A stretch of DNA of 62,880 bases, counting the filler. It is 3 parts of 3 records of this genome, joined end to end, with 100 filler letters (N's around TTAATTAATTAA, not from the genome) between each part and the next. Parts side by side here need not be neighbours in the genome. Positions count along the whole stretch, not along the records: positions 20,678 to 40,229 come from SRR20825006_256; 2 more parts are not named here. One strand, given 5' to 3'. The position numbers and the translations under genes are program-made. Of this stretch, positions 1 to 62,880 are shown piece after piece. How positions within the stretch are numbered: position 1 is the stretch's first letter; every line of letters starts with the position of its first letter. The notes under the pieces are model-generated. The model was not told the DNA's origin, did not search any database, and was given only the letters and a program-made list of their open reading frames with translations.

Positions 1-1215
1 TTCATCGATCCGGCGGAACTGCCCGGCAAACCGAAATTCAAAAGTGATCCTCTAAACCTGTTCACAATTGTCGAGGCGGGCGATCATCACGTCACGATCC
101 TTGATGGTGACACGTTTGAACCGCTTGACCGTTTCCCGACCCGCTTTGCCCTGCATGGCGGGGCAAAATATTCACCGAACGGTCGGTTTGTCTATCTGGC
201 GTCGCGTGATGGATGGGTCCAGATGTATGACCTTTATTCCCTGCAAACCGTTGCTGAAATCCGGGTCGGCCTGAATACGCGAAATGTGGCGGTATCCGAT
301 GACGGCCGATATGTGATGGCGGGCAACATGCTGCCGCACAATCTGGTTCTGCTGGATGCACGGGATCTGTCACCAATACGCGAGTTCGCCGTTATCGGTA
401 ATGATGGCAAATCATCGCGTGTTTCGGCGGTCTATACCGCCCCTCCGCGCCATAGCTTTATCGTCGCCCTGAAAGACCTGCCCGAAGTTTGGGAAATTTC
501 CTATGCCGATGATCCACGTCCGGTCTATCCCGGTTTCGTTCATAACTACGAAGCCAATATGGTCGAAGCACTGGATGTTCAGAACGGCCCATTTCCGGTA
601 AGGCGTATTCATCTTGGTGATGGTCTGGATGATTTCTTTTTTGATCAGGATTATCGCCATCTCATCGGGGCGGCGCGCAATGGCCGCGATGGGCAGGTGA
701 TCAATCTGAATGTCGGCCGAAAGGTTGCCGATATCGCACTGGAAGGCATGCCCCATCTTGGTTCAGGCATCACCTTTAACTATCAGGGCCATTCGGTGCT
801 GGCGACACCGCACCTGAAAGATTCCAAAATCAGTGTGATCGACATGGAAAGCTGGAAAACAATCAAAACCATCGAAACAAAAGGCCCCGGTTTTTTCACG
901 CGCAGCCATGACAACACGCCTTATGCCTGGGTCGATGTATTCTTTGGCCCGGACAAGGACGTGGTCCATATCATCGATAAACGCACACTCGAAATCGTCA
1001 AAACGCTCCGCCCGGAACCCGGCAAGGTGGCCGCCCATGTGGAGTTTGATCGCAGCGGCAAACACGCTCTGCTCTCAATCTGGGACAATGACGGCGCAAT
1101 CATCGTTTACGATGCCCAAACATTCGAGGAAATCAAACGCATCCCGATGAAAAAGCCGGTTGGCAAATATAATGTTTTCAACAAAATCACCTATTCCGCC
1201 GGCACCAGTCACTAA
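1..1215 (+). CDS. nirN: Heme d1 biosynthesis protein NirN (cytochrome d1-type beta-propeller), 5'-truncated at the window edge
   Basis: Frame 1 is open from base 1 (FIDPAELPGKP...LHGGAKYSPNGRFVYLASRDGW). Motifs SRVSAVY, MPHLGSG and a C-terminal GKYNVFNKITYSAGTSH are typical of NirN rather than NirS. Adjacent to the nor cluster. Confidence 0.8.
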   Translation, partial: FIDPAELPGKPKFKSDPLNLFTIVEAGDHHVTILDGDTFEPLDRFPTRFALHGGAKYSPNGRFVYLASRDGWVQMYDLYSLQTVAEIRVGLNTRNVAVSDDGRYVMAGNMLPHNLVLLDARDLSPIREFAVIGNDGKSSRVSAVYTAPPRHSFIVALKDLPEVWEISYADDPRPVYPGFVHNYEANMVEALDVQNGPFPVRRIHLGDGLDDFFFDQDYRHLIGAARNGRDGQVINLNVGRKVADIALEGMPHLGSGITFNYQGHSVLATPHLKDSKISVIDMESWKTIKTIETKGPGFFTRSHDNTPYAWVDVFFGPDKDVVHIIDKRTLEIVKTLRPEPGKVAAHVEFDRSGKHALLSIWDNDGAIIVYDAQTFEEIKRIPMKKPVGKYNVFNKITYSAGTSH

Positions 1216-1225
1216 CACAAGATCA

Positions 1226-1260
1226 GCCGCCACGCGATGATTTAGCCATCTTGTGGCGGC
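1226..1260. terminator. Hairpin between convergent nirN and norF
   Basis: Imperfect inverted repeat GCCGCCACGCGATG...CATCTTGTGGCGGC between two convergent stop codons; no strong U-tract. Confidence 0.5.
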
Positions 1261-1273
1261 GTGAAGATACGCC

Positions 1274-1639
1274 CTAGTGGCTTGACAAAATCACCGCCCC
1301 CTGTGCGGCCAGAACACCGGCAAAAATCACAATAAGAAAGGCAACAAACAATCCACGCCATCCGCCCGCGGATGGCCCAAGCCCAAGATAGTATCGCAAG
1401 ATCAACCATGCCTTAAGGCTACCCACAGCCATAATAATTGTGGCTGGCACCAGACCAAGCATCGTGGCTGTGCGTTCTTCTCCCACAAGCGCAAGAACCA
1501 GTGACAGGATGGTCGTGCTGGTTGCGATCAGCCAGACCAGAATTGCTGTTCGCATCGATGAAGCCTGCGTGTCGCAAGATTTGCCAACATTCCTTACGAC
1601 ATCATCGGATTTCGCACTGATGGTACAATGATGGTCCAT
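1274..1639 (-). CDS. norF: NorF-like small membrane protein (cytochrome c oxidase subunit IV family)
   Basis: Three hydrophobic segments and a KAWLILRYYLGL motif; directly downstream of norE, as in norCBQDEF operons. Confidence 0.65.
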   Translation of the reverse strand: MDHHCTISAKSDDVVRNVGKSCDTQASSMRTAILVWLIATSTTILSLVLALVGEERTATMLGLVPATIIMAVGSLKAWLILRYYLGLGPSAGGWRGLFVAFLIVIFAGVLAAQGAVILSSH

Positions 1640-1646
1640 GATTACC

Positions 1647-2288
1647 TCATCGCAACAGATAGATCACAGGAAAGACCAGCACCCAAACCATATCGATCAT
1701 ATGCCAGAAGGCGGCACCGGTTTCGATGTTGGTTAAATTGGGCCAAATGGAAACAATCCCCAAAAGACCAAGCCCCATCACCACATGCAGCGCATGAAAA
1801 CCGGTGATGAGATAGTAAAGCGTGAAGAACGTACTGCTTTCCAAACCGATCCCGGCATCGATTTTACTGCTATATTCCAGCAGTTTTATGATCAGGAAAG
1901 CGATACCCAGAATTGCAGTTGCCGCCATCCAGCCCCGACACCGCAAAACAGCATTTTGGCGTATGGCATGAACGGCGAACACCGCGAACAGACCGCTTGT
2001 CAGTAAAACAACCGTATTAAGCCCGCCCATAACACGATCAAGACGCAGTTGATCCGCCGCAAACCCAGACGGGTCGCCAATTCTTGCCGCGGAAAATGTC
2101 AGCAGAAAAGCCCCGAAAACAACCAACTCCGACAGGATCAGGACCCACATCAACGGATGCCCGGGCAAGGCTTCAAGCCCGCCCCAGGCATCAGCCCCGG
2201 CAGAAGAAGTTACCGATACACTGTGATGATCACTTTCATTCGCGGTCGAGCTATCATGTTGTGCCATATTTTCCTGACGAGCTTGCAT
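1647..2288 (-). CDS. norE: NorE, cytochrome c oxidase subunit III-like protein
   Basis: LPGHPLMWVLILSELVVFG, NTVVLLTSG, TGFHALHV and FWHMIDMVW are COX3-family motifs. Start is 2288 or 2267; both have SD-like sequences. Confidence 0.85.
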   Translation of the reverse strand: MQARQENMAQHDSSTANESDHHSVSVTSSAGADAWGGLEALPGHPLMWVLILSELVVFGAFLLTFSAARIGDPSGFAADQLRLDRVMGGLNTVVLLTSGLFAVFAVHAIRQNAVLRCRGWMAATAILGIAFLIIKLLEYSSKIDAGIGLESSTFFTLYYLITGFHALHVVMGLGLLGIVSIWPNLTNIETGAAFWHMIDMVWVLVFPVIYLLR

Positions 2289-2302
2289 ATTATCACCCGT
2301 TT

Positions 2303-4273
2303 TCAAGATACAAGCTGGCGATAGATACGTGGTAAGGCCGCCGGAAGGTTTTCCAGCTTGCTGACAATTGCGTGCCCGCCTGCCCCAAAGATATAGGGGA
2401 AGTAATCCTGTGCCCTTTGATCGACCGTTACACCGAAAAGGCCAAGCCCTGCCTTTCGGCATTCACGTACCGCACGGCGGCTATCCTCTATGCCGTAGCG
2501 ACCTTCGTAATGGTCGATATCATTTGGCTTGCCATCCGTGATTACCAGCATCAACCGGTGTTGGTGCGGTCGATCCCCCAACAGCTTTCCAACATGGCGG
2601 ATGGCAGCCCCCAACCGCGTGTAATACCCTGGACGGAGCTTCTGTATCCGGTCCTGCGTAGAACGTGACCATTCCTCGTCGAAGTTCTTGATCGCATTAA
2701 TACGCACCCAATCCCGACGACGTGATGTGAAGCTGAAGATACCAAACTCGTCCCCACATGCATCCAGCCCACCAGCCAGCACCGAAAGCGCCTGCTTTTC
2801 AACATCGAGAACCCGTTGATCCTGTATCCAGGCATCGGTCGACAATGATACATCGACCAGTACCGCAACCGACAAATCGCGTGCCCGTCGAACCGTGTTC
2901 AGATACAGCCTGTCGCTGAGTTCTCCACTGCCTTTCTGGTCACAGCGGGCGCGCACCAATGCTTCGAGATCAAGCTCGCTTCCATCACTTTGCGCGCGCA
3001 GAATTTCATGGCGCGGCCGAAACGCTTCGAATTGGCGGCGAACCTGGCGGATTTGTCGCCGTTCGGTTTCACCCGGATGCCAGACATCACACTCACTGAC
3101 TTTTTCATCACCGGATTGCATGACGACTTTGCAGAAATCCGAGCGATACGATTGATGACGGTAATCCCATTCCGGATAGGTCCATTCACCAATCACGCGT
3201 CCTTCATCAGCTTCGCGTGGTGGCAGATCCAGATCGAAACGCAATTTGGTTGCCGCTTTGCGTTTGCAGTCGGAAATTTCCATTTCGTCAAGCTCGTCAG
3301 CCGCTTTCTTTGCATCCTGCTCGTCCTCGTCATCCATCGGCCGATTGACATTGATCATCTCGGCTATCGAAAGGATTTTTTCAAACCGGTTTAATGCGAG
3401 GGGATCATTGCGACCAGCCTGATCATTCTTGCGTCGGCGCGCGCGTTTTTTACGTTCCTGACTGCCGTCTGACGAATTTCCATCCTCGTCCGTGTCGGTA
3501 TTGGCAACACGACCAGCCGTTCCGGAACACATGGCTTCCCCCCAAAGTGGAACGGGAAGGAATGGCGAATAACGATGCGATTGCAAACCCGCAACACTGA
3601 CCATCGCAGCAATATCAACACCTGTGCCGACGGCGTTAACAACGGGCCACAAATCATTTTCATCCTGTTGCCCTACACCCATAAGAATCCGCAGAACGCA
3701 TTCTTCAACCTGTTGTTCGACACGGGGCAAAGGACGCACCGGCCGCAACACAAGAAACGCATCATACAGGCGTTGACGCAAACCGATGATGCCGGGGAAA
3801 TGGCGACATACATCTTGATCGGTTTGCCGTGCCCGGGAAAGTCGCATGATATCGACCAATAAGGGGCTTTGCGCAACGTCCAGCGAAATGGCTTGTGGTA
3901 CCGAAACCGCGAACCATGCCATCAGCCAGATATAAAAATCACGGTTAAGATCACGGGACGGAAACAGTGAAATGGACGCGGGCAGCTTTACCGATGCCTC
4001 GTTCATTTCGGCCATCGTGATCTGTTCATCCACCAGACCAATCCGTTGCCGCCAGCGTAGCCGATGCCCCGAAACCCGTTTATCAATCTGGGCAAATTCC
4101 AACGCCGGGTCGCCACCAAGGGTGCGAAAAATCACCGGCAAATGACCGCGCAATTCAGCAAACGTGATCGCGTGTTCAACATGATCGCGATAGCTTTCCT
4201 GATTGCGTGATGCAATCCGGTGCCAGATCATGCCGACCTGTTCTTCGAATTCCAGAAAATCGAAACTCATCAT
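2303..4273 (-). CDS. norD: Nitric oxide reductase activation protein NorD (vWA domain)
   Basis: MIDAS DVSLST, YPEWDY, PGYYTRLGAAIRH, ITDGKPNDIDHYEGRYGIED. ATG at 4273/4270 follows GGAGG. Confidence 0.92.
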   Translation of the reverse strand: MMSFDFLEFEEQVGMIWHRIASRNQESYRDHVEHAITFAELRGHLPVIFRTLGGDPALEFAQIDKRVSGHRLRWRQRIGLVDEQITMAEMNEASVKLPASISLFPSRDLNRDFYIWLMAWFAVSVPQAISLDVAQSPLLVDIMRLSRARQTDQDVCRHFPGIIGLRQRLYDAFLVLRPVRPLPRVEQQVEECVLRILMGVGQQDENDLWPVVNAVGTGVDIAAMVSVAGLQSHRYSPFLPVPLWGEAMCSGTAGRVANTDTDEDGNSSDGSQERKKRARRRKNDQAGRNDPLALNRFEKILSIAEMINVNRPMDDEDEQDAKKAADELDEMEISDCKRKAATKLRFDLDLPPREADEGRVIGEWTYPEWDYRHQSYRSDFCKVVMQSGDEKVSECDVWHPGETERRQIRQVRRQFEAFRPRHEILRAQSDGSELDLEALVRARCDQKGSGELSDRLYLNTVRRARDLSVAVLVDVSLSTDAWIQDQRVLDVEKQALSVLAGGLDACGDEFGIFSFTSRRRDWVRINAIKNFDEEWSRSTQDRIQKLRPGYYTRLGAAIRHVGKLLGDRPHQHRLMLVITDGKPNDIDHYEGRYGIEDSRRAVRECRKAGLGLFGVTVDQRAQDYFPYIFGAGGHAIVSKLENLPAALPRIYRQLVS

Positions 4274-4286
4274 CGCCTCCCGGCTG

Positions 4287-5096
4287 TCAGCCCCGGATAA
4301 TCCCGATGGCCTCGCGAAGGCCCGCCTTGATATCCGCATCATCCGACAGGGGTTCGATGATGGCCGCATTGATGGCGTCATCAAATGCAACATCGGCCAT
4401 CAAAAGCATCGCGCCATAGACCAGCAACCGGGTTGAAACAGCTTCTTCAAGATCAATACCGGTAAGCTTGCGAATATTGCCCGCAATGCGCACCAGAAGG
4501 GCAGCCCGCTCAACATCGATCCCGGTTTCACGCATGATGATCGCTTTTTCGGTTTCCGCGTCCGGGAAATCGAACTCGACGGCCAGAAAACGCTGTCGGG
4601 TTGATGGTTTAAGCTGCTTCAGAAGGTTCTGGTAACCGGGGTTATAGGACACCACCAGCATGAAATTGGCCGGAGCTTCAAGCATCTCGCCCGTCCGGTC
4701 CAGCGGCAACAGACGCCGATCATCCGTCAACGGATGAAGGACCACCGTCACGTCCTTGCGCGCCTCGACCACCTCATCAAGATAACAGATACCACCGTGG
4801 CGGACCGCACGTGTCAACGGACCATCCACCCAAACCGTTTCCCCGCCCTTGATCAGATAGCGCCCAGTCAGATCCGCAGCGGTCAAATCGTCATGGCAGG
4901 AAACGGTATAAAGCGGAACGCCCAGCTTTGCAGCCATATGGGATACAAAACGTGTTTTCCCGCAACCGGTCGGTCCCTTTAACAACAAGGGCAGATGCTG
5001 CTGCCAGGCTGTTTCAAACAGTTGCTGTTCGTTGCCGGTAGACTGATAATAAGGAACGTCTTGCTGGGCGAGTACGTCTTTAAGAGCGGTCTGCAT
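4287..5096 (-). CDS. norQ: NorQ/NirQ/CbbQ MoxR-type AAA+ ATPase
   Basis: Walker A GPTGCGKT, Walker B YLDEVVEAR, LKPSTRQRF; lies between norB and norD. Confidence 0.95.
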   Translation of the reverse strand: MQTALKDVLAQQDVPYYQSTGNEQQLFETAWQQHLPLLLKGPTGCGKTRFVSHMAAKLGVPLYTVSCHDDLTAADLTGRYLIKGGETVWVDGPLTRAVRHGGICYLDEVVEARKDVTVVLHPLTDDRRLLPLDRTGEMLEAPANFMLVVSYNPGYQNLLKQLKPSTRQRFLAVEFDFPDAETEKAIIMRETGIDVERAALLVRIAGNIRKLTGIDLEEAVSTRLLVYGAMLLMADVAFDDAINAAIIEPLSDDADIKAGLREAIGIIRG

Positions 5097-5132
5097 TTGA
5101 ATGCTCCTTGGAAAATGGGGGGGGCCGAAAAT

Positions 5133-5169
5133 GACAACGACCGGTCGCGGGAACCAACCGGTCGTTGTC
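5133..5169. terminator. 13-bp stem-loop in the norB-norQ spacer (attenuator or mRNA stabiliser)
   Basis: Perfect arms GACAACGACCGGT (5133-5145) / ACCGGTCGTTGTC (5157-5169). Confidence 0.5.
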
Positions 5170-5225
5170 CGCCATGTGTCGTCATGGAAGAGAGCATGAA
5201 ATCGAACACACAGACTTGATTGCCG

Positions 5226-6596
<1,371 letters not shown>

Positions 6597-7049
6597 TTAT
6601 CCCGCCTCGTTCGGCGGCCAGTTCTGGGTGTCGATTTCACTGGTCCATTTCAGGAAGTCGACAAGCTCATCGAGCTCCTGATCTGTAAGGTTGAATTGCG
6701 GCATCTGGCGGCGGCCTTCGATGCCTGTGGGCTGTGCGGCCATCCATGCCTTAAGCATATCGCGCGCACCTTCCGGATCATCTTCACCGCCATACCGCAC
6801 CCAGACATTGCCAAGTTCAGGTGCGAAATAGGCACCCTCGCCCAAAAGCGTATGACAGTTGATGCATGAATTGCGTTCCCAGACATGCTTGCCCGCGACA
6901 ACCGATGGCGTCAGCTGATCCTGATTGCTGGACTCGTTGACGATATAGTTGTGACTGTGCAAGGTCAGTCCGATAAAGATGACCAGAAAGAAGATCGTTC
7001 CGCCGTAGAAGATGTTTCGGGCGGCAGATTTTGTCAGTCGTTCCGACAT
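6597..7049 (-). CDS. norC: Nitric oxide reductase cytochrome c subunit NorC
   Basis: N-terminal TM helix (ARNIFYGG), heme motif CINCHTLLGEGAYFAPEL, RRQMPQF. Confidence 0.97.
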   Translation of the reverse strand: MSERLTKSAARNIFYGGTIFFLVIFIGLTLHSHNYIVNESSNQDQLTPSVVAGKHVWERNSCINCHTLLGEGAYFAPELGNVWVRYGGEDDPEGARDMLKAWMAAQPTGIEGRRQMPQFNLTDQELDELVDFLKWTSEIDTQNWPPNEAG

Positions 7050-7141
7050 GTGAACGGATCCTCACTCCGATTGGCAGTTCAATGCCGCTCTGTCCCCAAA
7101 ACGGCGTCATGCAATCATTTCCCGACTGGACGTTTCCCACC

Positions 7142-7155
7142 TTGACTACCGTCAA
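7142..7155. promoter_or_regulatory. FNR/NnrR/DNR-type box upstream of norC
   Basis: Palindromic TTGAC-TACC-GTCAA ~90 nt upstream of the norC ATG. Confidence 0.8.
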
Positions 7156-7158
7156 ACG

Positions 7159-7184
7159 AAAAAAGCCCCGCACAATGGCGGGGC
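7159..7184 (-). terminator. Rho-independent terminator of ric
   Basis: Minus strand reads GCCCCGC-CATTGT-GCGGGGC-TTTTTT. Confidence 0.75.
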
Positions 7185-7234
7185 AGGTGAGGTCGGAAAT
7201 GCACGGCAGGAAGGATAAGGCAAACCGCGTCAGG

Positions 7235-7942
7235 CTATCCAAAACGCGGAAACAGTATTTCATTCTCAAGATGGATATGTGCCACCAGGTCTTCGACCAG
7301 CTTGGCCGTGCCGGAATAAAGCGCCCGCCATGAACCACAGACACCATCGGGCAACGTGAAATTATTGGTCAGCTTTTGCAGTTTATGGATGGCTTCGGCA
7401 TGCTCGTCATGTTCTTCGCGCATGCAATGGATCGGCATGATCAGGGGGATTGTGCTGGCACTGTTGCGTTGCATTTCACGCATCGCCGGAAACAGAACCA
7501 TTTCCTCTTTCGCCATATGGGAATCAAGCTTCTCCGTCATTTCAAACAGCGCGTCGGCCAATCCCGCCGGGGCGTCCGGATGATCTCCGTGAACGGCCTC
7601 GACCTTCCGGGCAAGCAGGATGAGTTCGGCCAGTTCATCACGATGGGTCTGATGATACCGATCCAGAATAAAATCGATGAAGCCATCGATATCATTTGGA
7701 TCCGGCAAGGTCAGTGGCCCCTTGGGCAAATCGCACAATTCACGGGCAATCAGACCGGCATCCAATCCTTTCGCACCGGCGACCTCGTCCAGCGACTTGT
7801 TGCTTGAACAGCAAAATCCGATTTTATGGCGTCGCAAAACCAGGGTTGCCCCCGGAAAGCTTGCGACCAGATCGCCGATCTTGCGATGGACCAGATTTGC
7901 TGAATTGGCAGGCTCCTGATCATATGTGAAATCGGATTGCAT
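7235..7942 (-). CDS. ric: Iron-sulfur cluster repair di-iron protein (YtfE/DnrN/ScdA, hemerythrin-like)
   Basis: IGFCCSS ScdA_N-like motif, YHQTHR, HMAKEEMVLFP, EHDEH, HIHLENEILFP. ATG at 7942 follows GGAGG. Confidence 0.9.
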   Translation of the reverse strand: MQSDFTYDQEPANSANLVHRKIGDLVASFPGATLVLRRHKIGFCCSSNKSLDEVAGAKGLDAGLIARELCDLPKGPLTLPDPNDIDGFIDFILDRYHQTHRDELAELILLARKVEAVHGDHPDAPAGLADALFEMTEKLDSHMAKEEMVLFPAMREMQRNSASTIPLIMPIHCMREEHDEHAEAIHKLQKLTNNFTLPDGVCGSWRALYSGTAKLVEDLVAHIHLENEILFPRFG

Positions 7943-8005
7943 GCTGGCGGGCCTCCATCCCCGGAATTGATCCAACCAAGTTTAGGCACCTTCCCAAAAG
8001 TCACG

Positions 8006-8019
8006 TTGACGATGGTCAA
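8006..8019. promoter_or_regulatory. FNR/NnrR-type box upstream of ric
   Basis: TTGAC-GATG-GTCAA. Confidence 0.8.
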
Positions 8020-8125
8020 GTAGCCCTGCGTGGAATTTTGCGATCCCCCCTGCCCGATACTGTCTTGCAAAAGCAGAACCTTTCCGCCTTATCAAGAACC
8101 GTAAAAATTCAAATCTTTCAGTGAT

Positions 8126-8139
8126 TTGACGGACATCAA
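8126..8139. promoter_or_regulatory. FNR-type box upstream of ubiTUV
   Basis: TTGAC-GGAC-ATCAA. Confidence 0.75.
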
Positions 8140-8196
8140 CACCTTAAGACCCAAACATGACAATACTTCCGGAACCAATTCGGTCCGGAGTCCGCC

Positions 8197-8901
8197 GTGT
8201 CAATCAAACGCCCGTCATTTACACCCTTTCTGCTGATGAACCCCATCGTTCGAAATGTTCCGGCATTTGCGCTGGAACGTCTGTGCCAGCACGCCATGGA
8301 AACCATGTATCGCCGACACAAAGCTGTTTTCGAACGGGTCACCGAACGCGAAACATTTACCCTGCTCGTATGCCCGACGGATCTTGATCTCGACCTTTTC
8401 CTTGCCCTTGATCCGAAGGCCCCCGTCCTGCGCCCGGCCCATGAGGGGGATGACAATATCATCGCGGCACGGATCATCGGCCCGCTTCCGGCCCTTCTGG
8501 AACTGCTCGAAGGAAAATCCGACGGGGACGCACTGTTTTTCTCGCGCGCATTACGAATAGAGGGCCGGACCGACCTTGTCGTTGCCCTTCGCAATGCCCT
8601 GGACGGCGAAGAAATAGACCTGCGTTCCGCCGTCATTGAAAGCTTCGGCGCGTTGGGTCCTGTGGCAAGTCTGGCACTTCGCGCCGCCGAAGCGGCATAT
8701 CGCCAGATGCAATCGGACATGGACCGCGTTGCCGACACCCTGATGTCCCCGATTGAAAAACGTCTGGGCGGACTTGACCGGCGTCTTGGCGAACATGCGG
8801 AAAACATTTCAGGGCTTCAGAAATCCGTCAAACGTCGCACGCACCGCACCGCTCAGACCGCGCTGGCAGGTGATGATTTCGCCCTGCCCGATCCTTCATA
8901 A
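8197..8901 (+). CDS. ubiT: UbiT, SCP2 lipid-binding accessory factor of O2-independent ubiquinone synthesis
   Basis: DGDALFFSRALRIEGRTDLVVALRNALD SCP2/UbiT signature; GTG start after GGAG; precedes ubiU-ubiV. Confidence 0.85.
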   Translation: MSIKRPSFTPFLLMNPIVRNVPAFALERLCQHAMETMYRRHKAVFERVTERETFTLLVCPTDLDLDLFLALDPKAPVLRPAHEGDDNIIAARIIGPLPALLELLEGKSDGDALFFSRALRIEGRTDLVVALRNALDGEEIDLRSAVIESFGALGPVASLALRAAEAAYRQMQSDMDRVADTLMSPIEKRLGGLDRRLGEHAENISGLQKSVKRRTHRTAQTALAGDDFALPDPS

Positions 8902-8925
8902 CCGACAAACACATACAGGGATTTC

Positions 8926-9903
8926 ATGGAACTAGTTTGCCCGGCAGGAACCCCCGCCAGTCTGCGTGCCGCCGTCGAGGCCGGTGCGGATGTTGTATAT
9001 TGCGGTTTCCGCGATGCGACCAATGCCCGCAACTTTCCGGGGTTGAATTTTTCCCGACCCGAACTGGCCGAGGCCGTTACATTCGCACATAAACATGGCG
9101 TGCATGTCTATCTGGCCTGCAACACCTATCCGCAAGCCGGTTCCGAAGATATCTGGCATAAGGCCGTCGATGATGCGGTGGCAATTGGCGTGGATGCCGT
9201 GATCCTGGCCGATATCGGTTTGCTGCGCTATGCGCGCGATAAACACCCGGATGCACGTCTGCATCTGTCGGTTCAGGCATCCGCCTCGAACGAGGAAGCC
9301 ATTCGTTTTTACCACCGCGAGTTTGGCGTGCGTCGTGTGGTTCTGCCGCGTGTCCTGTCGCTCGAAGAAATCCGGATGTTAAACCGGCGCATTTCGGTGG
9401 AAACCGAAGTTTTCGCCTTTGGCGGCATGTGTGTCATGGCCGAAGGCCGCTGTTCGCTATCTTCCTATGCCACGGGGGAAAGCCCCAACATGAACGGCGT
9501 TTGTTCGCCAGCAGCCCACGTCCATTACGAGGAACGCGGCGACAGCACCGTTTCCCGCCTTGGCAATTTTACAATCAATGTTTACGGCAATGATGAAAAG
9601 GTCGGATATCCGACCCTTTGCAAAGGCCGGTTTCGCGCCATGGACAAGGCCGGTTACCTGTTCGAAGAACCCACCAGCCTTGACGTTACCGCAATCCTGC
9701 CCGAACTCGCCGATGCCGGTGTAACCGCCCTTAAGATAGAAGGACGCCAACGCGGCAAGGCTTATATCACGCAGGTTGTCGGCGCATTCCGCGCGTCCCT
9801 TGATCGCATTGCCAATGGGCAAACCGGTACGCGCAGTAATCTGGCTGCCCTTAGCGAAGGTCAGGCAGATACAACAGGTGCCTATCGGAGAAGCTGGCAA
9901 TGA
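8926..9903 (+). CDS. ubiU: UbiU, U32-peptidase family Fe-S protein
   Basis: MELVCPAG, TNARNFPGLNF, LHLSVQAS, MCVMAEGRCSLSS, YPTLCKGRF, LKIEGRQR. Confidence 0.93.
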   Translation: MELVCPAGTPASLRAAVEAGADVVYCGFRDATNARNFPGLNFSRPELAEAVTFAHKHGVHVYLACNTYPQAGSEDIWHKAVDDAVAIGVDAVILADIGLLRYARDKHPDARLHLSVQASASNEEAIRFYHREFGVRRVVLPRVLSLEEIRMLNRRISVETEVFAFGGMCVMAEGRCSLSSYATGESPNMNGVCSPAAHVHYEERGDSTVSRLGNFTINVYGNDEKVGYPTLCKGRFRAMDKAGYLFEEPTSLDVTAILPELADAGVTALKIEGRQRGKAYITQVVGAFRASLDRIANGQTGTRSNLAALSEGQADTTGAYRRSWQ

Positions 9904-10817
9904 CAAAATCAAGACTGGTCATGGGGCCTATTTTGTTTCACTGGGACGAAAACCGTAAAAAGGATTTCTATGCCCGGATCGCGGATGAAACCGACATTGA
10001 TACGGTACATGTTGGCGAAGTCGTTTGCGCCAAACGCATGCCGTTTTTCGACAAGCATCTGCCTGACATCATCGAGCGGCTTCAGAATGCCGGAAAGGAA
10101 GTCGTCTTCTCGACACTGGCCCTCGTGATGAATGAACGCGAGATCGCCCAGCTTCGTGAAATTGCCGAAATGCCGGACCTTCTGATCGAAGCCAACGACA
10201 TATCTTCCATCGGCCTGCTTTCCGGCCGCCCGCATGTCGTCGGGCCGTACATCAATACATATAACGAAAGCACCTTGGACTACCTGATTTCCAAAGGTGC
10301 GCATCGCGCATCGCTTCCCTGGGAATTGCCGATGTCATCGATTGAAGCCCTTTGCAACGCGCGTAAAACGGCCGAGATCGAAGTCCAGATATTCGGGCGT
10401 GTCCCGCTTGCCATATCAGCCCGGTGTTACTCTGCACGCGCACATGGCTTGCACAAGGATGGCTGCCGATATGTCTGCGGCGAGGCCCTTGATGGCATGG
10501 ATGTCGAAACGCTGGATCATACACCGTTTCTTGCCGTCAATGGTCTGCAAACCCTGTCGAGTCACTATCTGGAATTATCGACCGCCGTTGATGATCTGAA
10601 AGATGCTGGTGTTACAGCCTTCCGAATTTCACCGCACACTCTTGATATGGTGCGTGTTGCCAATCTTTACCGTCGTTTACTTGACGATGAAATCTCGTCT
10701 GACGAGGTCAGGCAATCGTTGCTGGAAATGCAAGACGATCTGGCTTTCGCAGATGGCTTCCTGCACAGCCTTCCGGGTGCGGACCTCCGGGAAACGCTTG
10801 GTTCCCGGGCAGAATAG
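9900..10817 (+). CDS. ubiV: UbiV, U32-peptidase family Fe-S protein
   Basis: GEVVCAKR, PLAISARCYSAR, CRYVC; ATGA overlap with ubiU. Confidence 0.92.
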   Translation: MTKSRLVMGPILFHWDENRKKDFYARIADETDIDTVHVGEVVCAKRMPFFDKHLPDIIERLQNAGKEVVFSTLALVMNEREIAQLREIAEMPDLLIEANDISSIGLLSGRPHVVGPYINTYNESTLDYLISKGAHRASLPWELPMSSIEALCNARKTAEIEVQIFGRVPLAISARCYSARAHGLHKDGCRYVCGEALDGMDVETLDHTPFLAVNGLQTLSSHYLELSTAVDDLKDAGVTAFRISPHTLDMVRVANLYRRLLDDEISSDEVRQSLLEMQDDLAFADGFLHSLPGADLRETLGSRAE

Positions 10818-10859
10818 CTTTCCCCACCGCGCAAATATCCATATCCCGAATACAGATAT

Positions 10860-10893
10860 AAAAAGGGCCACAGCCTGATGAACTGTGGCCCTT
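10860..10893 (-). terminator. Rho-independent terminator (minus-strand U-tract; possibly bidirectional)
   Basis: 11-bp stem AAGGGCCACAG / CTGTGGCCCTT, ending in a U-run on the minus strand. Confidence 0.8.
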
Positions 10894-10937
10894 CGATACA
10901 TTGTGCAGGGGAGTGGACAGCTCAATGTATTGACGAT
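10860..10937 (-). ncRNA. Putative FNR/NnrR-activated small RNA (~80 nt)
   Basis: FNR box at 10971-10984, -10 TATACT at 10949-10944, hairpin AUACAUUG/CAAUGUAU with a CCACUCCCCU loop, then a terminator; no ORF fits between promoter and terminator. Confidence 0.6.
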
Positions 10938-10970
10938 GGCTGGAGTATAATTGATTTGCTCTGATACTCC

Positions 10971-10984
10971 TTGACGGTCGTCAA
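10971..10984. promoter_or_regulatory. FNR/NnrR-type box with no adjacent protein-coding target
   Basis: TTGAC-GGTC-GTCAA between the convergent 3' ends of ubiV and nosX. Confidence 0.75.
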
Positions 10985-11018
10985 TCAGGACTGCCTTTGC
11001 GGGTTTCCTGCTTTTGGA

Positions 11019-12008
11019 TCACACATCAATTTCTATTTCCTGCGCCTCGCCCAAAGGCACAAGAAGGATTTTTCGAACCGGCAGATGACGCGCTGCATGC
11101 CGTATTTCGGTTTCACGCATCATCGAAAACGCAGTTGAAAACGCATCGGCATCCGTTGCGGTATCTGCAAAGACACTCACCCTTTCCCACAAGGCGGGTG
11201 AATGTCCGCTGCGCGGGTCGATCAGATGGGTATAATTCCCGTTCAAACTGAACCTGAATCCCGAACCTGACGACGTTGCCAATGCACCATCATATATCCT
11301 GATTCCACTGGACGACTGCGCATCGTTCCCGCCAAATATTACCGGCCATCCCGTACCGTCTATTCTGGGGCCAATCGCGTATTTTTCGCCAAGGTCAACC
11401 AGCACATTCTTCATGCCGTTTCGCCGGAAAACCCCCGCGACACGGTCGGTGATATAACCCTGTGCCATACCATTCAGCGTGACCTGCATGCCCTGTTGCG
11501 CAAAGGAAACCCGGTTCGGTTCAATCCGGATTGCCTCATATCCGATCAAGGATTTCAGCCTCCCGATTTCTGCATGAACGGCACCTTCATCAGTGATAGC
11601 GATCTGCTGCGACAGTTCTGTTAGCCGCGCCCAAACGGTCTGGATCGTCGGATCGAATGCGCCATCGGTATGTCTGGAAATCATGGCCGCGCGCGACATC
11701 AGTTCAACAAATTCCTGTTCGGGGTTTTCGACAAATCCATCGCGATTCAAGCGCGAAATTGTCGCATCCGGTCGATACAGACTGAACATGTTTTCCAGTC
11801 GTTCGATTTCGGAAAGTGCCGACGAAATCATTTCATCGGCCTGATATTGCGAAAGGCCGTCCAGATAGATTGCAGCCTCCGCACCAAGGGCGGTTCCCTG
11901 CCAACGGTGCAGCTTATCTGGCGCGGCAAAGGCCTTGGGGGATACCAAGGCGATCGATGCCGCACTGGCAAACAGGGTGATAAAGCGACGACGGTTCAAG
12001 TCTGTCAT
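11019..12008 (-). CDS. nosX: NosX, ApbE-family FAD:protein FMN transferase
   Basis: Tat signal NRRRFI, FDPTIQ, LNGMAQGYITD, ALATSS, HLIDPRSG, ADAFSTA. Confidence 0.9.
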   Translation of the reverse strand: MTDLNRRRFITLFASAASIALVSPKAFAAPDKLHRWQGTALGAEAAIYLDGLSQYQADEMISSALSEIERLENMFSLYRPDATISRLNRDGFVENPEQEFVELMSRAAMISRHTDGAFDPTIQTVWARLTELSQQIAITDEGAVHAEIGRLKSLIGYEAIRIEPNRVSFAQQGMQVTLNGMAQGYITDRVAGVFRRNGMKNVLVDLGEKYAIGPRIDGTGWPVIFGGNDAQSSSGIRIYDGALATSSGSGFRFSLNGNYTHLIDPRSGHSPALWERVSVFADTATDADAFSTAFSMMRETEIRHAARHLPVRKILLVPLGEAQEIEIDV

Positions 12009-12520
12009 GACGCACCTCCATCCGAAGGTCCAAGATCAAAAACGTAGTCATCAGGGATGTCTTTGTAGTCGACAATCCGCCCCCCATGCGCGGTTACGAA
12101 TGACTGGGCTGCGGCAAGGGTCCCGAATGGCACGGCTTCGCCAATTCCCATGCCGCTTGTCATGTCACTGCCGATCACGAAATGTGCGCTATCAATGGCC
12201 ACCCAATTTGGCGGCGGGGATTGCCAGTCGGCATAACCGGTCATGTCATTTACGTAAATGACCGCCACGTCACGGGCTTCACCGGGCATAAGCGTAAACG
12301 CAATCGCGTCACGTACCGACGGGAACCATAAAATTTCGCCATTCGATTTACGGTGCAGCTGGGCCTTTGGCCCCGGATGATCGGCAACAATCATGCCGCA
12401 GAAAAAGCCAGAAACATCGCGTGTCAGATCCTGTGGACCGGGCCGTGCGACAATCTCCTGCTCGCGACATCCCGCAAGCAGGATCGCCCCGAGAATGGCA
12501 ACCGGTAAAATGGCTTTCAT
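12005..12520 (-). CDS. nosL: NosL copper-chaperone lipoprotein
   Basis: Lipobox LLAGC, CGMIVADHPGPKAQ, GMG..AVPF. ATG at 12520 overlaps the nosY stop. Confidence 0.9.
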   Translation of the reverse strand: MKAILPVAILGAILLAGCREQEIVARPGPQDLTRDVSGFFCGMIVADHPGPKAQLHRKSNGEILWFPSVRDAIAFTLMPGEARDVAVIYVNDMTGYADWQSPPPNWVAIDSAHFVIGSDMTSGMGIGEAVPFGTLAAAQSFVTAHGGRIVDYKDIPDDYVFDLGPSDGGAS

Positions 12521-13341
12521 AACTGCTTCCTCCGAAACAGCACCACTGCCAGTATCAGCGGAACAACAACCCACATGCCGAGCGAGAGCGCGGGTGCGAA
12601 ACCGTTACCGATACCTTCAAGGTCCGATATCACCAGCCCGGCCGCAACCCGGACATCCTCAAAACCCGAAAGATTGATCATGCGAAATGCATCAGCCGGA
12701 TTGACAGTCAGAAGCATATCGAAAACCGGTGCGCTTATGCCTTCACCGCCATCGGCAACCAACGCCCCCAAAAGCGCCATGTCATAAACGATCACCAGAC
12801 AAAGCCACACACCAAACGCCAGAGCCGCCGCGGCGCTCCGTTGACGGGGCATGGCACTGATGGCCAATCCAAGTGCGACAAAAGCCGCCCCCAGCACAAC
12901 CGAACTCCCTATTAGAACGCCAAAGGCCATCCAGTTGGCGCTTTCAATCCCCCCGTTAACAAGGACAAGTGCCGCTGATCCGAAACCAAGAATAGTTGCC
13001 AATCCAAGGCCCAGCGTCTGGCCCAGAAACTTTCCGATAATGATGTCGGATCGAGACAGCGGATAGGTCAGCAACAAAAGCATTGTCCCGCGTTCAACCT
13101 CGCCCACCAGCGCGTCATAGGACAGCAACAACGCCATCAATGGCAGCAAAAAGACCGAAAGGCTGGCCAGACTGACGATCGTAACAGCCAGTTGATCGAC
13201 GCCAACGGTGCCCGCCGGCGCACTTCCCAGAAAAGTAAGGCTAAGCGAAAACAGGACCAGCGCCGCGGTCGCGCCCAAAAACCAGCGATTGCGAATTCCG
13301 TCCCGAAATTCCTTGATTGCAATGATGACAAGTTCTCTCAT
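12517..13341 (-). CDS. nosY: NosY ABC transporter permease
   Basis: KEFRDGIRNRW, GEVERGTMLLLLTYP; multiple TM helices. Confidence 0.92.
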   Translation of the reverse strand: MRELVIIAIKEFRDGIRNRWFLGATAALVLFSLSLTFLGSAPAGTVGVDQLAVTIVSLASLSVFLLPLMALLLSYDALVGEVERGTMLLLLTYPLSRSDIIIGKFLGQTLGLGLATILGFGSAALVLVNGGIESANWMAFGVLIGSSVVLGAAFVALGLAISAMPRQRSAAAALAFGVWLCLVIVYDMALLGALVADGGEGISAPVFDMLLTVNPADAFRMINLSGFEDVRVAAGLVISDLEGIGNGFAPALSLGMWVVVPLILAVVLFRRKQL

Positions 13342-14267
13342 GACGCCACACTTTCTTTCTGGAAATGCATGTAGAGATCGCCAAGCGACGGCAACCTGAT
13401 GTCAACGTCGTCAAGCTCCGGCACGGTGGCCGACAGATGCCGCAATACGTCAATCTTGCGTTCAGATGGCAATGTCAGATCAAGACCGTGATCGTTGATC
13501 CGCTCGCAGCCGATCCCATCGGGAATTTTTTCAGCACAGGCGGCCCCCATTCCCGGTCTGGTGATCAGACGGATATGCACCGGCAGATTGGCCCGCCTGC
13601 GCAGATCATCGATGGTTCCCGATGCAATCAGTTGGCCCTTTCGCATGATCGCAATTTTACGGGTATGGGCTTCAAGCTCCGTCAGCGCGTGCGAAGACAG
13701 AATGACCGTCACACCGCTGTCTTCAAGTTCGCGCACGATGTCATAAAAGGCGTTGCGCAATTCAGGATCAAGGCCGGTCGTGGGCTCGTCGAGCATCAAT
13801 ATCCGCGGATTGCCCAGCAATGCCTGCGCAAGACCAAGACGCTGACGCATCCCTTTGGAATAATGCCCAACCCGCTTATGTGCGGCTTCGGCAAGCCCGA
13901 CACGTTCAAGGATCCGTGCGCAGTCAGACACGGGATGGCGTTTCAAGCGGGCAAAGAAAGCCAGCGTCTCCGCACCGCTCATGCTGTTATAAAACGCGAT
14001 ATTTTCCGGAAGATATCCAAGAAATGCATGCGCGTTCTTTACGCGATGGCGGGATGTGCTCTCCTCACCAAGAATGCGGATATTTCCCTTGTCAGGACGC
14101 ATGAGACCAAGGATCAGCTTGATAAGTGTCGTTTTACCAGCGCCATTATGGCCAAGTAACGCAACACTCTCGCCTGTGCCAATTTCCAATGACAGATCGT
14201 TGACAGCGTTTTGCTGATCGAACGTCTTGGTCACTTTTTCAAGCAGAATTGCAGGATCATTCGGCAT
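13338..14267 (-). CDS. nosF: NosF ABC transporter ATPase
   Basis: GHNGAGKTT, YSKGMRQR, LDEPTTGLD. ATG at 14267 follows GGAG. Confidence 0.92.
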   Translation of the reverse strand: MPNDPAILLEKVTKTFDQQNAVNDLSLEIGTGESVALLGHNGAGKTTLIKLILGLMRPDKGNIRILGEESTSRHRVKNAHAFLGYLPENIAFYNSMSGAETLAFFARLKRHPVSDCARILERVGLAEAAHKRVGHYSKGMRQRLGLAQALLGNPRILMLDEPTTGLDPELRNAFYDIVRELEDSGVTVILSSHALTELEAHTRKIAIMRKGQLIASGTIDDLRRRANLPVHIRLITRPGMGAACAEKIPDGIGCERINDHGLDLTLPSERKIDVLRHLSATVPELDDVDIRLPSLGDLYMHFQKESVAS

Positions 14268-15555
14268 GATAGCCGTCTCCTTCAAATCGGGCGATAACCG
14301 GCGGTGCCATTAGCGGATGACTGTCAATCACGCCCCCCGGATGCAGCGCCGGAAACCGGGATTGCGCCCATTTCAAAATCTGTATTGCAGGTGCATTCAG
14401 CAAAAGCTTGGCGGATGGATGGGCCCAGACGACCTGATCAAGCATGTCATTTGGCCGATAGGCCCGATCCCCAAGACCATCACCATCCAGATCGAATGCG
14501 GCATTATCGCTCCAGTAATTTCCGCGACCGTTTTCAGACCATTCAAGCCAGCGTGTACCGACATACTTGACCTGTGTCCGGTTTCCGGAAAACGCATTGC
14601 CAACAATGACATTGCGTTCCGATCCGGCGGTAAACTGCACACCGATCCCGCAGCCCTCGAACCGGTTTCCCCGAAAATCGTTCTTGTTGGAGTTATAAAT
14701 AAAAACGCACTTTTCGCCGCCGCGATCCACGACATTTCCGCCAAATTCGGACTTGTTGGCATAGTTCAGCAGAATGCCGTGGTCACGATCCCCGCGTGAC
14801 AGGTTGTTCGTCACCTTCAAACCATCCGAAAACATCAACGCATAGCCGACCGTATTGTCAAAGGAACGGTTGTCCCGGATTTCGCTGTCATGCGTATACA
14901 TGTAATGAACCGCAAAACGGACATTGCGAAATTCGTTACCGATGAACCGGTTCTGTTTGCTGGTCGTCACAAAAATACCGTCGCGGCCCTGCGATATTGC
15001 GTTCCCGATCACGACCGATCCAGGTGTATTCCAAAGCTGAACCCCATTACCACGTTCGTTTACGCGCAGATCCTGCCGGCCGACGATGATATTGTTCCGC
15101 ACGGTCGCGTTTTCCGGACCGGAAAGATAAATGCCGATCAGATTGTCACTGATCACACTGTCTTCAATGACGGCACCGTCGCCATTGGGGGTTACAAAAA
15201 TCCCGCTATCCTGTGTTGATAAATCCAGTCCCGATCCCGTCACGGTAATACCGCGAAGCATTACATCCGGCCCGTCGATGGTAATCACATTGCCGGTTCC
15301 ATTCCCGACAATCCGCACGTCATTGCCGCCTTCAAGCCTGATCGGACGATGCAGAATGATCGGCCCGGAATAATCTCCCGGGCCGAGCAGAATCCGGTCA
15401 CCGTCCTGTGCCGTGTCGACAATCTCCTGCAATCCCTTATCTGACGGGCCTGCCTCGATTTCCGACGCATGCAGCGACGAGAATGTTGCCCCCCAAACCG
15501 CCAGCGCAGATAAGGCGGTTCGAATGGCAGTCTTTGGACGGATGACCGGAAACAT
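14257..15555 (-). CDS. nosD: NosD nitrous oxide reductase maturation protein (beta-helix)
   Basis: RGNGVQLWN, RFAVHYMY, GYALMFS, GNYWSD. Confidence 0.94.
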   Translation of the reverse strand: MFPVIRPKTAIRTALSALAVWGATFSSLHASEIEAGPSDKGLQEIVDTAQDGDRILLGPGDYSGPIILHRPIRLEGGNDVRIVGNGTGNVITIDGPDVMLRGITVTGSGLDLSTQDSGIFVTPNGDGAVIEDSVISDNLIGIYLSGPENATVRNNIIVGRQDLRVNERGNGVQLWNTPGSVVIGNAISQGRDGIFVTTSKQNRFIGNEFRNVRFAVHYMYTHDSEIRDNRSFDNTVGYALMFSDGLKVTNNLSRGDRDHGILLNYANKSEFGGNVVDRGGEKCVFIYNSNKNDFRGNRFEGCGIGVQFTAGSERNVIVGNAFSGNRTQVKYVGTRWLEWSENGRGNYWSDNAAFDLDGDGLGDRAYRPNDMLDQVVWAHPSAKLLLNAPAIQILKWAQSRFPALHPGGVIDSHPLMAPPVIARFEGDGYHAE

Positions 15556-15566
15556 CGTGCTTATCC

Positions 15567-17483
15567 TTACGCCGGTTTAACCAGCATACGACCGCGCATT
15601 TCCATATGCAGCGCATGGCAGAACCACTGGCAGTAATACCAGTGCACACCGGGTCGATCGGCCTTGAAGGTCACCGATGCCGTTGCCTGCGGTGCGACTT
15701 CCATTGCCACACCATAGTTCCCGATTGTGAACCCGTGCGTCAGGTCGTCGACATCATCGATATTGGTGATGAATACGGTAACCTCGTCGCCCTGATTGAC
15801 CTCGAACTTGTCCATGCTGAACATCGGCGCGTTGGAATACATATAGACACGCACCTTGTTGCCATCCCGAATGACGATTGAATCGCCTTCAAGATCGACA
15901 CCGTCCTTTTTCGCCCAGTCGCGGGCTTCGGCAAACATCGGATCATTGCGATCCCAGAGATTGACCGGATTGACCACCGAACTATGGACGATGATGCAAT
16001 CATGCGGTTCGGCAAATGTCGGACCGTCATGAACGACCTTTGGTGCATCACCGGTAATGTCAATCAGCTGATCGTTTTCCGGCTTCAGCGGACCGACATT
16101 AAGGAACCGGTCTTTCGAGAACTTGTTAAGGGAAATAAGCCATTTGCCGTCCGCATCCTTGGTTTCACCCATGGAAGTATGGTTATGGCCCGGTTGATAA
16201 TGGACATCGACCTTGGCAAGGATCGGATTGACGTCTTCACCGTTGAACTTGCGAACCGCAGCATCGATGTTCCATTTGCACATCTGACTATCAAGGAACA
16301 GGGTGGTATAGGCGTTCCCCTGACCATCAAATGCGGTATGTAACGGACCCAATCCAACCTCGGGCTCGGCCACCACAACACCGCGCGGTTCGATCCTGTT
16401 TTCGAAGCAATCTTCAAACTTGCGTACATCCAGCACGGTAACCGTCGGGGACAGCTTGCCATTAATGACAATGTGCTTGCCATCCGGTGCCGTGTTGCAA
16501 CCATGCGGGCTGTTCGATACCGGCACATAACGGGTCAGCGGCGATCCTTTGCGGCCGTCAACGACCTTAACACCGTTGATTTCCTTGTAATTGCCATTCT
16601 TGATCGCCTGTTCGATGCGCTCGATCGAAAAAATGACCGCCCAGTCCTGCTCGCTTGCCGTCATTTCGGCAAGCGACACACCGTTTTCCGAATTGTAGCA
16701 GGTCGAAACCGCATATTTTCCCTGATAATCGGCATCACAGTTATCAAGATTACCATCGACCATTACCTGCCAGGCAACTTCCATCGTGTCGCCGTCGATC
16801 GCCGTGAAAATTGCATGATACTGCGACGGATCGTCCAGAATGCTACCGTCATTGGGAACCGGAACCCGGTGTTCACCATTGGCAAAGACATAGCCGGTGC
16901 GCGGGAATTTCTGCGGGCGCAGACCATGGATGTCCGACGCGTTCGGAATTTCGATGATCTTGTCGCATTTCATGACGTCACAACGAATGCGGGCCACACG
17001 CGTGTTCGCCTTGTCATTCACAAACAGGTATCGCCCATCATAGGTCCCATCCGTGAAGGACATATGCGGGTGGTGCAAATCCCCGTTCAGCCAGATTTCA
17101 CCCTTGTCGGCCAGATACTTTTTGGTTTCCGGCAACAGACCTTCGGTCAGGATTTTGCGGCTTTCATTCGTTTGGCCCCAACCTGTTGCGCTGCATCGGT
17201 TGAAGACCGGAATGCGCATCAGCTCGCGCATGGAGGGAACCCCCATAATGCGGACTTCGCCAGCCTGCCCACTGCTCCAGAAGCCGTAATATTCGTCAAG
17301 ATCACCTGGCAAAACCTCAACCGATCCAGCAGCCGCTTTTGCAGCCGTTGGTGCGAGGATTGAACCCGCGGCAATGCCCGCAGCACCGGTTGCACCGGCA
17401 ATTCCTGCCAATCCTGCCATCTTTGCTGTTCCGCCGAGCAAGCCGCGTCGGCTGATTTTATAGTTCTCTGTTTCATTCGACAT
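15567..17483 (-). CDS. nosZ: Nitrous oxide reductase, clade I (Tat-exported)
   Basis: Tat motif SRRGLLG, CuZ DLHHPH and EPHD, Cu[15 protein letters not shown]. Confidence 0.98.
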
Positions 17484-17501
17484 AATGGAACTCCTGATAT
17501 G

Positions 17502-19841
17502 TCACAGCTGGTTAGACGCACCGTTGTTTCCGTCCGAAGACTTCGGATTGGAACAACTTGCGCTGCATCCACCGGAGCCACAGCTCGCGGACGATGGTTT
17601 CGAATGAGAAGTCGTTTCGGTTTTCGTTTGAGGTCTGGAAGTTTTTGAACCGGATTGCAGTGCCATGCGGCGTTCAAACCGGGCCAGTTTCTGGATCATG
17701 ACCGGGCAATTCTGGTCGTCGTAATACAGTTCCTGGCAATGAAGGCAGTACAGGCATTCATTCGGGTCAATGTGCCCGTCAGGATGAATGGCCTGAACCA
17801 TGCATTCGTTTGCGCACCGGTGGCAGGGCGAACCACAATCACGATACCGTTTCAGCCAGTCATTGACCCGGATCCGGCCAGGTATCGCCAAAGCCGCCCC
17901 CAGCGGGCAAAGGTAACGACAGTAAAACCGCTCGATGAAAAGCCCCGCGACCAACAGCAGAACCGCAAACAGGACGAACGGCCAATCGCGCATAAAGGAC
18001 AGAATGATAGCCGTCTTGAACGGCTCGATCTCGGCCAGATGCTCGGCCTGATCGAACGCATGGAACGAGATGCCAAACAGGACCAGAAAGGCGATATATT
18101 TGATCGGCCAAAGGCGCTGATGCAGGCCAAAGGGAACCGCGATTTGCGGAATGCGAAGCTGTTTGGCCAGCTTGTTCAAAAGTTCCTGAAGTGCGCCAAA
18201 CGGGCAAAGCCACCCGCAATATGCACCGCGTCCCCAGAATATCAGTGACGCCGCAACCGCAAACCACAGCATGAAGATCAGCGGATCCATCAGGAAATAG
18301 GACCAGTCAAAACCCGACCCGAAGGAATTGGCAACCGTCAGGACATTGACGACCGAAAGCTGTGCATTGGCATAATATCCAATCCAGACCACGGTAAAGA
18401 TCAGGAATCCAGTCCGGATCCGCTGCGTCAGTTTGCGACGGCGGACAAACCAGTCCTGGAAGAAGAACAAGCCGGTCAGAAGCAGGATTGCGCAAGACAG
18501 GATGACAATATCGACAATCCGGTTCGTCCATATCCGCTTCCAAAGCGCGTCCCGGTTTTGGGTATCGGTACCGGATTTCTGTGCACCAACCTCGTTGGCT
18601 TTTTCCGAAACATTATCCGGTGCCGCCGTCGCAACATCGATCTTGCGCAGATATTTGACCGGTGGCGCATAATCGACGCCAAATGTCGTAAAGGCCTTTT
18701 CCAAAGCGCCTAGCTGGCGCTGGACCAGAAGCTGCAAATGCCACGGCACAGTTGGATCAAACGGCACTTCTTCGGGGATAACAAAAAGGGCAACTTCCCT
18801 GAAACGCGGCGCACCCTCGGCCGCAATTTCCCCGAGGCGCTTGTGATGTTTGTCACGGAAACGGACACTGTTATCGCCCTGTATAACCTGAATACGGTCA
18901 AACACCCCACCGCGAACATAACCCGATCCCTTGAAGGAATATTCACCGTTCGCCGCAACAAGCAACGCCTGCTGGCCGGGCTTCAGAACCTTCTGAAGAT
19001 TGGCATATTCCGCATCCCCCAGCAGATTATGTCCGATCATCGGAATGGAAACGAGAGCGGTATATAGATCAATGAACGGGCCGTCGGCAGCGATCCTGGC
19101 TTGATCGTTGCCACTACCTTTACCTTGCCCTCTGTCGTCAGTTCCCTCGAAGGCCTGCGCAACATCGCCATGCGATAGCGACAGACGCCTAACCGACCCG
19201 TCGCCAAGCAATTCATCCCAGCTTGCCTGCCCGTCTTGCGACATATCGACGGCGAATTTGTCGCCCTTGCCGCCCGGCTGCGCCAACCCGCCCAGACCAA
19301 GTGTTCGGGCCACCTTGATTGCCGAGCGCCGAATTGAATCGTCAATCACCATGATGGTGACGGTGGCACCACTCACGATATCGTCAGGCAACGCATCCAG
19401 CTCTTCGCTGCGGGCATATTCGGCGATGTTAAAACCGGTATAGCCCGCGATGTAGTCCGTGATTTTGCTTTCAGGAATGCCAACCAGCACGATCGGTTCT
19501 TTGTGGGCAACCAGTCGTGCACCGGTAATAACACCCTGCATCGAGATGCCGACCAGAATGTCGATTGGTTTGCCGGAATAACCAACCGAATTGGCCCAGT
19601 CGCTATTGAGGAAAATGTAACCAAGCTGGTTACTGCCGCTATAGACGGGAACAAGATGATCTGTTGTTTGCTCCTCGCCGATATGATCGGCTCCGGGCAT
19701 GATGCTTCCGGCATCAAGCGACACGACATAATCGTCAAGCGTACCGGCAAAACTGCTCGTGAACGCAAGTCCCCAACCGATCACTGCCAGCAGAAGCAGG
19801 CGCAAACCCGATAACGAAAATGATCCGGATACAACAACCAC
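17502..19841 (-). CDS. nosR: NosR flavo-iron-sulfur membrane protein
   Basis: FMN site VSGATVT, YCGWLCPFGALQE, FYCRYLCPLGA and C-terminal ferredoxin-type cysteines; GTG start. Confidence 0.95.
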   Translation of the reverse strand: MVVVSGSFSLSGLRLLLLAVIGWGLAFTSSFAGTLDDYVVSLDAGSIMPGADHIGEEQTTDHLVPVYSGSNQLGYIFLNSDWANSVGYSGKPIDILVGISMQGVITGARLVAHKEPIVLVGIPESKITDYIAGYTGFNIAEYARSEELDALPDDIVSGATVTIMVIDDSIRRSAIKVARTLGLGGLAQPGGKGDKFAVDMSQDGQASWDELLGDGSVRRLSLSHGDVAQAFEGTDDRGQGKGSGNDQARIAADGPFIDLYTALVSIPMIGHNLLGDAEYANLQKVLKPGQQALLVAANGEYSFKGSGYVRGGVFDRIQVIQGDNSVRFRDKHHKRLGEIAAEGAPRFREVALFVIPEEVPFDPTVPWHLQLLVQRQLGALEKAFTTFGVDYAPPVKYLRKIDVATAAPDNVSEKANEVGAQKSGTDTQNRDALWKRIWTNRIVDIVILSCAILLLTGLFFFQDWFVRRRKLTQRIRTGFLIFTVVWIGYYANAQLSVVNVLTVANSFGSGFDWSYFLMDPLIFMLWFAVAASLIFWGRGAYCGWLCPFGALQELLNKLAKQLRIPQIAVPFGLHQRLWPIKYIAFLVLFGISFHAFDQAEHLAEIEPFKTAIILSFMRDWPFVLFAVLLLVAGLFIERFYCRYLCPLGAALAIPGRIRVNDWLKRYRDCGSPCHRCANECMVQAIHPDGHIDPNECLYCLHCQELYYDDQNCPVMIQKLARFERRMALQSGSKTSRPQTKTETTSHSKPSSASCGSGGCSASCSNPKSSDGNNGASNQL

Positions 19842-19920
19842 GGCACGTCCCCACCAAACTGATGCTCCATAATCTGAAAACCAGTGAGCGGGACCTTATC
19901 GGATCCGGAAACGCCTTCAC

Positions 19921-19934
19921 TTGACTCACGTCAT
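19921..19934. promoter_or_regulatory. FNR/NnrR-type box upstream of nosR
   Basis: TTGAC-TCAC-GTCAT (one mismatch) ~80 nt upstream of nosR. Confidence 0.6.
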
Positions 19935-20187
19935 GTCAAAATTGCGAAATCGCAATTGCCTGATAGCTTGTCGTTTTATCTACGCAAAAACGTCATTTTT
20001 GATGACGCTCTCTAAAATTGATGTCTTCGAAACTTCAATACCAAACGACATACGGGACGAGAACGCTCAAAATGGGCGGCACTTTCAAGTCCCGTTAAGC
20101 TCATATCATAAAGCTATATAGTCCCGAATTGTGAGCCCGCGACAAAAGGAAACTCTCGCACATTTTCACCTCCGGAATACTTCGGTA

Positions 20188-20577
20188 TTAACAAAACCGG
20201 TATCCAACCCCCGGCTCGTTTTCGATATAGGTCGGGTTCAGCGGATCATCGCCAAGTTTCTGGCGAAGGTGGCCGATATAGATACGCAGATAATGCGTTT
20301 CACTTTCCTGCGCAGGTCCCCAGATTTCGCGCAAAATCTGTTGATGGGTCACAATCCGGCCTGCGTTACGCGCCAGCAGGGTCAGGAGTGCGAACTCCTT
20401 TTTGGTGAGTTTCAATTCGTTCTCACCCTTGAAAACCCTGTGCGCGGCCAGGTCGATCTTCAGATCGCCCGAAACAATCTCGCTACTGGTCAGGCCTTCG
20501 GATTTGCGGCTGCGTAAGATAGCCCGCACCCGTGCGATCAATTCGGCAATTCCGAACGGCTTGGTCACGTAATCGTT
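20188..20577 (-). CDS. kdpE: OmpR-family response regulator, KdpE-like (5'-truncated by the contig break)
   Basis: DYVTKPFGIAEL, VTHQQILREIWGP, HYLRIYIGHLRQKLGDDP, EPGVGYRF. Confidence 0.75.
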   Translation of the reverse strand, partial: NDYVTKPFGIAELIARVRAILRSRKSEGLTSSEIVSGDLKIDLAAHRVFKGENELKLTKKEFALLTLLARNAGRIVTHQQILREIWGPAQESETHYLRIYIGHLRQKLGDDPLNPTYIENEPGVGYRFC

Positions 20578-20677
20578 NNNNNNNNNNNNNNNNNNNNNNN
20601 NNNNNNNNNNNNNNNNNNNNNTTAATTAATTAANNNNNNNNNNNNNNNNNNNNNNNNNNNNNNNNNNNNNNNNNNNN
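20578..20677. other. Artificial contig-joining spacer
   Basis: N-run containing TTAATTAATTAA (stops in all six frames); base composition changes abruptly across it. Confidence 0.97.
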
Positions 20678-20756
20678 GTTCTCGACTGCGCTCGAACTGA
20701 CATTTTTTTGACCACGCTTAGCTAATTGGGTTGTCACACCGAGCGCAGTCGAGGTG
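20678..20756. repeat. Inverted pair of REP-like elements at the contig end
   Basis: GTTCTCGACTGCGCTCGAACTGACA (20678-20702) and TGTCACACCGAGCGCAGTCGAGGTG (20732-20756) share the inverted core CTCGACTGCGCTCG / CGAGCGCAGTCGAG. Confidence 0.7.
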
Positions 20757-20758
20757 CT

Positions 20759-23700
20759 TTAAGCACCTTCTGAATATAAATTATCATTTAAAGTTTGAAG
20801 TACTGCATCTACATTGCCCTCAAAAATTTTATTAATACGGGTATAGCCGCCTTCTTCTTTAAAAGGATCATTATTTAAATCTTCTTTGGTTAAAATGGCT
20901 TCAGCGATAAGCTGTGCCTTAAAGCGATCAAGCCAGCGTTGTTGAATTTTATTCCAGTTGTGCATCGCCTGTATTTTGGCAAAGGCATTTGCGATACGCT
21001 GCTCCTGCGGAATCAAATCTACATCAAGCGCCAGGGTGCGAATATAGGCAATGATATCTGCTGCGATATCCTGATTTTTGACCTGTTTCCAGGCAGTCTG
21101 AAGCGCGCGGGTATTAAAACCTTCTGCATCCAGCTGTAATTTGAGTTCCTTCAGACTCTTACGGTCCAGAGAAGTAGGACTGGTCACAATCGCTTGTAAT
21201 GCAGCAATTTTATTCTTGTTTTCTTTTATATATTTTTTAAAGCCTTCGATATAGTCTTCCGGTTTCTGTGCCTTGCCATAATCCCGGTCTGTACCCAAAA
21301 ACTCATCTTTATGTTCGGAGACGAGTTGTACTTTCGGTCTGTAGATTTTTCGGTCTAGATAATTCCATAAGTTGGAATAGGACTGAATGATTTTTTTGAC
21401 TTCCTGCTGCGAAGCATTTTTTATGGTCTCAATAATCTCCTGAGGTTCCAATCCACCGGAGCGATAGATGAACTCCTCCATATCTTCAGCTTCTATTTTC
21501 TTGCGCTTGCGCTGTAGTTTAGATAGTAATTGCTCTACTTGAGTTTGTACCCGTTCCTCGGTCTCAATATGATCAAGCTCCTCTACCAGTTGGGTAAAGG
21601 AAGTTGAAGGATTGCTCACCGGTTTCATCTGGGTATAATCATCAAGCGCTTCGTGCACCCGAACGGCATCATAAATATCAAAAGACTCTTTCCCAATCTC
21701 ATCACATTTACGGGTAGCACGTCCCAGCATTTGCTCAAACAGAATACGCGAACTTACCCGGCGTAGGAATACCAGATTACAAATGGCCGGTACATCTATT
21801 CCAGTAGTTAGCAAGTCTACAGTAACTGCGATGTTTGGAAACTTTTCATTTTTATACCTGCGGGTTAATTCTTCAGGATCTTTAATACTTCCTGTAATTT
21901 TTTCAATAGCTCCCTGTGGTACGTCAAAGCCAATATTGTGAAACTCCTCGTGTAATTGGTTTACAATTAAATCAGCGTGAGAATCCCTTACTGCAAAAAT
22001 TAACGTCTTCTCTTCACTATTAGGGTCCAGATACTGTACCAATTGTTTGATTACCGTACGGTTAAAATCGTCGGTGATGACCAGTTTATTAAACTGTTCA
22101 ATTTCTACCAACATATCATCTTCCAGTTCAGCCAGTTCTTCAATTTTGTTGGTTTCAGGATTGAATACTTTAGGACGTTCACCTTTTTTCCAGAGAATAC
22201 CCTCTTCACTGAGTTTGGTTTTAATACGATGCGGTGGATCGTGATCTGCAAGGTATCCATCGATAACCGCTTGGCGGTAGGAATAGGAATACACAGGTTT
22301 CCCAAAGATCTGAGTGGTATGCAGTGCCGGTGTAGCAGTCAACCCAATGATGTAGGCGTTAAAGTATTCGATTACCCGTTTATACTGGCTTACATAGTCG
22401 TTTTGATCTTTAAAGCTAAAGTCTTCTTCGTCCAGTTCTTTGTCCAGATTATAACCCCGGTGCGCCTCATCAATGATGATGCAGTCGTAGGTGTCGATAG
22501 GTAATTTATCGGTGTCATTATAAAATAGGCGTTTAACCAGGCTTTGCACAGTTGCAAAATGAATGCGGGTATCGGCATCGGGTATTGAGGTTTTCATATC
22601 CTCAATTTGATACACTTCAGAAAAGGTGTTTATACCTTCAACCTTGTTGTCTTTGTAATTGCCTAAAGCTTGTTTTGCAAGGAGTCGTCGGTCTGTCAAA
22701 AATAAAATGCGCTTAAACCGGTTGGCTTTTATCAAACGGTAAGTAAGGCCTATGACTGTTCTGGTTTTACCCGTCCCTGTGGCCATCACCAAAAGGGATT
22801 TTAGCTCCTCCCTGTTTTTAATGATTTTGGTTTCAACAGCCTTAATCGCATTGATCTGGTAATCCCTTAATCCAAGTCCGTTTTTATCCTGCAGATAGTC
22901 ATAGTCGCTTTGAACCAGACGTTTATTTTCTTCTTCGGTTTTCTTATCAAATAGGTCTTTAAGACCCTGTGGGGAAAACCATCCTCTTAGTGGATAAGGG
23001 TGATTGTGATTATTGCGTACATCTAAGAACCAAATTCCGCTTTTGGTTTTAATTTGTTCCAAATAGTCCCTACCATTTGTTGAAAACAAAAAGGGAGCTT
23101 TATAGTCAAACCAGTCACCTAATAGCTCAAACTGTTCTGTTGCCTCAATACACCCGGCATAGATTTTAGACTGCCGCAAGTCGGTTGAAATGTCACTGCT
23201 GTATTTTTTTGCTTCTACAATACCGTAAAGGGTAGTATCGATAAATAAGGCGTAATCTGCCCAACCACCTTCACAAGGCCATTCTGATATAGCCATAAAC
23301 CGGCCTTTCTCGGGTAGTGTTTTATGTGTTTTGTAATTGAGTTCTGTCGTGTCAGCCTCCCATCCAGCAGCTCTCAATTGCGGGTCGATAAGGGTCAGTC
23401 GCGTATCTTTCTCGCTTAAGTTTAATTTTTTAGCAACGCGCTCACTGCGTTTTTTTCGAGAGTCGGTTACGGCCTTAGAGCTGTTGAGTTGCTCTATTTT
23501 TTCTTTGTAATCGGCCACTTGCTGTGCCAGAAAGTCTACCTGCTCTGATAGCTCTTTTACCGAGAGCTTATTTTCTTTGGTAAGCTGATAGTTGGTTTCT
23601 GTGATGTAGTCATTCTCGTAGGTTTCGTAAAACCATTTAGAAAGCTGAAAGCACTTTTTCAGAATGAACAGGGCTTCTGGTTTTGAACCGGTCCCGTCGT

Positions 23701-23980
23701 GGCTCGCTTTGTTTCCAGAGGTGCGTATGGTATGTAAAATACCTTTGATGATGTCCGGAATAATATTGCGGTGAGCAAGCTGATTGATGCGGTCTACTTG
23801 TCTGCCGCTAAATTCATCCAGTTCTTCAAAGTCCCAGATTAAAACACTAGTCTTTTCAGCCAGTAAGCGCGCTTTAGCTATTGACGAACTGGGGTCAACA
23901 GTATAAAGTTTTTCGGCAAGTGCAGCAATCCCATAAAGTTCCGGATAAACCGGCTGGAGGAAATTAAAGCTTGAGGGCAT
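20759..23980 (-). CDS. hsdR: Type I restriction enzyme R subunit (EcoKI-like HsdR)
   Basis: Nuclease motif ADYALF...VEAKK, Walker A MATGTGKT, DEAHRGY, LTATP, LLTTGIDVP, QMLGRATR. Confidence 0.93.
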   Translation of the reverse strand: MPSSFNFLQPVYPELYGIAALAEKLYTVDPSSSIAKARLLAEKTSVLIWDFEELDEFSGRQVDRINQLAHRNIIPDIIKGILHTIRTSGNKASHDGTGSKPEALFILKKCFQLSKWFYETYENDYITETNYQLTKENKLSVKELSEQVDFLAQQVADYKEKIEQLNSSKAVTDSRKKRSERVAKKLNLSEKDTRLTLIDPQLRAAGWEADTTELNYKTHKTLPEKGRFMAISEWPCEGGWADYALFIDTTLYGIVEAKKYSSDISTDLRQSKIYAGCIEATEQFELLGDWFDYKAPFLFSTNGRDYLEQIKTKSGIWFLDVRNNHNHPYPLRGWFSPQGLKDLFDKKTEEENKRLVQSDYDYLQDKNGLGLRDYQINAIKAVETKIIKNREELKSLLVMATGTGKTRTVIGLTYRLIKANRFKRILFLTDRRLLAKQALGNYKDNKVEGINTFSEVYQIEDMKTSIPDADTRIHFATVQSLVKRLFYNDTDKLPIDTYDCIIIDEAHRGYNLDKELDEEDFSFKDQNDYVSQYKRVIEYFNAYIIGLTATPALHTTQIFGKPVYSYSYRQAVIDGYLADHDPPHRIKTKLSEEGILWKKGERPKVFNPETNKIEELAELEDDMLVEIEQFNKLVITDDFNRTVIKQLVQYLDPNSEEKTLIFAVRDSHADLIVNQLHEEFHNIGFDVPQGAIEKITGSIKDPEELTRRYKNEKFPNIAVTVDLLTTGIDVPAICNLVFLRRVSSRILFEQMLGRATRKCDEIGKESFDIYDAVRVHEALDDYTQMKPVSNPSTSFTQLVEELDHIETEERVQTQVEQLLSKLQRKRKKIEAEDMEEFIYRSGGLEPQEIIETIKNASQQEVKKIIQSYSNLWNYLDRKIYRPKVQLVSEHKDEFLGTDRDYGKAQKPEDYIEGFKKYIKENKNKIAALQAIVTSPTSLDRKSLKELKLQLDAEGFNTRALQTAWKQVKNQDIAADIIAYIRTLALDVDLIPQEQRIANAFAKIQAMHNWNKIQQRWLDRFKAQLIAEAILTKEDLNNDPFKEEGGYTRINKIFEGNVDAVLQTLNDNLYSEGA

Positions 23981-24201
23981 GAATATTTGGTTAGTTTTCT
24001 AAATGGAAGGGGGACTTAAAAATATATATTATTATCAATAAACTCAAACCTAAGTAAAAAAGAATTTAGAGCGTTACGGAATTCTGTAATTCTGTTTAAA
24101 GCATTTTCTTAAATTGTATAAGATATAATCAATTAGTCGGAACCGTTTCTAACCAAAAATGTTCTAAGAAATAGGTATTTATTGCAGGCAAGATCAAACT
24201 T

Positions 24202-25197
24202 ATGAAGATGAATGTAATTCAAGCCATAAAGGAGTTTAATACAGATGCTTTACAAGAGCTATTAGATGACAGCAAAAGCTATATGGAAGTGTCTAAAAAA
24301 TTGTTTTTAAAAACACTCAAAGTAAAGTTTGAGGAGGCTAGAGAAGGAGGCTGTAATCAATTTGATGAAGTTTATTTTGGAGTTTGTCAAAGCTGTAATA
24401 AAGGATGCGAAGCAATCACTTTTTGGGCTGAAACAGGTCACTACTTGGATCTCTTTATTGAATCGAGCGACGAAAAGACTGTTGATGATATATATACCTG
24501 CTCAAGTATTGAAAACTTTATAGAATTAGACAAAGAGTTTGATTTGAGTTTTTCATTTCACCGCGAAGAGCATGTTAATTTTAAGCCTACTAAAGCGTAT
24601 ACTTCTATTCGAGATACGTTAACTCAATTTGATCGAGAAATCAAATTACAACCCAATCCTTGGCCATTAGAGGAATGCTTAACATTTTTTGAAAGGTATA
24701 GTGTTTTACAAAGTTATATGAGTACTATTGGATTATTTGATGTATTTGAATACAAGCTCTACAGTCGGTTATTTAGACTGGTAGGAGATATAGAAAATTT
24801 GGAGAACATTGTCAAGGCTCAAAGAGACGCTGTTGATGAAATACTAGACTTAGAACGCCTGACAGCAGAGCGAGAGTGGCTCATTTGGTATTACGAAAAT
24901 AAGGAATTTCAATTTGCAGCAAATGCTTTTAAGTTTAAGGAAGGGATTAAGGAACTCAGATTTCCTCAGGTGAATATTGGTCAGTATTCTTTTACGATTG
25001 ATATGAAAGGCTTTGAATATGTTTTAAAATTCTTTTTTAAAATTGAAGAGATCTACCATTACTTTATGGAAAAGTACAAACCGCAAGCCAAACACTTTGA
25101 GCAACAAGGGGCGATTAAATATGAACTAGAAACATATCTCAAATTATACGATGCGCATCAAGATGTTGTAAATAGCTACATTAATAAGCAAGCTTAG
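24202..25197 (+). CDS. Hypothetical protein with a CxxCxxxC motif
   Basis: 331-aa ORF in AT-rich DNA containing GVCQSCNKGC; no recognised family. Confidence 0.7.
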   Translation: MKMNVIQAIKEFNTDALQELLDDSKSYMEVSKKLFLKTLKVKFEEAREGGCNQFDEVYFGVCQSCNKGCEAITFWAETGHYLDLFIESSDEKTVDDIYTCSSIENFIELDKEFDLSFSFHREEHVNFKPTKAYTSIRDTLTQFDREIKLQPNPWPLEECLTFFERYSVLQSYMSTIGLFDVFEYKLYSRLFRLVGDIENLENIVKAQRDAVDEILDLERLTAEREWLIWYYENKEFQFAANAFKFKEGIKELRFPQVNIGQYSFTIDMKGFEYVLKFFFKIEEIYHYFMEKYKPQAKHFEQQGAIKYELETYLKLYDAHQDVVNSYINKQA

Positions 25198-25490
25198 CAT
25201 ATTGTAAAGATCCCATCATCTAGGGAAGATTTCCTCAAATAAGATGTTAGCAAAATCCGCAAACTGTGCTTTGTAATTGATATAAGGCGGTGTTACTATA
25301 TAAGACTTCAAATTTAAAGTGTATAGCTATTTCAGGACTAACACCTAGAGATGTATAACCACATCAGGATTAAAGGACACTCAGATAAGGCTTTAATGCA
25401 GCTACTTGGTTCACCCGAGGATACTGCATAGATAAAGCATAGATAGAGTATGGATACAGTATGAAGAGCTTATGAAAGGAGTAGGCTGAA

Positions 25491-25742
25491 TTAAGATGTC
25501 TTTTTAAAGAGCGATTTCAGCGGAACTTTTAGCTCTTTTGCAATTAGTAATAGAGTTTCGAAAGTAGGATTTGTATTGCCTCGCTCTATTTCACCTATTG
25601 TTTTTTTCGCGTGTCCTGTTCTGAGACCGAGTTCTTCCTGAGAAATAGGTTTGTTGGTTTTAGGATTAATCACAAATTGACGTAAATCAGCAATTCTTGC
25701 TCCTAGTTCTTCTTTCTCTTTTTTGAATTTTATATTGGACAT
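25491..25742 (-). CDS. XRE/Cro-family helix-turn-helix regulator
   Basis: LGARIADLR...ISQEELGLRTG...IGEIERGNTNPTFETLLLIAKELKV; divergent from the sigma gene. Confidence 0.9.
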   Translation of the reverse strand: MSNIKFKKEKEELGARIADLRQFVINPKTNKPISQEELGLRTGHAKKTIGEIERGNTNPTFETLLLIAKELKVPLKSLFKKTS

Positions 25743-25775
25743 CAAGATAAAATTCTTAGTTTATCTTAATATTTT

Positions 25776-25795
25776 AGGATACATATATGTATCCT
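25776..25795. promoter_or_regulatory. Perfect 20-bp palindrome, candidate HTH operator
   Basis: AGGATACATA/TATGTATCCT, ~35 nt upstream of the HTH start and between the divergent genes. Confidence 0.65.
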
Positions 25796-25828
25796 TTTGT
25801 TATATTTATTATATTTACCTCATAATTA

Positions 25829-25836
25829 TATATTTG
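25829..25836 (+). promoter_or_regulatory. Bacteroidetes -7 promoter element (TAnnTTTG) facing the sigma-dCas12f operon
   Basis: TATATTTG matches the TAnnTTTG consensus. Confidence 0.55.
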
Positions 25837-25882
25837 CGAAACTTCTTTAAGTAACATATTAGAAGCATTCGCTTTGAATCTC

Positions 25883-25991
25883 GCTATCAAAAACTGGTAA
25901 TTTTTATGCAACGAGAGGATAAGCCGGGATGCTCACGACCCGGGCGTGGGCTCTCACTTATTGTTGCGTGGTATACCAGTGCCCTGATAGC
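25883..25991 (+). ncRNA. Long nested stem-loop in the leader of the sigma gene (structured leader or ncRNA)
   Basis: Nested pairings GCTATCA/TGATAGC, ACTGGTA/TACCAGT, GCAAC/GTTGC, ATAAG/CTTAT, GCTCACG/CGTGGGC; a U-rich run follows at 26011-26021. Confidence 0.55.
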
Positions 25992-26181
25992 ATAAGTTGA
26001 GACCTGCGCCTTTTCTTTTTTCTCAGCACTTCTCAACATTCAAGCCGTGTTTCTTCCTTAACGAAGGCGAGCAGCCACACCCCAATTTCAAAATTGGCAA
26101 CTTGCCGGGTACCCCTATGCCTACAAGCAAGCCAAGAACCCCCTAAACTAATGCTTATGTAAGAACTAAAACGGGTTAAGA

Positions 26182-26970
26182 ATGAAACGATTTTCAGCAG
26201 ACAAACACTATACAGGGTTCAAACACGGCTGCCCTAGGGCCTTCAAAGCCATTTATACCCAATACCATCGGCAGATCTATTGGATGGGACGGAGTTTGAT
26301 CAAAGATGTATTTGTGGTAGAAACCTTGGTACAAGACACTTTTCTCACCCTATGGGAAAAACGCGAAAGCATTGAGTCTCCACAACATCTGGTCAATTTT
26401 CTATATACCGTCATTTTCAATGAATGCAAATGGTATTATGCGCGGCCTAAAAATCAGTTTAATCGGGAGTGTTATGCTTTAGAAAAGATAGACAACTTCC
26501 AAAGCTTTATGCTGGGCTATGATCCCACAGCGGTAGACATACATTTAGAAGACCAGCAACAACAGGAAAAGGAGTATGAGCAGGTGGTTAAGGTATTGCC
26601 GCTTTTGGGTGCCCCACGCCAACGCCTTATCGAGCTTTGTTTGCAACACGGTTTTAAATACAAAACCATTTCCGAGCAGTTGGGCATCAGCATCAAAGAA
26701 ACCAGTAATACACTCCAGCAAACCATCGAAGAGATCAAAAACATTTTGCATCAAGGCTATGTACTCCAACCTCAGGAAACTGAGCCAATGCAAAACGGAG
26801 AAGGGCAGATGACTGAGCAGGAAGCTCGTGTACACGCACTTCGTTGTGAGCAGCAATACTCGTTTGCCCAGATCGCTAACGAACTCCAACTTTCCCAAAA
26901 GGAAGTACATCGCGCCTTTACCACGGCCTATAAGCTCTTACAGCAGCACGAACACTTACAATCCGCTTGA
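26182..26970 (+). CDS. rpoE: Atypical ECF (sigma-70 family, RpoE-like) sigma factor with an extra C-terminal HTH
   Basis: Region-2-like AFKAIYTQY...LVQDTFLTLWEKR, region-4-like RQRLIELCLQHGFKYKTISEQLGIS, and a second HTH YSFAQIANELQLSQKEV. Confidence 0.8.
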   Translation: MKRFSADKHYTGFKHGCPRAFKAIYTQYHRQIYWMGRSLIKDVFVVETLVQDTFLTLWEKRESIESPQHLVNFLYTVIFNECKWYYARPKNQFNRECYALEKIDNFQSFMLGYDPTAVDIHLEDQQQQEKEYEQVVKVLPLLGAPRQRLIELCLQHGFKYKTISEQLGISIKETSNTLQQTIEEIKNILHQGYVLQPQETEPMQNGEGQMTEQEARVHALRCEQQYSFAQIANELQLSQKEVHRAFTTAYKLLQQHEHLQSA

Positions 26971-28070
26971 TGATGAACAACAAGACCTTAAGCCTTACCC
27001 GCAAGATCCAACTCAAGGTAGATTTGCCTACCTATGAAGAGCGTAAAGAAGCGATTGGTAAACTCTACCAATGGCAAAACCGCTGCTTTAAAGCGGCCAA
27101 CATCATCGTGACCCAATTGTACTGCCAGGAAATGATCAAGGAGTTCTTTTACCTGACCGAAGACATCCAATACAAACTGGCCGATCAAAAGAAAGACGAA
27201 AACGGTATCTTAAACCGTTCGCGCATCAACACCACTTATCGGGTAATCGCAGACCGCTTTAAAGGAGAGATCCCGATGGAAATCTTATCCAACCTCAATC
27301 GGAACTTAGAAAGTAGCTTCAATAAAAACAAACCCAAATATTGGAAGGGCGAGCGCTCCCTCAAAAACTTCAGGCGGGACATTGGTTTTCCGTTTCCTGC
27401 GCGCTGTATGTGGGGCTTCAAGCACGACCCCGAGCGTAATGCCTTCTGTTTTCGCTTATTTCAGATTCCCTTTTGCACCTATCTGGGCAGGGACTTTTCC
27501 GATAAGCGGGACCTCTTGCATCGGGCGGTAAAGGGGGAGGTGCGCCTACGCACTTCAGAGATCAAATTGACCGATACAAAGATCTTTTGGTTGGCGGTAT
27601 TTGATATTGAGCAAGAGCAGCACGCTTTAAAACCGGAGGTGATTGCCGAAGCTTCCTTGTCGCTGGAGCATCCCATCAGCGTCAAAGTGGGCAGCAACAG
27701 GTTAAACATCGGGACCAAAGAAGAATTCCTCTACCGTCGCTTGGCCATCCAAGCCGCCCGGAAGCGTGCCCTGGCCGGAACCGTAAATTCTCGAGGTGGT
27801 CACGGCCGCACCCGCAAGCTTAAAGCGGTGGAAAAATATAAGGACAAAGAGACCAAGTACGTCAATCAGCGCTTACACGTTTACAGCAGAAGACTCATAG
27901 ACTTTTGTGTCAAACACCAAGCAGGCACACTGATCTTGATTAATCAAGAAGACAAGATCGAAGCCGCTAAAGAAAATCAATTTGTCCTCAGAAACTGGAA
28001 CTATTACGAACTCACTAAAAAAATAGAATACAAAGCCAAAAAAGCAGGAATTGAATTGGTCATAGATTAA
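26970..28070 (+). CDS. Nuclease-dead Cas12f/TnpB-like RNA-guided DNA-binding protein (dCas12f)
   Basis: Cas12f-like elements LTRKIQL, GHGRTRKLK, HVYSRRLIDF and LRNWNYYELTKKIEYKAKKAGI. The RuvC-I position reads ASLSL (no Asp) and RuvC-II reads LILIN (no Glu); the protein ends before the zinc finger and RuvC-III. Start overlaps the sigma stop (TGATG). Confidence 0.8.
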   Translation: MMNNKTLSLTRKIQLKVDLPTYEERKEAIGKLYQWQNRCFKAANIIVTQLYCQEMIKEFFYLTEDIQYKLADQKKDENGILNRSRINTTYRVIADRFKGEIPMEILSNLNRNLESSFNKNKPKYWKGERSLKNFRRDIGFPFPARCMWGFKHDPERNAFCFRLFQIPFCTYLGRDFSDKRDLLHRAVKGEVRLRTSEIKLTDTKIFWLAVFDIEQEQHALKPEVIAEASLSLEHPISVKVGSNRLNIGTKEEFLYRRLAIQAARKRALAGTVNSRGGHGRTRKLKAVEKYKDKETKYVNQRLHVYSRRLIDFCVKHQAGTLILINQEDKIEAAKENQFVLRNWNYYELTKKIEYKAKKAGIELVID

Positions 28071-28094
28071 ACCTATTGATTGATTTTATGATCA

Positions 28095-28182
28095 GAGGGT
28101 GCTTGTACACCCGTAATGTGAGGTCACGGGCACTCACCAAATGCAAAAGCATATACAACGGCGTGTTCATCTACACTTAGAA
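28095..28182 (+). ncRNA. Putative guide RNA 1 (scaffold 28095-28165 plus variable 3' guide TTCATCTACACTTAG...)
   Basis: Three-hairpin repeat unit starting 25 nt after the dCas12f stop and repeated 160 nt later. The guide 3' end is approximate. Confidence 0.7.
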
Positions 28183-28254
28183 AACAAGAGCTTTTTAGTG
28201 AAGCACATAAAATAAAAATGGTTGAGTTTTTAATCTTGAATTTGGAATATAATC

Positions 28255-28344
28255 GAGGGTACTTGTATACCCGTAGGGTGAGGCTGAAGCGCTCACTAAA
28301 TATCATACCGATATATACAATGGCGTGAGTTAGTTATCTTTAAA
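28255..28344 (+). ncRNA. Putative guide RNA 2 (scaffold 28255-28327 plus variable 3' guide AGTTAGTTATCTTTA...)
   Basis: Second copy of the scaffold with compensatory changes; similarity to copy 1 ends sharply after GGCGTG. Confidence 0.7.
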
Positions 28345-28499
28345 CCGTTTTAAAATGATTGAACACAAAAGGTCCTAGTTTTATCCAGCCTTAATACTAT
28401 TAAGAATTATCCCTTGATAAACTACACGTTTGGTTAATTGTAAAGGTTGGTTTAGGTTCCGAATGAAGTGTAATCAACAGCTTATTTTTTAAAGAAAAC

Positions 28500-29093
28500 A
28501 TGAAAAAAATCATACTTCCATTAATACTTATCCTAGTTATATATCACTCTTGTTTAGATCAAAATCAAAATCAGTCTAGTGCAATTGATACAGGGTTATT
28601 TAAAGAAGTTCAAAGTGATAGTATAAGCTTTAAAATCCCTGATACACTAAACGTTACACAAAATAAAAGGATAAACGCTTTGGTGCTCTTAAACCCTCAA
28701 AGTTCTAAATCATATTACGCGCTTATTTTAAATCCCGCAAAAGAAATAAGAACTACTGAAGAATACATTAAAGCAGTATTTTCAAACTTAAAGAGGGATT
28801 ATGGTAATTACGAGTATAGTTTAACAAAGGTACACTTGGACACGGGAGCTCATTTTTATTATATAAATGTCCTTATCGAAGATGATAAGGAAACGTACCG
28901 CATACACAATTTGATCTATTTAAAAGATGATCATTTTTATGATTTCAGTTTGCGGGGTTTAAATAAAGACTTTCAAAGTAAAGACTACGAGCGCTTATTT
29001 AAAAAAATAGTCTTTAGTACTAGAGTAAACAAAGAAGAGTTATTTCGTGCAGAAAATACCAAAGTAGTAAGAGAGGAGAATGTAGTACTGTAG
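28500..29093 (+). CDS. Hypothetical lipoprotein
   Basis: MKKIILPLILILVIYHSC signal peptide II-like N-terminus; 197 aa. Confidence 0.65.
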   Translation: MKKIILPLILILVIYHSCLDQNQNQSSAIDTGLFKEVQSDSISFKIPDTLNVTQNKRINALVLLNPQSSKSYYALILNPAKEIRTTEEYIKAVFSNLKRDYGNYEYSLTKVHLDTGAHFYYINVLIEDDKETYRIHNLIYLKDDHFYDFSLRGLNKDFQSKDYERLFKKIVFSTRVNKEELFRAENTKVVREENVVL

Positions 29094-29210
29094 AATCCTT
29101 TAGTATCTGGAAGTTTATAGATATAATGTAAAAGGATTGATAAATACCTAATATGCAACTTCTCATAAGGAAAGAGGTCTATTGATTTGTATTAACCTAC
29201 CAATTCTATT

Positions 29211-30971
29211 ATGCCTTATATTCGATCCTTCCTTGTGCTGCTATGTGTAGTAATCAGTATTCAATCTGCTTTTTCCCAAGAAAAATACAATCTGAATTTT
29301 AATGATTTTGATCCAAACGAAGAGCGCTTGCCTGAAGGCTGGTTCGTATGGGGTGATTTTAAAACCGTTGTTGGGGATCGAGAAAATCCAAACAATGCAG
29401 TAGGTAAAATAGTATCCGACAAAAAAGGAAAATTTGGATGCATTGCCTATCAAATTCCAGCAAATTATATCGGAGATACCATTGTACTATCAGGTAAAAT
29501 CAAGTATGAAAAGGTCAAAAATTATGTAGGGCTGCTCATACGTATTGATGGTAAAAAATCAGTAGCCTTTAGAAGTATGCAATACTTGCAAATGCGGGGT
29601 TCTAGGGATTGGAAAGAATATTCGATAAAACTTCCTTATCCTACGAACGCCGCAAACATCTATGTGGGCGGAATTTTAGGCAAAGGAGGTACGGCTTGGT
29701 TTGATGATTTTAAGGTGACTATAGACGGAAAAGACATCCAGACCCTTGAAGAAACACCAGTTCAGACTTTAGCGCAAGTAGATAGTAAACAGCTACAACA
29801 GGCGATCAAGCAAGCTTCAAGTCCGCTGGATTGGTCTACAGATGCTCAATTGAGTAAAGATCTGGATGCATTAATTGAGAAGGTGGGAGATAAGCGCATT
29901 GTAGCCTTAGGAGAAAGTACGCATGGCACTTCCGAATTTTACAAGTTAAGAGCTTTACTTACGAAGAGATTAGTAGAAGAAAAGGGCTTTAATCAGGTGG
30001 TTTTAGAAAACCCCTATGACAATATCGAACGTTTAAATATGGAATTGAATACCAAACTGCTTGACAGTCTAATCAAGAGGGACCTGTTCTCCATTTATCA
30101 GACCGAAGAGGTGAAATCCTTTTTAGAATGGTACAAAAACAAGCGTACTAAAGTTGATGTGGAATTCAAGGGATGTGACGATTCCTATTGGTCTTTCCTT
30201 GAAGTCTTGACCGATCGATTAAAAGATATTCCGGATAACCAGTTGGAGCTACAAGTACAACAGCTTAAAACCCACGTATCGAAATCAACTAAAGCTAACC
30301 GCAAGAAAGAAATTCGGTTCAACAATTTGATCTATGAGGATATCGTCCAAATCGAAAAGTATCTAAAAGACGCCAATATGCTTGATGAGGATCTTGAAGA
30401 GCTCCTGTTCAACGGGAAGAATTCCTATATCAATTATGTGCACATAAAAAATGGCAAACCCATTCAAAGTCGGGACAAAATCATGGCAGATCGAATAGCG
30501 TATTTGGCTAGAGATAATAATAATAAGATCATTGTCTGGGCGCATAATGCACACATTGCTAACGAAGTCATAGCAGACAACGAAATAGGTGTTATGGGGA
30601 GAGATCTAAAAGCAGTCTTTGGGGAAGATTACTACACAATAGGGCAAATGACTTCAGAAGGGACCTATTCCTATATGGAGGAGAAGTTGATCAATGCGGA
30701 TAAGGATTATTCCGAAATACTTAAAACAGCAGTATTGCAGCAGCAAGACGAACTCTTATGGGAAGATCTATTCGCTGGGTGTTCTGAAGCGTTTATACTA
30801 GATCAAAAAGAACTAAAGAAGTCTTTTGATAAACGTATTATGGGACTTACCAAGTTGGTTGGTTATGCCAAAGAAACTGAAAAAGACCAGTATTTCTTAC
30901 CGCTTATGGAATATTACGATTCCCTGATTTACATTAACAAAACCCAAGCGACTTCACTTCTTTTTGATTAA
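29211..30971 (+). CDS. Secreted erythromycin-esterase-family protein with an N-terminal beta-sandwich-like domain
   Basis: Signal peptide; RIVALGESTHGTSEF, RDKIMAD and IIVWAHNAHI motifs. Confidence 0.85.
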   Translation: MPYIRSFLVLLCVVISIQSAFSQEKYNLNFNDFDPNEERLPEGWFVWGDFKTVVGDRENPNNAVGKIVSDKKGKFGCIAYQIPANYIGDTIVLSGKIKYEKVKNYVGLLIRIDGKKSVAFRSMQYLQMRGSRDWKEYSIKLPYPTNAANIYVGGILGKGGTAWFDDFKVTIDGKDIQTLEETPVQTLAQVDSKQLQQAIKQASSPLDWSTDAQLSKDLDALIEKVGDKRIVALGESTHGTSEFYKLRALLTKRLVEEKGFNQVVLENPYDNIERLNMELNTKLLDSLIKRDLFSIYQTEEVKSFLEWYKNKRTKVDVEFKGCDDSYWSFLEVLTDRLKDIPDNQLELQVQQLKTHVSKSTKANRKKEIRFNNLIYEDIVQIEKYLKDANMLDEDLEELLFNGKNSYINYVHIKNGKPIQSRDKIMADRIAYLARDNNNKIIVWAHNAHIANEVIADNEIGVMGRDLKAVFGEDYYTIGQMTSEGTYSYMEEKLINADKDYSEILKTAVLQQQDELLWEDLFAGCSEAFILDQKELKKSFDKRIMGLTKLVGYAKETEKDQYFLPLMEYYDSLIYINKTQATSLLFD

Positions 30972-31053
30972 TAACTCAGAATACCTGTTTGATAGATAGG
31001 TTTCAGTTTTACAATTCAAATAGTTTAAGCAAGAAGGAGGAAGCCGTAATATA

Positions 31054-31875
31054 CTACCATTGAAAACTGGCGAATACTGGTAAATGATCTGACGCATAGT
31101 GTTCATCAATTACTAGATGGTTGTTCAGCTTGAAAAAAGACTTTGGTTTAAAGGCTATAAAATCAATAGCCTTTGACGGATTTTCTACGGGGATTGTGGG
31201 CGGACAAGAGGAGCAGGTTCTTGTAAATACGCTATCGAGTGAGGTAATTACTGGACTGTTTGCTACGGTATTAAAATCTCCAGCCACCAGCACAGGTTGG
31301 TTTAAATTGGTAGTGATATTTAATAGTTCTTCTATTTGTAAGATCCGGTTGGTATCTTCTTTCTGAGAATCTAAATGGGTACTTGCAAACCAAATGGTCT
31401 GCGCATCCGGTAACTGGATCAATGACAGCGCCAAAACTCGAGGTTCTCCGTGAGTTTTAGGTTTTGAAGGAAGTTTATAGACCTTAGATGCTATAATAGG
31501 GAATCGAGAAAGAATAGCAACACCGTATGCTCCGTTTTGAAAATCTATTGACTTACCAAAGAATACCTGCATTCCCAGGGCATCTCCAATCTTTTGGGCT
31601 TGATTTCCAGAACCCGAGCGCTCCGTATCTGAATCGATTTCTTGTAAAGCAACGAGATCTGCATCACTATCTTTGATGACTTGAATGATGGCTGAGAGAT
31701 CTATACTGTCCTTATGCATCGGCGGATTCGCGTGATGAATGTTATAGCTTAAGACCTTCAGTTGATTGGAGGAGTTTCCAAAAGTAGCCGTGGAGCGCTC
31801 TTGAGAAAGCATTGGGTAAAAGGATAAAAAAAGGATTATCTTGAAGATAATCCCTTTAGTCATTTTTGTATGCAT
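31054..31875 (-). CDS. Endonuclease/exonuclease/phosphatase (EEP) family protein
   Basis: VLSYNIHH, VALQEID, STHLD, AGDFN, IDFI, ASDHLPV; start uncertain (31893/31875/31863). Confidence 0.88.
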   Translation of the reverse strand: MHTKMTKGIIFKIILFLSFYPMLSQERSTATFGNSSNQLKVLSYNIHHANPPMHKDSIDLSAIIQVIKDSDADLVALQEIDSDTERSGSGNQAQKIGDALGMQVFFGKSIDFQNGAYGVAILSRFPIIASKVYKLPSKPKTHGEPRVLALSLIQLPDAQTIWFASTHLDSQKEDTNRILQIEELLNITTNLNQPVLVAGDFNTVANSPVITSLDSVFTRTCSSCPPTIPVENPSKAIDFIAFKPKSFFKLNNHLVIDEHYASDHLPVFASFQW

Positions 31876-31905
31876 AGTGTTGTATGGGTTCATTAGGTAA
31901 AGCTA

Positions 31906-32763
31906 TTAGTTCTCTGTTAGTTCAACTTTTGCAATCACAGGAAAGTGATCAGAGATATAGCGATCTCCGCGTTGTCCATCTAAAATTTGTAAAGTTAAGG
32001 GTTGCACCCCTCCCGAGTAGAATATGTTATCTATTCTACTATCTGAGGTTCTTCCTGTTGCATCCCATCCATTAGCACTGTATTCGGGACCATAGACCTG
32101 ATCTGCATCTAAAGTAAGGTACGGATCTTTCAATCCGGAGCTTAAGAGGGTAGCGATAGCCTCACTTTTCGGCGAACTATTAAAATCACCCGTGAGTAGC
32201 ACGGGGGAGGTTCCGGCAATTTCCTTAATTTTTTGAGTAAGTAAAGCTGCACTTGCTATTCGAGCTTGTTTTCCTCGGTGATCAAAATGCGTATTGAAGT
32301 GATAGAAGCTTACTCCAGAGTGTTTATCTTTAAATAAAGCCCAAGTTACAATACGGGGTAAAGCCGCGTCCCAACCCTTGGAAGCGACAACATCTGGTGT
32401 TTCTGAAAGCCAAAAGGTATTGCTATCTAAAACTTCAAAGCGCTCTTTTTTATAGAAAATCGCAGAGTACTCTCCTTGAGTTGCACCTTCGCGACCTATA
32501 CCTACGTGCGCGTAATAAGGTAGGAGTACTTCCATATCCAAAAGTTGGGTATGGGTGACTTCTTGGGTACCAATAAGGTCTGCTTGATAAAACCGAATAC
32601 TGTGGGTGAGCCAGTCTTTACGCTGCTCCCATATATTGATCCCGTCTTCAGGACTATTATAGCGTATATTGAACGAACTTATTACAAGTTCCCTCTTGCT
32701 TTTCTGAGCATTTACACTGCTGAATAGGAGCAGTGCAAATGCAATAGATACTAGGGTTCTCAT
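31906..32763 (-). CDS. Secreted EEP-family protein
   Basis: SFNIRY, GTQE, FWLSETP, NTHFDH, GDFN, SDHFPV; ATG overlaps the susD stop (TAATG). Confidence 0.9.
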   Translation of the reverse strand: MRTLVSIAFALLLFSSVNAQKSKRELVISSFNIRYNSPEDGINIWEQRKDWLTHSIRFYQADLIGTQEVTHTQLLDMEVLLPYYAHVGIGREGATQGEYSAIFYKKERFEVLDSNTFWLSETPDVVASKGWDAALPRIVTWALFKDKHSGVSFYHFNTHFDHRGKQARIASAALLTQKIKEIAGTSPVLLTGDFNSSPKSEAIATLLSSGLKDPYLTLDADQVYGPEYSANGWDATGRTSDSRIDNIFYSGGVQPLTLQILDGQRGDRYISDHFPVIAKVELTEN

Positions 32764-34502
32764 TAGTTCCAACCAGGGTTTTGTTCCAGATTAGGATTGA
32801 GTTGTAATTCTATACGCGGTATAGGGTAGAGATAATCCTTGTTTTCATCAAAACTTCTGTTGTTAAAATCCGGATGAGGATCAATCAATCCATTCATGTC
32901 CAAGGTGAAATCTGAATCTAAGCGATAATATTGAATTCCGCTTATTGGATTCGCTGGTCGTTCTCCTTCATAAAGCACGACATTTATAGCACCATCTCCG
33001 GTAAGGTCATATTCACCTGGTCCGGGGAAGTATAAACCTCGAATAGGTTGGGTAAGGGTTTGGCCGGCTTTCCAGCGCACCACATCATCCCATCTGAAGT
33101 TTTCCATATACAATTCAATGCGTCGCTCTCGTCTTATTTCTAAAATAACACCAGTATTTGCTCCGGTTACATCGGGATACTGAGCTGCCATAAACGAATC
33201 TGGTGCTGCATTTGCTGTATCTAGATTCAAATCAGGCATACCAACGCGTTGTCTTAGTAAATTAATGGAATTATTGAGATCTTCTTGAGATAGCGTTCCT
33301 AATTCAGCTTTAGCTTCTGCATAATTCAAGAGCACTTCTCCAAAACGATAGATAGGAAGATCCGTAATAGACTGCCCATTGGTATCATAAACCGGCTCGG
33401 TCACATACTTTATGATTTGATAACCGGTAACTGTAGCTCCAAGATTAGGAGCCAACTCAATACTTTGTCCTTTTCGGGTATATCCTGGAGTGCGTATCGT
33501 CTGTGCCAAACGAGGGTCTCGATTTTGAACTTCTTCAGTAAAGGACAGTTGATTATAGCCTGCTCTATCTGTAAAACGCGTTCCATCAGCATTCAGATAG
33601 CTATTTACAAGATCTTTCGGCATACCTGGACGACCATACGAACTTGTCGTGGTGTAGTAATTTACATTATGACCAATATTAAGATCTTCCGAATAGGCGC
33701 GGGCTAAGATCACTTCAGTTTCATTAGCATCATGTGAATTAAACAACTCTAGATAATCTTGTTCCGGATTTCCTGTGCTGTAAATCTGATAAGGAGAATC
33801 TTCAATCAATGCAGTTGATGCTGCTACAGAGGCTTCTAGGTATTTTTCATAACCGTCAATCCCTCTATATTTCTCGTAAGTTCCCTCATAAAGTCCGATC
33901 CTTGATTTTAAAGCCAAAGCCGTATACTTAGTCACTTCATATGTATTTTGCTCTTCATTGAGGTTTTCAATGGCCCAGTCTAGATCTTCAAGCATTTTAT
34001 CAACAACATACTGTCTTGAGTCTCTAGGTTTGGTAAGGGCTTCAGTATCGTCTGGAGCTATGGGAGCGTCATACCAGGGTAAAGCACCAAAGCGTTGGAA
34101 CTTATCGAAGTAAAACCGCGCTCTAAAAAAGCGAGCTACCCCTCCATAATGGGCTTTAGCCGCTTCATCATCAGATTTTTCGTATTCCTGAAGAAAGAAA
34201 TTGATGTCGCGCAAATATTCCCAATTCCAACCGCCTCCGGTCGTAGGTACTAGCCTTGCGCCACGCATTTCTTCACTCAATTCAGTTTGTATAATATTGT
34301 CTGTACTCGCTTCTCCGTTGTAGATGGAAGTACTGGGCCACATCCGGTAAAACCCGTTGGTGTACAGTTGAAGATCACTAGCGGTATTGAAAAAGGTTTC
34401 AGCAGTAATTTCAGATAGCGGTTGCTTGTCTAAAAAATCATCACTGCACGAACTGATGCTGGTTGCTACAAGCAAACCGGCAAGTATATGTTTAACTTTC
34501 AT
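32763..34502 (-). CDS. susD: SusD/RagB family nutrient-binding lipoprotein
   Basis: Lipobox SSC-SDDFLD, RFGEVLLNYAEA, IRRERRIEL...RWDDVVRW, YLYPIP...NPNLEQNPGW. Confidence 0.93.
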   Translation of the reverse strand: MKVKHILAGLLVATSISSCSDDFLDKQPLSEITAETFFNTASDLQLYTNGFYRMWPSTSIYNGEASTDNIIQTELSEEMRGARLVPTTGGGWNWEYLRDINFFLQEYEKSDDEAAKAHYGGVARFFRARFYFDKFQRFGALPWYDAPIAPDDTEALTKPRDSRQYVVDKMLEDLDWAIENLNEEQNTYEVTKYTALALKSRIGLYEGTYEKYRGIDGYEKYLEASVAASTALIEDSPYQIYSTGNPEQDYLELFNSHDANETEVILARAYSEDLNIGHNVNYYTTTSSYGRPGMPKDLVNSYLNADGTRFTDRAGYNQLSFTEEVQNRDPRLAQTIRTPGYTRKGQSIELAPNLGATVTGYQIIKYVTEPVYDTNGQSITDLPIYRFGEVLLNYAEAKAELGTLSQEDLNNSINLLRQRVGMPDLNLDTANAAPDSFMAAQYPDVTGANTGVILEIRRERRIELYMENFRWDDVVRWKAGQTLTQPIRGLYFPGPGEYDLTGDGAINVVLYEGERPANPISGIQYYRLDSDFTLDMNGLIDPHPDFNNRSFDENKDYLYPIPRIELQLNPNLEQNPGWN

Positions 34503-34513
34503 AAGGATGTTTT

Positions 34514-37500
34514 TTAAAATTTAAGAGATAAGCCTAAAGAATAGGTTTCTGAAAATGGATTGGTTTGAGCTGTTCCTCGATTTGCAGAGGTAGAGGGACT
34601 GTTTAAATTCACAGAAGCACTTGCGGCTTCCGGATCGATATAATCGGTCAGTTTAGAAAAGGTCAGAAGGTTTTCGCCACTGAAGTAGATACGCAGTTTC
34701 GTCGCAGCGGTTTTTGATATCAGTCCGTCAGGAAGTGTATAGCCTAAGGTCAGATTTTTTAGTCTGAGATAGGCCACGCTTTGTAAGTAGCGATCATTTA
34801 CTTTTTCTAAAGAACCACCAAGCGCGATATAACCGTAATTTCGGGGATAGTAAGCATCAGTATTTTCTGGGCTCCACATATCGTCTACCATATCTTTTCT
34901 GATATAAGAATTATAGGGTCTGTTGTAAGGTCCCCAAAACATTCGAGAGTCTGAATTAGGATACCAATCTTGTTTCCCTACACCCTGAAAGAACACAGAA
35001 AAATCAAAACCTTTCCAATTTGCATTAGCCAAAAAGCTGTATAAATATTGCGGAGCAGAATTCCCGATAATTTCACGGTCTCCAGGATTGTCCACGGTAT
35101 TTTCACCTTCTCCTATATAGCCATCACCATCAAGGTCTCTGTATTTTACATCGCCAGGTTGTAGCCCTCCTCCTGAAGTGATTCTATTGGAAACAAAACT
35201 CTGGTCTGCGTGATTGGCAATCTCTTCTTCGGTTTGAAAAAGTCCATCTATGCGATATCCCCAAAGTTCCCCGATGGTCATCCCTTCATAAAAGTCTACC
35301 AGACTACGGTTAGGATTATCAAAGTTGGTTATTTTGGTTTTTGAGTTGGAAAGGTTCGCAGTTACAGACCAGCTGAACGTATCTTCAGCTAATTCAAAAT
35401 AGTCATTGTAGCTCACAGAAAGTTCGAATCCTTTGGTTCTTAAATCTGCAGCATTTTCTAAAGGAGATGCAGTACCTAATACACTGGGTAGTGTAGCTCC
35501 AGGTGAAAGCATTCCTTCGGTATCTCGTTGAAACCAATCAAAAGAAGCAGATAAGTGGTTGTTGAAAACCCCTACATCAACCCCGAAGTCAAGCGTACTT
35601 ACTTTTTCCCAGGTGATCTCGCTAGGGTTTAAGGCTGGAGATTCGATATAATTTAAGCGACTTCCATTAAGAACATAGTCATACAATCCATTTGGCAAAG
35701 TCGGGAAATAAGCATAATTGCTTATGTTTTGATTTCCTAGAGAACCATAGGAAGCACGGAACTTCAGAAGATCAAAGGTTTCTCCTGTGGCATTTTCAAT
35801 AAATTGCTCTTTGTTTGCTAACCAAGCCCCTGAAAAGGAAGGGAAGAATCCCCATCGGTAGGCAGATGGAAAACGTGATGTTGCATCATATCTACCATTA
35901 AACTCAGCTACATATTTATCTTTATAATCATAGGATAGTCTATAAAATAAACCTTGAAGCGCCCACTCTGATGCACTACCAGAGGTGGTAGGATTCGATG
36001 TTGCCAGTCCTAAGGAGTTTAAGTCATTTGAAATTAAATTCTGCTTACTAGCGTTGATGCTCTTGGTAATGAACGTTTCTTGGTTGAAACCAATAGTAGC
36101 TTTTATATTATGATCTCCAAAGTATCCTTTGTACTCGCCATACACGTTGAGCGCATCGTATTTGCTTTCAGTGCGATATTCATTAAGATAATCATTTCCC
36201 ATTAGATCCAATTGTTCAGGATAAATCGAGTAGGGGATACGGGTAGAGCGTTGAAACCTGCTATACTCATTCCGTCTAATAGCATAGTTTGCATTTAAGG
36301 TTACCCCTTTGATGGGTTTAAGTTCTACAGAAGCGATGTTACTAAACTCATTATTATTGGTTTGCTGTTTAGTGGTTCCTTGTAATAGTCCGGCATACAC
36401 ACCATCACCAATCGTATAGTTATTCAGTTCCGTACGCCATAAGGCACCTCCATCAGGATTTACAGGAACATAGGAAGGCAGTGCGTGCACCCATATTAAA
36501 CTTCCCCAAAGGTTGCTGTAGTTTCCATATTGGCTACCACTGTGCTCCAGATCTTCTGAGCTGTTGTACTGCATATTGTTGGAGAACGATAACCAATCTG
36601 TGGCTTTGATATCAATTTTGCCACGTAAATTGTACTTATCGTAATAGTCGTCCTGAACTTTCAGGATCCCTTGAGATTGAAAATTACGATAGGAGAAATA
36701 GGCTTTGATTTTTTCAGAACCTCCGGAAACAGAAGCATTATAAATTTGTGTTGGATAGGTCTTTCTAAAAAAAGTATTCCACCAGTCCGTATAGCCGTAG
36801 TGCACATATTGATCACGCCCATTGCGCTGGTCAATAATTACACGGGCTAGAGAAGGGTCTTGGGAAACTTCATAAAGCGCCTGCATATCTTCTTCCGTAT
36901 AACCGGTATAAGACGCTCCGCTGTTATTTCTAAAAGCTTCATCCACGATGGAAACTGCTTTAAAAGGATCAGTAAGAAAATCGGTATTCATCGTTGGGGA
37001 GTTAATAGCTGTGGTCACTCCCAGATTCACTTGAACACTACCTTTATCCGCATTTTTAGTGGTTACTAAGACCACACCAAAGGATCCTCGCGCTCCATAG
37101 ATCGCGGCAGCTCCGGCATCTTTTAGAACACTGATTGATTCAACATCACTTGGATTGAGGTTGCTCAAGCTGCCTTCTATACCATCAATAAGAATCAGTG
37201 GTGTTCCGCCATTAATAGAGGTAAAACCTCTGATGTTAATACGAGGTTCTGCACCTATTTTACCGGTACTTTGAGTAACATTAAGTCCGGGACTTAGACC
37301 CTGAAGACTTGAGGTAACGTCGGCTACGGGTCTCTGTTCTAAATTTTCAGTGTTGACCGTGCTAACTGCGGTAGAAAGCTTTTCTCGGCTGGTTTCACCA
37401 TAACCTACGACAACCACTTCATCAAGTGCATTATTATCTGCTTGTAATTGAACTTGGATCGGGGCCAAAGATTCAATGGTGATTTCCTGAGTGGTAAATC

Positions 37501-37795
37501 CTATATAGGAAATTTTAATTACGGCAGGTAATTGAGAAACATTAAGTTCAAAGTTACCATCAAAATCAGAGGAGGCCCCATTGGTGGTATTTACTTCCAT
37601 AATAGAAGCTCCCGGTAAAGGCATTCCTGTATTGTCAAGAACCGTTCCTGTTAATTTTTGCTGATCGATGTTTGTGTTTAATGGAACGTTGGCAGCATTA
37701 ATGTAGGTTGAGCAGTAGAGTAATAAAGTAATCGTGACCAAAAATTTGGGCACAAGGGCAGGCAATTCAAAAAATTGAAGTAATTTGGTTTTCAT
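34514..37795 (-). CDS. susC: SusC/RagA TonB-dependent outer-membrane transporter
   Basis: LDEVVVVGYG, VLKDAGAAAIYGARGSFGVVLVTTK, WGFFPSFS, YLRLKNLTLGY and terminal Phe; ATG at 37795. Confidence 0.95.
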   Translation of the reverse strand: MKTKLLQFFELPALVPKFLVTITLLLYCSTYINAANVPLNTNIDQQKLTGTVLDNTGMPLPGASIMEVNTTNGASSDFDGNFELNVSQLPAVIKISYIGFTTQEITIESLAPIQVQLQADNNALDEVVVVGYGETSREKLSTAVSTVNTENLEQRPVADVTSSLQGLSPGLNVTQSTGKIGAEPRINIRGFTSINGGTPLILIDGIEGSLSNLNPSDVESISVLKDAGAAAIYGARGSFGVVLVTTKNADKGSVQVNLGVTTAINSPTMNTDFLTDPFKAVSIVDEAFRNNSGASYTGYTEEDMQALYEVSQDPSLARVIIDQRNGRDQYVHYGYTDWWNTFFRKTYPTQIYNASVSGGSEKIKAYFSYRNFQSQGILKVQDDYYDKYNLRGKIDIKATDWLSFSNNMQYNSSEDLEHSGSQYGNYSNLWGSLIWVHALPSYVPVNPDGGALWRTELNNYTIGDGVYAGLLQGTTKQQTNNNEFSNIASVELKPIKGVTLNANYAIRRNEYSRFQRSTRIPYSIYPEQLDLMGNDYLNEYRTESKYDALNVYGEYKGYFGDHNIKATIGFNQETFITKSINASKQNLISNDLNSLGLATSNPTTSGSASEWALQGLFYRLSYDYKDKYVAEFNGRYDATSRFPSAYRWGFFPSFSGAWLANKEQFIENATGETFDLLKFRASYGSLGNQNISNYAYFPTLPNGLYDYVLNGSRLNYIESPALNPSEITWEKVSTLDFGVDVGVFNNHLSASFDWFQRDTEGMLSPGATLPSVLGTASPLENAADLRTKGFELSVSYNDYFELAEDTFSWSVTANLSNSKTKITNFDNPNRSLVDFYEGMTIGELWGYRIDGLFQTEEEIANHADQSFVSNRITSGGGLQPGDVKYRDLDGDGYIGEGENTVDNPGDREIIGNSAPQYLYSFLANANWKGFDFSVFFQGVGKQDWYPNSDSRMFWGPYNRPYNSYIRKDMVDDMWSPENTDAYYPRNYGYIALGGSLEKVNDRYLQSVAYLRLKNLTLGYTLPDGLISKTAATKLRIYFSGENLLTFSKLTDYIDPEAASASVNLNSPSTSANRGTAQTNPFSETYSLGLSLKF

Positions 37796-37839
37796 CAGAA
37801 TAGAACTATGGATTTGTACTGTAGTTTTAATTTTAATGA

Positions 37840-37865
37840 CCCGTTTCTGTTGCACCAGAAACGGG
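37840..37865 (-). promoter_or_regulatory. 10-bp hairpin in the susC 5' leader
   Basis: Minus strand CCCGTTTCTG-GTGCAA-CAGAAACGGG, 45 nt upstream of the ATG. Confidence 0.6.
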
Positions 37866-38053
37866 CTTTAAATTTTTGGGCTAATTCAAAATAATGTGTC
37901 TTATAATAGGGTCTTTAGGAAGTTAGAATTCTATTTGAAGACAAAAGAAGGGCTTATTTGATTCAATTGTATTAACTGAATTTTATCTAAAACTTAAATG
38001 GTAAATGGTTTTAGTTTGAAGCTTAACTTAGAGTTTACAAAGCATTAGATTTG

Positions 38054-38078
38054 TAGAAGTTGAGTTAATCAACTTCTA
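38054..38078. repeat. 10-bp inverted repeat upstream of susC
   Basis: TAGAAGTTGA-GTTAA-TCAACTTCTA. Confidence 0.55.
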
Positions 38079-38172
38079 TATTATTTTTATAACACTGTAG
38101 AATCCAACGTCACTAAAACTATTACTACAACAATGAACAGTGACAGCATTTGTTTTTTTGAAGAACTAAAAC

Positions 38173-38263
38173 GTGGATTAATTATATCCGTGTATTGTGA
38201 GTAAAAGAATATGCTCATCAAATGCAAAAGCATATAATGGAGTTGAGGGAACTTTAAAGTTTC
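38173..38263 (+). ncRNA. Putative guide RNA 3, a diverged stand-alone copy of the dCas12f scaffold
   Basis: Exact 18-nt match CAAATGCAAAAGCATATA (38219-38236 = 28138-28155) and the same three hairpins in the same order. Confidence 0.6.
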
Positions 38264-38302
38264 AAATTATATTTAGAGCATAAAAATTTAAAGAACTTCT
38301 TT

Positions 38303-39709
38303 TCAATCAAGCATAAGGCTTGGCTCGGTAACTGTCTGATTTTCGATTGCACCTTCTTTTATAAATTCGCTTACGACCTTGTCAAAAGCCTGTGGAGCAA
38401 AGAGAGCGATAAAATGCGGTGCGTTTTGCACCTGTACAAAGGATACTGATGGATTCTTTTCTGCAATAAGCTTATAATGTTTTTTTGCGCCTTCGATATG
38501 GGTTTTAGGATCCAGCGTACCGTGAATGATCAAGGTTGGCGGCATTTTACTAGGTGTCTTTCCAAAATAGGCATCACGCGAGTAGGTCGGCATAGCGTTT
38601 TCGGCAATGAGGTTGGGTAGCGGACTTTTAAAGAGTAATCCTTCAGATTCTTGGACTACTTCGGCTTTCGTCATTTCCGGTCTTAGATTATTTTCTGAAG
38701 CGGTGATCACTTGGGTTAATGGAATTGAATTGGTAGCAGTGGGATAGGCGGATCCATAATCCGTATAAAAGCTAGTGATGTGTTGGATGGCTTGCTGCAG
38801 CGGCTCAAATTTATCGGTCTGTAGCCCCTTGATGATTTCGGGGATGGTATTCCGTACAGCAGGGAGGTCAAGCATCATCCCTAAAAGGAGGGCTAAATCT
38901 TGTTTGGGCAATTCAGCAGCAAACGCATTATCAGTTTTGGCTCGTTCTAAAATAGCTTTCAACTGAGTTTTCAATGATTCTTCATTAGAATTTCTTTGAT
39001 CAAGGTCTTGAAGTAAAGACAATCCAACATTATTGGTTACTAACGAGCGATGGCTCAAATCATAAGCAACATCTTCTTGATGCGGAACGAGAGAATCTAA
39101 AAGAACTGCATCAAAAGCTACAGTTTCCAATTGCAATAAGCGCAATACGAGTTGGGTTCCATAGGATACGCCATAGATATAGCGCTCCCCGGAACCGCTA
39201 TAGGTGTTGATCAATAAGCTCAGGTCTTTAGCCGCATTAGTAATTGTAAAAGATTTTACATAATCCAGATTAGTATACATATTATTAAAACAAGAACCCC
39301 ACTCGTCATTCGCCAAGGCCATTCCTGCGGGAGAGTCTATAGCTTCATCTTGAGGGCATAGTTTACTGGAGTATCCAGTGCCTCGGTGATCTGGAATAAA
39401 AATATCCAGATTCGGAAAAAGTTTAGAGAACTGACCGATCAAGGGATACATACTCGCTCCTGATTCTCCCGGTCCACCCGGGATCAACCAGATGGAACCT
39501 TTACGTTCTTGAACAGCCGGGAATTTTCTAACGAATAACTCAATCTTCGTAGAATCATCTTCTTTATAATTAAGCGGGGCTGTAGAGGTAAAACAAACCG
39601 AGCCATTGAGTTCAGGTATCGTATCAAGCCCAGGACAGGTTTGACTTTGTGTAGTATAAAGGTTTAAGAAGTATAGAAAAAAGATAACAAAAGGAATGCG
39701 ATTTTTCAA
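38303..39709 (-). CDS. Secreted alpha/beta hydrolase (TAP-like peptidase family)
   Basis: PGGPGESG, PDHRGTGYS, nucleophile elbow GVSYGT, HGTLDPKT, APHF; TTG start. Confidence 0.85.
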   Translation of the reverse strand: MKNRIPFVIFFLYFLNLYTTQSQTCPGLDTIPELNGSVCFTSTAPLNYKEDDSTKIELFVRKFPAVQERKGSIWLIPGGPGESGASMYPLIGQFSKLFPNLDIFIPDHRGTGYSSKLCPQDEAIDSPAGMALANDEWGSCFNNMYTNLDYVKSFTITNAAKDLSLLINTYSGSGERYIYGVSYGTQLVLRLLQLETVAFDAVLLDSLVPHQEDVAYDLSHRSLVTNNVGLSLLQDLDQRNSNEESLKTQLKAILERAKTDNAFAAELPKQDLALLLGMMLDLPAVRNTIPEIIKGLQTDKFEPLQQAIQHITSFYTDYGSAYPTATNSIPLTQVITASENNLRPEMTKAEVVQESEGLLFKSPLPNLIAENAMPTYSRDAYFGKTPSKMPPTLIIHGTLDPKTHIEGAKKHYKLIAEKNPSVSFVQVQNAPHFIALFAPQAFDKVVSEFIKEGAIENQTVTEPSLMLD

Positions 39710-40229
39710 AATGAGTGCGTTTTAAAAGGTTAGTTTGTGAAAGGAATAATCCTCACTTAATAAGACGCAGGTTTTACAAGAAGGGTTGCCTGGAGAGCAC
39801 GAAATTTTAAATTTTAGCTGTTTTATTTTTAATCTAAAAGTTTCACCTTCAAAGTAGATTAAACTGAGGTTAACAATTTATTTGGCTAATGACATAACAG
39901 AGGGTGTATCGATATTGAATTTAAATTAATTATCATAGATACTTAATGTAAATTTATAGCGAGTTACATTAATGCGTGACACGATTTACAAGCTGCTAGT
40001 AGCAACGATTTTCCCGGAGTGAGCAGAACGTGAATTTTAAGCAATTTAGATGGGCTCTATTAATTGAAAATAAAACACTTTTAATTAAAATATTCTTTAA
40101 AAAAAAAGTAATGCTATGCTGAATAACCATAATTAAGGGGGCATACTTGTCTAATGAAGATAGCTATACCCTTTTTGCTTAACCACTTCGAATATTTTAT
40201 TTCGGAAAGGCCTTCACAAAAGACAGGTC

Positions 40230-40329
40230 NNNNNNNNNNNNNNNNNNNNNNNNNNNNNNNNNNNNNNNNNNNNTTAATTAATTAANNNNNNNNNNNNNNN
40301 NNNNNNNNNNNNNNNNNNNNNNNNNNNNN
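40230..40329. other. Artificial contig-joining spacer
   Basis: N-run with TTAATTAATTAA at 40274-40285; composition shifts from AT-rich to GC-rich. Confidence 0.97.
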
Positions 40330-40377
40330 ACCGGTCTACGACCTGAGCACGAGCACGACGGGGGGAACATGACTTCG

Positions 40378-41472
40378 CTACGAACCCGCGGCGCTCGAAA
40401 CACTCTCGGTGTCCTTCGCTGCCTTGGGATCGTGCAGCGGGAAATACTCTTCGACAACCGAGTGAAATTCCTCCGGCGTGGAAACCTTGGCAACGTGAGT
40501 CCGGAAATAACGGGCTCCGTGCTTGCCTTGGGCGTAGCAACACGCGTACTTCCGCATCAGCACGGTTCCCTTTTCGTCGCCAAAGCGGTCCACCACCAAT
40601 TGATAATGCTTCAGCATCACATCGCGCTGCTCCGGCAAAGTCGGCTCGGGCGGGATCGGTTCGCCTCGCAGCGCCGCGGCGGCTTGGGCAAACAACCATG
40701 GCCGCCCCAGGCACGCGCGAGCGATCATGACCGCATCAACGTCATACTGATCGAATGCAGCGACCACTTTTTCAGCGCTGTCCAAATCACCGTTTCCGAT
40801 CAACGGGATGTTGCGAAGGTGCGATTTGATTTCGCTGATCCGTTCCCAATCCGCATTGCCTCGGAACATGTCCGCCGCCGTCCGGCCATGAACGGTGAGC
40901 GCCGCTGCACCCGCCTCTTCGACCACCCGTGCGATCTCGTTGCAGTTGATATTTTCGCGACTGCACCCCAAGCGGATTTTCGCCGTCACCGGCGTCGGGG
41001 CACACACCTGAACCAAACGCGAAATGATCGCATGCATCCGGTTGGGTTCCCGCAGCAAGTAGCTTCCGCTGTGAGCCTTTTCGGTGACTTGCCGAACCGG
41101 GCAACCAAAATTGATATCAACCACGCTGACGCGATACTCTTCCGCCAACCGGCGACCGACCTTGGCCATGGTCTCCGGATCGTTGTCCCAAATTTGAACC
41201 GCCAGCGGCCGGGGTTCATCCGCCACCCCCCACAATCGATCGGGGTGCTCGGCTTCATTTTCGTCCAGCCAAACGAACCCACGAGCGTTGACCATTTCGG
41301 TCGCCAACAGCCCGGCACCGCCAAATTGACGTACAATGTGGCGAAACGCAGCGTTGGTGAACCCAGCCATGGGCGCCTGCAAAATCGGCGGGTCAATGAC
41401 CAAATCACCAATCCGAAGCGGCGGCACGGTTCGCGTGGGGGCGGATACTGGCGTGGCGTCTTTCTCAATCAT
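40378..41472 (-). CDS. dusB: tRNA-dihydrouridine synthase (DusB-like)
   Basis: LQAPMAG, DINFGCP, VTAKIRLG, LTVHGRT, IGNGD, VMIARA. Confidence 0.9.
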   Translation of the reverse strand: MIEKDATPVSAPTRTVPPLRIGDLVIDPPILQAPMAGFTNAAFRHIVRQFGGAGLLATEMVNARGFVWLDENEAEHPDRLWGVADEPRPLAVQIWDNDPETMAKVGRRLAEEYRVSVVDINFGCPVRQVTEKAHSGSYLLREPNRMHAIISRLVQVCAPTPVTAKIRLGCSRENINCNEIARVVEEAGAAALTVHGRTAADMFRGNADWERISEIKSHLRNIPLIGNGDLDSAEKVVAAFDQYDVDAVMIARACLGRPWLFAQAAAALRGEPIPPEPTLPEQRDVMLKHYQLVVDRFGDEKGTVLMRKYACCYAQGKHGARYFRTHVAKVSTPEEFHSVVEEYFPLHDPKAAKDTESVSSAAGS

Positions 41473-41549
41473 TCGACGGTCGGCTTTCGCGGCGGTTTGT
41501 TTTCACTTCAGTTTATCGTCGCTTTGCAAAATTGGCGAATCGCCCGTTC

Positions 41550-42923
41550 ATGAATCCCAAGCCTTTTCGCGTTGGCCTGGTCGCTTGGCACGCTCTACCG
41601 GCCATCGTCCCGCCTACAACGTTTCCCCATGCTGATGGCGACGTCGCAGAAACAGCAACCACCGAACGGCCCACACTGAAGAGGTACGGCGAGACATTCG
41701 GTGGACTTGAGACGGCAATGTGGACGCTCGCTCAACACCTTGCTCGACAACCAGATATCCAGCCCGTCTGCTTTCTGGAAGCCGATCGCCCACGCAACGG
41801 CACCATGAATTGGCCCACTGAAGTGGAGGGCGTGAAGCTCGAAATTAGCGTCAATCGGTTTCGTGCGATTCGTCATGCGGTGGGAGAATGCATCGACACC
41901 GAATCGAAACGCATCAAACGCTTCTCACCGCACTTGCTGTGGCAAATTCCATTTCTTGCGATGACGCGACCATTTCGGTCTCGCGACCCAATCGACAGCC
42001 ATCCCGACCCTCGGTTGACCGACCGATCGATCGACGCCTGGATCAGTTTTGGAGTTAACTCTTCAAGTTCACGGGTAGTGGCAACCGCAGCAATCGAACA
42101 AACGCCAAGTTTCGTCTGCATTCGATCCAATGCTGGATTGGAGGACGGATTGGCAACCGACTCAGAATACCGAAACGAATGCGGCGAACCATCCTCCGCC
42201 CGTCGCTATGCGCTCATGCGATCGGACCAAGTTGTTTGCCAAAGCCAATGGCAACTCAACCGACTGAAACAGATGTTTCATCGCGAAGGACTATTGGCCC
42301 GAAATCCAATTGCTCGCAAAGACTGGCAACCGCCTTTCACCAATCCCGCTCCCAAATCATTTCGAAATCCCTTCGACGTGCTCTGGATTGGTCGCTACGA
42401 CGATTTCCACAAGCGTCCTTTGCTTATGCTGGAAGCCGCCAATAAGCTGCCGCATGTGTCATTCAAAATGATCGTCAATCCATTTGACCCTGACATTGAA
42501 AAATGCGTTCGCCGCGAAGTACCCAGGAACGTTGAGCTGATCGACCGAGTTCCCTTCGCCCAAATGCCGACGGTCTTTGCTGCGGCCAAGCTGTTCGTGT
42601 CAACGGGAAGCCTTGAACACGAAGGTTTCCCAAACGTTTTGTTGCAATCAGCCGCCTCCCACACGCCCATTGTTGCATTGTCAGATCACGACAGTTTCTT
42701 GTCGCGATCGGGCGCGGGAGTAGATTGCAACGACTCCGTCGAACTACTAGCACAACGCATCACCGAGCAACTAAAGAGCAATGCGATCAACTGGGAGAAA
42801 GTGGACGACTACCTTGATCAACATCACAGTGCTGATCTGATTGCATCCAATTTCGCCAACTGGATTCGTTGCTCGATCGCTAACGAACCCATTGTGCCCG
42901 CAACCATTGGCAAAAACACCTGA
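41550..42923 (+). CDS. Glycosyltransferase family 4
   Basis: FGGLET, VLWIGR...KRP and EGFPNVLLQS GT-B motifs. Confidence 0.8.
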   Translation: MNPKPFRVGLVAWHALPAIVPPTTFPHADGDVAETATTERPTLKRYGETFGGLETAMWTLAQHLARQPDIQPVCFLEADRPRNGTMNWPTEVEGVKLEISVNRFRAIRHAVGECIDTESKRIKRFSPHLLWQIPFLAMTRPFRSRDPIDSHPDPRLTDRSIDAWISFGVNSSSSRVVATAAIEQTPSFVCIRSNAGLEDGLATDSEYRNECGEPSSARRYALMRSDQVVCQSQWQLNRLKQMFHREGLLARNPIARKDWQPPFTNPAPKSFRNPFDVLWIGRYDDFHKRPLLMLEAANKLPHVSFKMIVNPFDPDIEKCVRREVPRNVELIDRVPFAQMPTVFAAAKLFVSTGSLEHEGFPNVLLQSAASHTPIVALSDHDSFLSRSGAGVDCNDSVELLAQRITEQLKSNAINWEKVDDYLDQHHSADLIASNFANWIRCSIANEPIVPATIGKNT

Positions 42924-42947
42924 CGGCTGGCTCACCTCTTAAGTGAC

Positions 42948-44621
42948 TCATTGATCAACGAAGATATGCTTCGGGTTAACAGTAAGGTACCAATCCATCC
43001 AAGCTCTCTCTGCTTTTCGTAGCTCACCTTCGGTCGGCTTGTCAGGCATTTCGAATCCCTCAAATTTCCGACTGATGAATCGCAAGCCGTCTCTCGCGTA
43101 CCGACGAACCGCCAAGTCAGGATCACTGAGGGCGTAGATGAGTGCTGGCACCACCCGCATGTCATCGCTTTTGCCCAACAATCGGGCTGCGACTCGGCGA
43201 GCTTGGTAGGACTGACTGCCGCGAACCAACCGCTCCAATCGATCAAGCTGAGCACGTAATTCCTTGGGATCGGTTGCCAGTTGCATATTCTCGGGCAACG
43301 ACTTTCCCTCTAGAGCTTCGTTGCCATCGTCTTCAAGAGCCGACAACAAATCCAACACCGACGCGCCAACAGGCTCACCCTTGATCTGAGAACCTTCGCG
43401 ACGAATCTTGGTTGTGTCTTTTGGCAAACCCTGCCCACCAGCAAGAGTACCACTACTGGCTGCCGCAATACTTCTCTGGGTACTCCGAATCAGAAACAAA
43501 ATCGCGAAACAAGTCCCCGCAACCGACCCGGAGTGGTCATGGTCCTCAACACCCCATCCGCCCGACTTGGGGTCTTGATAGCCGATCAACTCGTCGACAC
43601 CCTGGTTGTACCAACTGGGACTCTCGTCAGGCTTCAAACCGAGTGCGATTTCCTTGAAGCTCTCGTAACGCTCTTGGGTGTAGAGCTGGTAGTAGTAGTA
43701 ATCTTTTGCGGCTCGCTTGTATTCGGTATTTGCCAAATATCGATCGGAAGCCTTGATCGCACCGATGACCTTTTCGCTATTCACTGTCGCTCCCTTCCGC
43801 CGTTCGCTGTTTGCATCTGGCACGTAGAGCTTGATCGCCTTTGGCGCACCTGGGAAAGCCGACATGTCCGAGCGGCTCGTATCACCCCACAAACGCAGCG
43901 CATCGCCAGCGATCAGGATGCTACTCCCACCGGCATAGGCCATCGCAGGGTACACGTCTTTCTGCCGAATGTTCGGCCTTCCTGCACCGGGATCCTCCGC
44001 TTGGTAAGGCCAACCACCGCTAGGGTCTTGGACTCGAATCAACCATTTCGCGCACGCCGCGACGCGTTTGTAGTCGAGCGGAATCCCAGCGTGGTCCAAT
44101 GTCCAAATGGCGAGAACACCGTATTGCGTCTGAGAAATATCCCCCGTTTTGTGGCCGATGTAGCTGAATGCACCGTTGGGGTACTGCAGTTCGTACAAAA
44201 ATCCTTGCAGAGTTTTGAGCTCCGATTTGTATTTCTCTTTGTCGACCTCAGCGAGCAACATGACGGCGACGGCTGTGGAATACACCTCAAAACTGATCCC
44301 GGGAACATTGCGTTTTCCACTGCGGATCACCCCAACCATCGTCTTGACCGCCGCGATGCCTTGCTGGACGACACGCGCGTTAGGATCGTGCTTCACTTTG
44401 AAGTGGGTGTAAGCGACCAAGGCGCGCTCCCCTAACCCACCAGCAAATCCACTCGTGCCGTAGTGATAGTCCTTGGGGTCGGCGTTCTCAAGGTAAACCA
44501 ACCCCCGGTCGACCATGTTGACAACTTTCGTGTCAAACGGGGTGTACGCGAGAGCCGTGTTCGCATGAATACAAATCGCAGCGAGACTCGCAAATGCCCA
44601 AAGAAGGGTCTTAAGTATCAT
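42948..44621 (-). CDS. Secreted protein with prenyltransferase/squalene-cyclase-like repeats and C-terminal HEAT repeats
   Basis: Signal peptide; Q-x-x-x-G-G-W repeats (LQYPNGAF, VQDPSGGW); VPALIYALSDPDLAVRRYARDGL. Confidence 0.7.
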   Translation of the reverse strand: MILKTLLWAFASLAAICIHANTALAYTPFDTKVVNMVDRGLVYLENADPKDYHYGTSGFAGGLGERALVAYTHFKVKHDPNARVVQQGIAAVKTMVGVIRSGKRNVPGISFEVYSTAVAVMLLAEVDKEKYKSELKTLQGFLYELQYPNGAFSYIGHKTGDISQTQYGVLAIWTLDHAGIPLDYKRVAACAKWLIRVQDPSGGWPYQAEDPGAGRPNIRQKDVYPAMAYAGGSSILIAGDALRLWGDTSRSDMSAFPGAPKAIKLYVPDANSERRKGATVNSEKVIGAIKASDRYLANTEYKRAAKDYYYYQLYTQERYESFKEIALGLKPDESPSWYNQGVDELIGYQDPKSGGWGVEDHDHSGSVAGTCFAILFLIRSTQRSIAAASSGTLAGGQGLPKDTTKIRREGSQIKGEPVGASVLDLLSALEDDGNEALEGKSLPENMQLATDPKELRAQLDRLERLVRGSQSYQARRVAARLLGKSDDMRVVPALIYALSDPDLAVRRYARDGLRFISRKFEGFEMPDKPTEGELRKAERAWMDWYLTVNPKHIFVDQ

Positions 44622-45043
44622 CTAAAGCCTTTGAGCGTTCGTGTGGTGGCAGACGATGGACGTGATTTCTTACCCAATTCATTGAGCGAGAGCATCAATT
44701 TGTGCCCGGCCGTTCGGGCCTAGACCGATTTTCTCTAGCGTTCTCGCCTTGGACACAGTGAATGGAACAAAGTGGAACGCTCATTTTCGATCAGCGCGAA
44801 GCCGGAATGGACCGGGTTCACGTCCTTTCGATGGGTCGGCAGAGCCGTTAAAAACCTGACCGAGTGAGTTTCATCGATGCACCGAGTATAACGTACGGAC
44901 GTCTTTTTTTGCAACGAAAAGGGTGCTTTTCTGCCGGCCGCAAAGCCCCGCCGACATCGGCGGATGCCATCGAAGCGGGGACCCGAGCAAATGACATCCC
45001 CCGGACCGTCATGCACCTTGAATAGACGTCTCACGCCAAAACG

Positions 45044-47383
45044 ATGACCGAATCGAAAGGACACGGCATTTTGTGCAATGAACAACGGGGTGATGGGCCC
45101 TCCTCCTTTCCCTGGTTTTCGCTGGCGATTGGTTTTCTCGCGATTGCATCGGGCATCCTTTGGCTCGTTCCAGCAGAATTAGTTGAAAAGGCGGTCACCA
45201 TCGGTGACGGAGAAACAGCTCGTGTTTTGGCTGCCAAACTGCGAGAGCTACTGCTTCCCTTTTGTGCCATCGGACTGATCGCGTCAGCAGCTAGCTGGAT
45301 ACTGGGAGCTCGCACAAAATCTTTCTACGACCTCCGCCTGCATTCCTGGCTTGCCGCAACCATTGACGACCAGCCTAGACCTCAACCTTACGCGAGCCTG
45401 TCGGTCTCAGAACACCTGTTTTGGGCAGGGTGCGCCGTCATCGCGGTATTGACTTACGATTGGCGGACTTTGTTCTGGGGATTCTTTGAAAGCGATGACT
45501 ACTCCATGGTTGAAGTCGCTCGCGACGGAGATTTCCCGGGCTCTCTGTTGTCGACGCACAACGACCACGTACTTCCGCTGCTCCGATTGGAGTTTTCGGT
45601 ATTGTACGAGATGTTCGGCACCAATCCATTCGCATACAACTTGGGTGTCATCGCTTCTTTTTCGTTGATGCTTTACGCAGGCTGTATTCTTGCCAGAGAA
45701 TGCTCGATCAATCGAATCGGCACGCTCGCTTTTCTGTTTTTGTGCATCAACTGGTCTCTTTGGGGCGAATTCACCGCAGGATCGTACATCCTTCAGAAAT
45801 ACATGCAGATCACCACCTGCGGCTTGTTGAGCTGCTGGTGCTGGATCCGTTGGGAGAAGACACAACGCCCTGGATACTTCGCCGGTTGTGTGTTTGCGGT
45901 ATTGATAGCCTGTTTGATGAACCCGAGCGGTTACTGGGTTCCATGTGCTGTCCTGGTCTTCGCCGCGCTCCGCTTGTATTCAAGACGCAGTACTCACCCC
46001 GTACGTGACACTGTTCGAGACGGACGTTCACTCACCTTCGCAGTCATTGGCGTGGTGGCACTTTCGATGGCTGTGTATCGCTACGCGTATTCACTTCCTG
46101 GAAACAATGAGTTTCTGACTTTGACGGATAACCCGCTCACGCTAGGCGGGTTCGTCCAACAACTCTTTGTTTTTGTATCAACACTGATCGCAACCGTGCT
46201 TGTTCCGCTACCGCACCACTTCGACAAAGTTGGTCTGCTAGTGCCGTCCTTGCTTTTGTTTCTGGTTGCAGCTGGAACGATTTTCGCTTTCGGCATCCAC
46301 GGTCTAAAACGGGAACTGAAAGCGACAACTGTGGCGTTGGTATTGGTTCTCTTAGGAATCACGGCCATGGTGTGTTTAGGCCGCCCCATTCCGGGAATCA
46401 ATTACATTGTCGCTTCGAAATATCTTGGACCTGCTTATGTTTGGCTATGCCTGATTGCAAGCTTTTGCATCCAAGGTTTGTGGAATGCAACATCAACCAA
46501 TAGCCGTTCTCACTGGCGACTCGTCCGGATGGTGTTCAGTATTCTTGCGATCGCTCTTTTGACACACGGAGCGATTGAGTTGGGTGCTCGTGCCGAGCTA
46601 CCGTTCTTAGATCGCGATGTGTGCCGAAACAGCAAGCTCCGTGAACAAATACGTGAGCGAAACGCCATTGGCCGATTGCGCTCTGAGGTAATCGCAGTTC
46701 TGGAGCAAAACTCGACCGAGAATCTGCGCCTTCCAAATTTCTCGGGAGATGCCATCGCACATGCACTTCCGGAACTAGCGTTTCCATGGGGCGAACGACC
46801 TTCGCTTCGAATGCTGATGCCGATGCTCGAATCCAAACCTCGCACCATCAGGTGTTTACCATTAAACGGACGGTACGACGAAGACGCTTCCGATGCAACG
46901 CTTCGTGAATCAATCTCTCCTTCGTTCTTTAAGCAACTCCAAGTCAACGAACTTCTACGAGAGATCGCGTTTGCACCGGTTGATGTTGAAATCCTGGATA
47001 AAACGCCTTCGGCCAAGGACGGTGACTTTCAGCACGACCAAAACTCACCACCCAATTCACATCTTTCGCTGACCACCGCAAAAGCGGGCGGTTCCTTGCA
47101 ACTCCGCACTTTGACTGGCCCATGGAACCCAACCAGCTACCCCATCCTTCGCTTAAAAATTGCAGAGAGACAAACCGTCAAACTGAACCTCGTGGTGAAC
47201 GGAGAATTTGACATTCGTGTTCCACATTCAGTCGCCATCAACTCCGAAGTCGGCACAGAAGCTCATTTAAATTTGGCTCCGCTGTTTGAATACAGCTGCA
47301 GCGGTGATGTCAGGCATATCGAATTCGTCGGGGAAGAACTTGCCAAACTTTCCATCGAGAGTGCCGAGTTAGGCAACAGATAG
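45044..47383 (+). CDS. Polytopic membrane protein, possibly a GT-C-like glycosyltransferase
   Basis: Many TM helices, an acidic ESDDY loop and an HNDH motif; sits in a polysaccharide cluster. Confidence 0.55.
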   Translation: MTESKGHGILCNEQRGDGPSSFPWFSLAIGFLAIASGILWLVPAELVEKAVTIGDGETARVLAAKLRELLLPFCAIGLIASAASWILGARTKSFYDLRLHSWLAATIDDQPRPQPYASLSVSEHLFWAGCAVIAVLTYDWRTLFWGFFESDDYSMVEVARDGDFPGSLLSTHNDHVLPLLRLEFSVLYEMFGTNPFAYNLGVIASFSLMLYAGCILARECSINRIGTLAFLFLCINWSLWGEFTAGSYILQKYMQITTCGLLSCWCWIRWEKTQRPGYFAGCVFAVLIACLMNPSGYWVPCAVLVFAALRLYSRRSTHPVRDTVRDGRSLTFAVIGVVALSMAVYRYAYSLPGNNEFLTLTDNPLTLGGFVQQLFVFVSTLIATVLVPLPHHFDKVGLLVPSLLLFLVAAGTIFAFGIHGLKRELKATTVALVLVLLGITAMVCLGRPIPGINYIVASKYLGPAYVWLCLIASFCIQGLWNATSTNSRSHWRLVRMVFSILAIALLTHGAIELGARAELPFLDRDVCRNSKLREQIRERNAIGRLRSEVIAVLEQNSTENLRLPNFSGDAIAHALPELAFPWGERPSLRMLMPMLESKPRTIRCLPLNGRYDEDASDATLRESISPSFFKQLQVNELLREIAFAPVDVEILDKTPSAKDGDFQHDQNSPPNSHLSLTTAKAGGSLQLRTLTGPWNPTSYPILRLKIAERQTVKLNLVVNGEFDIRVPHSVAINSEVGTEAHLNLAPLFEYSCSGDVRHIEFVGEELAKLSIESAELGNR

Positions 47384-47643
47384 ATTCCGAAGGAAGTCGC
47401 GGCACTGATCGTTGACCATCTATAGGCGAACCACATCCCGTCCATAAATTTTCACATTCCCGGAAAACTCTTGTTTCCATCGACATACCCAGTAGCAGCT
47501 AATTCGCAGTCTTTGTTGCTGTATCTTCGCGCGTCGAACTGGCTTCCATTTCGCAATCCCTTCATTTTAACGAAGGCCCTCCGAGTGCCACTCTTTCGAT
47601 TTAGCACTCGGCTTCAAAATCGTTCGCTGACGGGTGAACTGCA

Positions 47644-49020
47644 ATGAGCGATAGCACTCCTCCAGAACGACGCTCCTGGCCGCGTCGAATGGTGAATCGA
47701 CTGGAGGTCGACCGGGCGACGTTTTATGCGGTCGCAACACGGTATTGGCAATTCGTGTCTGGACCGGTGACACTTTGGCTGGTGGTTCAGTTCTTCACGC
47801 CTGAGGTACAGGGTTTCTATGTGACTTTTTGGTCCGTGATCGGCCTTCAAATGTTCTTCGAGCTGGCGTTTCCTCAAACCATCGTGACCATGACCAGCCA
47901 TCTTTGGAGTCAGCTTGATCTGGACAACAGCAATCGACTGGTTGGAAAGCCTGATGCGGTTTCACGACTGACTCACTTGATGCGAATTTCGGTGGTGGTG
48001 CAGGTAATCCTTGCAACTCTCTTCGCCGCAATTGCAAGCTTCTTTGGGTTATGGTTCTTCGCCGATGATCCGTCGGCTCAAACAATCACTTGGCGGGGTC
48101 CATGGTTGACGCTGGTGGGGCTATCTTCGATCGCGTTCGCTCTTATCCCATTTCTGGCTGTACTGGAAGGATGCGATCAGGTTCGCGAAATACACAAACT
48201 CAATTTGGTCCGTGGCATTGCAGGCAGTCTCGTCGTTTGGATTGCCATACCGCTAGGTGCCGCTCTATGGATTCCGGCAATAGCAACAGCAGTACGCTTG
48301 TTCTGTGAAATCGGTTGGATGTTGGGCAAATACCCTCGCTTTTTTGCCGCTTTCACCAAACGTCCTACTGGGGAACGGGTTTCCTGGCGGAAAGAAGTCT
48401 GGCCATTCCAGTCGAAATTGATGCTGAAAGGTTTCTTCAACTACTTCAATGCTGATGTGATGCTTCCGGTTTTGTTCCGGTACCAAGACGCTGTCATTGC
48501 TGGCCAATTTGGATTGACCTGGAATATTTTACAATCAATGCGAATGGCCTGTTCGTCCTGGGTGCGAACTCGCGTCCCTCGATTTGGCGTTTTGATTGCA
48601 GAGCGAAACTACAAAGAGCTGGATCGAATTTACTTTCGAGTTGGAAAGATCGCAGCTAGCTTGCTCGCTCTACTTGGCTGCGTGTTTGTTTTAGGGGTGG
48701 CGGGACTGGACTACTTTGACTTCCGCTACGCACATCGTTTTCTTCCCGTACTTCCGACGACATTGCTCATCATTGGATTATGGACGGCATTGGTGTTCGA
48801 ATTTCAGTGGCTCTACCTCCATGCTCATGGCAAGTCACCTTATTTAACACTGAGTTTGATAGCATGTTGTATCAGCGGTCTGCTCATCTGGTGGGCAGGG
48901 ATTCACTATGGTGCGATCGGTGTAAGTCTAGCTTTTCTATTCATGCAGGGAATTGTCTACCTTCCACTCTCGACGGTTGGGTGGATCCATCTGCGACGGC
49001 AATGGCATCGCGAAGAATGA
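47644..49020 (+). CDS. Wzx-like oligosaccharide flippase
   Basis: About 12 TM helices; FTPEVQGFYVTF and AGQFGLT patterns of polysaccharide exporters. Confidence 0.7.
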   Translation: MSDSTPPERRSWPRRMVNRLEVDRATFYAVATRYWQFVSGPVTLWLVVQFFTPEVQGFYVTFWSVIGLQMFFELAFPQTIVTMTSHLWSQLDLDNSNRLVGKPDAVSRLTHLMRISVVVQVILATLFAAIASFFGLWFFADDPSAQTITWRGPWLTLVGLSSIAFALIPFLAVLEGCDQVREIHKLNLVRGIAGSLVVWIAIPLGAALWIPAIATAVRLFCEIGWMLGKYPRFFAAFTKRPTGERVSWRKEVWPFQSKLMLKGFFNYFNADVMLPVLFRYQDAVIAGQFGLTWNILQSMRMACSSWVRTRVPRFGVLIAERNYKELDRIYFRVGKIAASLLALLGCVFVLGVAGLDYFDFRYAHRFLPVLPTTLLIIGLWTALVFEFQWLYLHAHGKSPYLTLSLIACCISGLLIWWAGIHYGAIGVSLAFLFMQGIVYLPLSTVGWIHLRRQWHREE

Positions 49021-49188
49021 CGCCGTCGCAACCACCCCGTCGAATCAATTCGGTCTTTTCCTGGTAAGGTACCGGGCTCGAAAACATCGAGCCCCCTATC
49101 GACAGCTAGTTTCAAATCCAATCAAAGTCCGTTTGAGGGAAGTTCGTTCTTCGCTAAATTCCTCATTGCGCAACGGAGTTCAGGTGAA

Positions 49189-51060
49189 ATGACGAGACCT
49201 CGCTCCTTCAGTTCACGCGAACCATCGACAGAATGGCGTTGGCGAAGCTTGCTTTGGGCTCAATTCGTTGGACTGGCAATCAGCATGACGCTTTGCTGGC
49301 ACTCGTTCGATGAAGTCCTTCAAGCCGAAAAACCTGTTGGCTTCCTGGTTGCGACTTGGAGGCTGTTTCAAGCATTCCTGCCTTTAGCCGTCTTGTTCAC
49401 CGTCGGCAATGTATTGCGATGCGAGCGGTGGGCTTGCGCAATGATGACGGGCTGGTGGTATTGGATCATGGTAGATCTGATTGTTCATCAATGGACCGGC
49501 ATGCATGTCGCTTCATTCGAAGTCCTTCGTCTTCTTTATGAAAAGTCGCTCAGTCTGCTTCCCTACGTGCACCTGGGTATGGTCATCCGATTTGGGATTG
49601 GATTTGCCACGCTTCTCCTATTGACTCAGGTCGGACGAATTGCAACTCGAAGGATTGCGAGGCGATGCAGCGATGCCGGAAATAGCCTGAGTTCATTGGG
49701 AGCTTCACTCGCCTGGCTTGGGGCGATTACTTTGCTTGCAGCCCCCGCGTGGATGTTCTGGGCGACTGTCCAATCTGAAATGCGAGCGGAGCCCTCGCGA
49801 CATGCATTGAGTGTCATCGGCTGGCCCGCTTCAAAAAGAAGTGATAGGCCAACGCTTCTCGCGAAAGAAAGCACTTCCCTGAAGTTGACGAATGCTTCGA
49901 TCCGTCGTCGTACGCAAGCGTTCCGTCTGAATGTGGCAACAAATGAACCAGAACAACGCCCTGATATTCTTTTCATCGTGGTGGAATCTCTTCGGCCAGA
50001 ATTGATTGATTCAGATGTGATGCCGAATGTAAACGCCGCCGCAGAGAATGGTCTTTGGATGCAGCGGCATTTCTCTGGTGGCAACGCGAGCTCCCTAGGT
50101 CTGTTCTCGCTGTTCAACGGCTTGGATGCAATCTGGTTCTACCGGTCGGATGTGAGATACGCACCAGCAATGAATCGTTTGTTTCACCAATCTGGTTACG
50201 AATGCGGTTTCTTCGGCGCCGCGAATGATTGGGCCGCATTCCAAATGGATGCTTTCGTTCGAAAAGATGTCTACGACGCCTTTGAAGTCAGTTCTTATGA
50301 CGGTCTGAGATCAGATCGCCGGGCGATTCAGGCGAGCGAAGAATTCCTAGCCGATCATTCTGATCGGCGGCCACGGTTAGCCGTGCTTTACCTGTATGCG
50401 ACTCATGCCCCATTCGAGATCAATCCCCTCCTCCAGCAGGATCAGCCTGCCGCATCTCGTAATTATTCCATTCCTTTCGGACCAGCCAACCGAGAATCGA
50501 TCTGGAATCGCTACCGCAATTCAGCCCGGACAGTTGATCATCTGATTGCTCCACTGTTGAAACACCCCAACCGAATCGTGGCCATCGTTGGCGATCATGG
50601 CGAATCGTTTTTAGATGACGGAACAATCGGTCACGGAACACGCTTGTCTGCTTCGCAAACCCAAACCCCAGCAATCATCGTCGGCAGAAACGTTCCCACA
50701 AAGAAGGTCCGAGAAGCGACGAGTCACGCTGATCTCCTGCCCACGCTGTTGGAGCTGTGCGACATCCAGACGAGCAGTCCAATGAGTTTTGATGGTCGTG
50801 ATGTGTCGAACCCCATCTTTCGTCCACGAGTCATTGCCATCGCAGACTACTTGCGAGAGCAAGCGATCCTCATTCCGAACGAAGCGGACTTAGACCCCAC
50901 ATTCTTTGGCCTTCAGGTCGGAATATCGCTTCTGAAGCCCCATTTTCAAATCATCGGGACGAGAAGCCGACAGGGAGATCCTCGCCAATTCTCCCATGAA
51001 GAATTGATTACGCATCGTCAGATTGCTCGCAAATACCTCGATCAGACGTTTCCTGATTGA
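49189..51060 (+). CDS. Membrane-anchored sulfatase-like protein (YejM/PbgA-like)
   Basis: N-terminal TM helices; PDILFIVVESLR, HFSGGNAS, GDHGESF and TSHADLLPTLL alkaline-phosphatase-superfamily motifs. Confidence 0.75.
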   Translation: MTRPRSFSSREPSTEWRWRSLLWAQFVGLAISMTLCWHSFDEVLQAEKPVGFLVATWRLFQAFLPLAVLFTVGNVLRCERWACAMMTGWWYWIMVDLIVHQWTGMHVASFEVLRLLYEKSLSLLPYVHLGMVIRFGIGFATLLLLTQVGRIATRRIARRCSDAGNSLSSLGASLAWLGAITLLAAPAWMFWATVQSEMRAEPSRHALSVIGWPASKRSDRPTLLAKESTSLKLTNASIRRRTQAFRLNVATNEPEQRPDILFIVVESLRPELIDSDVMPNVNAAAENGLWMQRHFSGGNASSLGLFSLFNGLDAIWFYRSDVRYAPAMNRLFHQSGYECGFFGAANDWAAFQMDAFVRKDVYDAFEVSSYDGLRSDRRAIQASEEFLADHSDRRPRLAVLYLYATHAPFEINPLLQQDQPAASRNYSIPFGPANRESIWNRYRNSARTVDHLIAPLLKHPNRIVAIVGDHGESFLDDGTIGHGTRLSASQTQTPAIIVGRNVPTKKVREATSHADLLPTLLELCDIQTSSPMSFDGRDVSNPIFRPRVIAIADYLREQAILIPNEADLDPTFFGLQVGISLLKPHFQIIGTRSRQGDPRQFSHEELITHRQIARKYLDQTFPD

Positions 51061-51201
51061 CCACTGGTGGCTCATCGCCAGCCGTGAGATGAGCAGACAA
51101 CCAGCTGCCATATCTTCCCCGCTTCACCCAAGCCTCTTATCTTCTCTATTCGTCGTGTGGTGTCACACACAGCTTGCAGATCCCCCAGAAAAGCATTGAC
51201 G

Positions 51202-54200
51202 ATGAGATTCCCAAGCCGCTATTCACGGATGAACGACAGTGCCCCAAAGTGCACTCGCAGAGGCAGACGTCGGTTACTGCTGGAGTCACTTGAAAGTCGG
51301 CGGTTGTTGGCGGTGGCTTCTGATTTGGTGACGATCCGTGGGCAAGTCACGGATAGCTTCATTGGAGGCGATTTCGAAGACGTTGCTCTGGATCTGTTCC
51401 GCGATGATGGCGATGGGGTGTTTGAGCCCGATACGGGGGACGTTGAAGTCAACATGGCCATGGCGGATCCCAGCGGCAACTATCAGTTCACCGGCGTCAC
51501 CGCGGGTTCGTACTTCGTTTTCCAGCCCGCTCAAACCGTCAACGGTCGCACGCTGCAGCAACAGATCTCGCCGTTGATCACCGTCAACTCGACCCAGGTT
51601 GCCGGGCAAGCCTTTCAAACTATCGACTCGTTCCAAACCACTCAAAGCGTCGAAGACACGGTCACCGATGGGACCCCGGTGACGTCCTCGCAAACCGCCG
51701 CCGAAGCCATCGGCGGTTCGCGAGATTTGATCGTCGACAAGACTCAAGGCGGCACGGGCGACATTGGAACGGTTGCCATTGGCGTCAACCAAGCCGTCTC
51801 GCCCAACTTGCTCAGCTTCGATGCCAACGGATTCGCCGACGGAAGCCGCTCGGTCATCTGGGACGGTGCCGGCGATGACGCCGCAACCGTCGACGACGAT
51901 GGCTTGGGAGCGATCGATCTGACCAGCGGTGGTTCCGCGACTGGATTGCGATTTGTCATTGGATCGGTGACCAGTGGCACGGCTGTGATCCGGCTTTATA
52001 GCGACGACGGAATCGCGGGCAGCAGGACTCTGGTCAGCCAAGCCACGCTGACCATCCCCGCTCTGCCAACACAACCCACCTCGGTGGAGTACATCCCGTT
52101 CAGTGACTTCCAAGCAGTCAGCGGAAGCGGTGCGGACCTGACTCAAATCAGTGCGATTGAACTCGAAGTCAGCGGCGGCCCCGACTACGACGCGATCGCG
52201 GATTTGCTTGGCACCGTTGGCCCCACCATTATCATCCAGAACATCGACAACGCGGGCGAAGCGGACTTGGAATTGACCAAGACGTTGATCACCACGGAAC
52301 CAACATTGAACCAGAATGTGGTGTTCGATGTGGTGGTCACAAACAACGGCCCCGATCCAGCAACCGGTATCGTTGTGACCGACCGCATCCCCGCGGGAAT
52401 CATCAACACGACCGGAACAACCTCCACGGGAACCTTCACCCCCGGCACGGGACTTTGGACCATCCCAAATCTCGCCGTGGGGGCGACGGCAACGCTGCGT
52501 CTGACCGGGCAACTGGACAGCTTGGATCCACAAACCAACGTCGCGGAAATCACGGCGGCGGAGCAACTCGACGCAGACAGTCCTCGCGACAACAACGTGC
52601 TGGCCGACGACGATCAAGACGCGGCGACCGTGACCGCGACACGAGTTGATCTGCAATTGTCCAAATCGGTCTCGGACAGCCAACCCAACGTTGGTGACGA
52701 GATCACATTCACTCTCACACTGCAGAACTCATCGCTCGACACGGCCACCGACGCGACGCTCAGCACCGCAACCGGCATCTTGATCGAAGACCGCTTGCCT
52801 GCGGGATTGACGCTGATCAGCAACACGCCCAGCGCCGGCACCTCCTTCAACACAACAACGAATCGGTGGTCGATCCCATCGCTCGATGTCGGCGGACTGG
52901 CAACACTGGAATTGGTCGCGCGAGTTGACCAAGCGGGTGACTTCACCAATGTGGCGGAAGTCTTGGCGGTCGCCCAAACAGATCGCGACAGCACTCCTAA
53001 CAATGACTTGATCGATGAAGACGACCAAGACGAAGTCACCATCCAGACACCGATTGCCGATCTATCGCTGACCAAAACCGTGTCCAACGAAACACCGACG
53101 GTCGGTGAGAATGTCACTTTCACAATCATGGTCAACAACGAGGGTCCCAACAATGCGACCGGCGTACGAGTCCAGGACAGCCTGCCAAGCGGTTTGACTT
53201 ACATCAGCGATGTGACCTCCTCGGGAACGTACGATCCGGACACGGGACTTTGGACCGTCGGCGACGTGACCGCTCCCAACCCTGGCAACCCGATCCCGGC
53301 GATGCCAACCCTGCAAATCATTGCTCGTGTCGACAGCCTCGGGATCAAAACCAACTCGGCCACCATCACGGCGTCGGACCAGAGCGACCCTGACAGCACC
53401 CCTGGTGCGGGTCCTTCGACCGAAGACGACACCGATTCGGCGACCTTGACGCCCAACGCGATCGATTTGCAACTGACCAAGACCGTCACCCCGTCGCGTC
53501 CCGAACCTGGCGACTCGATCACCTACACGATCACGTTGTCCAATGCCGAAACCAGCGCAGCGATTCCCATCACAACGGCGACCAACATCCAAGTCACCGA
53601 CCTGCTGCCGGCCGGGTTGATCCTTCAGGATGCACAAGTCACCGCGGGCACTCATGTCGACGCGACTGGAACATGGACGGTCGATTCGCTGGCCGCAGGA
53701 GCGAGCGAAACGCTGACCCTCACCGCGATTCTGGATCCTGGTCGCAGCAATCTGTTCGCTTCCATCACCAACACCGCCGAAATCACCCAGGCGGCCCAGT
53801 TCGATCCCGACAGCACGCCTGACAACCAAGACGCCAGCGAAGACGACCAAGCGTCCAGCGTCATCACTCCCGCGCAAGCCGATTTGTCGCTCACCAAAAC
53901 CGTTGACAACGCCAATGCAGACGTCGGCGAAAATGTGACCTTCACGATCACAGCTCGCCACGACAGTGGAGATCCCTCAGGGCAGTTCATCGTTTTGGAC
54001 ACGCTGCCCGCGGGATTGGAATTCGTCGAAGCCACCGCTTCGATCGGCGACTACGATGAAACCACTGGCCGCTGGACCGTCCCGGAACTGGACGCTGATT
54101 CCGGTACCGCAGCCCCCTCATTCGCAACACTCGAAATTGTCGCGACAACGCTTTCACGAGGCACACTGACCAACTCGGCCGAGATCATTCAAGCCACGCT

Positions 54201-57066
54201 TCCCGATCCTGACAGCACGCCGGGCAACGGGTTGATCGACGAAGATGACCAAGCGGACGCCAGCGTGCAGGCCGAACAGATCGATCTGGAACTGTTCAAA
54301 ACCGTCGACAATCCCACGCCCCGATTGGGCGAAACGATCCAGTACGAAATCGTCGTCCGCAATGAAGGCTTGGACACCGCCACCGGAGTCATCGTCGAAG
54401 AAAACTTGCCCGCCGGGCTGACCTTCATCGATGCCACACCGACGACCGGCAGCTTCAATTCATCAAGCGGTCGCTGGACAGTCGGCGAGTTGGCCCCATC
54501 CGGCTCCGCCACGTTGACCATCAATGCTCGCGTCAACAACAACGTGACGGCCGACTCACCGACAATCACCAACCGCACCGAAGTCATCGCGGCGGGACAA
54601 GTCGACTCGGACAGCACGCCTGACAACAACGAGCCTGACGAAGACGATCAAGCCAGCGTGACCGCCCGCGTCGAGTTCATCGACTTGTCGCTGCAAAAGA
54701 CCGTCGACAACCCGGCCCCCAACGTTGGTGATCGCGTCGCTTTCACGATCACGTTGACCAACGATGGCGAAACCGCGACCACGCGAGACACAGCGACCAA
54801 CATCGTGGTCCGCGACTTGCTTCCCGCGGGAATGACTTACGAATCGAATTCGCTCAGCGACGGTTCCTATGATTCCGGGACGGGCGAGTGGACCATCGAC
54901 TCGTTGGCCGACGACGCCACCGCGACATTGACGCTGTTCGCGATTGTCGATCAAGTCGGAACGCAAACCAACACCGCCGAAGTCGCTTCAGTTGATCAAG
55001 ACGACATCGACTCGACGCCCGACAACAACGTCGCGGCAGAAGATGACCAAGCCAGTGCGAGCATCACCACACCGGTCATTGATCTCTCGCTCACACAAAC
55101 CGCTTCCCCTCAACGCCCCGCCATCAACGGCGAAGTCACCTTCACGCTGACGCTTCGCAATGATGGACCCGACGATGCGACAGGAATCATCGTCCGTGAC
55201 TCATTACCCGATGGTTACACCTTCACATCCTCTTCGCCCGCCGGTGCGTTCAATTCCGCAAACGGACTTTGGACCGTCGGTGATTTGGCGTCTGGCGAAG
55301 AAACCACGCTGGAATTGACCGGCACGATCGGCGATGTCGAAACGCTGGAAAACCGTGCCGAAGTGATCGCGGCCGATCAAGCGGACCGGGACAGTGTCCC
55401 TGACAGTGGACTGGATGATGGCGAAGACGACACCGCCGCGGCAATCGTCACCCTCGCCAACGCCGACCTTTCACTGACCAAGACCGTCGACAACGCCTCG
55501 CCCAACTTTGGCGATGAGGTCACCTTCACAATCACCGTTCGCAACAGCGGCCCTGACCCAGCCACCGGAATTCGAGTCCGAGACTTTTTGCCCGCCGGAA
55601 TGGACCTCACCGACCAAACCCCATCCGCCGGCACCTACTCGCCCGTCACCGAAATTTGGTTGATCGACGAACTGGAATCAGGGCAGACCGCGACATTGAC
55701 TTTGACCGCGAATGTGAACTCCGAATCGTTGCAAACCAACGTGGCGGAGATCATGGCCAGCGACCAACGCGACCCCGACAGCACACCGGGCAATGGCGAT
55801 ACCGACCCAGCCGAAGACGACCGAGCCTCGGTGGACGTCCAAGCACAATTGATCGATTTGGCTCTCAGCAAAACCGTTGACGGCACCCGTTTTGACTTGG
55901 ACGATCCGGTTGAATTTGAATTGACCGTTTCCAACACAGGCCCAACGACAGCCACCAATGTGGAGATCGCTGACTCGCTGCCCGCCGGGCTGATCTTTGT
56001 TTCGTCATCGACCGCGAACGGAGGCTACAACCCGCAGTCGGGCACTTGGTCGATCCCAAGCATCCCCAGCAACGAGTCGGTCACGCTGACACTGAACGCA
56101 TCGGTCAATCGAGACGCGATCACCGACGACATCCTTCGCGATGGCATCACCAACTTTGCGGAAGTCATCTCCGCCGACCAACCTGACCGCAACAGCGTGT
56201 TTGGAAACGGTGACGTCAACGAAGACGATGCTGACTCGGCGATTCTGATGGTCGCCCGTGCCGATCTTTCGTTGACCAAGTCCGTCGATATTTCCAACCC
56301 CAATCGCGGCGACACGATTCAGTACTTGGTCACCATCACGAACGCGAACAACGATCCAGCGACCAACGTGGTGGTTCGTGACATATTGCCAGGCACATTG
56401 AATTTCCAAGATGCAACGCCAACGCAAGGAACCTTCGATGCCCTAACGGGACTTTGGACACTCGCACGATTAGAACCCAACCAATCCGCGACCTTGCAAA
56501 TCAATGCCATCGTCGAACAGTCCGGTTCAGTGACCAACGTCGCCGAAATCATCCAGTCCGACCAAATCGACCCTGACAGCACGCCGGGCAATGCCAATGG
56601 TGATGAAGACGATCTCGCGTCGGTCGAGGTCACTCCTCAAGTCGTCGACATCAGCGTCACCGCTGCGGTGGACAACTTGGAACCCGAGGTCGATGACATC
56701 ATCACGATCACGTTGACCGCGGCCAACGCCGACGGTGTTTCAGATGCTACCGGCGTCGTCGTCGAATCGTTGCTCCCCGATGGATTGACGTTGGTTCCGC
56801 CAGCTTCACCACAACAAGGATCTTACGACCCCGCGACGGGTCAGTGGAACATCGGCCCCTTGGCGTCCGGTGCAAGCGTTCAATTGGTTTTGACCGCACG
56901 CGTCGACACTCGCGGGTTAAAAACGTTGAACGCCGAAGTCACGCAAACCGATCAGTTCGACGTCGACAGTGTGCCGGGCAATGGCGATCCGGACGAAGAC
57001 GATCAAGTCGCACTTGAGATCCGAGCCCCACGTGTCCTATCCAAGCGGTTGTTTTTGTCTCGCTGA
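51202..57066 (+). CDS. Large planctomycete surface protein: SdrD-B-like domain plus 12 DUF11 (conserved repeat) domains
   Basis: Planctomycete extracellular motif RRLLLESLESRRLLA; 12 repeats starting D-L-x-L-x-K-like with DxDSTPxN..EDD ends; start uncertain (51157-51229). Confidence 0.85.
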   Translation: MRFPSRYSRMNDSAPKCTRRGRRRLLLESLESRRLLAVASDLVTIRGQVTDSFIGGDFEDVALDLFRDDGDGVFEPDTGDVEVNMAMADPSGNYQFTGVTAGSYFVFQPAQTVNGRTLQQQISPLITVNSTQVAGQAFQTIDSFQTTQSVEDTVTDGTPVTSSQTAAEAIGGSRDLIVDKTQGGTGDIGTVAIGVNQAVSPNLLSFDANGFADGSRSVIWDGAGDDAATVDDDGLGAIDLTSGGSATGLRFVIGSVTSGTAVIRLYSDDGIAGSRTLVSQATLTIPALPTQPTSVEYIPFSDFQAVSGSGADLTQISAIELEVSGGPDYDAIADLLGTVGPTIIIQNIDNAGEADLELTKTLITTEPTLNQNVVFDVVVTNNGPDPATGIVVTDRIPAGIINTTGTTSTGTFTPGTGLWTIPNLAVGATATLRLTGQLDSLDPQTNVAEITAAEQLDADSPRDNNVLADDDQDAATVTATRVDLQLSKSVSDSQPNVGDEITFTLTLQNSSLDTATDATLSTATGILIEDRLPAGLTLISNTPSAGTSFNTTTNRWSIPSLDVGGLATLELVARVDQAGDFTNVAEVLAVAQTDRDSTPNNDLIDEDDQDEVTIQTPIADLSLTKTVSNETPTVGENVTFTIMVNNEGPNNATGVRVQDSLPSGLTYISDVTSSGTYDPDTGLWTVGDVTAPNPGNPIPAMPTLQIIARVDSLGIKTNSATITASDQSDPDSTPGAGPSTEDDTDSATLTPNAIDLQLTKTVTPSRPEPGDSITYTITLSNAETSAAIPITTATNIQVTDLLPAGLILQDAQVTAGTHVDATGTWTVDSLAAGASETLTLTAILDPGRSNLFASITNTAEITQAAQFDPDSTPDNQDASEDDQASSVITPAQADLSLTKTVDNANADVGENVTFTITARHDSGDPSGQFIVLDTLPAGLEFVEATASIGDYDETTGRWTVPELDADSGTAAPSFATLEIVATTLSRGTLTNSAEIIQATLPDPDSTPGNGLIDEDDQADASVQAEQIDLELFKTVDNPTPRLGETIQYEIVVRNEGLDTATGVIVEENLPAGLTFIDATPTTGSFNSSSGRWTVGELAPSGSATLTINARVNNNVTADSPTITNRTEVIAAGQVDSDSTPDNNEPDEDDQASVTARVEFIDLSLQKTVDNPAPNVGDRVAFTITLTNDGETATTRDTATNIVVRDLLPAGMTYESNSLSDGSYDSGTGEWTIDSLADDATATLTLFAIVDQVGTQTNTAEVASVDQDDIDSTPDNNVAAEDDQASASITTPVIDLSLTQTASPQRPAINGEVTFTLTLRNDGPDDATGIIVRDSLPDGYTFTSSSPAGAFNSANGLWTVGDLASGEETTLELTGTIGDVETLENRAEVIAADQADRDSVPDSGLDDGEDDTAAAIVTLANADLSLTKTVDNASPNFGDEVTFTITVRNSGPDPATGIRVRDFLPAGMDLTDQTPSAGTYSPVTEIWLIDELESGQTATLTLTANVNSESLQTNVAEIMASDQRDPDSTPGNGDTDPAEDDRASVDVQAQLIDLALSKTVDGTRFDLDDPVEFELTVSNTGPTTATNVEIADSLPAGLIFVSSSTANGGYNPQSGTWSIPSIPSNESVTLTLNASVNRDAITDDILRDGITNFAEVISADQPDRNSVFGNGDVNEDDADSAILMVARADLSLTKSVDISNPNRGDTIQYLVTITNANNDPATNVVVRDILPGTLNFQDATPTQGTFDALTGLWTLARLEPNQSATLQINAIVEQSGSVTNVAEIIQSDQIDPDSTPGNANGDEDDLASVEVTPQVVDISVTAAVDNLEPEVDDIITITLTAANADGVSDATGVVVESLLPDGLTLVPPASPQQGSYDPATGQWNIGPLASGASVQLVLTARVDTRGLKTLNAEVTQTDQFDVDSVPGNGDPDEDDQVALEIRAPRVLSKRLFLSR

Positions 57067-57585
57067 AGCGATGCCACAACCGCTGCACGATGAACACCCG
57101 CCGCCGCATCCACCGGCGTCGGCGGTGCCGCATCCCGGGCCACACCCGGTCTGCATCAAATCACTCAGCTCGATGCTCTTGACTTCGGATTCGTAGCGGC
57201 GAACGATCGCATCGGTCAGCTCGCGGCCAAGAGCATCCGGTTCCCCTAAAAAGTGCAGCACCAGCGTCCCGCCGTCGAACAATTGGTCGACGTCCAGCAA
57301 CACCGCTGACGATTCACTTTCCGCCAAAATCGCTTGGCATTCCCGAACCGCGCGAACCTTGTGCCGCTGCAAACGCTCGATCAGAAGATCGTCGTTGTGC
57401 GTGGTCGGCCGGAGAATCTCCAGCGTGGTTGGCGTGCCATCATCGTCGCAAACCGACAACACTTCGGCCAATTCCACGCCACGAGGTGTCCGCACCAACA
57501 CACGTCGGCCACGTTCGATCCGTCGCTCGGCACGAGCCAGATAGATTTCCCCCGCGAAGCCGATTCGAACATGGTGCGTTATCAT
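57037..57585 (-). CDS. PSP1-domain (RicT/YaaT-like) protein with a Cys/Gly-rich tail
   Basis: RVLVRTPRGVELAEV, ILRPTT..D, LLDVDQLFDG..LVLHFL, tail GCGPGCG...CGGGCSSCSGCG. Confidence 0.65.
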   Translation of the reverse strand: MITHHVRIGFAGEIYLARAERRIERGRRVLVRTPRGVELAEVLSVCDDDGTPTTLEILRPTTHNDDLLIERLQRHKVRAVRECQAILAESESSAVLLDVDQLFDGGTLVLHFLGEPDALGRELTDAIVRRYESEVKSIELSDLMQTGCGPGCGTADAGGCGGGCSSCSGCGIASARQKQPLG

Positions 57586-57662
57586 GACGTTCAGTCTAGC
57601 CGTCTGACACGACGTCGTCGTCCCCAACTCGCCCGCCACTCACCCCGCCCGCAGGAAGCCCT

Positions 57663-58958
57663 TTGAGTCACCGCCGCATCCTTCACGCCGCCGACATTCA
57701 TCTGGACAGCCCCCTGCAGAAACTCGACGCCTACGAAGACGCTCCCGTCGACGAAATTCGCGAGGCATCCCGGCGGGCACTCGAAAACATGACCGACTTG
57801 GCGATTGAAGAACAAGTCGACTTGGTCGTCATCGCGGGCGACCTCTACGACGGGGATTGGCCCGATCAAAACACCGGTTTGTTCTTTGTCAAACAAGCCA
57901 CCCGCTTGGTCAACGAAAAAATTCACGTCGCCGTCATCCGTGGCAACCACGACGCCGCCAACAAAATGACGTCGAACCTGCCGCTGCCAAAGAACCCCGA
58001 CGGCTCCGACATTCTGCTCAGCGAAAAGAAAGTCGACCAACGAGTTCTCGAAGACCTCGGCATCGTGATCCACGGCCGATCCTATGCCAAGCGAGCCGAA
58101 ACCGGTGACATGGCCGCTGAATACCCCTCACCGATCGGCGGCATGTTCAACCTCGGCATCCTGCACACCGGTTTGTCCGGCTTGGACGGTCACGATCCCT
58201 ACGCTCCCTGTTCCCCGCAACAACTGGCCGACAAAGGCTACGACTACTGGGCACTCGGCCACATCCACTTGCGCGGCGAACATCAAATCAAAGGCACCGC
58301 ACCGGTTGTCTTCAGCGGCAACATCCAAGGCCGACACATTCGCGAATCGGGACCGAAAGGTTGTATCTTGGTCGACGTCGACGCCCGCAACCAAACCCAA
58401 CGTCGGTTCGTCCCACTCAACGTCGTTCGCTTTGAAACGTTCGATGCCAACGCGGGCGAATGGTCACACACCGATGAATTGATGGACGCCTACGAAGACT
58501 GGATGAACGACCAACTTCAACTGGCGGAGGACCGGTTGCTTGTCACGCGAGTCATCTTGTCCGGCGAATCACCGCTGCATCACCAATGGATGCGTGAACA
58601 ATCCAATCTGGAAGCGTCGCTGCGAGCCACTTCGGTCACCCACGGTCACGGGCAAGTTTGGCTGGAACGATTGAAGATCAAAACCTCGGCCGAAGCCGAT
58701 CGTTCCAACACCGAACAACACGATGCGAATCAAGAAGGCCCGCTGCAAAGCATCCTTTCCGTCGTCGAAGAACTCAAATCAAGTGGAGCGGACTCGGAAT
58801 GGATGGCCAACGAACTTTCGCCTCTGCTGAAAAAGCTGCCAACCGAGTTCAGCGGCGACCAAGCCCCAATCCGCTTGGACAACACGGAAGAACGTCATGA
58901 ATGGATCGAAGCAGCAACCACAGAACTGCTCGCCCGACTGCAAGGAGGCAAACGATGA
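57663..58958 (+). CDS. YhaO/SbcD-like metallophosphoesterase (DNA repair exonuclease)
   Basis: HAADIHLDS, AGDLYD, RGNHD, YWALGHIH, SGNIQGRH..E.G.KGC. Confidence 0.88.
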   Translation: MSHRRILHAADIHLDSPLQKLDAYEDAPVDEIREASRRALENMTDLAIEEQVDLVVIAGDLYDGDWPDQNTGLFFVKQATRLVNEKIHVAVIRGNHDAANKMTSNLPLPKNPDGSDILLSEKKVDQRVLEDLGIVIHGRSYAKRAETGDMAAEYPSPIGGMFNLGILHTGLSGLDGHDPYAPCSPQQLADKGYDYWALGHIHLRGEHQIKGTAPVVFSGNIQGRHIRESGPKGCILVDVDARNQTQRRFVPLNVVRFETFDANAGEWSHTDELMDAYEDWMNDQLQLAEDRLLVTRVILSGESPLHHQWMREQSNLEASLRATSVTHGHGQVWLERLKIKTSAEADRSNTEQHDANQEGPLQSILSVVEELKSSGADSEWMANELSPLLKKLPTEFSGDQAPIRLDNTEERHEWIEAATTELLARLQGGKR

Positions 58959-61900
58959 TCATCGAACGCTTGGACCTGATCGCCTTTGGTCACATCACCA
59001 ACCGCAGCCTCGATCTTTCCGCCGGCCCGAACCGGTTCCACCTGATCGTCGGCCCCAACGAATCAGGTAAATCAACCAGCCTGCGTGCCATCTCATCTTG
59101 GTTGTTTGGCATGAAGAAATACGCCAAAGACCATGAGTTCCTCCACCCCGCCAACAAACTGCGAGTTGGCGGACGCCTGGTCAAAAACCCGAGTGATCGG
59201 GACTCTGAGATCGCTTTGGATTGCATCCGACGCCGAGGCGTGAAAGGCAGCCTTCGAGGAGCGGACGACAAAAAGCAAATCGAAGAGACTGAACTCCAAC
59301 AGATGCTCGGCGGAATTGACGAGAGCACCTTCGGCTCGCAGTTCGGTTTGTCCTACGAAGAACTGCATCGTGGCGGAGAACAGATTCTTCGCGGCGAGGG
59401 CGAACTCGGGGAAATCCTTTTCTCAGCCGGGGCTGGAATTGGGCAGTTCCGCGACATCTTGGATCAGTTAGGGACGGAAACCAATGAACGGTTCAAGTCC
59501 GCGGGCAAAAACCCGTTGATCAACACCCTTTTGCGACAACTCGAGGACATGCGTCGCCAGTTGCGAGACGCACAAGTCCCGCCAGCCGAATTCGCAGACC
59601 TGCAAAAACAACTGGCTGAGAAAGAAGCCCAGATTGCAAACTGGCGAGCAGAGTCCCAATCGCTCGTTCAACAAATGGGCCGATTGCAATCAGCAGAAAA
59701 TGCTCTGCCGTTGATCCCACGTTGGAAAGCAGCAACTCAAGAATTGGCCAGCGTGCAAGATGCTCCCACACTGTCCGAAGACTTCTCTGACCGGCGACGA
59801 GAATGGGAACAAGACCAGAAATCGACCACCCTGCACTTGGCAACCCTGCAAAAACAACATGATGACCTCACGCTGAAACTGAAACAAATCGGGCACGATG
59901 ATTCGATCGGGATGTTCGAAGGCGAAGTCCTGGCCCTGTATCGAGAACTCCCCGGACGTGAAAAAGCTGAAGCGGAAAAAGAAACGCTGCAGCAATCTTT
60001 GACCGCCCTTGAACAAGAGATGCGATCGCGACTCCGTGACCTCGCGTTTGAAGAAACGTCGAAACCGACTGGCAACCAACCCACGCCTGATGACCGCGAT
60101 TCGCTATCGCAACAAGTCGACTCGCTACAAATTGGTGAATCACAACGAGCCAAAATCCAACGTCTAGCTGGCGAATACGAAAAACTGGTCCAGCAACGCG
60201 ACGATGCCTCCGACGATCTTGACAAAGCCAAACGCGAACTGACGATGGCCGAAGAAGCGTTGGCAGAGTCCAATGTGCCAGCGCAGTTTCAATTGCTGGA
60301 CCGCACACTCGAAGAAATGGGTGCACCGGATCGTTGGATTGAATCGGCCCGCCGGGAACAAACGCTGGTCGACAAACTCGCTCGCGAATGCCAAACAATC
60401 CATCGTCGATTGAAACTGGATCCAACCAGCGACGACAACGCCATTGCGTCTGCCGTCGAACTCTCACCGCCAACGCCGTCGCAACTGACCGAACTGACGC
60501 GAGCCCTCGATCAGGCTGGCAACGAAGTCATGCTGTGCCGACAACGAGCGAAGGAACGGCAGCAAGCTCTCGCGACCGCAGAAGAAAAACTCGCCTCACT
60601 GAAGGCAGACACGGGAGACCTACCGACACACGATGACCTTCGCGACGCTCGCAAGCATCGCGACCAGATCCTCTCGGCCATGAAGCAAAACGTGGGCGAC
60701 TATTCCGCCGACCAATGGTCCGAAGAACTGGCCGCAATCGAACTGGCGATCCATCGCGTTGATTCGATGGCAGAAATTTTCCATTCGCAACACGAATCAA
60801 TCTATCGACGCCAAGCGGCTCAAAACAACCTGGATCAACTGCAGCGTCAAGCGACCGAGCACGACTCGGCACTCGCGGAGGCTCAAGCGGCTCTGGCGAA
60901 GGCCGAAGACAACTGGCAATCCATTTGGCGAGACGCCGGCATTCCTGCTGGCGATCCCGACACGATGCGAACCTGGATATCCGATCATCAAAAACTGATC
61001 GATCAATTCGCAGACCTGCAAACCGCAATCACCCAGCGTGACCAAGCACATGCTCAACTTCGACAAGCCATTTCGCGACTGCAACAGGCACTCGAGATTC
61101 CCGAACCAGACAACTCGTCCGAGGACTCTCTCGGACAAACCTGCACCATACTTTCGCGTTTGCATGACGTCGCGTTGACCCAACACGCTGAGCAACGCCA
61201 ACAAATCAAAATTCGCGAACAACGCGAGAACAAACGCGACGAATGCCGAACGGAAATCCCTCGCCTGGAATCCGACCTGCAGCGACGACAAAGTGCCTTG
61301 GACTCCTGGAACCAACAATGGGATGAACTCACTGCCTCGCTCAACCTGGCGTCCAAGCCCGCCCCGCAAGACGCTCTCTCAATGATGGATTCGATCACCC
61401 AATTGATCGGTCAAAAGAAACAACGGGATGAAATTTCACTTCGCATCGCTGAAACCAACCAGGAAACCGATGCCTTTGTCCGGCGAGCGGTCCGTCTGCG
61501 AGATTCATTGGCGACACCGGACGCTGACTCGCCCACTTCCACAGCGTCGTCGGATCCCGCCATTGGTTTGGTCGAACTCGCCGAATCCATCAATTCTGCG
61601 CACGAACGCCTGCAACGCGAACAGCGTGCCCGCAGTGCCCGAGACGAAGTCCAACAACAACTCCGACAGCGTGAAAAAGAACTCTTGGACGCGCGGAAAC
61701 AACTGAACCGACTCGCTATCACGCAGCAACAACTTTGCGGCGAAGCCCATTGCTCCACGCCCGAAGAACTCGGCGAAGTGGAAGAGCGCTGTCGCCGCCA
61801 CGCAATCGCCAAAGACAGAGTCGACGGTCTGCAAGGCCAACTGGATCTCGCGGCAAGCGGCCAGGATCGCGAATCGTTCATCGAATCCTTGCAAGGTCAA

Positions 61901-62737
61901 CAACCGGCGATGATTGCCGAAGAACTCAAGCAACTGACTGACAAGAAAAGCGAACTGGACGAAAGACTCTCGGCGTCTCAAAAAGAGCTTTGGAGTCTGA
62001 ATCAAAGACTGGACGCCATCAACGGAAGCAGTGAGGCGTCCAAACTCTCGCAGCAAATGCAATTCTCACTTGGAAAACTCCAGCGGGAATCGGAAGAGTA
62101 CATCCGTCTGCGATTGGCGGCGGCGATCTTGCAACGGGCCATGGAACATTATCGCAATCAAAACCAAGAACCAGTGCTGCGCGAGGCAGAATCCTTTTTT
62201 GCGACGCTGACTTGCAACGAATATCAATCCCTGCGCGTCGACTACGGGGACAGCGACAAACCATCGCTGTTCGGTGTTCGGGACGGGATCGACGTGCCGG
62301 CCAATCGCATGAGCACCGGCACCGCGGACGCCTTGTACTTGGCGTTGCGGCTGGCATCCTTGAAACATCAATTGTCACTTACCAATCCGATCCCCCTGAT
62401 CATCGACGATTGCTTGATCCAGCTCGACGATCGCCGTGCCGCCGCGGCACTGAGGGTATTCTCGGAACTCTCCACCACCACCCAAGTCATCTTGTTCACG
62501 CACCACGATCACTTGGTCGACTTGGCGTCCGAAACGCTGCCCGAGGACGGCTACCACGTTCACCGGCTGGGAGAAGCCAGTTCAACCGCATCCGGGTCAT
62601 CCGCTAAACCGGCCACTTCGGATCCAAAACCAAAGAAGAGACCTGCGCGGAAAAAGGCGTCCCCCAAAGCATCGCCGAAAAAGCCAGACGAGAGTCTCTC
62701 GCCTCCCGACACGCTGTTTGACGTGTTCTCACCGTGA
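58955..62737 (+). CDS. YhaN/SbcC-like SMC-type ATPase
   Basis: Walker A GPNESGKS, long coiled coil, signature MSTGT, Walker B LIIDD, H-loop LFTHH; ATGA overlap with the upstream gene. Confidence 0.88.
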   Translation: MIIERLDLIAFGHITNRSLDLSAGPNRFHLIVGPNESGKSTSLRAISSWLFGMKKYAKDHEFLHPANKLRVGGRLVKNPSDRDSEIALDCIRRRGVKGSLRGADDKKQIEETELQQMLGGIDESTFGSQFGLSYEELHRGGEQILRGEGELGEILFSAGAGIGQFRDILDQLGTETNERFKSAGKNPLINTLLRQLEDMRRQLRDAQVPPAEFADLQKQLAEKEAQIANWRAESQSLVQQMGRLQSAENALPLIPRWKAATQELASVQDAPTLSEDFSDRRREWEQDQKSTTLHLATLQKQHDDLTLKLKQIGHDDSIGMFEGEVLALYRELPGREKAEAEKETLQQSLTALEQEMRSRLRDLAFEETSKPTGNQPTPDDRDSLSQQVDSLQIGESQRAKIQRLAGEYEKLVQQRDDASDDLDKAKRELTMAEEALAESNVPAQFQLLDRTLEEMGAPDRWIESARREQTLVDKLARECQTIHRRLKLDPTSDDNAIASAVELSPPTPSQLTELTRALDQAGNEVMLCRQRAKERQQALATAEEKLASLKADTGDLPTHDDLRDARKHRDQILSAMKQNVGDYSADQWSEELAAIELAIHRVDSMAEIFHSQHESIYRRQAAQNNLDQLQRQATEHDSALAEAQAALAKAEDNWQSIWRDAGIPAGDPDTMRTWISDHQKLIDQFADLQTAITQRDQAHAQLRQAISRLQQALEIPEPDNSSEDSLGQTCTILSRLHDVALTQHAEQRQQIKIREQRENKRDECRTEIPRLESDLQRRQSALDSWNQQWDELTASLNLASKPAPQDALSMMDSITQLIGQKKQRDEISLRIAETNQETDAFVRRAVRLRDSLATPDADSPTSTASSDPAIGLVELAESINSAHERLQREQRARSARDEVQQQLRQREKELLDARKQLNRLAITQQQLCGEAHCSTPEELGEVEERCRRHAIAKDRVDGLQGQLDLAASGQDRESFIESLQGQQPAMIAEELKQLTDKKSELDERLSASQKELWSLNQRLDAINGSSEASKLSQQMQFSLGKLQRESEEYIRLRLAAAILQRAMEHYRNQNQEPVLREAESFFATLTCNEYQSLRVDYGDSDKPSLFGVRDGIDVPANRMSTGTADALYLALRLASLKHQLSLTNPIPLIIDDCLIQLDDRRAAAALRVFSELSTTTQVILFTHHDHLVDLASETLPEDGYHVHRLGEASSTASGSSAKPATSDPKPKKRPARKKASPKASPKKPDESLSPPDTLFDVFSP

Positions 62738-62880
62738 TTGTTTCGAGGCTTCGCCTCCGAATTATCAACAACAACTCTTCTGAAGCCGTTCACGCAAATT
62801 CGCCTCGGGATGAGCCGACGTCCTTAGGACGGAGCGGAAAACAAGTGGCGTAGGCTTCCAGCCTTTTTATACCCCACATC

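Follow-up and report, generated by a model that had tools for sequence, protein, structure and literature searches.

RNA-guided transcription by the dCas12f-sigmaE family was described by Hoffmann et al. (Nature 2026, PMC13472631; preprint 10.1101/2025.06.10.658880), with cell biology and cryo-EM structures. The structurally characterized system is that of Flagellimonas taeanensis (Fta; PDB: 9n9c/9n9m/9n9o/9n9q), where residues R218, F225, H240 and F243 of the sigma C-terminal domain touch the RuvC domain of dCas12f (PMC13472631). The single-guide RNAs of the family are 85-105 nt long and consist of a stem-loop scaffold and a 3' guide, in which a 6-nt seed must be perfect. The target-adjacent motif (TAM) of Fta is 5'-G and its start site lies ~46 bp from the TAM. 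A system with tandem guides from Leeuwenhoekiella palythoae (Lpa) has been tested by RIP-seq (PMC13472631). The locus reported here is a further member of this published family.

The window (the whole stretch of DNA that was analysed, 62 880 nucleotides) consists of three contigs joined by N44-TTAATTAATTAA-N44 spacers. Positions 20678-40229 (SRR20825006_256) are the sole part from the dCas12f organism, so statements about 'nearby' genes can refer only to this contig.

A dCas12f-sigmaE locus in Leeuwenhoekiella

Positions 25491-28341 hold a divergent XRE-type hth gene, an ECF sigma gene, an overlapping Cas12f-like gene and two structured repeats (Table 1). A first-pass annotation had proposed these as a candidate RNA-guided activation system and had suggested a link to dCas12f-sigmaE. 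The system is real and the family is the right one, both proteins being close homologues of the solved F. taeanensis pair, but it is not new. We put at about 0.93 the probability that the host is a Leeuwenhoekiella blandensis-like marine bacterium and the locus a functional-looking member of the RNA-guided transcription family. Homology, architecture, scaffold structure, kept guides and kept sigma contact residues are observed directly at the locus.

An ORF scan of the contig gives 11 ORFs of at least 150 aa, two of them without a Pfam match. None of the 11 is a transposase, Cas1/Cas2 or a FecR-type anti-sigma factor, and to this extent the absence of such genes claimed in the first-pass annotation holds. 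No tandem or CRISPR-like array was detected at the locus, and Rfam at gathering thresholds has no match anywhere in the window. The layout (hth, candidate ncRNA, rpoE, dcas12f, tandem gRNAs, without anti-sigma factor or CRISPR array) is the published architecture. One genome of 7.1 Mb, G001, has neither dCas12f nor a match to window positions 18000-37999 and is probably related to the GC-rich flanking contigs rather than to the dCas12f locus.

Table 1. Features of the dCas12f-sigmaE locus; positions are those of the window.
Feature	Position	Strand	Basis
hth, XRE/Cro-type helix-turn-helix regulator, 84 aa	25491..25745	-	ORF; Pfam HTH_3 E 6e-11, HTH_19 E 4e-7
Perfect 20-bp palindrome, candidate HTH operator	25776..25795	.	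Read directly; ~30 nt upstream of hth start
Intergenic block, 214 nt, candidate hth-associated ncRNA	25805..26018	+	Near-invariant among related loci
rpoE, ECF-type sigma factor, 262 aa, extra C-terminal HTH-like domain (~residues 200-262)	26182..26970	+	Pfam; PDB 9n9q_C
dcas12f, nuclease-dead C-terminally truncated Cas12f homologue	26970..28070	+	PDB 9n9c_A match
Guide RNA 1: scaffold 75 nt (28091-28165), guide 14 nt (28166-28179)	28091..28179	+	Covariance model 89.4 bits
Guide RNA 2: scaffold 77 nt (28251-28327), guide 14 nt (28328-28341)	28251..28341	+	Covariance model 75.9 bits
Degenerate third scaffold-like element (38169-38244) with 3' tail	38169..38258	+	Covariance model 20.8 bits, rough E 1e-3

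dCas12f and its sigma factor

The dcas12f product matches the solved Fta protein ['Nuclease-deactivated Cas12f', 9n9c_A, E = 3.1e-164] without gaps over its full length (residues 4-366 versus 2-364), with 243 of 363 aligned positions identical (~67%, HMMER midline count); the Cas12f likeness that had been put forward for checking is thus confirmed. It has 366 aa from the ATG at 26970, or 367 if begun at the TTG at 26967 as in the ORF listing, and the Fta start aligns with the ATG at 26973. Structures of active Cas12f and TnpB match it at E values of 5e-41 to 6e-10. In the HMMER alignment with active Cas12f 9nzr_A, Ser230 stands in place of the Asp of G-V-D-L-G and Ile325 in place of the Glu of M-E-R-L, and the chain ends ~90 residues before the end of 9nzr_A. 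We take this Asp and Glu, from the RuvC motifs, to be the catalytic RuvC-I/RuvC-II residues; with both replaced and the C-terminus absent, the earlier description of a Cas12f/TnpB-like protein without RuvC catalytic residues agrees with the alignment. Three residues that touch the TAM duplex in Fta are changed in the window protein: M85 to I87, H110 to R112 and Q144 to R146.

Pfam assigns Sigma70_r2 and Sigma70_r4_2 to the sigma factor, with residues 209-249 resembling r4 a second time. It matches 'RpoE' of the Fta complex (9n9q_C) with E = 2.9e-68 over residues 14-260, the C-terminal domain included, and all four of the published Fta contact residues align to identical residues (R221, F228, H243 and F246). 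rpoE lies directly upstream of dcas12f with the 4-nt overlap (TGATG, 26968-26972) already reported in the first pass and read here directly; its TGA stop occupies 26968-26970 and the ATG of dcas12f 26970-26972. Judged from the sequence, the two genes are translationally coupled and both ORFs are full length.

The region upstream of rpoE

The hth gene, whose divergent orientation from rpoE had been noticed before and is seen again here, is unlike the gene at the equivalent place in L. blandensis MED217, the nearest genome (no DNA match to window 25485-25801). dCas12f-sigmaE systems are accompanied by an hth gene whose start lies close to an inverted repeat, and the locus has both. At the position of the palindrome, four other aligned loci carry three other palindromic sequences, the Lparthenopeia locus and MED217 locus 2 having nearly one palindrome in common.

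The intergenic block is almost identical in five loci of four Leeuwenhoekiella genomes, one of these loci being paralogous with genes only 64% identical in DNA. Where its long-range stems differ between loci, several bases change together and pairing is preserved (TGCAAC/GTTGCG in the window versus GTACAC/GTGTAC in MED217 locus 1); the RNAalifold consensus contains 0 covarying pairs, and folding of the two strands (z = -2.18 versus -2.09) does not tell them apart. A single match to the presumed consensus of the -7 motif lies within the block at 25829-25836.

Guide RNAs

Guide RNA 1 starts 21 nt after the dcas12f stop codon. With scaffold and guide together at 89-91 nt, the predicted RNAs fall inside the published size range. 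A covariance model of the scaffold, comprising three hairpins, was built from 32 copies in the 10 related loci used for comparison, L. palythoae not being among them. In this model 97.9% of cells are paired and compensatory changes occur at 6 of the 15 pairs, values reached by 0 of 500 shuffles. The first reading of two structured repeats with different 3' tails is borne out, repeats of 75-77 nt each ending in a 14-nt tail; of the 'at least three scaffolds' then proposed, two are strong, scoring 89 and 76 bits, and the third is weak, degenerate and 10 kb away. This third element lies upstream of susC, on the strand opposite to it. All three of its stems can form, and its tail and 3' portion can be aligned with the gRNA class found at the end of four related arrays; it is absent at the matching place in MED217.

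Two gRNA copies in MED217 carry exactly the sequence of guide 1, and over its first 10 bases guide 2 agrees with gRNAs of MED217 and the MAG locus L007. Metatranscriptome contigs of the sequencing runs X18 and X17, at 90-95% likeness, extend over the ncRNA block, gRNA1 and portions of rpoE and dcas12f, and one identical 218-nt contig of X19 covers hth; all are from RNA-labelled libraries in which DNA carry-over is possible, and are no proof of transcription, transcript ends or strand.

Candidate targets

Within the window the three 14-nt tails match at chance level (found versus expected 3 versus 3.65, 6 versus 3.33 and 8 versus 5.15), and a perfect-seed scan of the window with the guides gave nothing in promoter position. 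Outside the locus itself, the MED217 genome contains guide 1 exactly once, at 92 nt before a STAS-domain gene. Near matches with 1-2 mismatches precede a response-regulator/H-NOX/PAS-kinase/FIST/LytTR operon and a gene for a DUF4114 protein with a T9SS tail. The sites are all on the coding strand, lie within 13 kb and 82-138 nt upstream of same-strand ORFs, and are preceded by CCA (A at -1) rather than the 5'-G of Fta; in two of them a mismatch falls within the 6-nt seed. The matches overlap a repeated motif, two copies of which stand 21 bp apart beside the operon that encodes the LytTR regulator. A metagenome contig of 96% identity has the sites too, no better conserved than their flanks, and a metagenome scan with the 18-nt site returned unrelated DNA in 23 of 26 contigs. 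Two-component loci are a published target category of dCas12f-sigmaE systems (PMC13472631). By analogy with MED217, guide 1 probably drives the two-component/H-NOX signalling cluster and neighbouring operons, targets that lie outside the window.

The best match of guide 2 in MED217 has one mismatch and stands 84 nt before the start of a 276-aa ORF; it was judged to be chance because it is only 11/14 to the form that this guide takes in MED217. The guides at equivalent positions in L007 and L002, searched against their own genomes, each found the gRNA itself and one 1-mismatch match, neither of these 1-mismatch matches being promoter-like. With the query used, these two genomes yielded no counterpart of the 415-aa protein encoded beside the STAS gene; a 394-aa ORF at 40369 of the window is unrelated to this protein and on another contig.

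Comparison with known systems

The window locus and Fta are alike in gene order and overlap, in a dCas12f that aligns gapless at full length, in the extra C-terminal sigma domain with its contact residues, in a single-guide RNA with a 14-nt 3' guide directly 3' of dcas12f, and in a divergent hth with upstream palindrome; a conserved intergenic block is the candidate counterpart of the ncRNA. Fta has one guide, whereas the window locus has two in tandem and a degenerate third, and the two dCas12f proteins differ in the three TAM-duplex contacts. The candidate sites in MED217 differ from those of Fta both in the preceding base (A, in CCA, versus G) and in the genes concerned, which are two-component/H-NOX, T9SS-cargo and STAS/glycosyltransferase genes versus susCD. 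Lpa, compared by its description only, belongs to the same genus.

Canonical type V-F Cas12f nucleases (PDB: 9nzr, 7l48, 7c7l) share a homologous WED/REC/RuvC core. Unlike them, the window locus has no CRISPR array, adaptation genes or tracrRNA-type arrangement; in place of an intact RuvC triad its dCas12f has substituted residues, and the zinc-ribbon/RuvC-III C-terminus is absent. TldR proteins [Wiegand et al., 10.1101/2023.11.30.569447] are likewise domesticated nuclease-dead proteins of TnpB/Cas12 type that regulate host genes with a scaffold RNA and 3' guide, but they repress and have no known dedicated sigma partner; the partner sigma with its docking domain indicates activation for the window locus. 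Classical ECF sigma/FecR/susCD modules of Bacteroidota resemble the locus in that an ECF-type sigma gene adjoins a susC-susD operon (here at 32763-37855); the window sigma differs in its lack of an anti-sigma gene, its added C-terminal domain and its coupling to dcas12f.

Discussion

The mechanism we propose takes its dCas12f and sigma steps from the characterized F. taeanensis homologues. A dCas12f dimer would bind each ~90-nt single-guide RNA encoded just 3' of dcas12f, and the 14-nt 3' guide would open an R-loop at the matching genomic site. The extra C-terminal domain of the sigma factor would dock on the truncated RuvC domain and bring RNA polymerase, and transcription would start ~46 bp downstream of the guide site without promoter motifs. 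Such guide-defined starts at the window locus are carried over by analogy from the published Fta work, and RNA expression, DNA binding, polymerase recruitment and targets are inferred too. Autorepression through the 20-bp palindrome is the probable function of the divergent HTH protein, and the candidate intergenic RNA may be an accessory element, to which we assign no particular role.

Whether the locus is instead a decaying or silent relic, its genes intact by chance and its guides without targets in the strain, has to be weighed against the state of its parts. The 19.5-kb contig yields no guide target, nothing in the nearest genome is a convincing target of guide 2, and the array, with two strong scaffolds versus 5 in MED217 and 7 (6 in the scaffold alignment) in L005, is short; the degenerate copy at 38169-38244 indicates that guide genes do decay at the locus. 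Against this, the full-length, coupled ORFs and the complete set of sigma contact residues have been kept, guide 1 has not changed in a single base between strains with flanks that are 3-7% different, and no scaffold of the family outscores the two strong ones, and we regard a relic as very improbable. Slightly less probable still is that dCas12f acts mainly as an RNA-guided repressor, like TldR or CRISPR-associated dCas12f, with the sigma factor working separately by ordinary promoter recognition: repressing nuclease-dead TnpB/Cas12 relatives are known and the repeated motif by the LytTR-encoding operon could be a protein operator occluded by dCas12f, but the sigma factor carries the dCas12f-specific C-terminal domain with all four contacts, its gene overlaps dcas12f in one operon, close homologues activate transcription in cells and in vitro, and the distances of the MED217 sites from same-strand ORFs fit starts ~46 bp downstream.

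Within the preferred reading of RNA-guided activation, a wider joint reading is unlikely as a whole. It combines a TAM shift, a guide 1 master switch and a flux of guide genes. The TAM of the Leeuwenhoekiella branch may have moved from 5'-G to A or CCA, alongside H110R, Q144R and M85I. The strain-conserved guide 1 may be an RNA-encoded master switch for a nitric-oxide/two-component cluster (H-NOX, PAS kinase, FIST, LytTR) and also for the T9SS-secreted protein and the STAS/glycosyltransferase operon, and it may land on a repeated promoter-proximal motif that is perhaps also a protein operator. Guide genes may be gained, lost and scattered around the susCD operon.

CRISPR activation has a natural counterpart in the dCas12f-sigmaE family, in which promoter choice can be encoded in RNA. 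The window locus adds to this family an intact member with two guides, from a marine Leeuwenhoekiella, and a scaffold model that is clean and backed by covariation; the nearest genome, MED217, offers a candidate regulon other than susCD and a TAM that is possibly not G. While they introduce no new principle, these leads are useful for mapping the TAM diversity and the regulons of dCas12f-sigmaE systems.

Make-up of the window and layout of the locus

The window consists of three contigs joined by N44-TTAATTAATTAA-N44 spacers, with GC contents of about 54% (1–20577), about 40% (20678–40229) and 53–59% (40330–62880). Only 20678–40229 belongs with the locus, and sequencing run X1 contains this part in a 19,556-nt contig of matching extent. 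The flanking contigs are probably another organism's, and the nitrous-oxide reductase cluster on the first, GC-rich one is unrelated to the finding. DNA identity to the close relative Leeuwenhoekiella blandensis MED217 is 93% over the locus and 97% over the downstream flank. The nominal 'nearest genome' (G001) has no match to window positions 18000–37999.

The elements that the first-pass annotation had read from the DNA are all present: a divergent XRE-type hth gene (84 aa, Pfam HTH_3 E 6e-11), an ECF-type sigma gene (262 aa, with regions 2 and 4 and, at residues 209–249, a further region-4-like helix-turn-helix), a 367-aa ORF overlapping the sigma stop codon at TGATG, and two repeats of 75–77 nt at a spacing of 160 nt, with 14-nt 3' tails that differ from each other.

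Positions of features in the window and, in the last row, in MED217
Feature	Position	Details
Nitrous-oxide reductase cluster	11019–19841	Fer4_5 NosR-like, NosZ propeller/cupredoxin, NosD, ABC ATPase and permease, ApbE
Spacers	20578–20677; 40230–40329
Type I restriction R-subunit-like gene	20759–23980	1073 aa; ResIII, EcoEI_R_C, N-terminal DUF4145
11-nt repeat unit	25419–25463	about 4 repeats
Locus (four elements)	25491–28341
Palindrome	25776–25795	20 bp, perfect
Candidate ncRNA block	25805–26018
-7 motif match	25829–25836	plus strand
TGATG overlap	26968–26972
Scaffold 1	28091–28165	covariance model 89.4 bits
Scaffold 2	28251–28327	covariance model 75.9 bits
Segment missing from MED217	28345–31054
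Erythromycin-esterase-family gene	29211–30971	Pfam E 1e-27
Two Exo_endo_phos genes	31054–32772
susC–susD operon	32763–37855	minus strand
Weak third scaffold element	38169–38244	covariance model 20.8 bits, rough E 1e-3
MED217 loci (L001 / G002:C1)	1331664–1334426; 3579317–3581989

A Pfam scan of the locus contig took in all 11 ORFs of at least 150 aa: the sigma factor and dCas12f, an R-subunit-like protein, an erythromycin-esterase-family protein, two Exo_endo_phos proteins, SusD and SusC, an alpha/beta hydrolase and two proteins without a Pfam match. The R-subunit-like gene lies at the contig edge, and no methylase or specificity gene was seen on the contig; a search of the contig for a tandem array found none. 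The esterase-family gene and a 197-aa ORF without Pfam match fill the segment that MED217 lacks between its guide genes and the Exo_endo_phos genes. Beyond this segment, the susC–susD/Exo_endo_phos block (97% identical to MED217) sits between the working guide genes and a degenerate third scaffold, and its upstream region has no match to any window guide.

The Cas12f-like protein and the sigma factor

The 367-aa protein aligns without gaps to PDB chain 9n9c_A, 'Nuclease-deactivated Cas12f' [E 3.1e-164, residues 4–366 on 2–364, 243 of 363 aligned positions identical (counted on the HMMER midline)]; nuclease-active Cas12f and TnpB structures follow with E 5e-41 to 6e-10. Alignment with active Cas12f 9nzr_A places Ser230 at the Asp of its G-V-D-L-G motif and Ile325 at the Glu of M-E-R-L, which we take to be the RuvC-I and RuvC-II catalytic residues, so the proposed lack of RuvC residues is borne out. 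The protein ends at the expected start of the Pfam TNB (zinc-ribbon) domain. RuvC mutations and C-terminal truncations are both features of dCas12f proteins (PMC13472631; 10.1101/2025.06.10.658880).

The sigma factor matches 9n9q_C, 'RpoE' (E 2.9e-68, residues 14–260), and its next PDB match is an ordinary ECF sigma factor (E 1e-3, residues 46–168 only). The structures behind 9n9c and 9n9q are those of a companion preprint (10.1101/2025.06.10.658880), in which the C-terminal domain of the Flagellimonas taeanensis (Fta) sigma factor contacts the truncated RuvC domain via R218, F225, H240 and F243. All four are identical in the window protein, as R221, F228, H243 and F246, and both window proteins are close homologs of their Fta counterparts. 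Among the Fta residues at the target-adjacent motif (TAM) duplex, Y89, R90 and S106 are retained as Y91, R92 and S108, whereas M85, H110 and Q144 are replaced by Ile87, Arg112 and Arg146.

Guide RNA scaffolds

A profile made from the two repeats and searched in 10 related loci found 30 further copies 3' of dcas12f homologs. The 32 scaffolds align as three hairpins with 97.9% of cells paired and changes on both sides in 6 of 15 pairs; none of 500 column shuffles reached the observed values, and in slid registers pairing falls to 26–58%. With their 14-nt guides, the window scaffolds would give RNAs of 89 and 91 nt (published single-guide RNA range 85–105 nt; PMC13472631).

At least three scaffolds had been proposed. 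A covariance model of the 32, applied unfiltered to the entire window, recovers two strongly and a third weakly, all remaining matches having E above 1. All three stems can still form in the third element, but conserved bases of its loop and 3' scaffold are gone. Over its 3' portion and tail it aligns to the terminal guide class found in four related arrays. The element is located upstream of susC, on the strand opposite to that gene, and MED217 lacks it at the equivalent position. It is somewhat more probably a decayed guide gene than a third working guide.

The syntenic MED217 locus has five scaffolds in groups of three and two, split by about 1.6 kb carrying a 294-aa and a 114-aa ORF. A second MED217 rpoE–dcas12f locus has one scaffold.

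The candidate hth operator and intergenic block

About 30 nt upstream of hth lies a perfect palindrome. Four other aligned loci have three other palindromic sequences at this position, one of which occurs in two of them, and MED217 carries a different hth gene from the window's. These features fit the HTH autoregulation and turnover published for dCas12f–sigmaE loci (PMC13472631). The repeats that closely follow the hth stop codon may provide additional binding sites for HTH, because GGATAC, the palindrome half-site, recurs in their unit.

The block beyond the palindrome is almost invariant in five loci, including the second MED217 locus, where it is 91% identical to the window's and coding DNA only 64%. 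Where the window and MED217 locus 1 differ, multi-base compensatory changes preserve two long-range stems (alignment rows, MFE); the RNAalifold consensus of the block has 0 covarying pairs, and both strands fold equally well. The spacer has a sole match to the Bacteroidota -7 motif. We take the block as a candidate for the hth-associated ncRNA of PMC13472631. Two other contigs of run X1, probably from the source organism, carry block-like pieces (matching window 25810–25948 and 25890–25923) and depart into different sequence exactly at the start of the block's variable stretch, so this organism may well have more modules of the ncRNA type at other sites. One of the two runs on into sequence resembling the CATC...ACTT guide class.

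Evidence for expression of the locus is weak. In metatranscriptome-labelled runs, contigs with 90–95% likeness cover the ncRNA block, gRNA1 and portions of the two genes, and a single contig matches hth identically; contigs cannot show transcription, ends or strand.

Candidate guide targets

Elsewhere in the window, matches to the two guides and to the third tail do not exceed chance. MED217 (six scaffolds, two ncRNA copies) has guide 1 identical in two gRNA copies and one exact off-locus match (about 0.08 expected by chance, a base-composition estimate). This match is 92 nt upstream of a STAS-domain gene, after which comes a glycosyltransferase gene. Near matches with one or two mismatches share its strand and 13-kb neighbourhood. 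Two of them, spaced by 21 bp, are 117–138 nt upstream of an operon encoding a response regulator, H-NOX, PAS kinase, FIST, a kinase and a LytTR regulator; another precedes, by 82 nt, the gene of a DUF4114 protein that has a T9SS sorting tail. The sites have CCA before and A after, except the weaker tandem copy, whose last base is C and next base T. Both testable sites persist in a metagenome contig of 96% identity, the DUF4114 site exact and the STAS site with one mismatch.

These sites are candidate targets, and two-component loci are one of four published target categories (PMC13472631). Against them, the -1 base is A, not G as shown for Fta, and two sites violate the perfect 6-nt seed rule (PMC13472631). 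A third point against them is that the tandem pair, with its 21-bp spacing next to a LytTR gene, might just as well be an operator for a protein. No convincing target was found for guide 2 in MED217, or for the position-equivalent guides of two other genomes.

Relation to the known system

The gene association was first noted by Altae-Tran et al. 2023 (cited in PMC13472631). Hoffmann et al. (Nature 2026, PMC13472631) describe the same architecture and report RNA-guided DNA binding, guide-dependent recruitment of sigma and RNA polymerase, promoter-independent transcription with its start 46 bp from the TAM, and a Leeuwenhoekiella palythoae homolog that co-purifies with tandem guide RNAs. The dCas12f–sigmaE identity, supported by this architecture and by the two PDB matches, is right, but the system is already published; the locus is a further member of it, and from close homology it would direct transcription by the same RNA-guided mechanism (probability about 0.93).

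Follow-up and report, generated by a model that had tools for sequence, protein, structure and literature searches.

The open reading frame at positions 26970-28070 (+ strand) encodes a relative of the Cas12f/TnpB nucleases in which the RuvC catalytic residues had been reported as lost, and the question raised by this locus is what function such a protein could have been kept for. The reading that we favour, with a probability of roughly 0.93, is that the ORF encodes a dCas12f, which serves as the RNA-guided DNA-binding subunit in an RNA-guided transcription system of the dCas12f-sigmaE type, on a fragment of a Leeuwenhoekiella (Flavobacteriaceae) genome.

The window, that is the whole stretch of 62,880 nucleotides that was analysed, consists of three contigs, with linkers of the form N44-TTAATTAATTAA-N44 between them at 20578-20677 and 40230-40329. 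The middle piece (20678-40229, GC 0.395) carries the dCas12f locus and is 93-97% identical to Leeuwenhoekiella blandensis. The right piece (40330-62880) is 93-99% identical to a 7.1-Mb genome, and the left piece matched neither L. blandensis nor that genome. Since the three contigs are unrelated, the true context of the dCas12f locus is only the 19.6 kb of the middle piece. On this piece the locus is neighboured by a susC-susD-EEP-EEP operon (31054-37855, - strand).

The frame is open from 26967 to 28070 on the + strand. Translation from the ATG at 26970, where residue numbering starts, yields 366 amino acids; a TTG at 26967 is an alternative start that would give 367. When the protein was compared with all PDB chains, the best match was 9n9c_A, entered as 'Nuclease-deactivated Cas12f' (365 aa, E 3e-164, residues 4-366 against 2-364; E 3e-213 in a profile search). 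Foldseek, run with a model of the protein, ranked 9n9m (67% identity) and 9n9c (63% identity) as the top two. The nuclease-active enzymes Al3Cas12f (9nzr/9nzo, E 5e-41), CnCas12f1 (8hr5), AsCas12f, OsCas12f and Un1Cas12f came after 9n9c_A, with HMMER E-values between 5e-41 and 6e-10 and a Foldseek probability of 1.00. The window protein shares 98% identity with an unannotated one from L. blandensis and belongs to a family of 925 members (E<=1e-10 among 3655 candidates); the best 120 of these are all 360-374 aa long. The N-terminal half of the AF2 model, for which an alignment of 40 sequences served as input, was poor (mean pLDDT 56, TM 0.42 to 9n9m), so the evidence for the fold rests on sequence. 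Because of this low-confidence half the Foldseek TM-scores were low, and they were left out when residue equivalences were assigned.

The entries 9n9c and 9n9m belong, together with 9n9o and 9n9q, to work on the system of Flagellimonas taeanensis (Fta) (Hoffmann et al., Nature 2026, PMC13472631; Xiao et al., bioRxiv 10.1101/2025.06.10.658880; both are cited here for those parts of their texts that were available). According to these sources, Fta dCas12f binds DNA under RNA guidance beside a 5'-G TAM and recruits sigmaE via a clade-specific C-terminal domain (CTD), and, joined by the cognate RNA polymerase, it initiates transcription some 46 bp downstream with no need of promoter motifs (PMC13472631; 10.1101/2025.06.10.658880).

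The gene preceding dcas12f in the window, rpoE (26182-26970, + strand), encodes an ECF sigma factor of 262 aa with an extra C-terminal domain at approximately residues 200-262. Its product matched one PDB chain only, the RpoE chain 9n9q_C (E 3e-68, residues 14-260). Pfam identified Sigma70_r2 and r4_2, and residues 209-249 gave a further match resembling region 4. Fta sigmaE contacts dCas12f through R218, F225, H240 and F243 (10.1101/2025.06.10.658880), and all four of these CTD residues are conserved in the window protein, as R221, F228, H243 and F246. On the dCas12f side the equivalents of the TAM-duplex residues Y89, R90 and S106 of Fta, and of the lid tyrosines Y344/Y345, are also conserved. 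The first-pass annotation had described the ORF as otherwise uninterrupted and coupled to the sigma gene. Both points hold: the TGA of rpoE (26968-26970) overlaps the ATG of dcas12f (26970) by one base, which confirms the coupling, and in all ten related loci the end of a sigma ORF lies at most a few bases from the dcas12f start.

Divergently from rpoE, hth (25491-25745, - strand) encodes an 84-aa helix-turn-helix protein of the Xre/Cro type (Pfam HTH_3, E 6e-11). Inspection of the sequence revealed an 18-bp perfect palindrome, GGATACATATATGTATCC, at 25777-25794, 31 bp before hth begins, and palindromes of differing sequence occupy the same place in four Leeuwenhoekiella loci. As the Fta HTH protein is reported to bind inverted repeats located 27 bp from the start codon of its own gene (PMC13472631), GGATACATATATGTATCC is probably the operator of HTH, in line with the published auto-operator.

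The intergenic block between hth and rpoE (25796-26092) is 87.6-92.4% identical to the Leeuwenhoekiella loci L001, L003 and L005; it is more conserved than its surroundings, since L003 and L005 are only about 73% identical over a stretch that includes coding sequences. Within this block conservation and folding delimit a putative hth-associated ncRNA region (25842-26040, ends approximate, + strand), whose predicted fold has a z-score of -4.47, with none of 200 shuffled sequences as stable. A 91% identical copy of the region is found at a second L. blandensis locus. The region is preceded by a TAnnTTTG-like box, TATATTTG, which fits the Flavobacteria -7 motif as quoted in PMC13472631. In the published loci a divergent hth and an ncRNA occupy the corresponding position (PMC13472631), and the intergenic block matches that hth-associated ncRNA. 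No Rfam match was obtained at E<=1 over positions 20000-40000. Contigs 90-99% alike, from one RNA-labelled marine metatranscriptome and two libraries that are probably DNA, span parts of the ncRNA region, rpoE, dcas12f and the first guide RNA gene; being contigs, they cannot show transcription, ends or levels. The DNA sequencing runs X1-X3 contain 91-100% of the locus words.

Downstream of dcas12f two tandem guide RNAs were predicted on the + strand. gRNA1 (28094-28179; nhmmer match 28086-28187) would consist of a scaffold at 28094-28165 and the guide TTCATCTACACTTA at 28166-28179, and gRNA2 (28254-28341; nhmmer match 28248-28350) of a scaffold at 28254-28327 and the guide AGTTAGTTATCTTT at 28328-28341. 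The guide was taken as the 14 nt following the scaffold, as described in the available text of PMC13472631. The nhmmer profile detected exactly two gRNA copies in the 62.9-kb window and 29 more in nine of ten related loci. The copies share the scaffold 3' end ACAAC(G)GCGTG, after which the sequence is variable. RNAalifold predicted three hairpins for the scaffold, and 6 of the 15 pairs carry compensatory changes. Folded singly, the gRNAs gained no stability over shuffled sequences (z -1.6 and -0.5), so it is covariation, and not fold energy, that supports the scaffold. Two gRNAs of L. blandensis carry exactly guide 1, and in the paralogous copy the identity stops after exactly 14 nt. Guides related to guide 2 occur in the loci L001 and L007. 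The single-guide scaffold and the 3' guide of about 14 nt are features shared with Fta.

Thus hth, the ncRNA, rpoE-dcas12f and two tandem gRNAs, i.e. all parts of the published dCas12f-sigmaE system, are present, and the order hth / ncRNA / rpoE-dcas12f / gRNA is that of Fta. The protein lengths are also alike (366 and 365 aa for dCas12f, 262 and 261 aa for sigmaE, window and Fta, respectively). The window system differs from Fta in that its dCas12f is only about two thirds identical (67%, Foldseek) and in having two tandem gRNAs instead of one. Several tandem gRNAs and similar scaffolds are found in the dCas12f system of Leeuwenhoekiella palythoae (Lpa), from the same genus, which was tested by RIP-seq and ChIP-seq (PMC13472631, as far as its text was available).

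An RNA-guided protein that cannot cut might also act as a repressor by blocking promoters, in the manner of TldR or of CRISPR interference, with the sigma factor working independently. Nuclease-dead relatives of TnpB and Cas12 that repress do exist (10.1101/2023.11.30.569447 and PMC13622181, in their accessible parts), and a separate, CRISPR-associated dCas12f cluster may repress (PMC13472631). TldR resembles the window protein as a domesticated, nuclease-dead RNA-guided DNA binder of the TnpB/Cas12 lineage that uses an omega-RNA-like single guide. However, TldR represses without a sigma partner, whereas the window dCas12f falls in the Cas12f-derived, sigmaE-coupled activator clade, as indicated by its E-value of 3e-164 to Fta dCas12f. 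The clade-specific CTD of sigmaE with its four conserved contact residues and the overlap of rpoE with dcas12f also argue against independent action of the sigma factor, and no CRISPR array was found in the 62.9-kb window, only the two gRNA copies. We therefore regard a repressor as very unlikely.

Whether the protein could still cleave DNA depends on its RuvC domain. The first-pass annotation had claimed that all RuvC catalytic positions were lost. At RuvC-I, IAEASLSL sits on the I-V-G-V-D-L-G-(I/L/M) of 9nzr/9nzo, 8hr5 and 9nzp, with G->E, D->S and G->S substitutions, and in all printed alignments with nuclease-type relatives a Ser stands opposite the catalytic Asp. Among 40 aligned homologues, picked from the best 120 matches, this position is occupied by Ser in 36, Thr in three and Cys in one, and never by Asp or Glu. 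The Glu and the Ser that flank it are invariant, and A-E-A-S-L-S as a whole is invariant or nearly so.

The C-terminal end of the protein lies four residues past AGIEL. Past the end of the alignment a further 92 (9nzr), 71 (8hr5), 68 (9nzp), 61 (8j12) and 66 (7c7l) residues follow in the nucleases. Of the Pfam Cas12f1-like TNB model only positions 1-20 of 60 were matched, by residues 346-365 and below the cut-off (E 0.058), and the NCBIfam model guided_TnpB was matched at positions 64-338 of 389 with 55 bits against a cut-off of 100. Since the protein ends 61-92 residues early and these models were matched only in part, the zinc finger and RuvC-III are absent, as had been claimed from the stop at AGIELVID. 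Fta has the same Ser at the position of the RuvC-I Asp and the same C-terminal end.

The situation at RuvC-II is different. Depending on the HMMER alignment, the Glu of the nuclease motif I-x-x-E-x-L was set against I324, N325 or E327. E327, in the motif I-N-Q-E-D, is present in 36 of the 40 homologues, 0-3 residues from the expected place of the RuvC-II Glu. Because the alignment of the Glu varies and E327 is conserved, loss is certain for two of the three catalytic positions and not for RuvC-II. The earlier claim therefore stands for RuvC-I, which is never acidic, and for RuvC-III, which is deleted, and is too strong for RuvC-II. I324 is the last residue of the strand in the AF2 model, and the next helix begins with E327. 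This arrangement agrees, in a comparison made without superposition, with the placement of the lid motif right after strand beta-4 in the published structure (10.1101/2025.06.10.658880, available in part).

A residual nuclease would have to combine Glu327 with acidic residues supplied from elsewhere, for example by the sigma CTD filling the RuvC domain. The conservation of E327 and its coincidence with the catalytic Glu of CnCas12f1 in one HMMER alignment are compatible with this, and so is the description of the CTD as one that 'complements' the shortened RuvC (10.1101/2025.06.10.658880). It is contradicted by the absence of any acidic residue at RuvC-I in the 40 homologues, by the deletion of RuvC-III, and by the Fta complex, which transcribes from the bound DNA and was deposited as nuclease-deactivated (PMC13472631; 9n9c). 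The nuclease-active Cas12f proteins (Al3Cas12f 9nzr, CnCas12f1 8hr5, AsCas12f 8j12, Un1Cas12f 7c7l/7l48) share the REC/WED/RuvC architecture, but they keep G-x-D-x-G, have a C-terminus that is 60-90 residues longer and contains the zinc finger and RuvC-III, use CRISPR arrays with tracrRNA, and cut DNA. Of the D-E-D triad, zinc finger and CRISPR array of a nuclease-active type V-F system, the window locus lacks the RuvC-I Asp, the whole RuvC-III/zinc-finger part and the array. Taken at face value, these data make cleavage extremely unlikely.

Selection on dcas12f was estimated from synonymous and nonsynonymous substitutions. Compared with L. blandensis MED217 (dS 0.35) the dN/dS ratio was 0.030, and compared with a locus in a Flavobacteriaceae MAG (dS 1.12) it was 0.025; these were two of ten comparisons, and in the other eight dS was saturated and gave no ratio. 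For rpoE the corresponding values were 0.15 and 0.06. The dcas12f frame is intact, with 365-367 aa, in all ten related loci from named genomes, and mean column identity across the homologue alignment is 77%. A dN/dS of 0.03 means that dcas12f is not decaying but is under purifying selection. That the ORF is a TnpB/Cas12f pseudogene whose frame has stayed open by chance, as the loss of the RuvC-I Asp, zinc finger and RuvC-III and the guided_TnpB score under the NCBIfam cut-off might suggest, is refuted by the dN/dS values, and with ten intact frames, the uniform length of the best 120 relatives and an invariant substituted motif its probability is negligible. The earlier proposal of domestication for DNA binding rather than pseudogenisation is borne out by these data and by the Fta orthologue, which binds DNA under RNA guidance (PMC13472631, in the parts available).

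For a dCas12f-sigmaE system the following mechanism can be proposed. Homology, gene anatomy, selection and the interface residues were established for the locus itself; binding, recruitment and activation are inferred from the Fta orthologue. A dCas12f dimer would bind a single gRNA of about 86-100 nt encoded just downstream, recognise a short target-adjacent motif and form a 14-bp R-loop. The ECF sigma factor, co-translated with dCas12f, would then dock through its extra C-terminal domain on the shortened, catalytically dead RuvC domain. RNA polymerase would thereby be recruited, and transcription would begin about 46 bp downstream, independently of promoter motifs. The first-pass annotation had noticed the sigma coupling but not the recruitment of sigmaE and RNA polymerase.

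Under the exact 6-nt seed rule of PMC13472631 (as given in its available text) no target of either guide was found in the 62.9-kb window, including the 19.6-kb contig. In window scans allowing <=3 mismatches, and in seed-weighted scans, only the gRNA genes themselves matched well, and there was no guide match upstream of susC. As the window contains no target, no regulated gene can be named for the source organism. L. blandensis MED217, which has the same guide 1, was used as a proxy genome. The 7.1-Mb genome was rejected for this purpose: it matches only 40330-62880 and is unrelated to the dCas12f locus, so guide matches in it are meaningless.

Outside the two gRNA genes, guide 1 matched the L. 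blandensis genome at 14 of 14 positions at 1550981, at 13 of 14 at 1538391 and 1545111, and at 12 of 14 at 1538412; assuming equal base use, about 0.03 exact 14-mer matches are expected in 8.4 Mb (two strands). The sites are all intergenic, in sense orientation, 68-124 nt before start codons and within 12.6 kb. All have a CCA flank in place of the 5'-G, which is a strict requirement in Fta. Fta residues M85, H110 and Q144 are described as stacking on or contacting the TAM region (10.1101/2025.06.10.658880, available in part), and in this lineage, including the window protein, they are replaced (M85->I, H110->R, Q144->R). The genes downstream of the sites encode a response regulator followed by a 188-aa ORF, a secreted protein, and a small ORF with a membrane protein; unlike in Fta, these candidate targets precede two-component and other genes and not susCD. 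The gene preceding that of the secreted protein is, judging from its motif, presumably of the LytTR type. It is possible, but at present doubtful, that dCas12f of the L. blandensis type, carrying M85I/H110R/Q144R, reads a TAM other than 5'-G, apparently 5'-CCA, and that guide 1 switches on this cluster of two-component, LytTR and secreted-protein genes and not the adjacent susCD. The downstream genes fit the 'two-component system' category among the published targets (PMC13472631, available in part).

The other guides gave no comparable pattern. For guide 2 no convincing target was found in the window or in L. blandensis; in the latter genome guide 2 and the L. blandensis guide GGCTTACTTTTAAA behaved as AT-rich patterns, matching about as often as controls did and at no convincing intergenic site. 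When the CCA flank was checked in L. marinoflava, using that species' own first guide, only the gRNA gene and coding regions were matched.

The dCas12f-sigmaE system is already known: its bioinformatics, genetics, biochemistry and cryo-EM have been published, a Leeuwenhoekiella system is among those tested, and the window adds one more orthologue. The assignment is of use for annotation, as such ORFs are now labelled 'hypothetical protein' or 'transposase' in their source records. The leads on TAM and regulon are small and usable for work on Leeuwenhoekiella; if the tentative reading of the L. blandensis sites is true, TAM and regulon would diversify within the dCas12f family. More generally, a system of this kind is a natural counterpart of CRISPR activation, in which a guide RNA, and not promoter sequence, sets the start site of a sigma factor.

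Two linkers of the form N44-TTAATTAATTAA-N44, at positions 20578-20677 and 40230-40329, join the three contigs of the window, whose GC contents are, from left to right, 0.536, 0.395 and 0.554. Of these contigs, the middle one resembles Leeuwenhoekiella and the right one shows 93-99% identity to a 7.1-Mb genome; no match to L. blandensis or to this 7.1-Mb genome was found for the left contig. The assembly in the window is a mix of organisms, hence genes beyond 20678-40229 are not neighbours of the dCas12f locus.

At its left end, the Leeuwenhoekiella-like contig carries a gene for the R subunit of a type I restriction enzyme (20759-23980, minus strand; ResIII, EcoEI_R_C), which is absent from the matching position in L. 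blandensis. An operon on the minus strand (31054-37855) is convergent with the dCas12f locus and 97% identical to L. blandensis; it comprises susC, encoding a TonB-dependent receptor of 1113 aa, susD, with a product of 579 aa, and two genes of the endonuclease/exonuclease/phosphatase family. The stretch between the gRNAs and this operon, at 28345-31054, contains two ORFs: the one at 28500-29093 is lipoprotein-like and has no Pfam match, and the one at 29211-30971 belongs to the erythromycin-esterase family (Pfam E 1e-27). L. blandensis lacks this stretch, and has in its place five gRNA copies across about 2.3 kb.

No guide matches were found upstream of susC in the window. In L. blandensis, candidate targets of the 14-nt guide 1 were identified by guide match at G002:C1:1550981, 1538391/1538412 and 1545111. 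Every one of these candidates is flanked on the 5' side by CCA, whereas the TAM published for the characterised Flagellimonas taeanensis orthologue is 5'-G (PMC13472631). The TAM-contact positions M85, H110 and Q144 of that orthologue are replaced by I, R and R in the lineage of the window.

L. blandensis contains a second rpoE-dcas12f locus (G002:C1:3579317-3581984), whose coding sequence is 64% identical to that of the window. The ncRNA-like stretch upstream of it is 91% identical to window positions 25807-26014, indicating that between the paralogous loci the ncRNA is far more conserved than the proteins.

When the locus of an uncultured Flavobacteriaceae MAG was compared with window positions 26182-28070, dCas12f was 96% identical but the adjoining sigmaE only 69%. 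This unequal divergence hints at recombination inside the rpoE-dcas12f operon, in contrast to the co-evolution of the dCas12f and sigmaE pair described in the published work (PMC13472631).

A perfect or near-perfect palindrome is located approximately 30 bp upstream of hth in the window (25777-25794) and in the same alignment columns of three Leeuwenhoekiella loci (L001, L003 and L005). The palindromes differ in sequence from locus to locus, consistent with putative operators diverging together with their cognate HTH proteins.

Follow-up and report, generated by a model that had tools for sequence, protein, structure and literature searches.

Probable tandem guide RNA genes of a dCas12f-sigmaE transcription system in a Leeuwenhoekiella-like contig

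Two tandem units directly downstream of a dcas12f gene are almost certainly single guide RNA genes of a dCas12f-sigmaE RNA-guided transcription system. They lie in the window, i.e. the whole stretch of 62,880 nucleotides that was analysed. An earlier note, made from the letters alone, had read them as a non-CRISPR array of fused scaffold and guide RNAs with two different guides. This is the same design as that of the published dCas12f-sigmaE systems, and the locus has all of their genetic hallmarks. Since the published system uses RNAs composed of a scaffold and a guide (Hoffmann et al., Nature 2026, PMC13472631), the earlier interpretation was right, and the thing itself is not new. The locus is a further example of an already published system, and tandem guides in the same genus are also in print.

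The assignment rests on how the locus is built, on both proteins being orthologous to known partners, on a covarying scaffold family and on the guide boundary. We infer that the RNAs would be processed and bound, that they would activate transcription and that they would have targets in the source organism. The present work adds, at the computational level, candidate guide 1 targets with a non-G flank at a two-component/H-NOX regulon, an operator-like motif and rearranged arrays.

Architecture of the locus and its proteins

The locus is arranged in the order hth (minus strand), ncRNA-like element, rpoE, dcas12f, guide RNA 1 and guide RNA 2, all but hth on one strand. Its features are as follows.

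25491-25745, minus strand: hth, 84 aa, Cro/C1-type helix-turn-helix protein (Pfam HTH_3, E 6e-11), divergent from rpoE
25776-25795, no strand assigned: palindrome AGGATACATA/TATGTATCCT, perfect 10+10, 30 nt before the hth start codon
25890-26020, plus strand: hth-associated ncRNA-like element between hth and rpoE, about 130 nt
26182-26970, plus strand: rpoE, ECF sigma factor of 262 aa; an additional region-4-like domain at the C-terminus
26967-28070, plus strand: dcas12f, C-terminally truncated Cas12f homologue of 367 aa; 4-nt overlap of its start with the end of rpoE
28095-28165, plus strand: guide RNA 1 scaffold, 71 nt, three hairpins and tail AUAUACAACGGCGUG; 84.8 bits with covariance model R1 (see below)
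28166-28179, plus strand: predicted 14-nt guide of guide RNA 1, TTCATCTACACTTA; conservation stops at GCGTG, and the published length is 14-16 nt
28255-28327, plus strand: guide RNA 2 scaffold, 73 nt; 81.7 bits with model R1
28328-28341, plus strand: predicted 14-nt guide of guide RNA 2, AGTTAGTTATCTTT

In Bacteroidota, rpoE-dcas12f operons have been described that are accompanied by an hth gene and by an ncRNA associated with hth (PMC13472631). The 20-nt palindrome before hth is a candidate operator for the HTH protein.

Both proteins are orthologous to structurally characterised partners of the Flagellimonas taeanensis system. RpoE carries the Pfam domains Sigma70_r2 (residues 24-87), Sigma70_r4_2 (134-180) and Sigma70_r4 (209-249), and it aligns over residues 14-260, C-terminal extension included, with chain 9n9q_C ('RpoE') at an E-value of 2.9e-68. 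For dCas12f, Pfam returned only a sub-threshold Cas12f1-like TNB match; the comparison with the PDB gave 9n9c_A ('Nuclease-deactivated Cas12f') and three more entries, with an E-value of 3.1e-164 and residues 4-366 aligned on 2-364/365. An alignment with active Cas12f nucleases places Ser230 at the position of the RuvC-I aspartate. The protein ends right after the KAGIEL motif, about 90 residues short of active Cas12f. Judged from its sequence, the effector thus appears to be a nuclease-dead Cas12f homologue, in which the RuvC domain is inactivated and truncated.

The two units and their scaffold family

The claim of two units, 71 and 73 nt long and 160 nt apart from start to start, agrees with the coordinates 28095-28165 and 28255-28327. 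Both units begin with GAGGGT, and the claimed base pairs of all three hairpins were re-read in the sequence together with their compensatory changes. Hairpin 1 is formed by GGGTG/CACCC in unit 1 versus GGGTA/TACCC in unit 2. Hairpin 2 has GTGAG/CTCAC in both units, and G-C and U-G or C-G pairs lengthen its stem beyond a bulged base. Hairpin 3 reads ATGC/GCAT in unit 1 versus ATATC/GATAT in unit 2. The differences between the units thus leave all three helices paired. The common end ATATACAA(C/T)GGCGTG, followed by complete divergence into the unrelated sequences TTCATCTACACTTAG (unit 1) and AGTTAGTTATCTTTA (unit 2), was likewise found as described.

Protein homologues are abundant in Flavobacteriaceae, 925 of 3655 candidates having E <= 1e-3. 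When genome contigs were scanned, 345 of 414 pattern-matched stretches proved to encode a relative, and the best 80 loci were retained. A strict regular expression yielded 16 units from the window and 11 loci. When these were aligned with their flanks, conservation at the DNA level extended exactly from GAGGGT at the start to GCGTG at the end. Because conservation stops at GCGTG, the 3' tails are taken as the variable guide parts. Guide 1 and guide 2 of the window are mutually unrelated; since they are wholly different, the array would address two different sites.

The 16 units, with the three hairpins as structure, served to build covariance model R1, which was used rather than the authors' own model. 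It is the kind of model that the earlier note had proposed as a check, and it detected 111 units (E <= 0.01) in 80 of 81 sources (750,602 bases; best 80 of the 345 loci), including an F. taeanensis locus (L049). All 111 units lie on the dcas12f strand, most of them starting 10-20 nt past the dcas12f stop, and 109 of their sequences are distinct. In 105 of the 111, the scaffold ends in G. Among the 80 sources with units, 62 have one and 18 have two to six. Apart from two gaps that exceed 1 kb, neighbouring units mostly lie 132-272 nt apart, and the 160 nt of the window is typical. A search of 25200-28600 against Rfam 15 gave no match up to E = 1.

The claim that structure is kept while sequence changes is borne out by the family. 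Over 17 base pairs and 111 units, 94.5% of the cells hold standard pairs, compared with 26-59% when the 3' partners were slid by 1-3 columns. Two-sided changes occur in 10 of the 17 pairs, against a mean of 5.6 in shuffled alignments and with 10 or more reached in none of 500 shuffles; as the alignment was fitted to the model, both counts lean towards structure. Single-sequence folding energies compared with shuffled sequences gave z = -1.45 for unit 1 and -0.32 for unit 2, neither of which is significant. In view of this weak single-sequence folding, the structural case rests on covariation.

It is extremely improbable that the units represent a CRISPR mini-array that has degenerated, or an omega-RNA belonging to an active TnpB transposon, even though the protein belongs to the TnpB/Cas12f superfamily and descent of such guide RNAs from CRISPR repeat-spacer units has been proposed (PMC13472631). 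We rejected a CRISPR array on account of the two 71-73-nt structured scaffolds, which differ at many positions with compensatory changes and are not short identical repeats. An IS200/IS605-type TnpB omega-RNA was rejected because the RNAs start past the stop codon, that of unit 1 at a distance of 25 nt from position 28070, and do not overlap the 3' end of the gene, and because the protein is truncated and apparently inactivated, with Ser at the RuvC-I Asp position and the C-terminal part of RuvC missing. Furthermore, the gene is operonic with a sigma factor, and neither cas1/cas2 nor tnpA is present among the ORFs examined on the contig. Omega-RNA-like arrays at such loci were first noted by Altae-Tran et al. 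(PNAS 2023), as credited in PMC13472631.

One public metatranscriptome contains contigs 90-95% alike to the ncRNA region, to parts of rpoE and dcas12f and to 27985-28205, which includes unit 1; these are assembled contigs in which RNA ends, strand and level are not visible, and some may derive from DNA in the library.

The hth-associated ncRNA-like element

Between hth and rpoE lies an ncRNA-like element that matches the published hth-associated ncRNA. It contains GGGCGTG followed by the guide-like or target-like segment GGCTCTCACTTATT (25949-25962), and its 3' end consists of GCGCC and a T-run. In 42 of 80 related loci, a counterpart occupies the corresponding place (blastn, 74-93% identity; one of the matches spans only 36 nt), and an alignment of 25 copies reveals helices with visible compensatory changes.

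According to PMC13472631, the hth-associated ncRNA overlaps target sites, and the seed of conserved guides resembles this ncRNA. The combination of GGGCGTG with GGCTCTCACTTATT, together with the GGCT start of 48 of the 111 guides of the family, agrees with that resemblance. The guides of the window match their own hth-rpoE region at only 9 of 14 and 10 of 14 positions. Across loci, a match of at least 12 of 14 positions between guides and their own hth-rpoE region was found for 8 of 106 guides.

[quoted passage not shown] Several of these contigs diverge at about 25948-25955, at or just past GCGTG, which suggests that the sample contains several hth/ncRNA copies whose target-like segments differ.

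Genomic setting and rearranged arrays

The window consists of contigs joined by N runs around TTAATTAATTAA (about 20,590-20,677 and 40,230-40,330). The contig with the locus (about 20,675-40,229) has a G+C content of about 40% and is Leeuwenhoekiella-like. The locus is 93% identical to that of Leeuwenhoekiella blandensis MED217, and the downstream part 95-97%. The flanking contigs have 50-59% G+C, and one of them matches a different genome of 7.1 Mb (G001) at 99%. As a contig of about 40% G+C stands between contigs of 50-59%, one of them 99% G001-like, the assembly is mixed. G001 was rejected as kin of the locus contig, since it matches only another contig of the window; the locus is absent from G001, and guide matches there do not exceed the control.

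One flank of the locus is occupied by a gene for a type I restriction R subunit (20759-23980, minus strand), the other by a susC-susD operon with two endonuclease/exonuclease/phosphatase-family genes (31054-37855, minus strand). Relative to MED217, a 2.7-kb insert with lipoprotein-like and erythromycin-esterase-family genes follows the array. A further scaffold-like unit lies about 10 kb from the array on the same contig.

38173-38244, plus strand: decayed third scaffold-like unit; 15.9 bits and E 0.0044 over the 19.5-kb contig with model R1, filters off

This decayed unit is intergenic, upstream of susC in the susCD operon and on the strand opposite to susC. Its hairpin 3 is identical to that of unit 1, and the sequence of its tail, GAACTTTAAAG, is similar to the guide at the end of the L. 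marinoflava array (L007).

In MED217, the array comprises five units (L004, 5566-7851) and is split by inserted genes for an AraC-type regulator and a small membrane protein; one of the unit copies has the degraded guide AGTTTTTTTAATTG. The same genome has a second hth-ncRNA-rpoE-dcas12f locus at 3.58 Mb (L113, 2015-5100), where the scaffold is interrupted before the GCGTG tail.

Later units of Leeuwenhoekiella arrays (window 28215-28254; L004 and L006-L009) have two TTGAA-like boxes in front of them, with a distance of about 17 nt between the boxes and of about 20 nt from the second box to the scaffold. These boxes could be a promoter or a processing signal. A comparison with the Bacteroidota -7/-33 motifs gave no clear match.

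Candidate targets of guide 1

The published targets belong to four categories overall and include sites that precede susCD operons, two-component systems or rpoE-dcas12f loci (PMC13472631). The target filter used there calls for a perfect 6-nt seed, and the target-adjacent motif of F. taeanensis is 5'-G. When the window was searched with both guides, either allowing up to three mismatches or by seed, nothing was recovered beyond the guides themselves and matches at chance level, and the 19.5-kb contig with the locus gave no guide match. As no guide match was found elsewhere in the window, we took L. blandensis MED217 as a proxy. This closest genome encodes a dCas12f that is 98% identical, and it contains guide 1 twice and a variant of guide 2 with two mismatches.

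With at most one mismatch, the guide 1 14-mer occurs at 12 places in MED217, two of which are the guide genes; the reversed control gave 5. Nine of the other ten comprise five in long open frames of the opposite strand, one ambiguous place and three intergenic sites (1538391, 1545111 and 1550981), which lie on one strand within 13 kb. A fourth site, with 12 of 14 positions matched, is found 21 bp past the site at 1538391. The four sites match the guide at 13, 12, 13 and 14 of 14 positions and precede same-strand start codons by 139, 118, 83 and 93 nt. If transcription started at +46, leaders of 37-93 nt would result.

The first set of downstream genes encodes a response regulator, an H-NOX protein, a PAS histidine kinase, a FIST protein, a second kinase and a LytTR response regulator. 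The second consists of a single gene, whose 812-aa DUF4114 product carries a sorting domain for type IX secretion, and the third of genes for a STAS protein, an unknown protein and a glycosyltransferase. The most likely candidate addressees of guide 1 would be the promoters of this H-NOX/two-component operon, of the secreted-protein gene and of the STAS/glycosyltransferase genes. The supplementary tables of PMC13472631 list predicted targets in 106 genomes, and the MED217 targets may already be among them.

All four sites are preceded by CCA, i.e. they have A at position -1 as opposed to the published G, and in three of them guide position 4 or 5, which belongs to the 6-nt seed, is mismatched. 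The extended motif CCATTCNNCTACACTTA is present in 6 of 23 genus genomes (MED217 and five others), while the control is found in none of the 23. The guide-1 RNA itself (GCGTG plus guide, at most one mismatch) occurs in MED217 only, 1 of the 23. In three of the five other genomes with the motif, it is located about 120 nt before orthologous response regulator and H-NOX genes.

Direct repeats with a period of about 21 bp are the usual binding sites of LytTR-type regulators. A CCATTCGTCTACACTTA-type direct repeat with a 21-bp period precedes the orthologous operon in four genomes (G002, G009, G013 and G018). We presume that it resembles a LytTR-type operator, and one LytTR regulator is encoded in the operon. 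The repeat is positioned at 2388-2427 in L108 and around 1501 in L121, L134 and L135, and it coincides with guide 1. Since the motif appears as a 21-bp repeat in genomes that do not have a guide-1 RNA, it may be a protein operator that is independent of the guide. Guide 1 may overlay this operator, or the match may be unused.

Consequently, an alternative has to be weighed in which the units are genuine dCas12f guide RNAs, the motif at the H-NOX operon is a response-regulator operator of the LytTR type, and the real targets lie elsewhere, e.g. at susCD or hth-ncRNA sites. This alternative is on the unlikely side, though it deserves serious attention. It would account for the wider distribution of the motif than of guide 1, for the 21-bp repeats before the orthologous operon and for the A, not G, before each site. 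The run contigs in which the 5' part of the ncRNA is shared and divergence sets in exactly past GCGTG also fit, as they suggest more ncRNA/target copies. On the other hand, one match at 14 of 14 and three at 12-13 of 14 positions fall within 13 kb, in intergenic DNA, in the correct orientation and 83-139 nt from start codons, and two-component systems are, as mentioned above, a published target class. Moreover, His110 of F. taeanensis dCas12f, which stacks on the -1 base pair, aligns to Arg112 of the protein in the window, and the target-adjacent motif of this orthologue may be a different one. The promoters named above thus stay our preferred candidates for guide 1.

The DNA of every guide is a perfect match to the guide itself, mostly with G at -1 (105 of 111 units). 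This G together with the perfect self-match implies that tandem arrays may activate themselves. The predicted +46 start after the unit 1 scaffold would fall 44 nt upstream of unit 2, and that after unit 2 would lie 127 nt before the plus-strand gene that comes next. A more far-reaching proposal, which we regard as doubtful, is that guide 1 copies the H-NOX/LytTR operator, that dCas12f-sigmaE fires the regulon through a non-G flank without the response regulator, and that the arrays self-activate.

Search for guide 2 targets and integrity of the array

In MED217 and 22 other genus genomes, near-matches to guide 2 were no commoner than those to the reversed control. A recurring match at 13 of 14 positions was rejected, as it lies in a conserved promoter-like region with T at -1 and a seed mismatch; an exact match in three genomes was rejected as part of an unrelated conserved region.

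One might therefore regard one or both units as unused, decaying remnants of an array in a region that is rearranging and eroding, given that guide 2 had no target in these searches, that a decayed unit lies 10 kb away and that the MED217 array is split by the AraC-type gene and includes a copy with a degraded guide. We consider such decay distinctly unlikely for the two units of the window. Their scores of 84.8 and 81.7 bits equal those of the best family members, whereas the relic scores 15.9, and the differences between them spare all three helices. In addition, two genomes have exactly the same guide 1 although the DNA of their loci is only 93% identical overall.

Proposed mode of action and significance

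By homology with F. taeanensis, the following sequence of events can be proposed. Each RNA would consist of a scaffold of about 72 nt followed by a 3' guide of about 14 nt. A dimer of the nuclease-dead Cas12f would bind the scaffold, and the 3' guide would form an R-loop at matching DNA beside a short target-adjacent motif. Recruitment of the partner ECF sigma factor, which has the additional C-terminal domain, would then bring in RNA polymerase. Transcription would start about 46 bp downstream of the motif, and promoter boxes would not be needed. For the published system, recruitment of sigmaE and RNA polymerase has been reported, with a start 46 bp downstream of the target-adjacent motif and no need for promoter motifs (PMC13472631); the guide length is given as 14-16 nt (PMC13472631, 10.1101/2025.06.10.658880).

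The locus is a natural two-guide example of this newly described mode of transcription start, in which an RNA guide replaces the promoter. If the guide 1 sites are real, the system would be wired into a nitric-oxide/two-component signalling regulon and not into a nutrient transporter. It would also follow that the target-adjacent requirement varies between orthologues, and that a guide is able to overlay an existing protein operator. These would be refinements of a known mechanism, not a new mechanism.

Comparison with known systems

The closest characterised relative is the dCas12f-sigmaE system of Flagellimonas taeanensis, for which the structures 9n9c, 9n9m, 9n9o and 9n9q are available (10.1101/2025.06.10.658880). 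Both loci have hth, the ncRNA, rpoE with the C-terminal domain, a truncated dcas12f and a guide RNA directly downstream; both proteins align over their full length with the solved chains, and the scaffold type and the 14-nt 3' guide are the same. However, F. taeanensis has one guide RNA per locus, a susCD target and a 5'-G motif, whereas the present locus has two unrelated guides, and the candidate targets, located in MED217, belong to a two-component/H-NOX regulon and have A at -1. A hallmark of the published dCas12f-sigmaE systems is discrete RNAs of 85-105 nt that are bound by dCas12f.

Leeuwenhoekiella palythoae represents the same genus-level lineage and likewise has two tandem guide RNAs downstream of dcas12f, which co-purify with dCas12f (PMC13472631). 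In the wording of that paper, its tandem RNAs have 'similar scaffold and guide sequences', while the guides of the window share no similarity.

TldR proteins (Wiegand et al., 10.1101/2023.11.30.569447) are also domesticated, nuclease-dead members of the TnpB/Cas12 group that use a scaffold with a 3' guide to regulate host genes. According to that preprint, they repress transcription. They are not coupled to a sigma factor, whereas dCas12f-sigmaE activates through sigmaE. With type V-F CRISPR-Cas12f the system shares the protein fold and the RNA-guided R-loop, active Cas12f structures being matched with E-values of 5e-41 and weaker. Type V-F Cas12f, however, is characterised by a CRISPR array, a separate tracrRNA, an intact RuvC domain, a zinc-finger C-terminus and DNA cleavage, features that set it apart from the locus described here.

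Follow-up and report, generated by a model that had tools for sequence, protein, structure and literature searches.

The effector locus and its gene neighbourhood

The window analysed here is a stretch of DNA of 62,880 nucleotides that consists of three contigs joined by N runs around TTAATTAATTAA linkers (20579-20677 and 40230-40329). Its middle contig (20678-40229) has a G+C content of 34-46% and is 93-98% identical to Leeuwenhoekiella, and the outer contigs have a G+C content of 51-59%. The block that holds rpoE-dcas12f, susCD and the guide RNA-like stretch that we refer to as copy 3 is low in G+C. The nearest genome compared, G001 (7.1 Mb), contains neither the genes of the middle contig nor the copy 3 stretch nor dCas12f, and the 401 genomes of its family yielded 2 weak matches. 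The middle contig may come from an organism other than that of the neighbouring contigs, for example through mis-binning.

At the left end of the middle contig lies a gene for a type I restriction enzyme R subunit (HsdR-like, 1073 aa; 20762-23980). Further to the right are an HTH gene on the minus strand (25491-25745) and, on the plus strand, an operon (26182..28070) of rpoE (26182-26970), which encodes a sigmaE factor of 262 aa with sigma70 r2 and r4 domains, and a dcas12f homolog (26967-28070), the 367-aa product of which would have to load the guide RNA. This dCas12f shares 98% identity with the L. blandensis MED217 protein and 67% with the homolog of Flagellimonas taeanensis, which is the one used in the experiments of Hoffmann et al. 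(PMC13472631). The first description of RNA-guided transcription by dCas12f-sigmaE dates from 2026 (Hoffmann et al., Nature 2026, PMC13472631); according to that report, the systems use single guide RNAs (gRNAs) of 85-105 nt with a 14-16-nt guide at the 3' end, transcription starts 46 bp downstream of the target-adjacent motif (TAM), and the targeted sites are found upstream of genes such as susCD, two-component genes and rpoE itself.

Two array gRNAs, each composed of a scaffold and a guide, follow dcas12f on the plus strand: gRNA 1 with guide TTCATCTACACTTA (28090..28179) and gRNA 2 with guide AGTTAGTTATCTTT (28250..28341). A repeated TTGAAT ... TTGAATTTGGAA-like motif, which ends 8-10 nt before the scaffold, precedes many array guides (window 28215-28254; loci L003, L006 and L007) and may be their own putative promoter; D-type guides have a different conserved 60-nt leader in common. 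Beyond the array come two unrelated genes on the plus strand (28500-30971) and then, all on the minus strand, two genes of the endonuclease/exonuclease/phosphatase family (31054-32772), susD (32763-34502), susC (34514-37855) and a gene for an alpha/beta hydrolase (38303-39709).

Two intergenic regions of this contig are represented among contigs from RNA libraries. The first lies between hth and rpoE (25855-26029) and fits the abundant hth-associated ncRNA of the published work (PMC13472631); within it, GGCGTG and the GGCTCTCACTTATTG that comes next resemble the 3' end of a scaffold with a type-C guide. At the L. polynyae locus L005, that locus's own type-C guide AGCTTGCTTATTAA has a 13/14 match on the minus strand (7011-6998), preceded by G and situated just upstream of the hth start on the hth strand, for which ~0.002 matches would be expected by chance in this locus (an estimate). 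The second is an element of ~250 bp between susC and copy 3 (37836-38092), with a mean column identity of 83% in 7 sequences and 100% identity to the related contig L217 over 37796-38071, which appears in RNA-library contigs of two studies (37843/37856 to 38042/38045) and is flanked by terminator-like hairpins on the plus strand (37840-37865 and 38052-38080). It matched no Rfam family and showed no similarity to the hth-rpoE RNA. The 13-mer AAGAACTAAAACG occurs both just before the rpoE start codon (26161-26173) and just before the copy 3 scaffold (38161-38173), and it also precedes the corresponding gRNA in the related contig L215; it may reflect chance or a shared signal, and since chance is possible it was dropped as a candidate regulatory site.

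Position and components of copy 3

Copy 3 occupies 38168-38259 on the plus strand. As the original prediction had it, the copy lies some 10 kb from dCas12f and is divergent from susC: the distance to the end of dcas12f (28070) is 10.1 kb, which places copy 3 on the far side of the susCD operon and not immediately downstream of dcas12f, ~315 bp separate it from the start of susC (37855, minus strand), and its end is 43 bp from the stop codon of the convergent hydrolase gene. All of the motifs by which it was recognised were located in the window in the predicted order. GGAT-N7-ATCC (38175-38189) by itself means little because the pattern has 3 matches in the window; GTGAG-N12-CTCAT (38197-38218) occurs once; and ATGCAAAAGCAT (38222-38233) has one other match in the window, in array copy 1 (28141-28152). 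The predicted exact match of 18 nt to array copy 1 was likewise found, as CAAATGCAAAAGCATATA (38219-38236), with ~1.3e-4 such matches expected by chance from base composition. The tail of copy 3, ATATAATGGAGTTG (38232-38245), is followed by AGGGAACTTTAAAG (38246-38259).

In terms of the gRNA family, the 5' portion of copy 3 (38142..38236, plus strand) comprises a short leader and the scaffold hairpins P1-P3. The P1 remnant (38175..38189), GGAU-UAAUUAU-AUCC, has a stem of 4 bp and a loop of 7 nt where the family has GGGUG-CUUGUA-CACCC, and the loop letters U15 and G16, which are invariant across 109 family members, are altered. The P2 remnant GUGAG...CUCAU (38197..38218) retains the base of its stem, with one G-U pair, and its upper stem has become an A-rich loop. 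P3, AUGC-AAAA-GCAU (38222..38233), is intact and falls within the 18 nt that array copy 1 shares exactly. The rest of the unit (38237..38259) is formed by the 3' scaffold tail ATGGAGTTG and the 14-nt guide-like tail AGGGAACTTTAAAG. The changes in the first hairpin had been described as compensatory, which is real as far as the base pair is concerned (G-C to A-U) and weak as evidence of selection, because both changes are GC-to-AT transitions and the corresponding stem in L215, which has the closest related copy, has not been kept.

Comparison with the gRNA family

We scored the window with a covariance model, R1, that was trained on 109 scaffolds from 78 related loci and included no sequence from the window. 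The bona fide reference copies, array gRNAs 1 and 2, scored 78.7 and 69.7 bits. The third best match, copy 3, scored 13.8 bits (E 0.049, roughly calibrated) with a model whose training set is mostly array copies and which may undervalue a divergent functional class, and the next matches in the window stood at 7.7 and 6.5 bits. In 79 related loci, 111 of 112 family-range matches had at least 60.9 bits (109 of them being the training rows) and the remaining one had 37.4 bits. Background matches in 1.48 Mb of other loci reach 12.5-14 bits, so that on the covariance-model check suggested with the original prediction copy 3 stands barely above background, and the case that a structure model can make for it alone is marginal. 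A profile of copies 1 and 2 found copy 3 with nhmmer at 8.6 bits (E 3.2), and Rfam, at gathering and E-value thresholds, gave nothing beyond chance for it.

Conservation in the family is 90% or higher at 45 columns, of which copy 3 retains 26 and has lost 19, among the latter the invariant G of the loop and, beside the guide, the C of ACAAC; on the same columns, family members retain 38-45, the orthologs of the hydrolase-adjacent copy described below 34-35 and other dispersed copies 29-39. With a score at background level and 26 of 45 conserved positions, the description of copy 3 as a third, stand-alone guide scaffold does not hold if an intact guide is meant.

The published gRNA structure has four paired regions, P1-P4, and a P5 hairpin in the guide (10.1101/2025.06.10.658880). 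In the family examined here the pairing of P3 is supported by covariation, and the P1 loop (UUGUA) forms a pseudoknot with UACAA just after P3 (alignment A3, columns 14-18 with 74-78). Two of the 5 pairs of the P1-loop pairing covary: among 108 distinct sequences, U-A has become C-G in 5 at one pair and in 3 at the other, and none is broken there. This pairing probably corresponds to the fourth region of pairing in the cryo-EM paper (10.1101/2025.06.10.658880). The invariant G and C of the pairing are changed in copy 3, where a pairing of 5 bp, all of them A-U, between the P1 loop (38181-38185) and 38234-38238 could take the place of the family pseudoknot. P1 (4 bp), the base of P2 and P3 are still able to form, in a weakened shape, and the plus strand folds better than its shuffles (z -2.2, with 6 of 200 shuffles as good); the minus strand gives z -2.4. 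The conserved core of the family, P1-P3 together with the P1-loop pairing, is nevertheless not preserved as such in copy 3.

Hybrid ancestry and a missing segment

Four related metagenome contigs, L215-L218, carry orthologs of the hydrolase gene at 87-93% identity. In L217 the order is hydrolase, a gRNA that we call D' (43.9 bits, guide AGCGAACTTTAAAC), a DUF983 gene, an AraC-family gene, gRNA_y (54.7 bits, type 2), gRNA_x (23.8 bits, type 1, guide TTCATCTACATTTA), a conserved leader and susC. The gRNAs of L215 and L216 are laid out in the same way, so that three contigs agree on the order, and gRNA_x, gRNA_y and D' all point in the same direction in the related contigs. The window is without the ~1.9 kb between gRNA_x and D', that is, without gRNA_y, the AraC-family gene and the DUF983 gene.

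Alignments with blastn place the two sides of copy 3 at the two ends of this segment. Positions 37215-38236 of the window match L215 6273-5249, on the side from susC to gRNA_x, at 95.9%, and from 38232 onward the window matches the side from D' to the hydrolase gene, at 93.2% to L215 and 90.7% to L217. The alignments to both contigs overlap at ATATA (38232..38236, within GCATATA), where homology switches from gRNA_x to D'. Left of this joint copy 3 matches gRNA_x of L215 and L217 at 87 of 97 positions (90%) and D' at 60-62%; right of it, 38237-38302 match the 3' part of D' at 58 of 66 positions (88%) and the 3' part of gRNA_x at 56%. The 5' portion thus derives from a degenerate type-1 gRNA_x and the tail and guide from the hydrolase-adjacent D'-type gRNA. 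Same-direction parental copies flank the segment that is missing from the window, and the breakpoint lies within the copies, as in a recombination scar. At the level of sequence, these alignments show both the hybrid ancestry of copy 3 and the loss of the segment.

The comparison also accounts for the 18-nt identity with array copy 1, because gRNA_x is itself a type-1 copy. That 18-mer, together with the 88-90% identity to two gRNA copies in the related contigs, secures the homology that the model score alone left marginal, and a graded series of scores links gRNA_x and D' to intact copies. Judged by primary sequence, then, copy 3 is a true homolog of the dCas12f-sigmaE gRNAs, by descent from the same RNA gene family.

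It is very unlikely that the resemblance is due to chance or that the joint is an assembly artefact that skips between two repeats, even though the covariance score by itself is marginal and a window made of a chain of separate contigs makes assembly quality a fair worry: the exact 18-mer has an expectation of only ~1e-4, each half of copy 3 is 88-90% identical to a known copy, gRNA_x and D' share only ATATA at the joint and no long exact word, so that a k-mer assembler could not have jumped there, and the sampled words of 37856-38302 are found in three sequencing runs (all of them in two runs, 93% in the third), all of one study, one of which may be the source itself.

Dispersed and worn gRNA copies in Leeuwenhoekiella

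Guide RNAs encoded 'elsewhere in the genome' constitute category IV of Hoffmann et al. (PMC13472631), and dispersed guides in this system are therefore already published and not new. Among 23 Leeuwenhoekiella genomes, 47 of the 65 R1 matches lie within 1 kb downstream of the dCas12f gene (median 78.7 bits; 4 below 60 bits) and 18 lie elsewhere (median 57.2 bits; 10 below 60 bits), some of the latter on short contigs of draft genomes. With 18 of 65 matches elsewhere and a lower median score, dispersed copies are a common feature of the genus and show more wear on average. The gene order of the window recurs in L. marinoflava, with two well-scoring gRNAs (79.6 and 62.2 bits) upstream of, and divergent from, the orthologous susC. 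Weaker copies occur in other genomes of the genus, upstream of susC at 47.2 and 42.5 bits and beside the hydrolase ortholog at 47.2 bits. The L. blandensis region upstream of susC is shared with the window only as far as 38092 and contains no copy 3; an AraC-like ORF on the reverse strand, identified by reading, follows the leader. The proposal that guides can be dispersed away from the effector gene is consequently sound for the genus, as the 18 of 65 matches and L. marinoflava illustrate, and is not supported for copy 3 itself, with its background score, its lost positions, its lower conservation than the flanks and no target detected.

The D' orthologs form a series of decay at one and the same locus, with 47.2 bits in L163, 43.9 bits in L217 and L218, 40.1 bits in L215 and 33.7 bits in L216. 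The D' copies of L215 and L216 differ by one G-to-A change, which lies inside P3.

Sequence conservation across copy 3

The identities between the window and its relatives vary along the neighbourhood of copy 3. The scaffold part derived from gRNA_x is 88.6% identical to L217 and 90.0% to L215, the tail 71.4% to each and the guide 85.7% to each, and the conserved element next door reaches 100% and 97.6%, respectively; the 3' flank that is shared with the D' locus up to the hydrolase stop codon (38260..38302) is 93% identical to both contigs, and L163 is alignable there too. The scaffold and tail of copy 3 are the least conserved segment of the neighbourhood. Under purifying selection for a guide, scaffold and guide would be more conserved than their flanks, which is not what is found for copy 3 and which argues against function. 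Array gRNA 1 has the opposite pattern when compared with L. blandensis, with 94.4% identity in the scaffold, 100% in the guide and 54-80% in the flanks.

Guide, targets and expression

The guide-like tail belongs to a recurrent guide family, AG-N-GAACTTTAAA-S, that is found in L006, L005, L152, L163 and L215-L218. It agrees at 13 of 14 positions with the fourth array guide of L. marinoflava and at 12 of 14 with the guide of L215-L218, and it forms a P5-like hairpin. Position 3 of the guide, in the seed, varies among orthologs (T, C or G).

The target search that had been proposed with the tail of copy 3 found no target in the window or in related genomes. In the window AGGGAACTTTAAAG has 4 matches with 2-3 mismatches, all of them inside ORFs and none intergenic. 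Matches to the guide family in five related genomes were no commoner than those of a reversed-pattern control, and those examined lay in ORFs or had no consistent flanking base; one exact match, in L. marinoflava, is preceded by T, with ~0.1 expected by chance (an estimate from composition). The degenerate pattern GAGTKMAYTTWTA gave counts in related genomes equal to the control, and the 13 that were checked among the 27 matches listed all lay in ORFs. In L. blandensis the AGTTAG-type guide had fewer matches than its control, and when all guides of five genomes were compared with their own susC-upstream regions the best agreement was 10/14, which is noise level.

As a positive control the F. 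taeanensis guide was not crisp, with only 12/14 matches in the strain examined. Array guide 1 (TTCATCTACACTTA) gave four intergenic matches of 13-14/14 in L. blandensis (L193, L199, L200; G402:C1, 1538390-1550994), upstream of a response regulator with an H-NOX gene, of a DUF4114 gene and of a STAS-domain gene and in the same direction, and these near-perfect matches indicate that the search method works. Each of the four sites follows a CCA, where a 5'-G is reported for F. taeanensis, and this clade may have a different flanking motif.

A TTTG box, which resembles boxes ahead of type-1 copies and is a possible promoter element, stands 14 nt before the copy 3 scaffold. Among the contigs of four RNA-labelled runs over 25400-39800, none reaches copy 3; array guides 1 and 2 are just as uncovered, and the contigs therefore do not bear on copy 3 in either direction. 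We also considered AGTTAGAATTCTAT at 37921 (plus strand; 10/14 to guide 2, preceded by A) as a site that might drive transcription into copy 3 and rejected it, because its agreement with the guide is poor and the RNA contigs already begin upstream of the start site that it would predict.

Origin and status of copy 3

In the scenario that we consider most plausible, the ancestor would have carried gRNA_x beside the susC leader, gRNA_y, and D' beside the hydrolase gene (beyond the AraC and DUF983 genes) between susC and hydrolase, with gRNA_x and D' probably already degenerate. In the lineage of the window, recombination between the 3' scaffold regions of gRNA_x and D' would then have removed ~1.9 kb, and the fusion product would combine the P1-P3 scaffold of gRNA_x with the tail and guide of D'. 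We infer that this hybrid is no longer a working guide: it would probably not be loaded by dCas12f, would exert no regulation and would be drifting towards A+T. The possibility raised originally, that copy 3 is a relic of a second, deleted cassette, comes close to this history; a relic it appears to be, as the hybrid left by a deletion of ~1.9 kb, and not the remnant of a cassette with an effector gene of its own. The background-level score, the lost conserved positions, the selection pattern, the decay series of D' and the outcome of the target searches lead us to read copy 3 as a pseudo-guide, a non-functional recombination scar, and it is likely, on balance of these observations, that it does not work.

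An unlikely alternative has copy 3 as a divergent stand-alone guide that still works, transcribed from its own weak promoter, for which the TTTG box could serve, loaded by dCas12f and directing sigmaE-RNAP to a site elsewhere that matches AGGGAACTTTAAAG; the recombination would in that case represent a natural swap of a guide onto another scaffold. Such a guide would have published and genus-wide precedents (18 of 65 matches are dispersed), its AGGGAACTTTAAAG is well kept by comparison with L. marinoflava and L215-L218, and P1, the base of P2, P3 and possibly an A-U pseudoknot could still give it a fold. Its R1 score is however that of background, the 19 lost positions include the invariant loop G and the C of ACAAC, its scaffold is less conserved than its flanks where array gRNA 1 shows the reverse, a seed position of its guide is variable among orthologs, and no target was found for it in the window or in related genomes.

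It is still less probable, and in our estimation quite improbable, that copy 3 has been kept for a job unrelated to dCas12f, its gRNA ancestry being incidental. It could in that case be part of a regulatory RNA, or act as a terminator or insulator that separates the convergent hydrolase gene from transcripts running rightward out of the conserved element upstream of susC. The site between the end of the convergent gene (38303) and an element that is present in RNA libraries would suit such a role, the guide and the bases next to it form a palindrome, GGGAACTTTAAAGTTTC, and the 3' flank is conserved at 93%. Against this, a terminator scan of both strands found no terminator-like site inside 38168-38302, its hits being those at 37840-37865 and 38052-38080 (plus strand) and 38432-38418 (minus strand), the scaffold part evolves faster than all of its surroundings, and Rfam gave no match beyond chance.

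Relation to known systems and implications

Copy 3 resembles the gRNAs of dCas12f-sigmaE systems in its order of hairpins, in the 18-nt block of array copy 1 and in the 14-nt tail in the position of the guide, and its location on the rpoE-dcas12f contig beside a susCD operon is a typical neighbourhood for such loci (PMC13472631). It departs from them in being a fusion of two copies with a background-level score and with 19 of 45 conserved positions lost. Degenerate or hybrid gRNA copies are not mentioned in the text of PMC13472631, the supplementary tables of which may list such copies. Single guides of the ancestral type, the TnpB omega-RNAs and the guide RNAs of TldR (PMC13472631), share with copy 3 a compact scaffold followed by a guide at the 3' end and are encoded next to or near the effector gene, but they belong to another scaffold family, and no model of those families, from Rfam or elsewhere, gave a match here.

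The loss of CRISPR spacers by recombination between repeats leaves a hybrid repeat, and the event proposed for copy 3 is similar in that recombination joins two conserved RNA-gene modules of the same direction into a chimeric one and eliminates the intervening DNA. It differs in that the parents of copy 3 are full scaffold-plus-guide genes, separated by 1.9 kb that includes protein-coding genes, in that the partners are only ~60% alike, and in the lack of both an array and an adaptation machinery.

A more far-reaching conjecture, to which we assign little probability, is that the hybrid still works and that scaffold recombination is the way in which dCas12f-sigmaE systems, which are without genes for spacer acquisition, move guides and rewire regulons. 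If this were true, copy 3 would document a guide swap in nature, and the worn, dispersed copies of Leeuwenhoekiella would be a reservoir of guides rather than a graveyard.

On the reading that we favour, that of a non-functional scar, copy 3 exemplifies the decay of a guide and not a new regulator, and the proximal array of two guides is the only credible guide set in the window. For the annotation of related genomes this means that a scaffold-like match is insufficient to extend a regulon, and that the model score, the conservation relative to the flanks and the target should be checked. The guide genes of this genus behave like dispersed repeats, which are copied around the susCD locus and decay away from the effector gene, and which can recombine with one another with loss of the genes that lie between them, among them, in the present case, an AraC regulator.
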